A DNA stretch of 64,000 nt from Pristiophorus japonicus. Taxonomy: Eukaryota. The stretch is taken from NCBI RefSeq assembly GCF_044704955.1, contig NC_091999.1, forward strand, positions 66,278,001 through 66,342,000. The letters are read 5' to 3'. Below are positions 1 to 64,000 of this stretch, one piece after another (the stretch's first letter is position 1; the number at the start of each line of letters is the position of its first letter). Below the pieces are notes generated by a model. That model worked only from the letters and a program-made list of their open reading frames with translations, was not told the DNA's origin and searched no databases. A program made the position numbers and the translations under genes.

Positions 1-844
1 ATTGATCTGACAAATGGTCGAGATTGTAGGGCTTATCACTATTAGGAGGTTCTGAGGAATCAGGAGTTCCTCTGTCTTACGGTAGTGATTGCAATATATA
101 CTAAATTGACCGGTTGTATGTAAAACTCAGTTATGCATGTATAGCACTCGCTTTTTATGGGTTTTAAGAAGCAGAAACAGCAAATTGTGCTGCACAGTAA
201 AGCGTGATGAACCATTCGTTGTGTAAACCTTAATAAAGACTGAGAGAAACATACATTCAGTAGTGAATAACACATCCATCAAGGGCAGTGGAGAATTAAC
301 AGTTTAGAAACAAGGTTGGAATAGCATCTCAATCTCATGGGATTCTTAACGGAACTCGAACATTTTCACTAGAGTTCTCTTGGGAACAGGATAAGAAAGT
401 AGGTAATTGGGAAGAAGATAGCAAATTCTGGGAAGCAATTTCAATTCACACTTCATGAGGAATTGAGGCAAATTTAACACCACAGAATACCACATTCCAG
501 AAGGGTGACATGTGATGCAAGATGGATAGGTGGGGAAGCACCACTCAGAGCCAGTCTGACAAGGGTCAACACATTAATGTAAGTTCGTTGATAGTAGTAG
601 GCCAATCGATTTTTTTTAAGAGAGGTACACACCTCGAAAACTGTAGAAGTGTATTTGCAAAACTTCTGTTCTGGGAAGGTCGATCCGTGAAAACTCCCTT
701 GCATGCTTGAATAAAAAACGGTTGAAACGAAGTTTCGTCTGAGTGATTCTGTGATCGCTATTTGGGCGGGTAGGTGTCGATTCCTTATATCAGGGAGTCC
801 ATCTTGAGGAAGAGGAGTTTTCCTTCTACCCCAACATAGACAAT

Positions 845-1010
845 GATACAAAGAGGTTTAGAGATACAGCGATTGAGCGAGCGGTACAGAGAGCAAGAAA
901 AAGAGATAGAGAAAGCGAGAGAGAGAGAGATACATAAATGGATAGACTGATACGGAGATAGCGAGATAAAGAGAGAGATGTAAAGAGAGACAGAGAGAGA
1001 GAGAGAGATT
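845..1010. repeat. Degenerate (GA)n / purine-rich simple repeat
   Basis: Runs such as gagagagagaga and gacagagagagagagagaga; explains the Leu/Ser-rich ORF 826-1041. Confidence 0.85.
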
Positions 1011-1153
1011 CATGTTTGTGCTTCTTGATATAGATCTTCACTCCAAACTCAGTATCATGATTTCAATCCTGTCTTCAGACGCCGATTCGTCCTGGTTTTT
1101 GAATGGACAATGAAAGGTTGACAATGTTATAAAACCCGTCAGAACCTGTCAGC

Positions 1154-1680
1154 ATGTTTCTACCTATGGGTTGCAGAGATCTGTTCCCCAGACGCCGTTC
1201 AGGTATTTATTTCCAGTAGCTCCCCTGTTTACACTGAGGGTGGGCTTTGCGCAATGCATTGAGCTGTGTGTACATGTTACTGGCATTTATGAAATTGCAC
1301 GTGTGGGTCCAGCCTCTTTTGCTAGAGTGTTGTTTATTCTGATAACATGATGCCTTTTACTTGCTAATGCTCCTTATCCAGTCCAGTGAGGAAGTATTGT
1401 CCGTGTTTCAGGACCCACCGAGTATCACCTTAGGTGATGGGCAAAGTGTCACTTTGAAGTGTAATTATTCGACACCACCTCCTCACCGTTTTTTTTCTCG
1501 TGCATTCAGCAGCCAGAGGAAAATCCGCGATAAATACTCCAAACCACGATCCAGAAATAATGTAACTGCCTTTGGGAAGTGTCTGTTCTAGTTACATTAG
1601 ACAATGCCATAGGAACGGTACCTTTAACCATTCAATATTGCCAGGTGTCTGACAGCGTCATTTATTACTGTTCACTGGTC
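1154..1680 (+). pseudogene. T-cell receptor alpha/delta-type V segment pseudogene (leader exon ~1154-1202, V exon ~1382-1680)
   Basis: FR1 reads SVFQDPPSITLGDGQSVTLKCNYS. After a frameshift at the poly-T (~1490) it reads SCIQQPEENPR*ILQ (degenerate WYxQxP) and TLDNAIGTVPLTIQYCQVSDSVIYYCSL (YYC at 1663-1671). A 49-nt ATG...G|gtattt leader-sized exon lies upstream. Stops and frameshifts present; only a degenerate heptamer (cataatg 1680-1686) follows, with no nonamer. Confidence 0.8.
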
Positions 1681-1689
1681 ATAATGTGT

Positions 1690-2370
1690 TCTGTGCACAA
1701 TGTGCATGGCTGTAAGCCGGCTTTTCCGATCTGTCAAGCTCCAACTTGACAGATCCTCCACATCTCAGCAGCCAGCACATTGACATGGGCAAGATTACGG
1801 TATTTACCCATATCTTGCCCAGCAAATGTCCTGAAAACTTGAACCTAATAAAAGCAGGCGCATATCCTTCCTTTATAGGCATGAGAGTTTTAAATCATAA
1901 AACTCATAGAAAAGTAAAATTTAAAATACACATTTTTTGTTAAAAGCCCTGCCACTGAGGTAAGTTTATTTTAAACCGGAAATAAAAAAACATTAAAAAA
2001 AATTGGAAAGATTTTTTTGTTGGACAAAAATAGCTTTAATTTAAATAAATATTAAATGTGTGGTGTATTTTTTCTATTTTTTCTTTTTGTTTTGATGTTT
2101 GGCGGGTGTGTTTCTCAATCATAATAATCAGAACGCCAACTTATGGAGTTCCCATTATTATGAATGAGAAAATATTGTACCTTGATTGGCTGCCCAGGGC
2201 CATGTGATTCCAGCTCAAGCTTATGGACGATGAGACGTGCACGCCTCTGCTGCACAGCGTGGAGGCCTCAAGGCCTGAATTGATGGTAGTCGCAGCAATT
2301 GCAGGTAGTTCTGCCACTTTTAAAAATGTTTTCGTCAATCGCCCTCGGGAAGACATCGACTGGGATTTCT
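1690..2370. repeat. Interspersed non-coding repeat (unclassified) abutting the 3' end of the V relic
   Basis: Short inverted repeat gatctgtcaag...cttgacagatc and an AT-rich core; resembles common shark interspersed repeats from recall; family not established. Confidence 0.4.
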
Positions 2371-2734
2371 AGGCCATTGTTAAAAAAGAATGAAACGATC
2401 GCAGTTGCGACTGTGTTTGCTGACAGACATTTCGATGTACCACATGGTCGAGACCGTGCCTGTGATTGTATCAAAACCTAATGTGCAGCGTCAGGAAAAC
2501 ATTGTGTCAATTTGGAACAGTAATAGGAGGGCAGTCCTTCCAATGATGAAGTTTCTTCTTGAGAACTTAACGTTGGTATTTTTTGCACAAGAACGCACAC
2601 TTTCATATGTTTAACGTCAATGTTAAGAAAATACACAAAGGAATGTATTACACATTTGTTAGTGTTCCTTTGTTCGTGAACTTTACTGACCTGACGATTT
2701 ACCAGATCATTTTGCATTATCCTTTGATTACCTC

Positions 2735-3212
2735 AGGGTTAAAATGGAGAAGGGAGTGGCCTCGTGTCAGACCGAGAGACTTAAGCTTGAGTAGAGTGGG
2801 CCTATATTCTCTTGAATTTAGAGGAAATAGGTGATCCCATTGAAACGGGGACAATTTTTAGAGGGCTTGGCAGCGTCGATGATAAAAGGATGATTAAACT
2901 CGCTGGAAATTCTAGAACTAGGGGGGATAGACCCAGCATAACGGGTCCGCCATTTAGGACTGAGATGAGGAGGGATTACTTCACTCAGAGGATGGTGAAT
3001 ATTTGCAATTTTTATGTTCCCGGGGGCTGTGGATGTTCAGTTGTTCTATATTCGAGACAGAGGTCAATAGATTTTTGGGCTCAAAACGAATATGGGGATG
3101 GGAAGTGGAGATGATGTACAAGTTCAGCCATGACCTTATTGACCAGCAAAGCAGGCTGGAAGGGCCACATGACCTACTCCTGCACATATTTTTTACGTTC
3201 TTATGTTCTTAA
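2735..3212 (+). mobile_element. CR1 LINE 3' fragment
   Basis: GLYSLEFR..RGD.IET and PFRTEMRRDYFTQRMVN motifs; CR1 3' UTR ending ttcttatgttctta. Confidence 0.9.
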
Positions 3213-3401
3213 GAAGAAACGAGTCACAGGCGTAGGGGGCAATCTTGAAGGGCGCGGTAGTGCAAAACTGGCAATAGCGAATCGGTTGCACATTTTACAA
3301 GGCCGATAAAGACAAATGTCATGACAGAATGTCAGCCCAAAGAAAAGAAAGATACCAAGATATAATCCGAGTAGTAATTGAAGCCGACTCTTAAAGCTTT
3401 T

Positions 3402-4308
3402 CTAGTTTACTAACTTTACAATTCGATTGCAAAGATATTTTGCCGCATCCGTTAACCCCTCCCTGAATTTTCTCTCAGTCACTGCATAAATACACGTTTT
3501 GGTGCAGCAACTTAGGAGCTAGAGCATGTTTCCACTTTCCTGGCGAATGAACTTTGGGTCATTGAAATTAGAACCTGCGAAATAAGGTTCGTTTATAATT
3601 TTCCCATCCAAGAAATCTACAACATCCGTCATCCATAACAGGATAAAACTGCCCGAGATGGTGAAGAGTTATATGATGGACTTTTTCCGGCTCTCCATCT
3701 CTGGTTCACTCTCATTCTTTCCATTGATGTGGGTCCGGAGCGTCCTGCGGGCTCTGTTGGCTGCTACAATGTGTCTGACGGTCAGAGCATTCAGCAGCAA
3801 GATCAGAAAGAATTGGCGAACTGGGTTTAAAAGACGAGCAAATCAATCATACGCTGTCCACGCGAGTGAAGTGTAGAAGCTTGATTTAATATTACAAAAC
3901 CACGGGACCTTATGATTATATAGAGCGGTTCGAATATAAAGTACGACGGAACGCTTTTTAAACAGCTCAGTAAACGGACCGTTCCTATAACCACAGCCGC
4001 TGTTTTCTCGGTGCAATAATTTGTTTTCAGCTTCTGGCAACAAATGGCTACAAATCGATCAAAGGTGAAAGCGACCGTTAACCAGACCGAACTCTCCGTG
4101 GCTGCATAAATTAGCACAGTACTGAGAGTACACGCCGGGGTCAGGGACTAAAAACTAACTGGAAAATAAATGCCACGAATCCGATTGAATATCACAGCTG
4201 TGTTAACGAGCAGAAGATCCGTCACCGCCATGGACACCAGGTACCGAGTGATACATCTGGAGAGACCACAACTTCCTCGGGAAAGGATCACAATCACCAC
4301 TTAATTAG
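3402..4308 (-). pseudogene. GPR139-like class A GPCR pseudogene (large second coding exon)
   Basis: Acceptor ctctcag| at 4310-4309, then xN*VVIVILSRGSCGLSRCITRYLVSMAVTDLL...SVWLTVAFTFDRFVAICCQKLKTNYCTEKTAAVVIG...LILLLNALTVRHIVAA...DPEMESRKKSII...CCTKTCIYAVTERKFRE. In-frame stops and frameshifts present. Exon 1 not confidently located. Confidence 0.9.
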
Positions 4309-5347
4309 CTGAGAGTAAGAAGAAAATTAACATTGGGAAGCTACCAGTCAAAGTCTCAGCAAACATATAAGTGTGACAGTTATTCTGTGACATTTTGAGA
4401 CTTCATCCTACCAAAGCAGAACACCGTTTACAAAATATACCCCCAAAATTATTAGTGCGTTTCCAGTGTCACCTGTATCTCGACATTACTCCCGATAATT
4501 AGTTGTCAACTGTAGGATACAGTATAATATAACAGGAAAGTAGCTTAAAAATACAATCGTCAGTATTAATAAGTTTGCATTATGAGATTGTATTCTTTGA
4601 TAGAATCGACCACGGTTTAGATGAGGCCATTGGGATATTACAGGAGAATACTCAGTCAGCAGGAGGATTCACGTTAATGCAAATTAAGGCGCATCAAAGG
4701 GTTTGTGTAAGATTTCTCGCTTGTTTGTAGCTAAGACGCCTCCAAACTGTTCTATATTCTGTTGACAGCAGACATTTATAACCATACAAACTCTATATCT
4801 TCTACATAAACACAACTCTAATTTCAGCGAGACTGGAGTGTCTATGGTGCCACATTTCCATTTACAGGTGATGTGGCACATGGCAACAGAAACACGACAT
4901 GAGAATACTCTCAGAATTGATAGGTTCAGAGCTACTGATGTCACATCTAGGTTTATAAATCGGCGAAAGCTCACGGAGCGAAATTGCCCTTCACCCTGAT
5001 TGGGGTTGGTATCCTACTGGGGTTGGGACGTCCTGCGCCCAGTGTGGACGTACCGCCCCGGCTGCTGAATTGGGCTTATTGCCGCTCAAATGCAAAATCG
5101 CGCGTTACACTTACTTTAGTGGCGGTACAAGCAGCACTAACAGGGTGAGTAGTGCAGTGCTACGCAGATGCTCCACATAACGCTGATGCGGGTTATTGCC
5201 CCTACCCTTCGCCAAAAGGGGAGGGCCTCTGTGCACTTTGCAATCCTCTGGTCGTCTCCACTAAACCACCAGGACAGCGTGGAACTGGCCCTGCAGCCCG
5301 GCACCCAAAAGAGAACACCGGGCTCAACAATGGTGGCTTGGACCATA

Positions 5348-6487
5348 TGAACATAAGAACATAAAAAATAGGAACAGAAGTAGGTTATACGGCCCCTCGA
5401 GCCTGCTCTGTCATTCAATAAGATCATGGATGATCTAATCATGGACTCAGCTTCCCATACCCATCCGCTCCCAATAACCTCTTATCCCCTTATCGTTTCA
5501 GAAACTGTCTATTTCTGACTTAAATTTATTCAGTATCCCAGCTTCCACAGCTCTTTGAGGAAGCGAATTCTACAGAGGTACAATCCTCTGAGACAAGAAA
5601 TTCCTCCTCATCATTGTTTTAAATGGACGGCCCCTTATTCTAAGATCAAACCCCCTAGTTCTAGTCTCCCCCATCAGTGGAAACAGACTCGCTGCATCCA
5701 CCTTGTCAAACCCGCTCATAATCTTTTACGTTTCGATAAGATCACCTCTCATTCTTCTGAACTCCATATAATATAGGGCCAACATTTTCAGCCTTTCCTC
5801 ATAAATCAACCCCAGCATTCCTGGAAGCAAATTAGTGAACCTTCTCTGAACTGCCTGCAAAGCAATGATACCCTTGCGTATATATGGAAACCAAAACTGC
5901 ACACAGTATTCCAGGTGTGGCCTCACCAACAATATAGCTGCAGCAAACCTTCCCTGCTTTTATACTCCATCCACTTTACAATAAAGGCCAAGATACCATT
6001 GGCCTTACTGATCACTTGCTGTACCTGTGTACTATCTTTTGTATTTCATGTACAATTACACCCAGGTCCCGCTGTACTGCGGCACTTTGCAATCTTTCCC
6101 CATTCAAATAATGACTTGCTCTTTGATTTTTTCTGCCAAACTGCCTCACACTATCGAACATTTTAATCCATCTGCCAAATTTTTTGCCCACTCACATAGC
6201 CTTTCAATGTTCTTTTGCACATTCTTTGTATGACCCTCACACATTTGTTTTCCTCCCATCTTTGTATCGTCAGCCAACGTGGCAACGTTACGCTCTGTCC
6301 TTTCTTCCAAGTCATTAATATAGATTGTAAATAGTTGGGGTCCCATCACTGAACCCTGCGGCACCCCACTAGTTACTGGTTGCCAACCAGAGAATGAACC
6401 ATTCATCCCGACACTCTGTTCTCTGCTGGTTAGCCAATCCTCTTTACATGTCACAACCAAGTGAACTTTATCTTGTGCAGTACCCTT
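5348..6487 (-). mobile_element. CR1 LINE 3' ~1.1 kb (RT C-terminal half and 3' UTR)
   Basis: [26 protein letters not shown] and [11 protein letters not shown] motifs; aacataagaacata tail. Confidence 0.92.
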
Positions 6488-6619
6488 TGACCAAGCCAGA
6501 GGGGGACATGTAGAGCCAACCCGAGAGTCGGCAAAACGAGGAAGATGATGTCGCCAGGCTCTGGCGACATTACCTTTAACTTCTGCCTGCAGCGGATGTC
6601 AGCAAGCTGGGGTTGGCAC

Positions 6620-7125
6620 CCAAGCCTTGCGGCAAGCGTTCTCCAAATGCTATCCAAGACATCCTCAGCTTCCCGGATGCTCCAGAGTGAATCCATGCAC
6701 AGCTCCAGTGCCGCAATGCGTCTGACAGGAGCTGCAGCTCGACACCCTTCCCGCACACACAGTAGCCAGTCTCCCTGACTTGCCACATAGCACAGGAGGA
6801 GCAGAACACGGCTCTGGACTCTCGTGCATGACTTAACCTTTAGATTAACATAATTTGGCAACAATGCCAAAGGTTTCCTACTGATAAGAAAAGGAAAAGA
6901 AAAGAAAAAGAAAAAGGATAACTGCTCACCAATCAACCAGCCAATAACTTACCCGCTTGGCTGTGATGTTACTCTTCGATTTCTTTTTACTTCTATTTCG
7001 TTTTTTGATTTTTGTCGCTACACCAGCTGTTCCTGCGACTGCTCTTCCTCCCGATCTGCCGCAGACCTTTTATTGGCCTCCAACCTCCTGCTCCCTCTAG
7101 CTCCTCGAACTGCTGCTCCTCCCGA
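6620..7125 (-). mobile_element. CR1 5' UTR and ORF1 N-terminus fragment
   Basis: CSSCAMWQVRE...VCGK..LQLL and RIAALELCMDSLWSIREAE, matching ORF1 of the element at 60293. Confidence 0.8.
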
Positions 7126-7129
7126 TCAG

Positions 7130-7722
7130 AGTGCAAGGTTTACTCACATAATACATGGTGTACCCATACAATACAAGCTAAAATTAAGCAATACAATCTA
7201 TTCTCACACAATACAAGGTGTACATACGCATTACAAGGTTTACGCACACAACCCCAAGGTGTAATCACATAATAAAAGGTGTACACATACAGTAAAAGGG
7301 GTGCTCATACAATACAAGGTGTACACATACAACAAAAGCTTTACTTTCACAATACAAGATGTACTTACACGATAAAACGTGTGCTCACACTATAAAAGTT
7401 ATACTCACACGATATAAAATGTGATCTCACACCATAATATCAAAACTCACACTATATAAGCTGTATTCATGCAACAATGTCAGTACTCACACAATACAAG
7501 GTGTACTCACATAATAAAAGCTTTACTTATAAATACATGGTGTACTCCCACAGTACAAGATGTAGTCACGCAACACAAGCTGTACTCATACAACACAAGT
7601 TCTACTCACACAATATATCGTGACTTCAAACAAAACAAGGTGTACCCACACAAAACAACATATACGGAAAAATTACAATCTGTACTCACGCAATACGTTG
7701 CGTACTCACCCGATACAAAGTA
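7130..7722 (+). repeat. ~20-bp degenerate minisatellite (consensus tactcacacaatacaaggtg)
   Basis: About 30 degenerate tandem units. Confidence 0.9.
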
Positions 7723-7726
7723 TTAT

Positions 7727-8040
7727 CATTGGCAGTGCGTTAGAACGAGGATGACTTGCTTCCACGCCAAAAAAAGGGGTGAGTTCACAGATATTTCAAT
7801 GAAGGACCTAATATTCCAGGTTCCAAAGTACATCCTGATGGGTGGAAGAAGCTTGTGCATGGATTTTTTTTTAACATGTGGTGGCCGTTACACACCAGCC
7901 GCCACACGGGCTTGACAGAACTATGCCTTATTCCAGTGGCAAGGATTATCCAAGGTGTGCTCTGCTGCATGGACCGAGTGTGCACACATATCACTGTGTG
8001 GTCTGGCACGCGCTGCCAAATGGCCCCGAACTCACGCCTC
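7727..8040 (-). mobile_element. Short non-coding element sharing the RTE LINE 3' tail (RTE-related SINE)
   Basis: Reverse complement of 7727-7767 (gcgtggaagcaagtcatcctcg...ctgccaatg) matches the RTE 3' end at ~14056-14100 (gagtggaagcaagtcttcctcg...ctgcctaagatg). Confidence 0.6.
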
Positions 8041-8766
8041 TGTAACCGACAAGGCTATGCACTAAGAGCTGTGAAGTGGGATTAGGCTGGATAGCTCTCT
8101 ATCAGTCTGCGCAAACACGATGGGCCTAAATGGCCTCCTTCCGTGCTGTAAATTTCTATGTTTCTATAATGAGAAATAATTTACAGTATCGGGGTCGATA
8201 ACCAGGTGTTTGAAGGCCATTCATTTCTCTATTTCCATTTCGCTGTTAGTTAAAGGTACACAGATTGATTTCCCCTCAGTATGCATATTTAGTTTTTAAA
8301 CAAAAATCCTTCCTGTTAATAGAGACCCACATTCTGCACTGGCTAAGATGGCTGATGGCTTCAGACTTTAAAATTCTTGTACTCTTGTTCAAAACACGCA
8401 AAGACCTTGCCCCTCCCTATCTCTGTAACCTCCTCCAGCCCACCAACCCTCTTAATGAGGGAAAACATTTTCAGTGTCAGAAGGCTCGTTAGCCAGGGGA
8501 CACCCTTTTAAGATGATTGGCAAATGTACCAGATGCCACACGAGCGAAAAAAAATCAGCAGAGAGATGTTATGGCCTGGAACGCACTGCCTGTAAGGGTG
8601 CTGGAGGCAGATTCACTCTTTACTTGCAAAAGAGATCAATATTTGAGTTGGAAAGATTTGCAGGGTTATGAGGCAAGAGTTGTGGAGTGGACTAATTCTA
8701 CGGCTTAGGATGAGCAAGAGAGCAAAGAGTATTCCAGAGAAACTAGAACTGTCTGTAGAGAATTTA

Positions 8767-9167
8767 TATCCTGGGCAGGGAAGGTCAGTCCCATGGAATG
8801 TACATCCTGGGCAGGCAGCTCAGTCCCATGGAATGTACATCCTGGGCAGTGCAGCTCATTCCCATGGAATGCACATCCTGGGCAGGCAGCTCAATCCCAT
8901 GGAATGTACATCCTGGGCAGGGCGGCTCAGTCCCATGGAGTGTTCCTCCTGGGCAGGCAGCTCAGTCCCATGGAATGTACATTCTGGGTAGTGCAGCTCA
9001 GTCCCATGGAATGGATATCCTGGGCTGACAGCTCAGTCCCATAAAACGCACATCCTGGGCAGGGAAGCTCAGTCCCATGGAATGCACATCCTGGCGAGGA
9101 AGCTCAGTCCCATGGAACGCACATCGTGGGCACGGCAGCTTAGTACCATGGAATGCACATCCTGGGC
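8767..9167 (+). repeat. 35-36-bp tandem repeat, ~11 copies, derived from the start of CR1 ORF1
   Basis: Unit catcctgggcaggcagctcagtcccatggaatgta, repeated head to tail without spacers. Confidence 0.95.
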
Positions 9168-10000
9168 CATGTGGAAAGACCTGGATGACAACGTTGCGGG
9201 AAGTATTGTCAGCTGGAGCATTTTGAGCTCCGGGTTTCGGAGCTTAAGCGGTTGCTAGCGTCAATGCAGTGCATCCGCGGGGCTCAGAGTTTCGAGGATA
9301 ACACATTTCGGAGGCAGTCACCCAGCATCTTAAAATTGTGCAGGCATAGAGGGAATAGGAGACTGTCAGACAGACAAGGAGGAACTGACATTGAATACAG
9401 GAGTCCCCTGACTCGTTAACCTCTTTTCAGTTCTGGTTATTGAGGAGCACGTTGGTTTCTCTGGGGAGTGAAGCCAATGCCAAGTCCCCGGAACCATGGG
9501 TGGCTCAGCTGCACAAAAGGGAATGAAGATGAGTGGAAGAGCAATACTGGTAAGTTACTTGATACGTGTGGAATAGACAGACGTTTGACGGCTGCAGACA
9601 TGACTCCAGGATGGTTATTGCCTCCCTGGTGCCAGATTCAAGGTTGTCACTGAAAGGCTGCAGGACATAGTGAGGGGAGGGGGGGGCGGTGAATAGCCAG
9701 AAGTCGTGGTCCATATTAGCAGCAATGACAAAGATAGAAAGAGGGATGACGTCCTTCAGACAGTTTTAAGGGAGCTGGGAAAGAGAGTAAAAAACAGGAC
9801 CTCAAAGTTAGTAATCTCCAGATTACTCCCAGTACCACGTGCTAGTGAGTACAGAAATAGGAGGATCGAGCAGATGAATATGTGGCTTGAGACGATGCAG
9901 GAGGGAAGACTTTAGATTCCTGTGGCATTGGGACTGTTTCTGGGGGCGGTGGGACCTGTACAAGCCAGTCGGGTTGCACTTGAACAAAGCTGGGACCTAG
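9150..10000 (+). mobile_element. Decayed CR1 ORF1 (Zn-finger/leucine zipper plus SGNH esterase-like domain)
   Basis: ECTSWAMW..., ELRVSEL, GIDRR...RMVxxLPGA, VVHISSND...RELGKRVKNRTSKLVISRLLPVPRASEYRN. Confidence 0.85.
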
Positions 10001-10009
10001 GTCCTCGAC

Positions 10010-12172
10010 AAGCCAGGGAGAGCCTCAGCTCGGTGGTGGGAAAAGTATTGGACAAAATGCTGAGGGATAGGTTAAATCTTCATTTGGGAAGACACAGATT
10101 CATCAAGGACAGACAGCATGGATTAGTTAAGGGAAAGTCGAGTCTGTCTACCGATTGACCCTTAAAAAAGGAGGGAGAGAGAAAACAGGGAATTATAGAC
10201 CGATCAGCCTGATATCGGTAGTGGGTAAAATGATGGAATCAATTATTAAGGATATCATAGCAGTGCATTTGGAAAGAGGTAATATGACAGGTCCAAGTCA
10301 GCATGGATTTGTGAAAGGGAAATCATGCTTGACAAATCTTCTGGAATTCTTTGAGGATGTTTCCAGTCGAGTGGACAAGGGAGAACCAGTTGATGTGGTA
10401 TATTTGGACTTTCAGAAGGCTTTCGACAAGGTCCCACACAAGAGATTAATGTGCAAAGTTAAAGCACATGGGATTGTGGGTAGTGTGCTGACATGGATTG
10501 AGAACTGGTTGTCAGACAGGAAGCAAAGATTAGGAGTAAATGGTGACTTTTCAGAAAGACAGGCAGTGAGTAGTGGGGTACCGCAAGGTTCTGTGCTGGG
10601 GCCCCAGCTGTTCACACTGTACATTGATGATTTAGACGAGGGGATTAAATGTAATATCTCCAAATTTGCGGATGACACTAAGTTGGGTGGCAGTGTGAGC
10701 TGCGAGGAGGATGCTATGAGGCTGCAGAGCGACTTGGATAGGTTAGGTGAGTGGGCAAATGCATGGCTGATGAAGTATAATGTGGATAAATGTGAGGATA
10801 TCCACTTTGGTGGTAAAAACAGAGAGACAGACTATTATCTGAATGGTGACAGATTAGGAAAAGGGGAGGTGCAAAGAGACCTGGGTGTCATGTACATTCG
10901 TCATTGAAGTTTGGCATGCAGGTACAGCATGCGGTTAAGAAAGCAAATGGCATGTTGGCCTTCATAGCGAGTGGATTTGAGTACAGGGGCAGGGAGGTGT
11001 TGCTACAATTGTACAGGGCCTTGGCGAGGCCACACCTGGAGTATTGTGTACAGTTTTGGTCTCCTAACCTGAGGAAGGACATTCTTGCTATTGAGGGAGT
11101 GCAGCGAAGGTTCACCAGACTGATTCCTGGGATGGCGGGACTGACCTATCAGGAAAGACTCGATCAACTGGGCTTGTATTCACTGGAGTTCAGAAGAATG
11201 AGAGGGGACCTCATAGAAACGTTTAAAATTCTGATGGGGTTAGACAGGTTAGATGCAGGAAGAATGTTCCCAATGTTGGGGAAGTCCAGAACCAGGAGTC
11301 ACAGTCTAAGGATAAGGGGGAAGCGAATTAGGACCTTGATGAGGAGGAATTTCTTCACCCAGAGAGTGGTGAACCTGTGGAACTCTCTACCACAGAAAGT
11401 TGTTGAGGCCAATTCACTAAATATATTCAAAAAGGAGTTAGATGAAGTCCTTACTACTAGGGGAATCAAGGGGTATGGTGAGAAAGCAGGAATGGTGTAC
11501 TGAAGTTGCATGTTCACCCATGAACTAATTGAATGGCGGTGCAGGCTAGAAGGGCCGAATGGCCTACTCCTGCACCTATTCTCTATGTTTCTATGTTTCT
11601 ATGTTTCAGTATAGCCCCTCAAAATATTCAATGAGGGCAGGGCAATTGATGTAGTGTATATAGATTTTTCAACGATTTTGATAAAGTCCACATGGCAGAC
11701 TGTCACAAACGTATAAGCCATTGGGATCCAAGGCAAAGTGGCAAGTTGGATTATAATTTGGCACAGAGACAGGAAGCAAAGATTAATGGTTGATGGGTGT
11801 TTTTGAGACTGGAAGGCTGTCTCCAGTGGGGAATCCATGTGGCTCAGTAAAAGGTCCCTTTTTTATCAATAAATTGGACTTGAATGCAGACGGTATGATT
11901 AGGAAGTATGCAGATGACACACAAATTGGCCTTGTGGTTGATAATGAAGAAGAAAGCTGTAGACTGCAGTAAGATGTCAATGGACTGATCAGGTGGGCAG
12001 AACAGTAGCAAATGGACTTCAATCCGCAGAAGTATGAGGTTTTGTATTTGGGGAGGGCTAACAATGCAGGGGAATATGCAATGCATCGTAGGATACTGAG
12101 AAGTGTAGATGAATAAAGAGACCTAGGAGTGCATATCCACAGACCCATGAAAGTTTCAGGACTGGTAGACAT
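10010..12172 (+). mobile_element. Older CR1 ORF2 fragment split by a younger CR1
   Basis: SVVGKVLDKMLRD...QHGLVKGKS stops at ~10155 and resumes at ~11620 with EGRAIDVVY.DF...KYADDT. Confidence 0.8.
10160..11607 (+). mobile_element. Young 5'-truncated CR1 LINE (RT domain and 3' UTR)
   Basis: Near-intact ORFs 10155-10907 and 10904-11503: NYRPISL, QHGF, YLDFQKAFDKV, GVPQGSVLGP, FADDTK; (ttctatgt)n tail. Confidence 0.97.
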
Positions 12173-12189
12173 TATAAGTACATTAAGAT

Positions 12190-12835
12190 TATAACTAGAG
12201 ACAGAGTGGGGCCTATTAGAGACCACAAACGAAATCTGTGTGTGGAGGAAGAAGATGTGGATATAATTCTTAATAAATACCGTGCATTGGTTTTCACAAA
12301 AGAGAGGGGCGATGCAGATTTTGAAATGAGGGAGGAGTGTGAAATATTGGACCAGGGAAACAAAGTTAGAGAAGAAGTATTCAGGGAGTTAGCAGCTTTG
12401 AAAGTGGATAAATTCCCAGGCCCAGATGAAATGTATCCCAGGCTTTTAAGAGAAGCAAAAGAGGAAAAAGCAGAGGCTCTGGCCATAATTTTCCAATCCA
12501 CTCTTGCTACAGGTGTGGTGCCAGAGGACTGGAGAACCTCCAATGTTTCACCTTTGTTTAAAAAGGAAGTCAAGGATAGATCGAGTTATTAAAGGCCTGT
12601 CAGCATAACCTCAGTGGTGGGAATTTTTTTTCAAAAATCCTGAGAGACAGGATAAATCTTCATTTGGAAAGACGTGGGTTAATCAGGCACAGTCTGCACG
12701 AATTTGTTAAGGGAAGGTCATGTCTGACTTACTTGATTGAATTTTTCGAGGAGATAACCAGAGAGTCGATGATGCCAGTGCATATGATGTAGTGTATTTG
12801 GATTTTAGCAAAGCTTTTGATAAGTTCCCACATTG
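12190..12835 (+). mobile_element. CR1 ORF2 internal fragment
   Basis: LKVDKFPGPDEMYPRLLRE, VPEDWRTSNVSPLFKK, YLDFSKAFDK. Confidence 0.85.
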
Positions 12836-14105
12836 GAAGCCTCCAAAAGTTCGCCACCATCCACCGTCTACTCCACGACAACACAAACACCATGAAACTT
12901 ACCAAGGGTTCCATTACAGACCCAATCCACGTCCAGACCGGGGTCAAACAGGGCTGCGTCATCACCCCAACTCTCTTCTGAATCCTCCTCGTTTCTGTGA
13001 TCCACCTCAAAGTCAACAAGCTCCGGGCTGGTGTGGAACGAAACTGCCGAACCAGTGAGAACCTGTTCAACCTTAGTCATTTCAAGGCCAGAGCCAAGAG
13101 CACCCCAACCTCTGTCATCGAGCTACAGTATGCGGACGATGCCTGCGTCTGCGCACATACAGAGACTGAACTCCATGACATAATGGACGTATTTACTGAG
13201 GCCGACGAAAACTTGGGCTGAATACTAAACATCCGTAAGACAAATGTCCTCCACCAGCCTGTTCTTGAGGCACAGCACGGCCCCCGCGGCTCTGGACAAG
13301 GTGGACCATTTCCCATACGTGGGGAGCTTCTTATCAACAAGAGCAGATTAACGACTTGATTCAACACCGCCTCCAGTGCGCCAGTGCAGCATTCGGCTGC
13401 CTGAGGAAAAGAGTATGCGAAGACCAGGCCCTCAAAACTGCCACCAAGCTCATGGTCTACAGGGCTGTAGTAATACGCGCCCTCCTGTATGGCTCAGAGA
13501 CATGGACCATGTACAGTAGACACCTCAAGTCGCTGGAGAAATACCAACAATGATGACTCCGTAAGATCCTACAATTCCCCTGGGAGGACAAACGAACCAA
13601 CATTAGCGTCCACGGCCAGGGCAACATCCCCTGCATTGAAACACTGACCACAAGTGATCAGATCAGCTAGCCAGGCCACATTGTTCGCATGCCAGACACG
13701 AGACTCCCAAAGCAAGCTTTCTACTCGGAACTCCTTCACGGCAAATGAGCCAAAGGTGGGCAAAGGAAACGTTTCAGGGACACCCTCAAAGCCTCCCTGA
13801 GCAAGTGCAACATCCCGACTGACAGCTGGGAGTCCCTGGCCAAAGACCACCCAAAGTGGAGGAAGTGCATCCGGGAGGCGCTGAGCACCCTGAGTCTCTT
13901 CTTCGAGAGCATGCAAAAATCTAGTGCAGTCGCCGGAAAGAGCGCATGGTAAACCTGTCCCACCAACACTTTCCCTCAACGACTATCTGTCCTACGTGTG
14001 ACATGGACTGTGGTTCTTGTATTGGACTGTTCAGCCAGCTAAGGCCTCATTTCAAGAGTGGAAGCAAGTCTTCCTCGATTCCGACTAACTGCCTAAGATG
14101 ATGAC
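12836..14105 (+). mobile_element. RTE-clade LINE 3' fragment
   Basis: TGVKQGCVITPTLF, ELQYADDACVCAH, TKLMVYRAVVIRALLYGSETWT, W.GH.VRMPDTRLPKQ-like motif; (gat)n tail at ~14097-14105. Confidence 0.92.
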
Positions 14106-14184
14106 CGACTGTTCCATTTTAGAGCTTTTTCTTACTCTAACGGGTATCACTTCTCACCTAGTTCACCTTCTAAAATGTAAAACC

Positions 14185-14797
14185 TGCAACAGAAAACTGG
14201 AAGGCTTCTCCTCCCACGAGCGGGCCACCTGATATAGAGGATCGGCTCTCGCCCCAACCCGCGTAGAAGTTCTCCAAGTTATCAGACAGAAATAAATGGC
14301 AAGCTATAACGATCTTTTATTACGAATGTCCACCACCACCTCTCATCACAGCCGCCTGTGAGTGGAGATGCTCCTCGTGTAGCAAAATCACGTCATTTAT
14401 ACATTTAACAAAACCCCTTCGACCCCCGGTACGACCCTCCCCGATCTCCAGTTGGGTTACCTTATCAATAATACTTTGGATTGACAGACCCCAAGGCAGC
14501 CTTAGACGCTACTATGATGGCTTCATCAGGTAAGAATTTGCTGATTCTCCTTGGTGCTGGTGAGTCTGCCTCGAGCGTCTTTGCAAGGTCTTATCAATGT
14601 CTGCTTAGGTTCTCACATCGTATCCTGTCGGATATTGATCGAATGTCCTTCTACTTATTGAATTGACGAGTTCTGGAGCTTTGGTACTGGAATGTGCAAG
14701 GCCAAAGGGAGGCATTTTACCTTCTTATGGGTCGGTGCAGGGACCAACATTTAACCCTTGTCCTGGTGGTACCCCTAATGCCAAATTTTCTCTTACG
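14185..14797 (-). repeat. 3' LTR
   Basis: Aligns end to end with 19071-19655 (substitutions plus a ~27-bp indel); minus-strand TATAAA ~14400 and AATAAA 14321-14316. Confidence 0.9.
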
Positions 14798-14810
14798 TTT
14801 CCCCACTTTT
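14798..14810 (-). other. Polypurine tract
   Basis: AAAAGTGGGGAAA on the - strand immediately before the 3' LTR. Confidence 0.85.
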
Positions 14811-14997
14811 GGCCCATGGCTGTACGCAAAGCTGGCCATATTTCCCGATAACTATCTCCCTGTAGGAAATATCCAGATAGGTCCGTTCACCTGGGTGGCT
14901 ATCTCCCAAACTTCGGGACCTCCTGAGACCTTCCTCGCAGAGTTATATAAGGTACGTCCTTCCTGTAGGAGGGCTGAAATTTTCATCCCTTATGGCC

Positions 14998-16340
14998 TTA
15001 ATCATAATGTGTGCTCTGCCGTGTCGTTTGGCCTGTTTTATTCCCACATATTAATCCCACCATTACCATCAGGACCAGGCCCTGTATTACTACAAGTATA
15101 TGTGATATTATTCTTTTCCATGGGTGAATCTGTATATTAAGTCCAATGTTCCACAGTTTTGAATACCAAAGCTGGTCAGCCAGTATTGCGTCAGTGTATC
15201 TCTGCAAGTTGTCTATTTCTTCCATCAGCCGAATGTACTGCCGTCTTTGATTCTGGATTCCATGCACCAAATATGATTGTTCCTCACTTAACTCAGGTAT
15301 CTATTTGCCTTGCAGTTCCCAAACCGTCTCCTTGTACTCCTCCCCGAGGGTATCCGTGATTGTTCCGTGGATGGTTTCCACTGTCTCGGGATGTATATGG
15401 GTCTGAAACAGAAGCTAAGTTTGTTGATGACACAGGTGGTAACTCCTCCCCTCCTCTTAATCGTCGGGTTGGCTGCTCCTGTGCTCATGCGCCAATCTAC
15501 ATTCCCTTGGGGAGCAGCGATTGTTTCGGAATCGTGTTCGAGAGGAGTGTTACTCAGCATGCATCCGTTTGTTTTGTGGAATCTACCATCATCATTCGTC
15601 ATTCGTGGCGTACCTCGTCATAAAATCACTTGATTATTTCTTACAGCAATCAGTTATGTCAATGTCTTTGGTATTAATTTAATCACACGTCTGGAGGGGT
15701 GATGGTAACGTAACAGCGTTTTCTTCACCGATACTGTTGGTTTGATGTAAGGGTCTCCTTTTGTTACGTCATACTCTGGTATTGCACCTGTAGGGCTTGG
15801 TCATCCATGTCCCTCCCCAGTAAACGCCTTAAGATTTGCATTACGTTGTTAACCCGGTCGTCTATTGCATACAGGTCTATGAAATTCATCTTCCTAACCC
15901 CTGCCGCAAAACCCGTGCCTAGTGTTTCCAATATTAAATCTCAGGGTAGTGGATTCCGGACCTTCGAGGATCCGTTGAGTCAAATTCTGGGAAAGACATA
16001 GTTTCTTTCCCACAGAAGCTAGGAAGAATGATATCCGTTAGGTTTAAGTTAAGTAGTTGCTGACGCACCCAAAATTATATCCTTTCTTTATATTCTTTTA
16101 TTACTAGCCACCCTTTGGCTCCAGCCTTTATGGACGGGCTTATGGGGGGACTTGCGTTTTTGTGCTGGTAAGAGTTGTTGTCCCCAGGTTGGTTGTCGGG
16201 GCAGCGGAAGGCCTTCCCAGGCTCCCTTTGGGCGTGTTTGGTGTTCCAGCCAGATCTTTATTGTCACCTTTCCTCGATACTCCATCCGCCCCCCTTTTTA
16301 GGTTGTATTCAATCTTGATTGCGCTGCGCACGATCAGCAC
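14998..16340 (-). pseudogene. env-like fusion glycoprotein relic
   Basis: LLNLNLTDIILPSFC; fusion-peptide/heptad-like DLILETLGTGFAAGVRKMNFIDLYAIDDRVNNVMQILRRLL from 15940; Cys-containing middle; heptad QRRQYIRLMEEIDNLQRYTDAIL, Trp-rich LWYSKLWNIG and TM-like IISHILVVIQGLVLMVMVGLIC; multiple frameshifts and stops. Confidence 0.72.
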
Positions 16341-16409
16341 CGGCTTCTCCGTGTTATTACCGTGTCACGCTTCAGGACATATACATTTTATTCCAGAGAC
16401 CTCCCTTGA

Positions 16410-18576
16410 TTTTCATTTTATCTCACTGGCCAGTTTTCCTAAATATCCTCGGGTCCCCCCACCACCGCCTTCTGTTCTCATCCTTCTGTTTATTACGGGG
16501 TGGATTTGGCTGCTTGTTTTGCAGCTTCGTTCGCCCAGGCATGAGTTGCTAGAACTGAAATTCCATCCAGGTGGATTTCTGCGCACTTCCACTTTTGGTC
16601 CTATGAGTTGCTCTTGTCCTCGGAATCTACTGGAGCCCATGGCATTGGCAGCCTGTTGCATTACAACCTTACTTCATACATTATACATAGCCATGCGTTA
16701 AAATAAGTTTTGTCCTTGCTCCAGTCCTTGGCTGCTGGGATGCATATTTCCTCAGTTATATCAAACAAAGCCCCATAGCTCATGTAGTTGTGTCTTTCGT
16801 GCCTGTGCTATATTTCTCGTAGTCGGTCTGTATTATCCAGTGCTTCCCTGGGCCTTAAGGTTCCCAGTATCATGAGTCCCCACATTCGAAGTAGCCACTG
16901 CGGTCGATCTCGGTGAGTGTTTTAGCTGCAAATTTTAAACCGATAGCCTGGTCGTCACCAGGTGTTAAGTTCTGGTCGAACCATCTTTTATCCATGCATG
17001 TCGAGGTCACTCTGTGAAATCGGAGGTAAGGGTTAGGTTGGGTTTGTGGACTACACTTACCCAGCGGGGGGTACTTTCGCACTATTGCCATAGGTGATGG
17101 TGCTATGGCTGCGCACTGCACTATCCGTCTGGTCCTGTCTTTATCTCTTCCAGCTTATTTATTTTAGCTTTTAATTCTTGAATTTGATTTGTTTGAGTAT
17201 CTTTTTTTTATTTGTATCAGGCGAGTATTATTACATAGGCCTGTTCTGTTTAATTTTATTGTGACTATCCCACCATTTCCTCTGTCTGTCAGGTGAGTCT
17301 TTATTTTATTAAGAAATCCAAATTAATAATGTCCAGTATAAAACAGCTGTCAATGGAAAGGGTTAACTCCTTTACAGGTTTGTAAGAAGGCCTGATGTCA
17401 TTACATGACTTCACGTAATCATCCGAAATTTTTTACAAGTTTTTGTACCTTCAAAACTCGCTTAGAAATTAGGAGTCCGTTAAAGCAGCAGAAATCATTA
17501 GTGAAGCCGCCATAATCAAAATCTTCTCATCGGGAAAGACAGCGTTTTAGATTAGACTCCAATTTTTATAAACTACTAATTCAAATACTTGCCAAATATT
17601 TTTTTTTCATTGAATCAGTATATTTTTCAGAGCCAATATCAACTAGTATTTTGTAAATTATGATTTTTTTTCATTTAAATCTCCTTTCTTCAAATTAGGT
17701 TAACACTGAGGGCTTTTGTCTCCATAAATGTGTTAACTTAAAATCATAAGACAATCGAAAACACTTTTTTTCCAAATTCGTTCAATTTGTTTGCCTTCAA
17801 GGTTGCGTATTTATCTCTTCCATCTTTACCATAACTAGAACAGAGTCTAGCACGTATACTTTGTAAGCTGCTTTCCGTTATTTCAAATGTTCCAGTTTCA
17901 AGGCCATTACATTGTCCTTTGTTCTCAACTGCTAAAGCCTGCCGTTTTAACATTTTATTTTTGCGGTGCCTTCTCTTAACCAGTGGTACTTGAAACTTTC
18001 ACAAGGAAATTAACTTCTCAGGTTCCCATCCTAATCTCTGCTCCTCTTTTGTAGTATTTCTATTCATTTTAAAACATAGGATCATTGGGTTACAAAATGT
18101 CAAATATGGTAATACTGTTTTTTTTTTATATCGGTCTTCACATTTTTGCTTATAGTGATTCAAAGATCACTGAATGCAAAATACTTGTTTTATAATTGTG
18201 TGTCCAACTTCTGTTTTAGAAGCTGAACAATAAAACCTCTAATCTTTTTAAGGTTCAGCTTCTAACGCAGTAATTGTGTAATGTTATGAAAAAGTCTTCC
18301 AAACACAAGATGTTTATCAAGGATAATCACCTGAAATATCTCAGAATATTGTACTGCCAATTTAATACTCTTTTTAGTGAGCGGGAAGATTTTTGCGTCG
18401 AGGTTGAATACAAAGGAAAATGGAGGCGTCCTTCCCCAGCCTGCAGCCTCGAGAGACCCATGCGGGTTTTTTTTTAAAGGCATTACAACTTCTTCCCTTC
18501 CCCTTTCTTTGTTTAATGGCCTGGGTCCCGTTCCCTCAGCAGCTCCATTTTTCCTTTTACTTATCGAGTTACCCAT
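16410..18576 (-). pseudogene. gag-like relic
   Basis: Starts MGNSISKRK (myristoylation-type MG-x3-S) ~0.5 kb after the PBS; coiled-coil QIQELKAKINKLEEIK; heavily disrupted. Identity inferred mainly from position and N-terminus. Confidence 0.55.
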
Positions 18577-19050
18577 CTACTTCGGAGCAATGAGGATCTT
18601 GGGTCCTCCCTTTAATTCATGTTAGGCATGCAGGACGTTATTTATATCTATATGTCTTCCTTGGCGCCGTACAGTTGTACTGCCATTCTTTGGGTCAATA
18701 TGTCCCGTCACTGCGGGGACGTCCTCACTATGTCCTCAATCTCTCGTCCATGCACCGTGCGCTCGTAACGCTTCGGGTCAATAGACCTTCCCCTAGATCT
18801 TACCTTGCATCATACCCTCGCACTGCCGCGCTATCGACATGTGCTCGTTTTAGGATGCACATTTTGACCCCATTTCACACCTAGATCGTCCTTGTCCACC
18901 ATCTCCGTCTCTCTGGGACTCGCTACAGATGGTTCTTTGTACACATATCCGTCCCTTACGGTTTACAATGCCACAGCGCTAACTCGAAGGTGGAAAATTA
19001 AAACATACTCACCCCAACAGCTGGATCATTGTTCCATTCGAGAAGGCCAT

Positions 19051-19068
19051 ATCCTGCTCGCAGTGCCA
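19051..19068 (-). other. Primer-binding site, tRNA-Ser type
   Basis: TGGCACTGCGAGCAGGAT, 2 nt after the 5' LTR; 16/18 match to the complement of the vertebrate tRNA-Ser(CGA) 3' end as recalled (TGGCGCTGTGAGCAGGAT). Confidence 0.75.
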
Positions 19069-19070
19069 AA

Positions 19071-19655
19071 TGTAAGGGCAAACTGGAAGGCTTGAACTCC
19101 CACGAGCTTGCCCCAACCCACGTAGAAGTTCTTGAAGTTAGCAGACAGAGACGAATGGCAAGGTATAATGATCTTTTATTATGAAATCCGGGAACATCTC
19201 TCATCACAGCCACCTGTGAGTGGAAATGCTACTCGTGCAGCAAAATCAAACATCATTTAAACTTTTCACAAACCCCTTCGCCCCCGGTACGACCCTCCCC
19301 GATCTCCAATTGGGTTACCTTTTCAGTAATACTTTGGATTGACAGACCACAAGGCAGCCTTCGACCCTACTAAGATGATTTCATCAGGTTAGAATTTCCT
19401 GATTCTCCTTGGTGCCCGTGAATCTGCCTCGAGCATCTTCGCAAGGCCTTATCAATGTCTGTTTAGGTTGTCACATCGTATCCTGTCGGAATATTATCTA
19501 ATGCCCAAGTACATATTGAATTAATAACTTCTGGAGCCTTGGTCCTTAAATGTGCAAGGCCGAAGAGAGGTATTTTACCTCCTTATGGTTCGGTACAGGA
19601 ACCAGCACTTTAAACCTTGTCGCGCTGGTTCCCCTAATGCCAAGTTTCTCTTACA
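19071..19655 (-). repeat. 5' LTR
   Basis: TG...CA termini with TGTAAG/CTTACA inverted ends; followed by the PBS. Confidence 0.92.
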
Positions 19656-20199
19656 GAAGCTGTAATGGAGGTATGCAGAGCTGGAAATGGTTGGAGGTGG
19701 GAGGGATGGTGGGAGGGAGGCAAGGAAAGACGGGTGGAGCGTGGCAGGGATGGAGGGAGGGAGAGCAGATGGGTGGAAGGGAAGGAGAGACAGATGGACG
19801 GAGGGATGTATGTTGGGAATGAGTGCTGGCGTATCTCCCAATTTACCTGATCAAAACTATTAATCATTTGGAAAACTTCAGTAAGTCGCCATTACCTGCT
19901 CACCTCTAAGGAGCACAATCCCAGCTTCCAAATGCTCTGATGTTACAGTGCAGACAGTGTAACACTCAAGTTCTGTGAGTCCTTCTGCCTCCGGCACTTC
20001 CAGATGTTCCTTGTGGAATCGCTGCCACTTTTATATGGACCCAGTGGAAATGCCTGTGTGGGAACTACATCGCAGGCTGGGTAAGATAACTCGCCCCTGA
20101 TAATAAACGGATCAATGCAAGACTGGGCTCAGGGCCTGAACATGAGACACGATGAGATGATTGGCAGCATTTTAAAATGCAAGCTGTGATATGTTCAAC

Positions 20200-20630
20200 C
20201 TCGGCCCAGAGGGATCACTCTCACCTCTGACTCAGAATGTCACCGAAGCTAAACCCCAGTCCAGAGACCTGAGCCCATAATCTATGCCGACACGCCCGGT
20301 GCCAGGACTGAGGGAGTGCTGCGTACGGTCAGACATGATGTCTTTCGTGGGAGACATTGAAATGAGGTCCCATTTTCCCACTCAGGTGGATATAAAGGAC
20401 TCATGGCAGTATCTTAAAGTGCAGAGGAGTTGTCCACGGAATATATTTATCCCTCAACCGACAACTGAAAAACAAATTATCTGATCATTATTTCATTGCT
20501 GTGTATGGAATGTTGCTGTGCAGGAATTGGCTGCCACATTTCCTACATTACAGCACTTCCAAAGTAATTAATTGGCTGTAAAGCATTTGGGACATCATGA
20601 GGTCACGAAGGATGCTATATAAATGCTACT
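20200..20630 (+). mobile_element. Deu-domain tRNA-derived SINE (SacSINE1-like)
   Basis: tRNA-like head, gtactgagggagtgctgc-like core, attggctgtaaagc...gctatataaatgc tail; paralogues at 29495-29942 (+), 41310-41755 (+) and 57735-58150 (-). Confidence 0.75.
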
Positions 20631-21479
20631 TGTTTCAAAATGTCAACATTTTAATATACAATTTGCGATATGTGAAAAGCTCAGATAGCACTCTGATTGT
20701 CGAGCACTCCTCTGTTCACTGGTTTAACTTGTTTAGTTTCAATGGGTTAAATATTCGACTTTATGGATATCCAGTGGAATAGCAAGTTCCTGTTCAGATA
20801 TGTTCCAGTAATTGCGGCGTCGAACTTTCAGAACGGAATCATGCATTTTAACATGTATTCCCTTTGCAAAACATCTGTTCTAATTGACCAAATCTGAAGC
20901 CATCGTCATTGTTCGATATATATCTATGATAGTTGTACCAACTGTCAATATTCTAAAAATAAACCCTTGTTGTGAGTTGACACTAATCAATAAGTGACTC
21001 TGTTGATTTGAATATGCTACCATGAGCACTTCATGCGAACCAATGCGGCATTTATGTAAATAAAACAGAAAGAGAAGTGCCAGATTAGAGACTTCAGCAG
21101 CAGAGACACAATAAATATTCCTCAACCAACACAGCATAGCAATAAAGATAGAGAGAAACGCAAACCTCTCATCAGATTCCAGCAACAATTGATTTTTGGG
21201 ACATTTCTCTAAGTTATAGGATAATAAATTAAAAATGATACCCACGGTCAGAATGGGGAAATATTCTAGTCACCTTATATAGTAACATCACAGATATGTC
21301 AGTGGAGAATTCATGTATCCTCTCCCTCTCATATTTTTACTTTCCATCTTGTCTCTCAAGAATGGATAATTGGCCTTCCCTCACAAATGGATATCAACAT
21401 CTAACAAAAGTTTTCCTTGAGCACTAATGACATTCCTTGAAACAAATTCATTGTAGTGCACAGAGGGAGCATTTTTCCA

Positions 21480-21715
21480 AAATGTGAACTGTGCCTTAAA
21501 TGATCTGGGATTGTGTGATTGCACATTATGGAGGGAGCTTTACTCTGTATCTGACACATGATGTACCTGCACTGCTAGTGCTTGATGCCGCAGTGTAGAG
21601 GGAGCTTTTCTCTGTAGCTAACCAGCACTCTACCTGGCCTGGAAGTGTTTGATGGGGTGGTGTAGAGGGCACTTTATTCTGTATCTAACCCGTCCTGTAC
21701 ATGCATTGGGAGTTA
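21480..21715 (+). repeat. ~66-bp minisatellite (gggacagtgtagagggagctttactctgtatctaacccgtgctgtacctgccctgggagtgtttgat)
   Basis: About 3-4 units; same repeat at 30810-31025, 42620-43145 and 53510-54030. Confidence 0.85.
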
Positions 21716-21984
21716 CAGAGTCCAGTGCAGTAATAACTGAAATAGGTTCCAGTGTAATATAAACAGAGACCCTCTCTAATTTTGTGAAAGGATGGGCTAG
21801 TGTAATATAAACCATGTCCTGGTCTAGTATAAAATAAACAGAGACAGGGTGTTGTATAATCGGAACAAAGGCATGGCATATTCCAGTAATATCTGAGACA
21901 GCGCCAATACAATATTGGTAGATCAACGGCAGTAAAAGCTGAGGTAGGGCTTCGTGCAGTAATTACTGATACAGGAACATTTCT

Positions 21985-22400
21985 TTATTCGTTCCTGGCA
22001 GGTGGGTGTGGGTGTCGCTGGCAAAGCCCACATTGATTGTCTATCACTATTTGGCCTTGAGAAGCAGGTGGTGTGCTGCGAACTAGAACCGCTACAGTCC
22101 GTGTGGTGAAGGGCCCCCTACATTGTTAAGGAGAGTGTTCCATGATTTTGATCCAGCGACTATGAAGGAACGATAATAAGCTTGCAAGTCAGAATGGTGT
22201 GTGATATGGAGGGGAACGTAGAGGTGATCGTGTTCCCCTGAGACTGCTGCCCTGTTCTTCGAGGTGGAAGAGGTCGTAGGTTTGGAAAGTGCTGTCGACG
22301 ATCTCTTGGCGAGTTGCTGCAAAGCATCTTGTGGATTTTAATCACTGCAGACATGCTGCACTGGTGGTGGAGGGAATGAATATGTAACGTGGTGGATGGG
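21985..22400 (-). mobile_element. LINE 3' fragment (CR1/L2 group)
   Basis: TTLHIHSLHHQ...HKMLCSNSPR...RQHFPNLRPLPPRRT; paralogous insertion at ~31275-31690 in copy 2. Confidence 0.7.
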
Positions 22401-22444
22401 GTAAAATAACCTTGAGAAGGGTCTAGTATAGTGCAGCTATTTTG

Positions 22445-23880
22445 TTTCCATCTCACACATTGGTTTTTTTCGCATTTTTATCATCAGCAAACTTGGCTAT
22501 GTTACATTCGGTCTCTTCTTCCAAGTCATTAGATTATTTATATTTGGATCCCTGCGGCACCCCACTAGTTGCTGATTGTCAACCCTCGAATGAACCATTG
22601 ATCCCGACTCTCTGTTTTCTGTTAGTTAACCAATTCTCTATCCATGCTAATATGTAGCCCCAACCCCGTGAACGTTTATCTTGTGCCGTAACCTTTTATC
22701 TAGCACCTTGTCAAATGCCTTCTTCTGGAAGTCCAAATACACCACATCCACTGGTTCTCTTTTTACCCACTCCTCAAAGAATTCTATCAAATGTATCAAA
22801 CATGACTTCCCCTTCATAAATCCATGCTGATTCTGCCTGACCGAATTTTGCTTTTCCAAATGTTCTGCTGCTGCTCCTTTAATAATGGACTCCAACATTT
22901 TCCCAAACACAGATGTTAGGCTAACTGGTCTTTAGTTTCCTACTTTTTTCTGCCTTCTTTTTTAAATAGTGGCGTTAAATTTGCAGTTTTCCCATCTGCT
23001 CATCACCTTAAATCTGTATCCTCTCTTCTCGATCTTTCCGCCAAACTACTCTGACTAGACCCCTTATGATTCAGAACACCTCTATGAAATCTCCACTCAA
23101 CCTTTCTGCTCTAAGGAGAACAATCCAGCTTCTCCAGTCTATCCATGTAATCGAAGTACCATATCCCTGGATTCACAATTGTAAATTTTTTCTGAAACCT
23201 CTCTAAGACCTTCACATCTTTCCAAAGGAATTGGACCCAATAGTCCTGGTAAGGCTGAACCACTGTTTTCGGAACTTTCACATCATAACTTCCTTTCATT
23301 TGTACTCTATGCATGTTTTTATGAAGCCCAGGATCATGTAAGCTTTTTTTTACCACTTTCTCAACCGGCCCTGCCACCTTCAATGATTTGTGCACATATA
23401 CCTCAGGTCACTGTCTTCATGCACCTCATTTAGCATTGTACCTTTAGTTTATTTTGCCTCTCCTCATTCGTCTTATCAATGTGTATCATTTCCCACTTTT
23501 CTCCATTTCATTTGCCACGAGTGCACCCATTCCATCAGCATGTCTATGTCATCTTGAAGTCATCACTATCCTCTTCGCTGTTCACTCTAATTCCAAGTTT
23601 TATGCCATCTGCAAATTTCGACATTTTACCCTGTACTCCTATGTCTAAGTCTTGAATATAAATGAAGAAACGCAGTATTCCGAGTACCAACCGCTGCAGA
23701 ACACCTTCCCCCAGTCCAAAAAAACAAATGGTCACTTCTATTCCGTGGTTGCTGTCACTTAGCCATTTTCATATCCATGCTTCCACTGTCCACTTCATTA
23801 TATGGGTTTAAATTTTTATGGCAAGGATATTATCAAGGCACTTTTTCAAACACCTTTTGGAAGTCCACCACATCAACCTT
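22445..23880 (-). mobile_element. Two adjacent decayed CR1 fragments
   Basis: GKMLESIIK...QHGFMKGKSCL...YLDFQK; SKFADGIKLG; MDRLEKL. Confidence 0.85.
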
Positions 23881-24021
23881 ATAAACTGTGATTGGGTCTA
23901 GTGCAGTAAAAACTGCGACCGGGTCTGGTGTAATAAGAGTAATAATGTCAGATAATTACAGATTTATTAACCTCCTGCCAAGTACAGGTGCGCTTTCATT
24001 TTTACCATCACTGGCACTAAT

Positions 24022-24533
24022 CATAGAAACATAGAAACATAAAAAATACGTACAGGAGCAATCCATTCGGTCTTTCTTGCCTGCAGCACCATTCAATATG
24101 ATCATGGCTGATCAAGCAACTTCTGTATCCCACTTCTGTCTTCGCTCGATACCCGCTGATCCCTTCAGCCGTTAGGACCATATCTAACTCCCTTTTGAAT
24201 ATATCCAACGAACTTGACTGAGCAACTTTCTGTGGTAGAGAATTCCATAGGTTCATATTTCTTTGGGTGAAAAAGTTTCTCCTCATCTCGGTCCGAAATG
24301 GCTTACCCCTTATCGCTAGACTGTGACCCTTGGTTCTGGACTTCCCCAACATCACGAACATTATTCCTCCATCTAACCTGTTCAATCCCGTCAGAATGTT
24401 ATATGTTTCTATCAGATCCCCTCTCATTCTTCTAAATTCCATTGAATATAAGCCTAGTCGCTCAAATTGGTCCACATATGTCAGTCCTGCCATGCCGAGA
24501 ATCTGTCCGGTGAACTATGGCTGCACTCCCTCA
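24022..24533 (-). mobile_element. CR1 3' fragment inserted in an exon-like block of copy 1
   Basis: [18 protein letters not shown]...FFTQR; agaaacatagaaacat tail; absent from the paralogous site at ~33060. Confidence 0.92.
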
Positions 24534-25499
24534 AGGTGTATACAGGGTTTTCTGGGTGATGCTGAGGTAATCACTCGACAATAAAGCGCAGAGACTGGCG
24601 GCTGGCTGCTCACTTTCCTCGGTGGGATTTAATCCGCTTTCTCACTGAATACTGTGGACAGAATTTGTCAACTTGGTAACGGAATAGTCAGAGTGACAAC
24701 ACTTTCTAAACAAGAGCACGCAAGAGAATTGGTTACCAATAAATCTTAAAGCTATTAAAAGACCTGTAATTGCCTTTTGAATAAAGTAAAATGCTGACAA
24801 ATATTGGCTGAAGCTGATCATTTTTCATCGTGGAATGCACTTGCACACATTATGCTTGTGTGCAAGAGCTTTGGACACACAGATACATAAACACACACAC
24901 ACACATAAAAACACAAACATACATACACACACACACATACACATATAGTAATGCCTTTTTGTGCTCTCTTTTCAGTTGTTCATTTAACGAGATGAGAAAG
25001 TGTTTTCCAGTAGATATTAGGACCCTGCGGCCGCCCATCCGGCGGTGCTTTGAGGTCATGGTTCCAGGCTCTGTCTGACAAAATCACTGGGTCACGTCAC
25101 AGCTAAATAGAAAATACTGGAGGAAAAACAATCGTTAACGTTAAAGAACTTGGAGAAATTGGCACAGCACAAAACAAGTGAGAATTAGTAAACTTTAACC
25201 CGCAGAGTTTGACAGTATTTCAAAGTGCAGTGCACTAATGCTCATCTTCCGTCTTGTCCCTCAATCCCAGTCCATCTCTGATAGATTGATACAAGATTCA
25301 CACCATCTTCTCAACACAAATGGTACCGTCACAATACCAGATCAATTAGAGAATGCACACAGCTGTTGATAGCAGTTAACAAAACTAAACATTCACTTCC
25401 AAATAAAAAAAATATTGCATCCTCACACCCACACACATATACATCTTTATTTATATTAATATCTATCGATCCCTCTTTATATCTTCTGTAACAGTCGCA

Positions 25500-26065
25500 A
25501 GTACAGAAATAACTGAGGCAGTTATAGTATAAGAAATAGAGAAAGGGTCCAGCACACTAATAGTTTAGACAAGATCTAGTGCAATATGTAGAGAGACAGG
25601 CATTTATTATAATATCTTCCAGCCGTTGTCTATAGCAGGAATAACTGAGACAGTGCCTCGTGTAATATAAACAGAGACAGGGTCTAGCGTAATATAAACA
25701 GAGACAGGGTCTAGTGCAACATAAACAGGGACCGAGTCTAGTGTAATATAAACTGAGACAGTGACGAGTGTAATATAAATATAGACAGGGTCTCCTGTAA
25801 AATAACCAGAGACAGGGTCTAGTGTAATATAAACAGAGACTGGGTCTAGTGTAGTATAAATAGAGACAGGGCCTAGTGTAATATATACAGAAAGAGGGTG
25901 TACAGTAAAATAAATAGGGACAGGGTCGAGTGTAATATAAACGGATATAGGTTCTAAGGTAATATAAACAGAAACAGGGTCTAGTTTAATTTAAACAGAG
26001 ACAATGTCGAGTGTAAGAAAACAGAGACTGAGTCTAGTGCAGTAATAACTGTGACAGGTGCCAGG
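25500..26065 (+). repeat. 27-bp minisatellite (gtgtaatataaacagagacagggtcta)
   Basis: Tandem degenerate 27-mers. Confidence 0.92.
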
Positions 26066-26069
26066 GCAT

Positions 26070-27065
26070 CAATAACCGCAGGGAGGATGAGCAAACCGAC
26101 CACAACACGGAGTAAAGTGGCCAATTCAAGTGGGGTTGTAAAAATAATTTTTGGGTGCGAAAGCAAAACGTGAGGAAGACACTAAAAAAAATGAGCAAGG
26201 AGATATAGACAGGGTAAGTGAGTGGGCAAAAATTTGGTAGATGGAGTGTAATCTCAGATTATCCACTTTGGCAGAAAAAAGTAATAAAGCAAATTCTACT
26301 GTAAATGGAGAAAAATTGGAAAATGCTGCGGTACAGAGTGACCTGGGTGTACTTGTGCATGAAACACGAAATGTAACTGTGCAGGTACAGCAAATAATCA
26401 GGAAGGCAACTGGAATGTAAGCCTTTATTGCAAAGGGGATGGAGTATAAAAGCAGACGAGTACTGCTACAACTATACAGGATATCGGTGAGGCCAAATCT
26501 AGAGTACTGCGTAAAGTTTTAGTCTCCAGATTTAAGGAAGGTTATACTTGCATTGGAGACTTTTCAGAGAAGGTTCATTAGGGTAATTCCGGAGAAGGGG
26601 GCGGCGGGGGTTGACGTATGAAGAAAGGTTGAGTAGGTTGAGCCTATACATGTTGGAGTTCAGAAGAATGAGAGATGATTTTATCGAAAAATATCAGATA
26701 ATGAGGAGGCTTGAGAAGGTGGATTCAGAGAGGACATATCCACTCACAGGGGAAACCAAACTAGGAGGCTTAATCTCAGAATAAGAGGCTGCCATTTAAA
26801 ATTGAGATGAGGAGGAATTTCTTCTCTGGCTGTGGAATTATCTGCAACAGAGAGCAGTGGAGACTGGGTCATTGAATAAATGTAAGACGGAGACGGAAAG
26901 ATTTTTGAGCGATAAGGGAATAAACAGTTAGGGGGAGTGGGCAGGGCATTGGAGCTGAATCCATGGTCAGACCAGCCATGAACTTATTAAATGGCAAAGA
27001 AGGCTTGAGGGGCCAAATGGCTTACTCCTGCTACTATTTCGTATATTTTTATGTTTTTGTATTCT
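26070..27065 (+). mobile_element. CR1 3' fragment
   Basis: Decayed RT C-terminus and CR1 3' UTR (ggccaaatggcttactcctgct). Confidence 0.88.
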
Positions 27066-28237
27066 AAGGTCCTAGTGCGATGTACAAAGCTGCCTTGACC
27101 ACTGCAATTGCGGTAGGAACTGGTGTTTTATAAACTTAGACGGGTCTTTGTGTCATATGAACCGAGACATGATGTAGATGGAGAATCACAGAATAGAAGA
27201 ATGATACAGCACATTACGTGCACATTCAGCCTTTCAGTGTCTGTGCCTGCACTAAGTTGAAACAGCTCACCAATTGGTCCCACTTCCCCTGCTATTTCCC
27301 AATAACTCAGCATTTTTTCCAGTTTAATTATTTACCCAATTCAGTTTTGAAATTTATTACTGGAACTGCTTCCAGCACCCTATCAGATATTGTATTCTAG
27401 ATCATAACAGCTCATTGTGTATTTCTTTTTCCTTGTTTTGCCTCGGTTTCTTTTGCCAAGTTCCATAAATCTGTGTCATCTGGTTGCAGACCCGACAGCA
27501 CCTGGAAAATTATCTTATTTAAAGTGCCAGAACTATTCTCGATCTTTGACATGTTTGTAAAAGCTCCGTTTAACCTTCTCTGCTTTAATGACAACAATCT
27601 CAATGCCCCGTGTGTACTAATTGAACTGAAGACGTTTATCCAAGTTACTATCCTAGTAAATTCCCCAAGCACCCTTTCCAAGGCCATTCAATCTTTCCTA
27701 ATTGTGGCGCTCAGAATTAAATACAATACTCCAGCTGGAGTATAACCAGTAGAACCAGAAACAGTGCAAAAGGAAAAAAAGAATCGGTTGGGCTGAGAAA
27801 GGAATGGTGGGAGGGATAAGTGGATCAAGTTAGGGGTGGAGTGATGGAGGGGGCGAGGGATGGACGGAGGTAGGGATGGGTGCAGGGAGGAGCGATTGAT
27901 GTAGGGAGGGAGGGAGGACTGGAGCAAGGGAGGGTTGGTGTATTGGACGGGTGGAGTGTGGCGGAGGGAGGGAGTGGTGTGTCAAGGCAGGGAGCGATTG
28001 ATGGAGGGAGGTATGGAGGGCGGGAGGGATGAAGGAATGGAGGGATGTAGAGACGGGGGATGGTGGGAGGGATGTTCGGAGGGAGTGATCGAGTATCTCT
28101 CAATTTACCTGATCAAACCTTTTCACGATTTTGAGCACCTCTATTCAGTGGCCCATAACCTGCTCGGCTGCAAGGAGAACAATCGCAGCTTCCAACCACT
28201 CTGATGGTGCAGCTTACCCAGTGTAAAACTCAAGTTC

Positions 28238-29266
28238 AGAATGGCAGGCAGTGATTAGTGGAGCATCGCAGGGTTCAGTGCTGGGACGCCAGTCCTTTAC
28301 AATATATATTAATGATTGAGTGTAATATCTCGAAGTTTGCAGACGACACTAATCTGGGTGGTGGTGTGAGCTGTGAGGAGGACGCTAAAAGGATGCAGGG
28401 CGATTTGGACAGGTTTGGTGAGTGGGCAAGTGCATGGCAGATGCAGTATAATGTGGATAACTGTGATGTTATCCACTTTGGAGGCAAAAACACAGAGGCA
28501 AAATATTAGCTGAATGGCAGCAAATTAGGAAAGGTGTAGGTGCAGCGATACCTGGGTGTCATGGTTCATCAGTCATTGAAAGTTGGCATGCAGTTACAGC
28601 AGGCGGTGAAGAAGGCAAATGGTATGTTTGGCTTCATTGCTAGGGGATTTATTATAGGAACAGACTTGTCTTACTGCAGTCGTACAGGGCCTTGGTGAGG
28701 CCACACCTAATATTGTGTTCAGTTTTAGTCTCCTAATCTGAGGAAGCACGTACTTGCTATTGAGGGAGTGCAGCGAAGCTTCACCAGACTGATTTCCGGA
28801 TTGGCGGGACTGACATATGATGAGAGGAGAGATTGGATCAGTAGGGCCTTTATACACTGGAGTTTAGAAGGATGAGCGGGGATCTCATAGGAAGTTGCTA
28901 GATTCCGACGGGACTGGGCAGGTTAAATGCGGGAAGAATGTTCCCGATGATGGGGAAGTCCATAACGAGGGGACACAATCATAGGATAAGGGGTAAGCCA
29001 CTTAGGACAGAGATGAGGATAAACTTCTTCACTCAGACAATTGTGAACCTGTGGAAATCCCTCCTGCAGAGAGTTGTTGATGCCAGTTCATTGGATATAT
29101 TCAAGTGGGAGTTAGATATGGCCCGTGCTGCTAAAGGGATCAAGGCGTATGGAGAGAAGCAGGAAAGGAGTACTGAGGGAATGATCTTATTGAATGGTGG
29201 TGCAGGCTCGAAGAGCTGAATGGCCTACTCCTGCACCTATTTTCTATGTTTTTATGTTCGTATATT
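28238..29266 (+). mobile_element. CR1 3' ~1 kb inserted in the last exon-like block of copy 2
   Basis: SKFADDTNLGG, RPHL, FFTQTIVNLW; the flanks aagttc|cgtgag are contiguous in copy 1 (~19968-19980). Confidence 0.92.
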
Positions 29267-31749
29267 TCCGTGAGTGCCTCTGCCTCGTGACTTCCAGATG
29301 TTCCCTGCGGAATAGCTGACACTTTTGTATAGACGTATTGGAAACCCCAGTGTCGGAATGACATCCCAGGAAAAATAAGAGAACTCGTCCCTGATATGAA
29401 ACGGATCGGTGTAAGATTCGGCTCAGGCCCTGAACTTCAGACACGGTGAGCTGAATGCCAGCCTTTTAAAAGACAAGCTGTGATATGTTCAAGCTTCGGC
29501 TCAGTGGGATCACTCTCGGTCTTTGACTCAGAATGTTACAGGTACTAAACCACACTCCAGAGACCTGAGCCCATAATTTAAACCGACAAGCCTGGTGCCA
29601 GTACTGTAGGCATGCTGCACTGTCAGAGTTGCCGTTTTTCAGGGTACACAAGAAACTGATGCCCCGTTTTCCCACTCAGTTATATTTAAAGGACTCGTGG
29701 CACTATCTTAAAGAGCAAAGGACTGCTCCAGGGTTCCCAGCGGAAAACTTTATCCGCCAAACAACATCTGAAAAATAGATTATTTGATCATTACTTTATT
29801 GCTATTTGTGGGATCTTGCCTTGTACTATTGACTGCAACATTTCCTACGTTACAACCGCGACCACACTTCCGAAATAAATAATTGGCTTTAAAACACTTT
29901 AGGACAACATGAGGTCATGAAAGGTGCTATATAAGTGCAAGTGTTTCTAAATGTCAACATTTGAAAATACAAGTTGCGATATGTGAAAATCTCATATATT
30001 ACTGTGATTATCCCACACTCCTCTGCTCACTGGTTTAACGTATTAAGTTTCAAAGGATTACATATCCCACGAAATGGCGATCCAGTGGAATAGCAGCCTG
30101 TTCAGAGATGTTCCACTGAGTTTGGCAGCAGAACTTTCAGAACGGAATTATTCATTTTAAAATTTATTCCCTTTGATATAAAACACATCTGTTCGAATTG
30201 AACAAAACTGAAGCCAAAGTCACTGTTCGAGATATGTATATGTGTGTGTACCAACTGTGAATATTCTTAAAATAAACCATTGTTGTGAGTTGAAACGAAT
30301 CAATAAGTGAGTCTGTTTATCTGAGTTTGCTGCCATGAACATTTCATGGGAACCAGTGAGAAGTTTCTGTAAATAAACACAGAAATAGCAGTTTCAGATT
30401 AGAGCATTGAGCGACAGAAACACAATAAATGTTTCCCCACAAACACAGCACAGAAATAAAGATAGGGAGAAATGCAAATCTCTCAACAGATTCCAGCAAC
30501 AATTGTTCTTTGATACATTTCTCTAAATTATAGGAGGGTAAAGTAAAGATGATCCCCACGGACAGAATGGGGAAAGATTCTAGTTATTGTATATCGTGAC
30601 ATCACAAATGTGACAATGGAGATTTCCTGTATCCTCCCCCTCTCCTATTTCCACTTTCCGTCTTGTCTCTCAGGAATGCATAATTGGCCTTCCCCCAACT
30701 AGATGCCAATATCTAACAAACGTTTTCATTGGTCCGGAATGATATGCCTCGAAACATATTGATTGGAGTGCGCAGAGGAACCTTGAATCCAAAATGTGAC
30801 ATGTGCATTTAATGATCTGGGAGTTTTTGATGGGACAATGTAGAGGGAACTTTAAACTGTATCTAAACCGTGCTGTACCAGCCCTGGGCGTGTTTGATGG
30901 GACTGTGTAGACACTGCTTTACTCTGCATCTAACCCGTGCTGTACCTGCCCTGGGAATGTTTGATGGGACAGTGTAGATGGAGCATTACTCTGCATCTGA
31001 CACATGCTGTACCTGCCCTGTGAGTTGCATAATTTAGTGCAGTAATTACCAAGACAGGTCTAGTTTATTTTAACATGAAAGAATGGGGCTAGTGTAATAT
31101 TAAGAGTGTCTTTGTATAATTTCCTACAAACAGAGACAGGGTCTTCAGTAATAGGAACAAAGGCATGGCATACTCCAGTAATATCTGAGACAGGGCCTCG
31201 TATAATATTAGTATTTCTAGTGCAGTAATATCTGAGGTAGTGGTTTGTGCAATAATTACTGATACTGGGATACTTTTTATTGGTTCCTGGCATGCGGCTG
31301 TGGCTGTCGCTGGCAAGGCCAACATTGATCGTCTATCCCTAATTGGCCTTGAAAAGCATTTGGTGAGCTGCCACCTTGAACTGCAGCTCCCGTGTGGTGA
31401 AGGTACTCCCATACTTTTAGGGAGGGTGTTCCACGAATTTGACCCAGCGGTTATGAAGAATCGGGAATAACTTTCCAAGTTAAGATGGTGTGTGATTTGG
31501 AGTGTTATGTGGAGTTGATGGTGCTCCCATAAGCCTGCAGCCCTTGTCCTTCTAGGTGGAAGATGTCATAGGTTTGGAAAGTGCTGTCGAAGAAATCTTG
31601 GCGAGATGCTGCAATGCATCTAGAACTCACTGCAGACATAGTGCGCCGGTGGTGGAGGTAGTGAATATTTAACGTGGTGGATGGGGTGATATAAACAGGA
31701 ATAGGGTCGAGTGTAGAAATAAATGAGACAGGTTCTGGTGTATTATACA

Positions 31750-32915
31750 ATCATACACTGGTTACAGCACAGAAGAGCGCAGTTTGGCCCATATATCCCG
31801 TGCCGATCTCTGCAAGAATATTTCAGCTAGTCCACTCCCCCGCCCATTCCCGTAGACCTGTGAATTTTCTTGTTGAGGTTCTTATACAGTTCGCTTTGTA
31901 ATGTCATGATTGACTCTGCCTCCACCATCCTTTCAAGCAGTGCATTCCAGATCCTAACCACGAGCTGTGTAAAAACGTTTTCTTCATGTCACCTTTGGTT
32001 CTTCTGTCAATCACCATAAATCTGTGTCCTCTGTTCCCGAACCATACTGGAATTGGAAAGGTTTCTCTCCAGCTAATCTGTCTAGACGACTTATGATTCT
32101 GATCACCGCTCTCAAATCTGATTTTAACCTTCTCTGCTCAAAGGAGAACAATCCCAGCTTCTCCAGTCTGTCCACAAAAGTGAAGTACCTTAGCCCTGGA
32201 ACAACACATAAAACTTTTCTGCCCCGACTCGAAGGCCTTCACATCCTTCCTAAAGTTTGGTGCCCAGAATTGGAAACAATACTCCAGTTGAGGCCTAACC
32301 TGTGTTTCATACAGATTCATCATAATTTGCTTGCTTTTGTATTCTATGCTTCTATTTATGAAGCCCAGGATCCCGTATGCTTTTTAAACCACTTTCTCAA
32401 CCTGTCCTTCCAACTTCGAGAATGCATGCAAACATACCTCCAGGTCAATCTGTTCATCACACCCTTTACAATTGTACCCTTTCGTTTATTTTGCTCCACG
32501 TTCTTCCTACAAAAATGTATCACTTCAAAATGTTCTCCGTTTCATTTGCCACGTGCCCACCAATTCCGCCAGCATATCTATGTCCTATTGCAGTCAGCAC
32601 TATCCTCCTCACTGTTCACTCTGCTTCCAAGCTTTGGATGATATGAAAATTTTGAAATCGTTCCGAGTACAACAAAATCTACGTAATGAATATAAATCAA
32701 GATAAGCAGAGTTCCTATTCCCAACCGCTGCGGAACACCACTGTGTACCTTCGTACAGTCCAAATAAAAACACTACTCTCTGATTCCTGTCACTCAGCCA
32801 ATTTTATATCCATGCAACCACTGTCCTTTTTATTTTTTGGGCTTCAACTTTGCTGGCAAGGATATTATGAAGACACTTTATCCAACGCTTTTTGGAAGTG
32901 GAACACATCAACCAT
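31750..32915 (-). mobile_element. CR1 3' fragment
   Basis: VRPQLEYCFQFWAPNFRKDVKA; HSGVPQRLG; paralogous to ~23005-23880. Confidence 0.85.
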
Positions 32916-33904
32916 ATAAGCTGAGACTGTGTAAAGTGCATTAAAAACTGAGACTGGGTCTGGTGTAATGAGAGAAACAATCAGTCAGACAATAACAGAT
33001 TTATTAACCTCATGCCAGGTACAGGAGCATTTTAATTTTTTCATCACTTACACTAATCATCCACAGTGGAGGTAAATCTCAGGACCTTCCATGTGACGGT
33101 GAGGTGATCACTCGACAATTAAGCGCAGAGACCGGTGGGGGGCTGCTCATTATACTCGGTGGGTTTTAATCCCCTTTCCCACTGAACACAGCGACAGACA
33201 TGGTCACCTTGGTAACGGAATGGTCAGTGTGCCATCACTTTCTAAACAAGAGCATACAGGACAATGGGTGATCAATAAATGTTAAAGTTATTAAACGACA
33301 TGAATTGCATTTTGAATAAAATAAAATGCTGAAAAGTAATGGTTGAAGCTAATCATTTATCTTTGTGGAATACACAGATAATCAATTATGTGTTTTGTAG
33401 ACTCACACGCACACATACACACACACATATAGCAAAAACTTTGGGTGTGCTCTTTTCAGTTGTTAATATTAACCAGATGAGAGTATTTTTTCAGGAGGAT
33501 ATTAGGACCACGAGGCCGCTCAACCGGCAGTTCTGTGAGGTGACGGTTCCAGGCTCTGTCTGACATAATCAGTGGGTCACGTGACAGCTAACGAGCAAAT
33601 AGTGCAGGAAAAACAATCCTTAACATTAAAGAACTCGGAGGAATTGGACAAAACACGTGCGAATTAGTAAACTTTAACACACAGAGTGCCACGAAGTAGT
33701 GCAAAGTGCAGTGCACGATTCCTTACCTTCAGTCGTGTCCCTTAATCCCAGTCCATCTCTTGGAGATTGTTACAAAATTCACCACATCCTCTCAACACAT
33801 AGATGAACGAAACAATACCAGATCAAGCAGAAATTGCACACATCACTTGATAGCTGTTAAAAAAACTAAACATATACTTCAAACCAAAAAAGTATTGAAT
33901 CCTC

Positions 33905-34700
33905 ACAGGGCTAGTATAATATAACATAGACAGGGTATGTGCAATATAAAGAGAGAAAAGGTATCGTGTAATATAAGCATGGACAGAGCCGAATGGAATG
34001 TAAGCAGCGGCAGGGTCTAGTGCCATATAAAAATAGACATGGACGAGTGTAACATAAAGAGAGACAGGCCTAACATAACATAAACAGGGACAGGGTCTCG
34101 TGTAAACTAAACTGAGACACGGTCTACTGTAATATAAACTGAGACAGGCTGAATTGTATTATAAACTGAGACAGGGTCTAGTGTAATGTAAACAGAGGCA
34201 CGGTCTAGTGTAATATAAACAGCGACAGGGCCTAGTGTAATATAAACTGAGACAGAGTCGCGCGGAATATAAACAGTGACAGTGTCTAGTGCAATATAAA
34301 CAGATACAGCGTCTAGTGTAATATAAACAGGGACAGGATCGAGTTAAATATAATCTGAGGCAGGGTCCAGTGTAATATAAACAGAGTTGTGATGCAGTGT
34401 AATATAAACAGATACAGGGCCTAGTTTAATATAAACAAAGACAGGGCCTCGTATAATATAAACAGCGACAGGGTCTAGTGTAATATAAACAGAGACATGT
34501 CTTCGTGTAGTAGAAACAGAAACTGGGGCTAGGGTAATATAAATACAGACAGTGTCTAGTGTAATATAAACAGAGAGAATGTCGAGTTTATTATAAACAG
34601 AGATGGCCGAGCGTAATAAAATCAGGAACAAGGTATAGTGTAATCTAAACAGAGACAGGACCTCGTGTAATATAAACAAATACACCGTATAACGTAATAA
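33905..34700 (+). repeat. 27-bp minisatellite array
   Basis: Tandem gtgtaatataaacagagacagggtcta units. Confidence 0.95.
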
Positions 34701-34704
34701 CAAT

Positions 34705-36140
34705 AAGAACAGAAGAACAAAAGAACTCGGGACAGAAGTTGGCCGCCTGTCCCCTGAAGCCTGCTCTGCCATCTAATAAGATCGTGGCTGACCTGATAAT
34801 GGACTCAGCCCCACTTCCCTGTCAGCACCCCATAACCCTTTATTCACATATCGCTCAAACATCGGTCTATCTCCGCCTTCAATATATTCAATGACCTCGC
34901 TTCCACAGCTCTGCGTAGCAGCGAATACCATCGATGGACAGCCCTCTGAGAGGAGAAATTCTTCCTCATCTCTGGTTAAATGGGCGGCCCGTTATTTTGA
35001 GACTATGTCCCCTCGTTTTATTTTCTCCTATGAGTGGAAATCTCCTCTCTGCTTCCACCTTGTCGAGCATCCACATTACCTTAAAAGTTTCAATAATTCA
35101 ACTCTGATTCTTCTGAACTCAATTGTGTATCGGCCCAACATACTCAACCTATCTTCATAAGTTAATCCCCTCATCTCCGGAATCAACCTAGTGAACGTTC
35201 TCTGAACAACGTCCAATGCAAATACATCCTTCCTTAAATACAGAGATCAAAACTGCCTGCACTACTCTAGATGTGGCCTCACGAAGACCCTGTACAGTTG
35301 TAGCAGGACTTCTCTGCCATTATATTCTATCCCCTTGCAATAAAGGTCAACATACCATTTGCGTTCCTGGTTATCTGCTGTAAATGCACGCTAACTTTTT
35401 GTGTTTCATGCACAAGGACACTCAGGTCCCTCTGTACTGCAGCACTTGGCAATTTTTCTACATTTATATTATAATTTGCTTTTCTATTTTTTCTGCCAAA
35501 GTGGGTAAACTCACATTTTCCCACGTTATATTCCATCTGCCAAATTTTTGACCACTCACTTAGCCTGGCTATATCGCTTTGCAGATGTATTGTGTTCTAC
35601 TCATAGATTGCTTTCACACCCATCTTTTTACCATCAGCAAATGTGCCTATATTACACTCAGTATCTTCATCCCCGTCATTAATATAGAATGTAAATAGTG
35701 TAGGCTGCAGCACGATCCCTGCGGCACCACACGACACAGTTTGCCAACCGGAAAATTACCCATTATCCCGGTTCTCTGTTTTCTGTTATTTAACCAATAA
35801 TCTATCCATGCTAATAAATCACCCCCAACCCTCTGAACATTTATCTTGTGCAGTAACCTTTTTTATAGCAGCTAATCGATTGCCTTCTGGAAATACAAAT
35901 ACACCACATTCACTTGTTCTACTTCATCCACCCTGCTCGTTACAACCTTAAAGAAATCCATCAAATTTGTCAAACATTATTTCCCTTTCTTAAAACCATG
36001 CTGACTCTTGTTGATTAAATTATACTTTTCCAAATGCCCATTACAGCTTCCTTAATAATGGACTCCAGCATTTTCCCAACGACAGATGTTAGCTAATTTG
36101 GTCTATAAGTTACTGCTTTTGTCCACGTCCTTTTTTAGAT
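34705..36140 (-). mobile_element. CR1 3' ~1.4 kb
   Basis: MEYNVGKCE..HFGRKN, QRDL.VLVHETQKVS; CR1 3' UTR. Confidence 0.9.
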
Positions 36141-37545
36141 GGGGACAGGATCTAGTATAATATAAACAGTGATATCGTCTAGTATGAATTAAACAGTGAC
36201 AACGTCTAGTGTAAGATAAACAGAAACAGGTTGTAGTTTAATATAAAGAGAGACAGGGTCTGTGTAATATAAACATGGGCAGGGTCTAGTGTAATATAAA
36301 CAGATACAAGGGATATTATAATATATAACAAAAGACAGGGTCTTGCGCAGTAATAATTAAGACAAGGCACTATTTTATATAAGCAGAGATCCTGTTAAAT
36401 GCAATGTAAAGAGAAATATGATTTAGCAGAATTGTAACTTAGTCAGGGCCTAAAGACCTTTAAACAGAGACAGGGACTAAGTTAATATAAACAGAGACAG
36501 ATTCGAGTGTAATATCAACAGGGACATGGTCCAGTGTACTGTAAACAGAGACAGGGCCTAATGTAAAATAAACAGAGACAGGGTGTAATGCAATATAAGC
36601 AGAGACAGGGTCTAGTGTAAGATAAACAGAGCCAGGGTCGAGTTTAATACAAACAGAGGCAGGGTCTGGTGTAAAATAAACCGAGAGAGGATCGAGTTTA
36701 ATATAACAGAGATATGGTCTCGTGAAATAAAAACACGGACAGTATCGAGTGTATTATAAACAGAGACATGGTCTGTTGTAATATAAACGGAGACACAGTC
36801 TAGTGTAATAAAAACAGAGACAGGGGCTAGTTTATTTTAAACAGAGACACGGACCAGTGTAATAAAAACAGAGAGAGGGTCGAGTGTAATATACACAGAG
36901 AGAGCTTGTGGTATAATGTAAACCGAGACAGGATCTCTTGTAATATAAACAGAGACATGGTCTTGTGTAATATAAACAGAGGCAGGGTGTAAAGTAATAT
37001 AAAAATAGACATGGTCTAGTTTAATATAAACAGAGACAGGGTCTAGTGTAATATGAACAGAGACAGGATCTCGTGAAATTTAAACAGAGATCGGTTGTAG
37101 TGCAATATAAACAGAAAAGTCTTGTGTAATATATAAATAAAACCGGGTCTAGTGCAGTAATAACTGAGACAGGGCGCAGTGTAATATAAACAGAGACACG
37201 GTTGAATGTAATATAAAGAGAAACATGATTTGGCACAATGGTAACTGAGTTCGGGCCTAGACCCTCAAAACAAATAAAAGTTCTATATAACGTAAACAGA
37301 GACTGGACTAGTGCAGTCATAACTGAGACAGGGTTTAATATAATAAAAAGAGAAACAGGGTCTCATCTAATATAAACAAAGACAGAGTCTACTGCAGAAA
37401 ATACTGCGACCGCGTCTAATATAATATCAACGAAGTCAGGACACTGTGCAATAATAACTGAGACAGGTCTTAATACAATCAAAACAAAGACAGTGCCTCG
37501 TGTCATATAAAATGAGACATAGTCTTGTGCAGTAATAGCTGTGCC
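36141..37545 (+). repeat. 27-bp minisatellite array
   Basis: About 50 degenerate units. Confidence 0.95.
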
Positions 37546-37596
37546 CTCTGGATAATGGCCCTCATGTCAGTGTAAACATTTTCATAGAATCGTCAG

Positions 37597-39035
37597 AACA
37601 TAAGAACATAAGAAATAGGAGCAGGTGCAGGCCAGCTGGCCCTACGAGCCTGCTGGACCATTTAACGACATCATTGCTGATCTGATCATGGACAGAGCTC
37701 GACTTCCCCGCCCGCTCCCCATAACCGTTCATTCGTTTATCGCTCATAAATCTGCCTATCTCCACCTTAAATACATTCAATGACACGCCCTCCACAGCTC
37801 TCTGGGACAGCAAATTCCGCAGATTTACAGTCCTCGGAGAGAAGAAATTCCTCCTCATCTCAGTTTTAAATGGGCAGACACCTTATTCTCAGACGATGTC
37901 CCCAAGTTTTATTTTCCCCGATGAGTGCAAATATCCTCTCTGCATCCACCTTGTCGAGTCCCACATTACCTTTTACATTTCGATAAGATCCCCTCTCATT
38001 GTACTTAACTCCAATATGTATAGACCCAACCTACTCAACCTATCTTAGTAAGTCATCCCCCTCATGTCCGAAATCAGCTAAGTGAACCTTCACTGAGCAA
38101 CCTCCAATGCACGTATATCCTTCCTGAAATACGGAGACCAAAACTGTACGCAGTACACCAGGTGTGGCCTCACCAATACCCTGTACAGTTGTAGCAGGCC
38201 ACCTTTGCTTTTATACTTTATCCCCCTTGCACTAAAGCCCAGAATATCATTTGCCTTCCTGATTACTTGCAGTACCTGCATACTAACTTTTTGTGTTTCA
38301 TGCACAAGGACATACAGATCTCGCTGACCTGCAGCACTTAGCAATTTTTCTCCATTTAACTTAAAATTTGCTTTTCTACTTTTTTCTTCCAAAAGGGATA
38401 ACCTCACATTTTCTCTCATGAGACTCCATCTGCCGATTTTTTGCCCACTCACTTAGCCTGTCTATATCCCTTTGCAGATATTTTGTGTCCTCCTCAAAAT
38501 TTGTTTTCCCACCCATCTTTTTATTGTCAGCAACCTTGGCTATATTACACTCTGTCCCTTCTTCCGAGACATTAACATAGATTGTAAAATTTGAGGACAC
38601 AGCACCGATCCCTGCGGCACCACACTCGTCACTGTTATCCGACCGTAAAATGTCCCATTTATCCCAACTCTCTGATTTCTGTTCGTTAGCCAAGCCTCTA
38701 TCCATGCGAATACATTAGCCCCAACCCCACGAAATTTATCTTGTGCAGGAAACTTTTATGTGGCACCTAATCGTTTGCTTTCTTGAAATCCAAATATAAC
38801 ACATCCACTGGTTCTCCCTTATCCACCGTGATCGTTACATCCTCAATGAACACAAGCAAATTTGTCAAACATGAATTCCTTTTCATAAAACCATGCTGAC
38901 TTTGCTTGATTGAATTATGCGTTTCCAAATATCCTGCTACTACTTCCGTAATCATGGAGTCCAGCATTTTCCCAATGACAGATGTTAGGCTAACTTGTCT
39001 GTAGTTTCCTGCTTTTTGCCTGTTTCCTTTTTAAA
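37597..39035 (-). mobile_element. CR1 3' ~1.4 kb
   Basis: QHGFMKRNSCLTNLL...YLDFKKA; RPHLVYCVQFWSP; MRRNFFS; aacataagaacataaga tail. Confidence 0.92.
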
Positions 39036-39039
39036 ATCG

Positions 39040-40935
39040 GGACAGGATCTCGTGTAATATAAACAGAGATAGGGTCCAGGGTAATTTAAACTGTGACAAT
39101 GTCTTGTGTAATATAAAAATAAACAGGATCTAGTTTAATATAAATCGAGACAGGATCCAGTGCAATATAAACACAGACAGGATCTGGTATAAAATAAACA
39201 GAGACAGGGTCTAGTTTAATATATACCGCGACATGGTCTCGTTTAATATAACAGATACAGGGTATAGTGTAATATAAACAGAGACAGGGTCTACTGTAAT
39301 ATATAAAGAGATATGGAATAGGGTAATATAAACAGAGACATGGTCTAGTCGAATATAAATAAAGACAGGGTCTGCTGTAATATAAACAGAGATACGGTCT
39401 AATTTAATGTATACGGAGACATGGTATATTAATAGAGTTAGAGTCTAGTATATTATATACAGAGGCAGGGTCTAGTGCAGCATGAGCAGAGACAAGGTCT
39501 AGTGTAATACAAACATCGACAGGGTCGAGGGTAATATAAAGAGAGACAGGGTCTAATGAAATATAAACAAAAGAGGGTCCAGTGTAATATAAACAGAGAT
39601 ATGGTCTACTGTAATATAAACAGGGACAGGGTCTAGTGCAATTTAAATAGCGACAGGGTCCAATGTAACATAAACAGAGAAAGGGTCTAATGTAATATAA
39701 ACAGAGACAGTGTCGAGTGTAACGTAAACAGAGCGAGTGTATAATGTAATATAAACAGAGACAGGGTCCAGTGTAATATAAACAGAGACATGGTGTAGTG
39801 GAGTAACAATTGAGAAACAATCTGTTGGAATTTCACAGTGTCATAGACAATTACAGCTTAAAGGAAGCCCTTGGTTCCATCACGCCTCTGCCGACACTGA
39901 GTGAAAACAAATTCTGCTCCACTCTGCTCCAGATATTTTTCCAATGCTTTTAAATCTAGGACATCTGCTTAGTGGGAGCCGATACACTATAGCATAGAAT
40001 CTTAGAAATTGACAGCACGGAAGGAGGCATTTTCTGCCCTTTGTCTAGTGCCAGCCGACCAAGAGCTATCCTGCCTAATCCCACTTTCCCGTTCGTGTTT
40101 TGCAGCCTTTTGGTTACGACACGTTAACTGAACATTCAAGAATCTTTTAAATATGGTGAGGATTCCTGACTACCAATAATTCTTACAGTGCGATTCAGAC
40201 CCCCACCACCCTCTCGGTGAAGACAAGTCCCCTCATATCTCCTGTACATTAAAAAACTAGTTATCATATTAGGTCGATTATTATACTTCCCTGTTACAGG
40301 AGAACAGATCTAACTTTTGAAATCTCTAATTGAAGTCCCTCATCTCTGGTAACAACCTGTTAAACCTCTTCGGTACCCTTTATATCTTTATGGAAAGGTG
40401 CTGCCCAAAATTGTCCATAATATTCCATCTGAGATCCAAGGCCGAATATAAGCAGAGATAAGTTGTGATGCATTAATAACTGAGCCGCGTCTCGAGTGAT
40501 TTAAATAGAGACTGGGTCTAGTCATTGATAAACAGAGACAGGCTCTAGTGTAAAATAAAAAGAGACAGGTTCTAGTGTAATATAAACGGAGAATGGGGCG
40601 AGTATGACACAAACAACGACAGGGCCCAGTGTAATATAAATAGAGACAGGTTCTAGTGTAATATAAGCAGAAACAGGGTCCAGGGTATAATAAACAGAGA
40701 CAGAATCTAGTGTAATATAAACTAAGACAGGGTCTAGGGTAATATAAACAGCGAAAGGGTCCAGTGCAATATAAAGAGAGACAGGGTCTAGTGTTATATA
40801 AACAGAGACAGTGTCGAATGTAATGTAACCAATGACTGGATCTAGTCTAATATAAACAGAGACAGCGTCGAGTGTAATATAAATAGAGACAGGGTCAAGT
40901 GTAATCTCAGCAGAGACAGGATCTCGAGCAGTAAC
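39040..40935 (+). repeat. 27-bp minisatellite arrays (39040-39810 and 40450-40935) separated by CR1 3' debris
   Basis: Tandem 27-mers; the intervening 39830-40440 carries CR1 3' UTR-like sequence. Confidence 0.9.
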
Positions 40936-41059
40936 ACATTTTAAATATCTGGCTTGTGGTTACTGCACGTCCTACCAGTGGAAAAGATTTCTAACTATTT
41001 ACTCGATAAAAGCTCCTCATTATTTTGATCGCCACTATTAAATCGGCCTTAACATTCTC

Positions 41060-43145
41060 GGATCCATGGAGCACCGTCCCAGTTTCCAGCTGTTCTACTG
41101 ATGCACCTCATGAACATCCAGATGCGGAGTCGCTAAGATTTGATATGGAAATCCCACTTTACAACAGTGCCAGAATGTCATCCCAGGCAAGATCAGAGCA
41201 TTATCCCCGGGAATTAAACCGACTGTTTAAGACTCGTCTCAGGCACTGAACTTTGGACACTCTGAACTAAATGACAACATCTAAAAAATATAGCTGTGAC
41301 GTGCTAAAGCCCCGGTACAATGCGATCACTCTCGCCTCTGAGTGAGAAGGCTGTGGTTCACAACCCCTCTCCAGAGACTGAGCACATAAGCTTGGCTAGC
41401 ACTCCCGGTACCAGTACCGAAGGAGAAGGAGCGGGGGGGTGGGGGGTCTATATTGACGGTGGTCCAGTCTTTCGGATGAGATGTTACATCTGCTGAGTCT
41501 TCACTCACAGTTGGATGTAAGAGATTGAATGGCACTATTTTAAATAGCAGGGGAGTTCACCCCGAAGTCCATTACACATATTTATCCATTAACCAGCATC
41601 ACTAAACAATAGATTCTGTGGTTATTATCACATTATGTTTGTGGGAGCTTGCTTTGTGCAATTTGACTCCACATTTCCTACGTTACAAAAGTGACTACAA
41701 TTCAAACGTACTTCATAGTAAAGAGCTTTTGGACATTCTGAGGACTTGAAAGTCGTGGAAGTTGTTTCTAAATGTCAACATTTGAAATACACGTTGCAAT
41801 GGGTCACTGCTCTGGTCGCTGTTTTAACTTGTTTAGTTTAAATGGCTGGAATCTGATGCTAAATGGACATCCAGTGAATTACTGCTGTGTTCAGAGAGGT
41901 TCCATTGATTTTGGTAGCAGAATTTTCAAAATTGAATTTTTTATTTTAATATTTTCCCTTTGATATAAATCACATCTCTTCTAATTGAACAAATCAAAAA
42001 CCGATGTCACTGCTGGATATATTTCCATTTCTTTGTAGCAACTGTCAATATTCATAAAATAAACCTGTGCTGTGAGTTAAAACTAATCAGTAAATGACTT
42101 TGTGGATCTGCTTTTGCTGCCATGAACACTTCATGGAAACCAGTGAGGTGTTTATGTAAATAAACACAGAATTAGAAGTCCCAGATTAGAATAGTGAACG
42201 ACAGAAACACAATAAATGTTTCCTCATAAATACAGAATAGAAATAAACAGTGAGAGAGACGCTAATGTCTCAACGATTTTTGACGTCTCAATTGATGTTT
42301 GGGATATTTCTTTCAGTTATTGGTGAACAAATCGACGATGATATCCACGGTCAGAATGGGGAAAGATTCTAGTCACCGTATATAGTGTCAGCTCAAATGT
42401 ATTAGTGGCAATTCCTTGTATCCCCTCCCTATCTGCTTCTCTCTACTATACCCACCTTCTGCCTTGCCTCTAAAGAATGCCTCATTATCTTTACCTCACA
42501 ATAAGAAGTCAATGTCCAACAAACATTTTCCCTAAGGTCGATTTCAAGGCCTCAAAACAAATTGGTGGGTGTGCGGAGATGCAGCTTTATAATAAAATAT
42601 GTCGTGTGAACTCAATGATCTTGGATGTTTGATGGGACTCTGTAGAGGTAATTATACTCTGACTCGAAACCCGTGCTGTACCTGCCCTGCGAGTGTTTAA
42701 TGGGACGGTTTCGAGGGAGCTTTGCTCTGCATAGACCAGTGATGTACCTGCCCTGGGAAAGTTTGATGGGATGGTGTAGAGGGGACTTTACTCTATAGCT
42801 AACCCGTACTGTACTTGCCCTGGGAGTGTTTGCTGTGACAGTGTGGAGGGAGCTTTGCTCTGCATAGACCAGTGCTGTACCTGCCCTGGGAGAGTTTGAT
42901 GGGACGGTGTCGAGAAAGATTTACACTGTATCTAAACCGTGCTGTACCTGCCCTGGGAGTGTTTGATGTGACGGTGTAGAGGGGGCTTTAAACTGTAGCT
43001 AACCGGTGCTATACCTGCCCTGGGAGTATTGGATGTGACATTGTAGAGGGAGCTTTACTGTTTCGCGAAACGTGCTGTACCGGAGCTGGGAGTGTTTGAT
43101 GGGACAGCATCGAGGGAGCTTTTCTCTGCATTGACCCGCGCTGTG
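41060..43145 (-). pseudogene. Copy 3 (partial, most diverged) of the triplicated unit
   Basis: Blocks ~42550-42349, ~42312-42260, 42052-41819 and 41246-~41060 with the same SINE and 66-mer array; the upstream three blocks were not found. Confidence 0.45.
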
Positions 43146-43399
43146 GAATGGCACAGTGTGACATCACTATGCCAGAAAAATGTTATTATCAGTGCAACTT
43201 CCTGTATATTGCATTTCGTTTTTACCTGTTTGACATCTTCACGTCAGCAACACGTAAACAATGGGTGACGTTATTGTTCACAACAATGCAGCGTCATCAA
43301 CGTGACTTGGTCGCCATTGCTACATCAGTGCGACCTCTGACCCTCAGCCACACGGATTGCTCGATTTGACTATATAGACACTTCAAATACCCAGTGTCC

Positions 43400-44335
43400 A
43401 ATGCTGTAATAACCGAGACAGGTCCAAATGTAACATAGATAGAGTGAGCATATAGTGTAATATACACAATGACAGGGACTAGTGTAAAAGAAAAGACACA
43501 GCGTCTGGTGTAATATAAACAGAGACAGGGTCTAGAGTAATATAAACAGAGACAGTGTCTAGTGTAATTTAAACAGAGACAGGGTCTAGTGTAATATAAA
43601 CAGAGACAGGGTCTAGTGTAATATAAACAGAGACAGGGTCTAGTGTAATATAAACAGCGACAGTGTCTAGTGTAATATAGAAAATAAGAGTCCAGTGTAA
43701 TATAAACAGAAACATTGTCGAGTGTAATGTAAAAAATACATGGTCTAATATAATATCAACAGAGACAGGGTCTAGTGTAATATAAATAGAGACATGGTCG
43801 AGTGTAATATATATTGAGACAGGGTCTCGTTTAATATAAACAGAGACAGGACCAATCTATTATAAAGAGACAGGGGATAGTATAATATAAACACTGACAG
43901 GGTCCAACATAATATAACAAAGGATATTGTGCTCTAATAATAACTAATACATGATCTATTGTATTAAAAACATTGACATTTTCTAGTGCAATATAAACTG
44001 GGACAGTGTCTAGTATAACATAAAGAGAGACAGGGACTAGTGAAATATTAACAGATACATGGTGTACGCTAATATAAACAGAGACAGCGTCTCGTTCAGT
44101 AGTAACTGAGACAAGTTCTAATGTGTTATAACGGAGGGTCTAGTACTGTGATAACTGATATAGAGCCGAGCATAATATAAGCAGAGACAGGGTCTAGTGC
44201 AGTGTAACTGAGACAGTATCTACAGTAATAAAATAGATCCCAAGACGAGTGCAGTAATAACTGAGACAGGGCCATCTGCATTCCGAATAGAGAGATGGTC
44301 TAGTGCAGTTATAATTAAACAGGGTCCAGATTAAT
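43400..44335 (+). repeat. 27-bp minisatellite array, including near-perfect units at ~43510-43680
   Basis: Several exact gtgtaatataaacagagacagggtcta copies. Confidence 0.95.
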
Positions 44336-44404
44336 TTAAACTTGTAGAATGTCTAGAATAATTTGATAGCAACATTCCAGCCATGAAATCTTCATGTCTG
44401 TACG

Positions 44405-44510
44405 ATTGTCTATCTGTCTGTCTATCTGTCTGTCGTTCGTTCGGTCGGTCCGTCCGTCCGTCTGTCCGTCCGTCCTTCGATTCGTAATTCTATCCATCTA
44501 TCTGTACTTC
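44405..44510. repeat. Compound (TCTA/TCTG/TCCG)n microsatellite
   Basis: tctatctgtctgtc...gtccgtccgtccg. Confidence 0.85.
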
Positions 44511-44516
44511 TATCTT

Positions 44517-44905
44517 ATATTACACTAGACACTGTCTCTGTTTATATTAGTCTTGACCCTGTCTCTGTTTATATTACACTAGACCCTGTCTCGGTTTATA
44601 ATACACCAGATCCTGTCTCTGTTTATATTACTCTAGACCCTGTCTCTGTTTATATTACAATAGCCCCTGTCTCTGTTTATATTACACTAGCCCCTGTCTC
44701 TGTTTATATTACACTCGACACTGTCTCAGTTTATATTCTTCCAGCCACTATCCCTGTTTATATTGCATTACATCCTGTCTCTGTTTATGTTACACTGGAC
44801 CCTATCTCAGTTTATATTACACGAGACCCTGTTTCTTTTTATTATACGCCAGGCGCTGTCTCTGTTTATATTATCCTCGACACTGTCTCTCTTTATATTA
44901 CACCA
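44517..44905 (-). repeat. 27-bp minisatellite array in inverted orientation
   Basis: tagaccctgtctctgtttatattacac is the reverse complement of the 27-mer; about 14 units. Confidence 0.95.
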
Positions 44906-45689
44906 GATCAGCTTTCCTTTTCAAATATATATTGGTTTCCCGATTTGAAAGTTATAATTAAATCTGCTGCCATCACCCTTTCAGGCACTACATTCCAGTT
45001 TATTACAGCTCACTGCATAAAAAATCTTCTTATCTCCCGTCTGGATTTATTTTTTCATTCATCTTAATCTTTGTCCTCTGGTTACCGATAGACCTGCCGA
45101 TGGAATCCCCACCTTTCGATCAACTCAACGAAACCCCTTCACAATTAACATCTGTTAATTCTCCCCTAAGCATTCCCCGCAATAATAAGAATAATCACAT
45201 CCTCTCTCGTGTCCACATAACTAAACTCCCTCATGCCTTGCACCAATCTCCTCTGCATCCTCGACAAGCGCCCGACAATCATCCTTAAATGTGGATTGAA
45301 ATAAATGCAATATTTTTTTGCCCTTCAGATTATTTCTAAGGATACATGCTCCCTTCAAATTTAACTGACTGAGAAGCATTAATTATAGTGTTTTACTTGT
45401 TTTGACAATACAGACGGTGACTGAAATGCTCAGCAACATCCGTCTCCACATGACTCATGTGTCAAAATGATCACTGTCCCCACCTGTTGATAAACGACAT
45501 CTACTGCAATCCCGAGAGCTTACTTTAAACATGATTCATAATATCCACCACAATAACTTGCTTGAACGTTTACCCAGAGATTTTTTTTAGAACAATCCAC
45601 AAGAGGTGCAGATGATCAGGAAGTATCAAGGGCGGAATTAGCAAAATTATTGTTGCAAATTCACCTTCAGTTCATCATACAGAGCCGTC

Positions 45690-47150
45690 AGATTAGAATA
45701 ACTTCCATAATGAATAAAAACCTCACAGGACAAATGGTGCAACCCGTGGCTAACAAGGGAAGTTAAGATAGCATTAGATGAAATGAACAGGCTTAGAATG
45801 TTGACAAAAAGAGTAGTAAGCCCGAATATTGGGAAGATTTTGGAATTTTGCAAAAGATGCACATGCAACTGATAATATGGGAGAAAATATAAAATTAAAT
45901 AAGCTATCAAAAACCTAAAAACAGATTGTTAAAGCTTCTACACGTGTATAGAAAGATGACTTACATTAGCGTACTTTACAATGCAAAGTTAGGTGAACAG
46001 TAAACAGCAAGGAATAGGTAAGGAGGCTGCAACGGGATATTGACAGGTTAAGTGAGTGGGCAAGAACATGTCAGATTGAGTATAATGTGTAGAAGTGTGA
46101 AGTTCCGCACTTTGGTGGGACAAATAGAAACGCAGAATATTTTTGAATGTTGAGAAACTGAGTAATATTTTTATTCAGAAAGAGCTGGATCGCATTGTAC
46201 ACGAATCACAGAAAGCTAACATAGAGCCAAAGTGACCAATTAGGAAAGCAAATGCTAAGCAACATTTTGTTGCAAAGGGATTGGAGTATGAGAGCAAAGA
46301 AACCTTCATGCTCTTATTAAGGGCTCTGCTGAGAGTACACCTGGTGTATTGTGTACAGCTGTGTTCTCCTTACCTATGGAAAGATACACTTGCCTTGGAG
46401 GGAGTGCATCTAAGGTTCATCAGACTAATCTGATTCCTGGGACGGCAGCGGGGGCGGGGCGGGGCGCGGGGCTCTTCTATCAGAAGAGATTGAGTGTCTA
46501 ATGTCCATATTTCCGAGGAAATCACAACATAATAACATAAGAATTGTGAGCCGGATTTGGCCATACGGTTCCTCAAGTCTGTTCCGTCATTCAACGAGAT
46601 CATGGCTGATCTTTTACCTCAGCTCCCCTTCCCTGCACTATCCACATATCTGAATGGAAACAATTGCAGGGCTTCAGGGAAATTGCGGGGGATTGGTCAG
46701 TTATACAAAATACTTCAAGTGTGGTCTAACCAAGTTTAGCATAACTTTTCCACTTTGCAATTCTATCCCTCTAGAAATAAACCCGAGTGCAGGTTTTCTT
46801 ATTTTTATGGCATTATTAACCTGCGTCGCTACTTTTAGTGATATGTGTATTTGCACTCTCAGAGACCTTTGTTCCTCCATCACATTTAGATTCTTATTTT
46901 AAACGTGATAAGTGAACTCCTTATTTTTCTTACTAAAATTTAAGAACTCATACTTGTCTGGGTTGAAATTAATTAGTCAATTCATGTCTTCTTGTAATTC
47001 GTTGCAGTGTTCCACAGGATTTACACCCCAACCCGCCAGCCCCACATGCATTCGCAAATTTAGAAATTGAGTTTTTGACTCCAAAATCTAAATTGTTAAT
47101 ATAAGTTGTGATCAATAGTGGACCCAGCACTGATCTTTGTGGGATCCCTA
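45690..47150. mobile_element. Cluster of old CR1 fragments on both strands
   Basis: PWLTREVKIAL, RLQRDIDRLSEWA (+); LRVQIHISLKVATQV...LVRPHLKY (-). Confidence 0.75.
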
Positions 47151-47226
47151 TTTCTATCCATATATCTGTTTATCTATCTATCTATCTGGCTATCTCTCTA
47201 TCTATCTATCTATCTATCTATCTATG
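47150..47226. repeat. (ATCT)n microsatellite
   Basis: tatctatctatctatc runs. Confidence 0.9.
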
Positions 47227-48784
47227 TATTACAGGGTTATGTGCGGTCCTGAAACTCCAGCTGACTGCTGCTTCTGACATGGTGTCTGCGACATTGGATA
47301 TATTTCCTTTCCTGCGATATGGGAACAGTTACACACAGTTACACAACGAAAAAATTAAACTTAACACCAATACTGTTACTTGGTAGATGTGTATATAAAT
47401 ATGTCTTTTGACAATGTAAATGTTTTGAAGTTGGCTTCCAGGCATGCGGTCAGTAGTGAGAAAGCAGGCCTTTGATGGACTGCACAGAAACCCAGATGCT
47501 TCCTATAAATAACACTGGCTGTTCGAGGCTCGCTGACGGCAGTCGGTTTGGTGACTGCCAAATATTGTGTGGGTCAGATTAGCGTGAACAAGAATGGGAG
47601 AGAGATGGTATTTAACTATTTGAACATTAAATTATTCAGTAGAACTTTTAAAATAAGAAACATTTTGCATGTTATAACATCTCAAGGTGATTTGCCATAA
47701 ATTCCATGCTCACAATATTACAAAATAGGATTGGAAAATAATAAATTGATCCACACGGTATCTAATGAAAACTATTTACAAATAAAGACCATTCTAGTTC
47801 ATTCAGTGCATTTATTCAGTACAGCATGAAGTGCTGGAAAGATGTTTAATGGCCTCACCCCACACTGTAATAAAATGGGTGGGATTCACAAAGTAAGTAA
47901 AACAGGTTGAATTGCCTTAAATATTCTCACAGAGAAGTGCCAGCTGCACTTCTTTAATATTCTCACAGAATTTTGCGTCTGGTCTAAACTAATGTCTCCA
48001 TTATTCCTGATTAGCAGCCGCGCAGTTTGCGGTGTATTTTGAACTGATTTTGATGCCTGAATAACTCCTCTCATAGCCCGGCTACCAGTGGGTGGTGAAA
48101 TGCCCAGATTGTGATCTGTTTCTGCAGGAGAAGAAGGATTTATTCCTGTGATATTCTGTAACATACCGCTATGTCCTGATACACCGTATTCCTGGTACCC
48201 TTGTCTGTTACACATTCGGTCGCTGTTAAAGTTAGCTGCAAGGATTTGGATGTCGAGGTTTGCTGATCACATTATCGGTTCTGATTCACCGGCTTCTCTC
48301 ATAAAACGCTGGTCTGAAGCGGGCGGGCCCCACTTTCTTATGTGTCTCCGTCAATTCACTCCTTAATCATCAGTCAAGCGTACTTACTTTCCAGCTAAAT
48401 TTACAAACGGCTGTCTTATGGTCACAGACTCAGGGGCAGTTAGTGTAATGCAATTAGAGACAATTGTATAATGTGAGGAGCATGATCTCATCTCCAGACC
48501 AAAAGTGATTAGCTTTAGCCAAGTGCACCTATAAGTAGAATCACATTACGCGTCTACCGCACTTGGTTACATAGAGTGATATCAGTTCAGATTATAGGGG
48601 ATACTTTATTGGTACAGATGCATGGATAGATAGCGGGAGATGGACAAGCACAAACTGGCCGTGTCTTTAGATCCTGATAATGTAATTCAACCTCAAAGAT
48701 TCACATCCCCTGTGAAACAGTGAGGAACAAAGGGATGTAATTTACAGTCCACATGTGAGTCCATTCTGTTCGTGATGTGGAAGG

Positions 48785-48867
48785 TGTGACGTGGATCCAG
48801 AAGCCGCCTCTTTCAGGGAATCAATGGGCGGCGCCTGTAACCTCTCACCAATCTACCGGGTATTTAA
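48785..48867 (+). promoter_or_regulatory. Putative VH promoter (CRE-like, CCAAT, TATA-like; no octamer)
   Basis: TGACGT 48787-48792, CCAAT 48848-48852 and TATTTAA 48861-48867, ~100-175 bp upstream of the leader ATG; no ATGCAAAT/ATTTGCAT nearby. Confidence 0.55.
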
Positions 48868-48959
48868 CTGCCGGTCATTGGGACCGCAATGTAACAGTCT
48901 GGGAGTGGGTTTGCCCAGTGAGTTCTTGCCGGAACCATTCACCACACAGTGCCAGAAGG

Positions 48960-49454
48960 ATGAGGTCGGCGATTGCTCTTGGTCTGTTGCTGTCTTTACT
49001 TTCCCGTGAGTAGTTTTTATTGTCCAATTCTCTCATTGTTACTGTCTCAGTGACAGTCTCTCTCTGGAATTTTAGAGAGTCTGGAATCATTTCTCGAGGA
49101 TTAACCCTCGGGGTATTTTGACTAATTTTACAGGTGTCCTGTCGCATGTGGTGTTGACTCAGCCCGAGGCAAAGACCAGGATTCCCGCAAGGCTCCCTCA
49201 GACTAACCTCGAAAACCAGCGGGTTCGATCTTAGCGGCTATGGCATGAACTGGGTCCGCCAGGTTCCCGGACAGGGGCTGGAGTGTCTGGTTTACCACTA
49301 CACTCCATCGAGCAAGAATAACGTCCCAGAGATTGAGAGTCGATTTACTGCATCCAAAGACACTTCAAACAACATCTTCACGTTGGACGTGAAGAATATG
49401 AGGAGCGAAGGCACCCCCATCTATTACTGTGCAAGGGAGGACTAGGGAGTGGGT
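48960..49454 (+). pseudogene. IGHV: IgM-type VH pseudogene (leader 48960-49005; V exon 49134-~49438) fused to a D-like segment (~49439-49454)
   Basis: Leader MRSAIALGLLLSLLS|gtgag; [14 protein letters not shown](fs)[34 protein letters not shown]...[32 protein letters not shown], the classic shark IgM VH pattern. Lesions: frameshift ~49190, first Cys replaced by Ser, TAG at 49443-49445. Confidence 0.96.
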
Positions 49455-49492
49455 CATGGTGCAATACAGGGCGAGCTCTCCATACAAATACC
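49455..49492 (+). other. Recombination signal sequence, 22-bp spacer
   Basis: CATGGTG - caatacagggcgagctctccat (22 nt) - ACAAATACC. Confidence 0.85.
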
Positions 49493-49583
49493 CCAGACAG
49501 GGAGTTTACTCAAACCTGCGACCATTACCACGCCAGTAGCGTCGAAAGAACTGAGGCTTAAATTGAAATAGTTAGAAATAAGT

Positions 49584-49612
<29 letters not shown>
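49584..49612. repeat. (TA)n microsatellite
   Basis: Perfect tatatata run between the two RSSs. Confidence 0.95.
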
Positions 49613-49615
<3 letters not shown>

Positions 49616-49821
49616 AATGTATACAAATTTTCTTCTTTATTACTATTGATTGCCATGTTCAATATGCACAGATGCTTCACAAGTATTCCAATCATTTTTG
49701 TAAATATAATGAACGGTACAAAATTAAATATCTCGCTGAGTCACTCTTACGAGAGTCGGAATCGGGTTTTTAGAGCTGGCTGGAATTTAATCTCTGTATT
49801 TTACAGTTAACAGTCCGCCGG

Positions 49822-49849
49822 AGTCTTTGACACGACGTGACTCACTGTG
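49822..49849 (-). other. Recombination signal sequence, 12-bp spacer, in front of the (D)J segment
   Basis: agtctttga (6/9 to ggtttttgt) - cacgacgtgact (12 nt) - CACTGTG; no nonamer at 22/23 spacing. Confidence 0.75.
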
Positions 49850-49899
49850 TTACGCAATGGGCTACTGGGGACAAGGGACCATGGTGACGGTGACTGCAC
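49850..49899 (+). other. IGHJ: JH segment (probably with a pre-joined D remnant)
   Basis: YAMGYWGQGTMVTVTA followed by the donor |gtaag. Confidence 0.95.
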
Positions 49900-52800
49900 G
49901 TAAGGAACATTCACTCATTCAGTAACTCTTGTATTTGTGTCTTTATTTTATATTTCTGTTTATTTTCATAATTATTTCGTTCCTGAAACTTGGATTCGGT
50001 GGATTTTGTTTTGAGATTTTTTGCAATCTTCAATGTGATTCTGCTGCAAAGTGATTATAGAATTCAACTGTTTCTCCACTGAAAATGTTGATGATGTGAT
50101 TTGGTGTTTATTTGCTGATGAGACTGTGTGTCTGGGTTACTTTAAATACGTTTCTGCAATGTTTAATCTCGGTGACCTCTGATTGCTGCAGGTTTTCTGA
50201 TTGAATGCAAACATTGTGTTTAAATGTGTTTAAAAGAACAGTGTAGGCACAACAGAGAAAGCTTAGCGATCTGTAAATAACCTTCAGGAATTTTATGTTT
50301 TTTAATGAAAATTACATTGTCATCTAATGTTCCCGAAAGCTCAGATTCAATACGTGAGCTGTTACTGTAATTAAGAATTGAAAAAATAACACATTTCCAG
50401 CTGGAATACATGTAAATTAACATTATTATAATGTATTAATATCACCAGTTATTATTACAATACGCTATAATATCAACATTAATGTATTTAACATGTCCCG
50501 TCTAATCACAATTCCGCTGTCAGTATTTGATGTTTCTGTTGAATTCAATTATTAGTTATTTCAGTGTTAGGCGGGTTCAGTGATTGTGTAATGAGGTTTT
50601 TTGCAATGATACATTTGATTCTGCTGAAAGCTTTTATAGAATTACGGATCTGCTCCATGAAAGATTCTGTCGAGGGATTCTGCCCCTGAGCGTTGTGATT
50701 TAGTGTTGATCTGCTGAGGAGAGTTTGTGCCCGTGTTACTCAGAATATCTAGAATATGTTAAACTGTTTGACGTTTCTACCATGTTTAATATCGGTGACA
50801 GCGGGCAGCAGCAGTTTTCTGATCGAATGCAAACACGATATATGTTTCAAACTGTTTGAAAAAAGATTGTAAGCAGAGAACAGGATGGGTTTAGAAATCA
50901 GAAATCATTGAAAGGTATTTTAACATCACAATTATTGAACTGATAATTATATATTCAACTCTTAATTTATGTTTACGATGCTGATACTTTAATGGTTGAA
51001 ATGTAACTAGTTTTCATCTACATAATTAATTTGTTCAGCTTGTAGTTGAATTAAATTACTATTAACCAACCGATTATAATGCGATTATATCTCCCAATGT
51101 TATTAAAATATGCTATAAGTCCAATGTTCATTTACATAATATTATTCGACTTCCAAAATCCTGCTCTATACTGGGCACCATTAAAGGAAGCAGAAACTGC
51201 TAGAGTTTGGATACAGTTATTAATTAGGCCTGCAATTATTTCACTGACAACATACTGATTCCACCGCTGTGTTCAGTTTGAGTCGGGTGTTCAATTACTT
51301 GCTACCTCCTGTTTACACAGATGAATGACTGAGTGCAATTAATTATAACTTAAAGCCATGTTGTAAATTGCATATTGTCGATTTAATATATCTGCCGGCG
51401 TATGACATTCGCACTGTTCAGCCAAAATTTGTTATTGAATCAATATTGTGTGTTGTTTGATCGAATTATCACTAAGTTAATCTTGAACACTTTTCAACAG
51501 CAAAAGCTGAGAGACAGGCGTCGCTGGCAGTCAAATAATTGTTCATGTAATTGTACTTAAATTCAAGGCAGCTTCCGACTGCGTATGGCTGCAGACAGGC
51601 AAATAATCCATTGAAATTCAAGCAGATTAATTTACTTACAAAAGGTTCATCTTATTTTGAATTTACTACAAAATCCTATCTCCCAAAGCGCTGCTGTCAG
51701 CGGAACAGAACGGTAGACAAACCATAGATCATATCTGAGAGTTATGTTTAATTCTTATTAATATTACATTGACGAACAAAGTCTCTCCTCCATTTGCTCA
51801 TTCAGTTTCAGTGCCCCAGATGGTCTGAATGATTTGCTATCCTCCAGTTTTACACTGACCATTCTGGAAACTATTTTCAAGAAGTAGCAGAATATATTTA
51901 ATCATTAAATTACGGGCATTATGTGAATAACTGGAGTGTTCAGCCATGAACTGATTGAATGGCGGTGCAAGCTCGAAGGGCCGAATGGCCTACTCCTGCA
52001 CCAATTTCTATGTTTCTAAGAACTATAAAAGAGTTTCTGTGTTATTAAATAGCGGGGGCTCGGCTACTGACTGCAAACTGCACGGGTGGATTTTAATTAA
52101 TAAAACCATTTTGGGGTTTAAGTTTGAAGAGAATATTTCAGCTCGAAATTCCAGTATTAGTAAACAAGCGATTTACAGGCCATCGGAGTTGTCACCCCGG
52201 CTGGACAGAGAACTATTTAAATTAGTCCACCCCCAAACCAATCATGTGAAATGTTCTCTGCGAATACACGCAGTTTATGCTATCTTAGAAACATGCAGAA
52301 TTTAAAAAGGTGTCGGTCGAGAGCGGGACAATAGTAGATCTGCGTGATTATTGTCGATTATTCAAATTTGATTCCATTTAAGTGAAAATAAAGTATATTT
52401 CTGAGTATTTATGTATTAATATGCTGCTTAATATTTTAATATTGATGAATTGTTATGTTAAGTTAAGTAAACCATAATATATCACAAGTTACCAGGCAGA
52501 AAAATGTTTTAAAATTATTAATAATTAATTGTATTTGTATGGCTGAAATTCAATCACCTTAATTTAATTTCAAAAGTTCAAAGTACGTATGCTTCTGAGG
52601 AGGAAGGGCCAGACTGGCACTCAGATTATTTTCAATATTCAGCTGACATGAACATTAACTTAGTATGTAACATCAGTGCTAATTCATTAAACATAAGCGA
52701 TCCCTTACAATTGTGTTGCATACTGGTCAGTATTACAATTATTGCACAATCTCAAGTGTTGGAGATAATGTTTAATTAATTCAAAAATTAATTGAGAAAA

Positions 52801-53509
52801 CAATGCATGTATAACCCGGCTGTGCTGAGTTCGATAAGGTGTCGCTGCAGATTTTAGTGAATTAACTTCGTGTTTTGCCTCGATGATTTTACAGGTCATA
52901 TTTACTGATGAAAATATATAAAATCAGTGGGTGATTAGGGATCACTGTATATAGCTCCTGGATTGTGATATTCTTACTCTGTCACCGAGTCCCGTGTGAC
53001 GGGCAGCAAATTCTCGTGGAATGTGAATTATTTCCAGATACTTGCTTTGAGGGAAGTTAATTTTTACACGGTTTACAAGATTGTTGGAAAAATGGCTGGA
53101 TGTTGAAGAGTCTCTCAAATTAATATCAGTACAATTTCCAAGAATCTGCAGCGTTGAGGTGTTTGGAAATTGACAAGAAATATATTAGAAATCAAACCGC
53201 TTCATTGAAATTAACAGATTGAACTGGTCTCCCTCTGCCTGGAGCACCCTTGTTGAACCGTTTGTGTCTGTTCTGTTTCTTTGTGCCTGCTCACTGGGTG
53301 AGAATCAGGAGTCTTCCTGACTGGTTGCAACTTTCTGGGTTGTGATCCTGTATTGCGGGGAGTGTTATTTAACTCAGTTATTTAAGAAACTGGTACATGT
53401 GAGAAACGTGAATGATTGACTTTAAGGTTGAGGAGTCGCCGCAGAAATGAGATCAGTAACCCAAATTGTGACAGTCAGAAGGAGCAGTTCTGAAACACCA
53501 CGGGGAGAC

Positions 53510-54030
53510 ACTAGAAGGAGCTTTAATCAGTTTCTAACCCGGTTGTACCTGCCCTGAAAGTGTTTGATATGACAGTGAAGAGAGAGCTTTACTCTGCAAC
53601 GAACCCGTGCTTTATCTTATCTGGCAGTGCTTGGTGGGACATTGTAGAGATAGCTTTAATCAGTAATTAACCTTTTCTTTACAAGTACGTGGAGCTTAAT
53701 TGGATCCATCAATATAGATTGATCTTCTATTTAATCAGAGCGAAAGGTGAGCTGGTGCGCTTTTATGGGACAGTGTATGGGGAGCATTTCTTTGTACTCG
53801 TGATAATTGTGCTTAATCTAATCGGTCAATTTGATAACGCATTTTTATGGGGAGACATTTCGTAGCACTACTCTGCAGCACTTGAGCTGGGAATGTTTGA
53901 CGGGATAGTAAAGATAACGTATTACTCTGTGTGCAACCCTTGCTATACCTGTCCTGACCCACACGGCAGCATAGCGGGAGCTTTGCTCTCTTATCCGTGC
54001 TGTATCGGACCTGAGAGTGCTTGGTCAGGC
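53510..54030 (+). repeat. Decayed ~66-bp minisatellite in the J-C intron
   Basis: gtacctgccctgaaagtgtttgat...gagctttactctg units. Confidence 0.7.
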
Positions 54031-54749
54031 AGTGTGAAGGCACCATTATCTGCGTCGAACAGATAGCAGATAAAATGCTCTTGCCAGATAGATACAATAA
54101 TTCGTCCGATTGCCCAGATTAAACAACGCACATTCATTGATGTTTATATTCTTTCTGGAAAAGATGCCCAATTTTTAATGAGTTATTAATGTTTGAACAT
54201 TTCGAGCATCAGATTACTAATGAACATGATTGGCCTGATCCTCAGCTCACTTTCAGAACAAAACGGTTCAGGAAATGAATAACGCTCAGAAAGCAGCGCC
54301 TGTTCTGAGCTGATGGGAGGCTACACGTTATTTCCACAATTAAAATGGAGAATATCGAAACTCCCACTTCAAATAACCGTCAAGGGGACCTCATCTTTAG
54401 AACCATTATGTTGTTCAATACTTCCTGAGAAGATTAAAGGCAGGGACAAACTGTGACAAGATGCAGCTATTGGCTTGGGTCACGACACAAGGCACACAAT
54501 CACTGAGCTACAATCAATTATGTGAAACATTTAAAGAGATAGAGTTAACCTGAAATAATTCATCATTCGCAATGAATTTAAGTATTTCTAACAGCATGCG
54601 ATTGACTAATTTGCGTCAGATTTATAAGATACCTTTATTTGAAATATCTTCTTTCATTTAACGAACAATAAAAACAGATCTGGTAGAGGTGTCCAAAATA
54701 TGAAATGTTTCTTTCCATGAAATCTAGAAGAACTATTGCCACTGACTCG

Positions 54750-55680
54750 TGTAGAATGATAGCATCTCACATAACTGATATTGGCCATTCAGGCATCGTG
54801 CCTGTCCCGGCTCTCAAAGAGCTGTACAATTTAGTCCAGCACCCCAGGACTTTCCTTGTAAACTTGCAAATGAGTCCTCCTAACGTACAGGAGAAACTGC
54901 CTGGAGCATTCCTGAAATTACCAACCCTCTGTGTGAAAGAAATCACCCCAATTTCCGCTTTTGATCTTTTGACAATTATTTTAAATAAGTGACCTTTGGT
55001 TACCCAGCTACTTTCCAGCGGAAGCAGTTTCTCCCTATTTGCTCTATCAAAACCTGTCATAATGTTGAATATCTCTCTTAGTTCTCCTCTTAATCTCCGC
55101 TCTAAGGTAAACATCCCAGCTTCTCCAATCTCTCCACATAACTGAAGAGCCCATTCCTGGTATCATCATGGTAAAAGCCTCCCCTCTACATTCCCCAAGG
55201 GCTTGTATTGTTCCTACATTATTGTGCCAGAATTGTATAAAATACTCCAGCTGAGGCCTAACCAATGATCTATCAGATTAGCATAACCGCCTTGTTTTTG
55301 TAGTTAGTGCCCCATTTACAAAGTCAAGTATCCCATAAGCTTTGATAACAGCGTTACCAGTTTGCCCTGCCCACTTCAAAGATTTGTGAATATGAACATC
55401 CCGATCTCTCTATTCGTGCATCCCTTCAAAACAATACTATTTAGATAATACTGCCTCTCCATCTTCCACCCAATGAGCATCGCTTGTCAATGATTCGCAT
55501 TAAATTGCAATTGCCATGTCCCGGCCCATTTCACTGGTCCATCCGTCTCCTCATGGAGTCTGCTGCTATCAACTCATTACAGGCTACGTTGCCCGGTTTT
55601 GCATCATTTTTGAACTTCGAATTTGTATTCCCTATAACCAAGTCCATGTCATTGTTATATAACAAGAACAATAATGGGAA
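54750..55680 (-). mobile_element. CR1 3' fragment
   Basis: FTLERRLRGELREIFNIMTGFDR; VRPQLEYFIQFW; SKFKNDAKPG. Confidence 0.85.
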
Positions 55681-56419
55681 TTGAAACGGGCTATTTAACG
55701 AGAAACTTCCAATTAACCGGATTTTGGAATGGTATATTAATTGAGTGGCAGGGAGGAGGAAACTCAAGAGACATTCATTCAAGGATGGAATTGAGCTCAG
55801 ATCACAGTGCGCTGAACGACATCGCTCTCCCCCAAATGCTGAGAAAATAATGGAGAGATTCGACTCAATCGCGATTCATCTACAGCTTGAATCTTAGAAA
55901 CCAGACTATGGAAATGCTACCTGTAGAATTATGTGGTAGGCAAGTTTAGAGGGTTTTTTTGCTAACGTCCTAAGCAGGAATTCCGCTTTTACTTGGAAGA
56001 ACAGTCACTGTTGTTTTGTAGGGATACGCCGCAGGCAATGTGCACAGAGCAAATTTCCCCAATCTGCAATGAAATAAAGGACAAGAAATGGTGCTGATTA
56101 AGAAATAAATACAGGTCGAAATAGCAGGAACACGCCTCTGTTCTTCCATTGTATGATCCAATGAAGGATTCTTTATTGCCGAGTTGTGTAAAGGTTCTTG
56201 TTGTGTAATGTGATAGTGCTCGGGGATAGAAAGGTGTGTTCCTGATCAGGGCATCGATAGGTGCTTACGATAGAACTGACAGAAGCTCAAATGCCCGATT
56301 AGTCTTTGATGGAGAAATGGTGGAATTAGTTTATTCTGCAGTCAAATATCGAGTTGTTTATTTCTTGTATAAGGACTGATTACAGAGTCTAACTTGTTCA
56401 ATGGGCCATTCTTTCCCAG

Positions 56420-56717
56420 TAACACCGTCTGCCCCCACCCTCTACGCATTGCTCTCCTCCTTTGAACAACCCAGCACCGATGGCTCCATCATGTAGGGCT
56501 GTTTGGCGATGGACTACTCCCAGACATCAGCAGCCATTTCTGGAGGAACACAAAGAGCTGATCACCACTGCATTGAAGACCTACCAGTCATTGTTCTACA
56601 AGCAGGTTACCTACACCCTGAGCAGCCAGTTAACCATCACAGAGTCAGAGGTGGGGAGCAGCATAATCTATTGCGAGATTCGACGTGGTGGGTCGGTGTG
56701 GAACATCACAATATCAG
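56420..56717 (+). pseudogene. IGHM: IgM constant exon Cmu1 (pseudo)
   Basis: cccag|[32 protein letters not shown](fs)...[52 protein letters not shown]|gttag; stop at 56494-56496 plus frameshifts. Confidence 0.95.
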
Positions 56718-56794
56718 GTTAGTGATGTGGGATACAGGGCAAACTGCGATCAGGTGAGAAGTTATGTTCAACTTGGATAGAAACTTGGTTAGAC

Positions 56795-57167
56795 CACACT
56801 TAGAGTACTGTGCACAGTTCTGGTCTCCATATAATACTTAGAATACTGTGTGCAGTTCTAGTTTCCTTGTCACATTTAGAATATTGTTTAAATTCTGGTT
56901 TCCATCTCATACTTAGAATACTGTGTAAAGTTCTGGTCTCCATATCATACTTAGAATATTATGCACAGTTCCGGTCTCCATATCACAGTTAGAATGTGTG
57001 CACAGTTCTGTTCTCCATATCACACTTAGAATATTATTAAAGTTCTGGTTTCCATCTCATACATAGAATATGTTGTAAAGTTATGGTTTCCATACCATAC
57101 TTAGAATATTGTGCACAGTTCCAGTCTGCATGTTGCACTGAGTATACTATGCACAGTTTGATCTCTG
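56795..57167 (+). repeat. ~38-bp tandem repeat (~10 copies) derived from CR1 ORF2
   Basis: Unit cacacttagagtactgtgcacagttctggtctccatat corresponds to the CR1 HLEYCxQFWSP codons. Confidence 0.9.
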
Positions 57168-57283
57168 TAAGTGCCAGGTTAGTGTTAGTCGGACAGCAAA
57201 TAACGTTTTAAAATATAAGGACACTTTGTATTTCGTAATCATTTATTTTGCAAGCAATGTCAATAAAATGCCTTCTCGTGAAG

Positions 57284-57600
57284 GTCCTGAACGGGACTTT
57301 GTTCCTCCAATTGTTCTCCTCATGCTAAGTTCCACTGAACAAATCACCAGCAGCAGATATGCAAGCGCCGTGTGTTCAATCACCGATTTCAGGCCAAAGT
57401 CACTGACCGTGAATTGGCTGAAGAGTGGACAACTCCTGGATTCGGGCTTTGTCGCCTCTCCCGTCTTTGAGGTGAGCAGAAACTGCTTGATGGCTAGTCG
57501 GCTGACAGTCCCCGCAGGGAATGGTTCAGCGGCTCGGTCTACACCTGCCAGGTCACTCATGAAGGGGTCACACAAAGCCGTAACTTCACCAGATCTCAGG
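57284..57600 (+). pseudogene. IGHM: IgM constant exon Cmu2 (pseudo)
   Basis: [53 protein letters not shown]...SRLTVPA(fs)[27 protein letters not shown]|gtatg; 1-nt frameshift ~57517. Confidence 0.95.
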
Positions 57601-57734
57601 GTATGAGGCACATTCCCTGCAGGTTCCAGACCATTCTGAGCGCAGATCTCAGTCAGGATTTATTTTGAAATTAGTAAAAAGCAGAGGACTATTCCTAATT
57701 CCCAATCAGGCAGTTTGTGTATTCTTGTGATACA

Positions 57735-58150
57735 AACTTGCTTTTATACAGCGCCTTCAGCGACCTTAGAGTGAATCAAAGCGCTTGCCAGGCAATGAAT
57801 TAAGTTGCGAAATGTTGTCACAGTTGTAATGTATCAAGTGCGGCAGTCATTTAGTGCACAGCAAGCTCCCACAACCAGCAGTGTAATAATGACCATTTTT
57901 TTTGTTTCGTGATATTTCTTGAGGGATAAATATTCCCAGGCCACCAGGGGGAACTTATCTGCTTTTCATTTAAATAATTCAGGGGAACTTTTACCTCCAC
58001 CTGAGAGGCCGACCGATTTTTGGTTTAACACATGATCCGACAGACGGCACATCCGACAATGCACCACGCCCCCAGTACTGCACTGAGAGACTCAGCTTAC
58101 ATTTTGTGATCAAGTATCTGGTGTGGAACTTCAACCCACGATCGTCTCCT
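57735..58150 (-). mobile_element. Deu-domain SINE
   Basis: Reverse complement of the SINE at 20200-20630 (cttgcttttatacagcgcc, gcaagctcccaca, cagtactgcactg). Confidence 0.75.
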
Positions 58151-58329
58151 TCAGGATTCCTCATTGCACAGGATTTATTAACCTCGCCAAAGAAGCTTTC
58201 CCCCTGCTCTGGTGACAGGCAGTGAGTGAAGTGTCACTTGTCTCAGGTATATCCTGAGTTGGCTGATCATATACGGAGTGGCAGTCGAAGTCTGGAATCC
58301 TTTACTGCTTACTGTCCAGGAACCCACAG

Positions 58330-58865
58330 CAAGAATGTGCATCGACCCTATTCAGAGCGCTGGGCCCAATTCTGGGCTCCGCACCTCAGGAAGGATATAT
58401 GTGGAGGCGCTAAACTAAATGTTTACCGGAATTATACCAGGGTTAATAATGTAAAATGATCAGGAGACGAGTATAGAACGTTAAGAGATGATCCAATTGA
58501 CGTGTTTAAGTTGATAAATGGAATTGATTGTGTAGATATAGAAAGATTTCTTTAGTTTGATGGGAGAGTCCAGAACAAGTAGCAGAACCTTAACATTAGA
58601 GTTAGGCCGTGCAGAGGTGATGTCAGAAAGGATTTTTTTTCATAGGAAGAATAGTGCAAGTCGGGATTTCACTCCCCAAAAGCTGCTGACACTTGCTTTC
58701 AATTGAAAGTTGAAAACTGAGATTGATAGATTTTAGTTCGGCATGATTATCAAGGCATACATAACCACGGCGTGAAGATGGTGTTGAGTGTTGTTCAGCC
58801 ATGATCTAACTGGATGGCGGGACAGGATGGATGGGCTGAATGGCCTTCTCCTGTTCCTATGTTGC
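58330..58865 (+). mobile_element. CR1 3' fragment
   Basis: QFWAPHLRKDI; 3' UTR gggctgaatggccttctcctgttcctatgtt. Confidence 0.8.
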
Positions 58866-59572
58866 TATTAATGCCCTGAGGTCATAGTGCCTTCTGACTC
58901 TCTCTCACCAGGCATGATAAATGTTCAGAAATAACAGATATTTACAAAGCACCTCATATCATTACAAATGATGCCCCACCAAAAAAGACGCCTTGCAACT
59001 CCATTCCGCGGACTTTGCACTTCTCCTCTGACGGGGGCTGTGACTGGTTCCTGCACATTTTCATCGCAACAAAAATCGCAGCAAGAGACCAGAAACTTAA
59101 CTTTGTTTCCTGTTGTCCCATAAATCCTGAACTTAATTTGACACTGGTTTGGAACTACTATAATGCTGGTGTAGACCTCTTGAACTACCGGCTATTCGGG
59201 CTTCAGGTATTACAACCAGCGGAGATGCACTTGAGTGCAAGAATCTACAGACGGGCGTAAAGGAGCAAGGGATTTCAGGAAGGGCGCTATTCAGTGCCTA
59301 TCACAATTGCGTCCCAATGTATTCACATTTTACGCCAGGCATTTGCTTCACAGCCCATTACAGGTGGCGTGGGCTGCAAATGCACAAGAAACGTTACAGA
59401 TCTCCCGGAATCGTTGCCAATTCATTGTCCTTCCAATAACCCCTGTGTTCAAGCAATAGCGAGAGGTTGATATCTAAAAAGTGATTTATTCCCCTTGAAA
59501 GAGTTAAGGCTAAATATTGGTGTCCTGATTCTGAAGATGCAGCGTTTCCTGATTTTAATTCCTGTCTCGCAG

Positions 59573-59881
59573 TGGATGTCCCATGCAGCGATTCAAAAAT
59601 CACTCTTCGCCCCCCGTCACTGGAACAGGTCTTACTGGAGGCGATAGTGACCTCAACCTGCGTCATGTCTGACGCTCCTTATGGGCTTACCGTGTCCTGG
59701 ACTCGAGAATAGGAGGCTTTGAAATCAGAGATTGCCGGCCAACCCGGAGAGGATCCCAACAGCGTGATCAGCTACTTAATCATCTCGACACAAGACTGGC
59801 TGAGTGGGGATAAGTTCTACTGCGTGGTGAGCCATTAGGAAATGCCGACACCTATCAGAGATTTCATCCAAAAGGAAAAGG
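59573..59881 (+). pseudogene. IGHM: IgM constant exon Cmu3 (pseudo)
   Basis: cgcag|[100 protein letters not shown]|gtgag; two TAG stops. Confidence 0.96.
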
Positions 59882-60196
59882 GTGAGCGGGGAGATTGTTC
59901 CAAAAAGTGAGACACTACGACTATTTCCGATGCATGTGCAAGGGCCAGTTCATAATATAAAGTGTTTAATGGGCTACTCTGATCATTCAGTTTGGTAATT
60001 CCACCAACTTAGCATTCTGGGACCTGACATTATGCATTTAAGGGGAAACTGGTTAAGTCCATGAGAAAGAAAGGATGATAAGGGTATGTTATTCGGATGA
60101 GATGAAGTGGGCTAGGAGGAGGCTTGTGTGGATCATAAACACCGGCATAGACCAGTTGGCCAAATCTCCCTGTTCTGTGCATTAAATTCGATGTAA

Positions 60197-63100
60197 GTGA
60201 TTGGCTGGTGATTGGTGATTAGTATTTCTTTTTTCTCTTCGATAACAGTGAGTAAACTTGAGCATTGTTGTTGCTGATCTAAGGGTTGAGTCATGGCAGG
60301 ACAGCTCGGTCACGTGTTATGCTCCACCTGTACCATGTGGGAACTCAGGGACGACACCAGTGTTCATGACGACTAAGTGTGAAGGAAGTGTATCCGCCTC
60401 CAGCTCCTGATGGACCGCGATGCGTAATTAGAGCTGAGGGTGGATTCACTCTGGAGCATCTATGATGCTGAGATTAACGTGAGTAGCACGTGTAGCGAGT
60501 TGGTCGTACCGCAGGGAAACGGTCCACAGCCAGATAGGGAATGGAAGACCAGCAGGAAGAGCAGTGCATGTAAGGTAGTGCAGGGGTCCCCTGTGGTGAA
60601 ACCCCTGCAAAACCTATAAACTTCTTTGGGTACTGTTGGGGGGGATGAATCATCAGGGGAGGGCAGCAGCAGCCAAGTTCATGGCACCGTCGCTGGCTCT
60701 GTTGCACAGGAGGGCAGGAAAACGTGTGGGAGAGCGATAGTGATAGGTGATTCAATTGTAAGGGGAATAGATAGGAATTTCTGCGGCCGCAGCCGAGACT
60801 CCAGGATGGTATGTTGCCTCCCTGGTGCAAGGGTCAAGGATGTCTCGGAGAGGGTGCAGGACATTCTAAAAATGGAGGGAGAACATCCAGTTGTCGTGGT
60901 GCACATTGGTACCAACGACATAGGTAGATATATGGATGAGGTCCTACGAAAGATATTTAAGGAGCTCGGAGCTAAATTAAAAAGTAGGACCTCAAAAGTA
61001 GTAATCTCGTGATTGCTACAAGTGCCACGTGCTCGTCAGAGTAGGAATCGCAGGATAGTTCAGAAGAATACGTGGCTTGAGCAGTGGTGCAGCAGGGAGG
61101 GATTCAAATTCCTGGGGCATTGGAACTGGTTCTGGGGGAGGTGGGACCAGGATAAACCGGACGGACTGCACCTGGGCAGGACGGAGCCAATGTCCTTGGG
61201 GGAGTGTTTGTTAGTGCTGTTGGGGAGGAGTTAAACTAATATGGTAGGGGAATGGGAACCAATGCAGGGAGAACAAGGGAAACAAAAAGAGACAAAAGCA
61301 AAAGACAGAAAGGAGATGAGGAAAAGTGGAGGGCAGAGGAACCCAAGGCAAATAACAAAAAGGGCCACTGTACAGCAAAATTCTAAAAGGATAAAGGGTG
61401 TTAAAAAAACAAGCCTGAAGGCTTTGTGTCTTATTGCAAGGAGTATCCATAATATGCTGGATGAATTAACTGTGCAAATAGATGTTAACAAAAATTATGT
61501 GATTGGGATTACTTTGACGTGGCTCCAGGTTAATCAGGGCTGGGAACTCAACGTTCAGGGGTACTCAACATTCAGGAAGGATATAATAAAATGAAAAGGA
61601 GGTGGGGTATCATTGCTCGTTAAGGAGGAGATTAATGCAATAGTTAGGAACGACATTATGTTGGATGATGTGGAATCTATATGGGTAGAGCTGCAGAACA
61701 CGAAAGGGCAAAATACGTTAATGGGTGTTGTGTACAGATATCCAAAGAGTAGTAGTGATGTTGGGGAGGGCATCAAACAGGAAATTAGGGGTGCATGCAA
61801 TAAAGGTGCAGCTGTTACAATGGGTGAAACATAGAAACATAGAAACATAGAAAATAGGTGCAGGAGCAGGCCATTCAGCCCTTCTAGCCTGCACCGCCAT
61901 TCAATGAGTTCATGGCTGAACATGAAACTTCAGTACCCCCTACCTGCTTTCTCGCCATAACCCTTGATCCCCCGAGTAGTAAGGACTTCATCTAACTCCC
62001 TTTTGAATATATTTAGTGAATTGGCCTCAACTACTTTCTGTGGTAGAGAATTCCACAGGTTCACCACTCTCTGGGTGAAGAAGTTTCTCCTCATCTCGGT
62101 CCTAAATGGCTTACCCCTTATCCTCAGACTGTGACCCCTGGTTCTGGACTTCCCCAACATTGGGAACATTCTTTCTGCATCTAACCTGTCTAAACCCGTC
62201 AGAATTTTAAACGTTTCTATGAGGTCCCCTCTCATTCTTCTGAACTCCAGTGAATACAAGCCCAATTGATCCAATCTTTCTTGATAGGTCAGTCCCGCCA
62301 TCCCGGGAATCAGTCTGGTACTTTAATATGCACATAGATTGGGCTAACCAAACTGGAAGCAATACGGTGGAGGAGGTTTTCCTGGAGTGCATAAGGGATG
62401 GTTTTCTAGACCAATATGTCGAGGAACCAACTAGAGGGGAGGCCATCTTATACTGGGTGTTGTGTAATGAGAGAGGATTAATTAGCAATCTCGTTGTGCG
62501 AGGCCCCGTGAGGAAGAGTGACCATGATATGCTGGAATTCTGCATTAGGATGGAGAATGAAACAGTTAATTCAGAGACCATGGTCCCGAATTTAAAGAAG
62601 GGTACTTTGAAGGTATGAGGCGTGAATTGTCTAGGATAGATTGGCGAATGATACTTAAGGGTTTGACTGTGGATGGGCAATGGCAGACATTTAGAGACCG
62701 CATGGATCAACTACAACAATTGTACATTCCTGTCTGGCGTAAAAATAAAATAGGGAAGGTGCCTCAAACTTGGCTATCAAAGGAAATCAGGGATAGTATT
62801 AAAGCCAAGGAAGTGGCATGGAAATTGGCCAGAAATAGCAGCGAACCCGGGGACAGGGAGAAATTTAGAACTCAGCAGAAGAGGACAAATGCTTTGATTA
62901 ACGCAGGTAAAATGGAGTACGAGAAGAAGCTTGCAGGGAACATTAAGACGGATTGCAAAAGTTTCTATCGGTATGTAAAGAGAAAAATGTTAGAGGAAAG
63001 ACAAACGTAGGTCCCCTGCAGTCAGAATCAGGGGAAGTCATAACGGGGAACAAAGAAATGGCGGAACAATTGAAAAAGTACTTTGGTTCGGTATTCACGA

Positions 63101-64000
63101 AGGAGGACACAAACAACCTTCCGGATATAAAAGGAGTCAGAGGATCTCGTAATGAGGACGAACTGAGGGAAATCCTTATTAGTCGGGAAATTGTATTGGG
63201 GAAATTATGGGATTGAAGGCCGATAAATCCCCAGGGCCTGATGGACTGCATCCCAGAGGATTTAAGGAGGTAGCCTTTCAAATAGCGGATGCATTGACAG
63301 TCATTTTCCAACATTTCATTAATTCTGGATCAGTTCCTATGGAGTGGAGTGTAGCCAATGTAAACCCACTTTTTAAAAAAGAAGGGAGAGAGAAAACAGG
63401 GAATTATAGACCGGTCAGCCTGACATTGGTAGTGGGTAAAATGATGGAATCAATTATTAAGGATATCATAGCAGTGCATTTGGAAAGAGGTGACATGATA
63501 GGTCCAAGTCAGCATGGATTTGTAAACGGGAAATCATGCTTGACAAATCTTCTGGAAATTTTTGAGGATGTTTCCAGTAGAGTGGACAAGGGAGCACCAG
63601 TTGATGTGGTATATTTGGACTTTCAGAAGGCTTTCGACAAGATCCCACACAAGAGATTAATGTGCAAAGTTAAAGCACATGGGATTGGGGGAAGTTTGGT
63701 AACATAGATTGAGAACTGGTTGTCAGACAGGAAGCAAAGAGTAGGAGTAAATGGGGACTTTTCAGAATGGCAGGTAGTGACGAGTGGGGTGCAGCAAGGG
63801 CCCCAGCTGTCTACACTGTACATGAATGATTTAGACGAGGTGATTAAATGTAGTATCTATAAATGTGCGGATGACACTAAGTTGGGTGGCAGTGTGAGCT
63901 GTGAGGAGAGTGCTATGAGGCTCCAGAGCGACTTGGATAGGTTAGGTGAGTGGGCAAATGCATTGGCAGATGATGTATAATGTGGTTAAATGTGAGGTTA
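60197..64000 (+). mobile_element. Near full-length CR1 LINE (5' UTR, ORF1 from 60293, ORF2 APE plus RT; runs off the window)
   Basis: MAGQLGHVLCSTCTMWE; esterase-like IVIGDSIVRG...CLPGARVKD...VHIGTND; APE-like GITLTWL, MG/DFN, SDH; RT PGPDG, NYRPVSL, YLDFQKAFDK, ADDTK; several frameshifts. Confidence 0.97.
61828..62320 (-). mobile_element. Antisense CR1 3' fragment nested in the host CR1 endonuclease domain
   Basis: Near-identical to the 3' end of 10160-11607; the host reads atgggtga|ctttaat (MGDFN) across the insert. Confidence 0.95.

Follow-up and report, generated by a model that had tools for sequence, protein, structure and literature searches.

Germline-joined immunoglobulin genes of cartilaginous fishes

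The germline VD-DJ layout of immunoglobulin heavy-chain (IgH) genes is already known, the primary paper on the partly joined germline clusters of the little skate reportedly being that of Harding and colleagues from 1990. Among the sources available in part, germline VD-J and VD-DJ IgH genes are listed in one (PMC5192425), 'V D1-D2J' germline clusters in another (PMC2193153), and a third mentions VD-J and RAG in germ cells (PMC4279169). Shark light chains are documented, in sections of two reports (PMC2193156, PMC2193153), to have been joined in the germ line through site-specific recombination that involved trimming and P nucleotides; heavy-chain junctions had been hard to dissect, according to the sections of the former (PMC2193156).

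The gene considered here lies in a window, the whole stretch of 64,000 nucleotides of Pristiophorus japonicus DNA that was analysed, on contig C23 of a 5.9-Gb genome. It shares its layout and isotype with the partly joined IgH clusters of horned shark and little skate and, like them, occurs beside unjoined and fully joined clusters, but here a chromosome-scale census orders the events, with a dead family of 26 loci and an open family of 9. The nurse shark NS4 light chains, in the portions consulted, resemble this array in their several independent germline joins with trimming and added nucleotides (PMC2193156), and in that the joined genes are nested among split relatives on the tree (PMC2193156, PMC2193153); the NS4 joins are nevertheless complete VJ joins, whereas in the window gene, a heavy chain, a pair of signals with 22- and 12-nt spacers remains. 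The somatic VD-DJ rearrangements of nurse shark Group 2 IgM have the same structure, with two joins done and the D-D join left, and show that V-D1 and D2-J joining can precede D1-D2 joining (PMC2435157, in part). They are single-cell products, whereas the window gene is inherited, duplicated and decayed. Finally, the nurse shark IgM1gj gene is likewise a germline-joined IgM heavy chain, but as described in parts of two sources it is a complete VDJ join without Cmu2 and its expression is seen in neonates (PMC5192425, PMC4279169), whereas the window gene, partly joined and dead, does have Cmu2.

As a dead copy the window gene is ordinary; its interest lies in the array that it opens up, whose germline joins can be placed in sequence with the help of a tree. 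The literature searched, which did not extend to the primary papers from 1988-1990 or to most journals behind a subscription, yielded nothing on a D2J array spanning a whole clade, on heavy-chain joins arranged as an ordered series or on the immunoglobulin genes of this genus.

Organization of the window gene

The V, D elements and J of the window gene all lie within about 1.2 kb, on the forward strand. The leader exon (MRSAIALGLLLSLLS, 48960..49005) has its GT donor at 49006, and the VH exon (49134..49436) ends in YYCAR. As the initial annotation had noted, and as can be seen directly in the sequence, no V recombination signal follows. That annotation had placed here about 16 extra nucleotides ending in AGTGGGT; the ending stands, but the stretch is 18 nt long (49437-49454), 16 being the length of its D1 part (49439..49454, with an intact 5' end). 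The first two nucleotides (49437..49438) look non-templated and read AA in the other 25 copies of the family described below. An in-frame TAG in D1 (49443-49445) results from the loss of one nucleotide.

D1 is followed by its 3' signal (49455..49492, forward strand), with heptamer CATGGTG (49455-49461), a 22-nt spacer and the nonamer ACAAATACC (49484-49492), which has one mismatch. The D1-D2 intervening DNA that comes next (49493..49821), earlier put at about 330 bp, measures 329 bp; it carries a (TA)n tract at 49584-49623, and no D segment or further signal was found in it between the two signals. The D2 5' signal (49822..49849, reverse strand), with its nonamer (49822-49830), a 12-nt spacer as first described and its heptamer (49843-49849), directly abuts the D2J unit (49850..49899, forward strand). 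This unit consists of a D2 remnant of at most 2-4 nt and JH (YAMGYWGQGTMVTVT), with donor C|GT and the GT at 49900. Under thresholds for both signals that were chosen after inspection of the sequence, 5000 single-base shuffles of 49433-49870 never produced a signal of either kind close to its end with mismatch levels like those observed. A strict scan requiring CAC missed the 22-spacer heptamer, in which T replaces the third-position C. The first three bases of the heptamer are required for cleavage. Its consensus is CACAGTG (PMC2193153, in part).

The constant exons lie downstream, Cmu1 at a distance of about 6-7 kb, since it starts at 56419 and J ends at 49899; nurse shark IgM clusters have a J to Cmu1 spacing of 6.3-6.8 kb in the sections consulted (PMC2435157). 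All three exons found, on the forward strand, are damaged: Cmu1 (56419..56712) by a family-wide TAG at 56494-56496 and two private 1-nt deletions, Cmu2 (57286..57599) by a 1-nt deletion, and Cmu3 (59575..59877) by stops at 59710 and 59836. They match Triakis IgM at 46-63% (tblastn). An intact paralogue has four C exons, a mu-type tailpiece and TM; its fourth exon plus tail is 85% identical to Triakis IgM and matches mammalian mu in PDB. By these resemblances, the window gene is identified as an elasmobranch IgM heavy-chain cluster with Cmu-type constant exons. The 100-residue V of three loci recurs without a single difference in a public protein annotated to the sawshark Pristiophorus japonicus.

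Neither Cmu4 nor TM gave a match in the rest of the window or in the next 9.9 kb, which can be read as a secondary loss, relatives having both. The cluster stops after Cmu3 and is followed at 60190-61830 by some 1.6 kb with 89% similarity to the 5' flank of family-D clusters, in opposite orientation, which suggests an inversion or a deletion between clusters.

The retained interval

For the census, the genome was searched with the interval and two J patterns, which gave 78 V-J loci, all of which were classified. A separate V search of the genome, in which 40 of 83 candidates were scored, suggests that the census may be incomplete, and one unjoined cluster was found in addition to the 10 in the census. 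Those 10 loci, on contigs other than C23, have the order V-23 / 12-D1-22 / 12-D2-12 / 23-J, and thereby bear out, within the same genome, the unrearranged layout from which the initial annotation had started.

The 395 bp from heptamer to heptamer in the window match the D1-D2 interval of all 10 canonical clusters (blastn, best E 6e-32), identity being 75-79% towards D2 (146 nt) and 71-74% towards D1 (about 100 nt). Against the V-D1 and D2-J intervals of the same 10 clusters blastn gave no match (E >= 1.7), and global scores were 186-218 for D1-D2 as against -12.5 to 12 for the other two. An origin of the interval from V-D1 or D2-J is thus rejected, and the proposed D1-D2 identity has held. The DNA ahead of J in the window is accordingly the 5' flank of D2, not that of J. 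The canonical D2-J interval itself has 14 matches in the genome, none on C23 in a search that is weak for diverged copies.

What is missing from the window gene is equally specific. The V signal and the D1 5' signal are gone, V being fused to D1 at the coding ends; the 23-spacer signal of J and the D2-J interval, both present in unjoined clusters, are absent. The layout appears to be that of a germline VD-DJ gene, in which the 22- and 12-spacer signals face each other.

A shared V-D1 junction in a dead family

The V-D1 junction of the window gene is common to 26 loci (family A, L001-L026), 23 of them spread over about 43 Mb of C23 and 3 on small contigs. The latter may be alternate haplotypes; one of them is identical to a C23 copy. 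The V exons of family A are 90-96% alike (4-10% different). Three copies stand in tandem, about 140 kb apart. In a tree built from the flanks, leaving out junctions and intervals, family A comes out as a single clade (100/100), at the base of which the window copy branches off; the tree is midpoint-rooted and has only two deep clades. Because 26 diverged copies at separate places form one clade, the V-D1 junction is judged to be germline-inherited, all copies coming from one assembly and the DNA runs found representing one sample, maybe that of the assembly itself. The opposite view, that a somatic lymphocyte intermediate was captured in the assembly, might appeal to the unspecified tissue of the assembly and to the real somatic VD-DJ intermediates of nurse shark lymphocytes (PMC2435157, in part), but it is rejected, with practically no probability left to it, by these 26 diverged loci that share one junction and form one clade by their flanks, and by the ageing of the junction itself.

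Compared with unjoined relatives, V of family A is 3-4 nt shorter, the 5' end of D1 is kept, and two bases stand between them; D1 of the unjoined relatives starts with the same letters as the D part in the window. The V-D1 junction looks like a coding joint. The initial annotation held that the inherited junction carries a TAG. This is not so: the TAG occurs in 1 of the 26 copies, and the other 25, with TAC or TAT at this place, keep an open frame across the junction, as CARKDYGSG or close to it.

The lesions differ among copies. The CAT heptamer on the 22-spacer side is found in 2 of 26 copies, the 12-side heptamer is damaged in 10 others, and both are intact in 14. A TGA and a -1 frameshift in FR1 are common to the other 25 copies and absent from the window copy, the V of which has a private +1 frameshift in FR1 near 49188. 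The Cmu1 stop was present in all 20 copies checked from the family of 26, 15 of them by pattern and position (an exact occurrence of the pattern whose coordinates place it about 6.6 kb downstream of a J of family A) and 5 of 5 by fetched sequence. Since the stop is in every copy checked, family A would have been dead before it multiplied, so that the largest family of the array (26 of the 65 clade loci) would already have been a pseudogene at its expansion.

The suggestion that the window gene is one RAG step from completion does not survive these data: its heptamer begins with CAT, V and Cmu1-3 are broken, and no Cmu4 or TM was found. That the gene had decayed is borne out by the lesions in V and Cmu1-3, including the Cmu1 stop. 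Its Cmu1-3 changes comprise 14 silent and 43 replacement changes (pN/pS 0.93), as expected of a copy that evolves neutrally. With V and C frames that are not open and a 22-spacer signal whose heptamer does not start with CAC, the window gene is judged to be a pseudogene that yields no antibody, and is very unlikely to serve as a RAG substrate at that signal.

The array and the order of the joins

The clade of the window gene comprises 65 of the 78 loci: 26 of family A, 9 of family B (see below), 9 V-D1-D2J, 17 V-DDJ (7 + 9 + 1) and 4 VDJ. A free D2 or a 23-signal J was found at none of the 65. All 44 loci that keep the D1-D2 interval carry a 12-signal on J, the other 21 being uninformative. 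With 44 of 44 informative loci alike, the D2-J join would precede the spread of the clade, and it is most simply taken as an old, clade-wide event that is not special to the window gene. The initial annotation is thereby amended: the VD-DJ layout and the D1-D2 signal pair stand, but the V-D1 and D2-J joins were not made together, D2-J being older. The possibility it raised that normal JH segments of this species carry a 12-spacer signal does not apply to the genome at large, where canonical J has a 23-nt spacer, though it does describe the window's clade.

V-D1 joining appears to be later than D2-J joining and, since family B has a different junction and forms a separate clade, to have occurred at least twice. 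At least 12 distinct junction types are found in the genome, counting two V-DD-J and one V-DDJ of the other clade (germline D1-D2 and D-J joins at L052, L069 and L070, in the canonical clade). In all of them the breakpoints lie no more than a few bases from the borders of signals, and the signals removed form 12/23-compatible pairs.

The D2-J joint itself leaves little to compare. Only 0-4 nt can be assigned to D2, by comparison with the distant clade; J is flush with the heptamer, with zero D2 letters, in 12 of 44 loci and preceded by two extra letters in 32. In a tree of 20 of the loci, the flush type does not form one clade, a pattern that a single clean D2-J event would not explain. It may stem from small losses that happened repeatedly, from conversion or from D2-J joins made separately.

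Other joined loci accompany these families. Two germline V-DDJ families (L040, L041, L044, L049-L051, L054 and L053, L055-L062) differ in their D1-J junctions, and one of them shows what look like P and N bases. V is open in 15 of their 16 loci, and the C exons are open in 2 of 3 checked, the third being flagged with a Cmu1 stop. Four germline VDJ loci (L063, L064, L066, L072) have three different junctions, with V and J in frame.

Proposed origin and alternative explanations

The homology of every part, the copy numbers, the order of the lesions and the tree are direct observations, and the window gene is, with good probability, a decayed shark IgM cluster in which RAG made two joins in the germ line, each in a step of its own. 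In an old, clade-wide first step, presumably a single event, RAG acting in germ cells would have joined D2 to J, so that the 12-signal 3' of D2, the 23-signal of J and the interval between D2 and J were lost; almost no D2 letters would have been left, and J would have come to lie behind the D2 5' 12-signal (V-23 / 12-D1-22 / 12-D2J). Later, in one cluster, V would have been joined to D1, with V trimmed by 3-4 nt, D1 untrimmed and 2 extra nucleotides, giving VD1-22 / 12-D2J with an open frame. The gene so formed would then, presumably in this order, have gained the Cmu1 stop and reached about 23 sites of one chromosome through duplication of the whole cluster. The copy in the window would have split off first and separately gained its TAG, CAT heptamer, frameshifts and loss of the 3' end.

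The strongest competitor, though an unlikely one, concerns the first step only. After cuts at the D2 5' 12-signal and the J 23-signal, RAG would have fused the former to the J coding end in a germline hybrid joint, so that the gene would be VD-J(12), a true single-D system. The J after the heptamer is indeed full length, with zero extra letters in those 12 loci and two in those 32, and the canonical D2 of 13 nt is otherwise absent; a signal-swapping germline case has been described once, in horned shark, in the part of PMC2193153 consulted. Canonical D2, however, starts with GTAC and J with AC, so that a coding joint at the shared AC would yield the TTAC/TAAC start observed here, and this start also occurs in two basal fully joined genes. 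These letters could be P or N additions instead, in which case a coding and a hybrid joint would both fit.

Loss of the V-D1 and D2-J intervals by ordinary deletion, through microhomology repair or unequal crossing-over and without RAG, is considerably less probable. The V-D1 junction of family B does fall on a 4-nt overlap of the V end and the D1 start, and the array does undergo duplications and a 3' rearrangement. Against this, the at least 12 junction types would all have had to break near signal borders and remove 12/23-compatible pairs, and the family A junction has 2 added nucleotides and no overlap.

Slightly less probable again is that the clade never had a D2, V-23 / 12-D-22 / 12-J being original and the two-D clusters derived, a view that draws on the lack of a free D2 in the 65 clade loci and on the midpoint rooting of a tree with only two deep clades, but is opposed by the D2 5' flank, rather than a J flank, before J, and by the two D segments of the IgM layout described for shark and skate in sections of PMC2435157 and PMC2193153.

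Two-step germline joining, the preferred reading, can be extended to the whole array, although this wider proposal is tentative and on balance doubtful. One old germline RAG event would have turned the largest IgM array (about 60 clusters on one chromosome) from a two-D into a one-D system with a 12-signal J, and later germline joins would have made live heavy chains with a single join left (7 open VD-DJ and open V-DDJ genes), recently amplified and under purifying selection. The signal arrangement V-23 / 12-D-22 / 12-J is that of TCR beta. If the proposal is true, the array records RAG activity in germ cells step by step and with dates, its live heavy-chain genes need only one somatic join, like light chains, and nature offers in it a test of whether heavy-chain genes that are partly joined go on to completion and expression.

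Open VD-DJ genes of family B

The second VD-DJ family, family B (L030-L038; L079-L080 and L088-L099), has 9 loci, 7 of them on C23, with V exons at least 99.4% alike. It forms a separate clade (100/100) that adjoins the V-D1-D2J clusters. V, leader, splice sites and both heptamers are intact in 9 of 9 loci, one extra nonamer change being present in 2, and Cmu1-4, tailpiece and TM1 are open in all 7 copies on C23. On the branch leading to family B the C exons underwent 6 silent and 5 replacement changes (pN/pS 0.24, one-sided p 0.02, uncorrected); this branch spans time before the join, so that this ratio covers pre-join changes too. These intact VD-DJ genes on the window's chromosome may finish assembly in one step. 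The 7 open copies have a family-specific V and junction, and thus bear on whether partly joined heavy-chain clusters are used.

Expression was sought in several ways. No RNA data set was listed as containing the open family. One open copy was compared with four runs, the kind being given for only one of them (DNA, maybe from the assembly's sample); no V-D-J or splice joint on this copy was found among the joints listed for their contigs, to which 322 further ones can be added. Searches of proteins with the family B V gave no expressed sequence with its junction among 5 and 9 matches, and one protein match is a gene model, not a rearranged transcript. In horned shark, expression of germline-joined heavy chains was not detected, as far as the consulted portion of PMC2193156 goes, and this counts against a function of family B. 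A 396-nt contig of run X5 covers the V exon of the open copy from its first base to the V end with 6 differences, 66 letters before and 28 after V being unaligned and the match stopping short of the D1 part present in the germline gene. Among the 40 scored of 83 candidates in the genome, the V closest to the open one is 93% like it. As a lead, this contig would have the shape of a spliced, rearranged transcript.

Further features of the array and the window

Constant-region sets also occur at L108/L124, L109/L125 and L110, and the roughly 29 kb upstream of them contain neither V nor J; the two on C23 have small Cmu1 deletions. Three Cmu1 matches outside the census were considered as unjoined members and rejected, because V and J were likewise lacking over that distance. 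The only canonical V-D1-D2-J cluster whose C exons were checked (L085-L086) has gaps in Cmu3 and TM relative to open family B.

Within the window, a 38-bp array lies at 56793-57165, between Cmu1 and Cmu2, and several arrays of a 27-bp and a 67-bp unit occupy 25643-44907. LINE-like fragments occur at 10131-11500 and 62210-63704, with frames that we take, from their likeness, to be reverse transcriptases resembling those of LINE elements.
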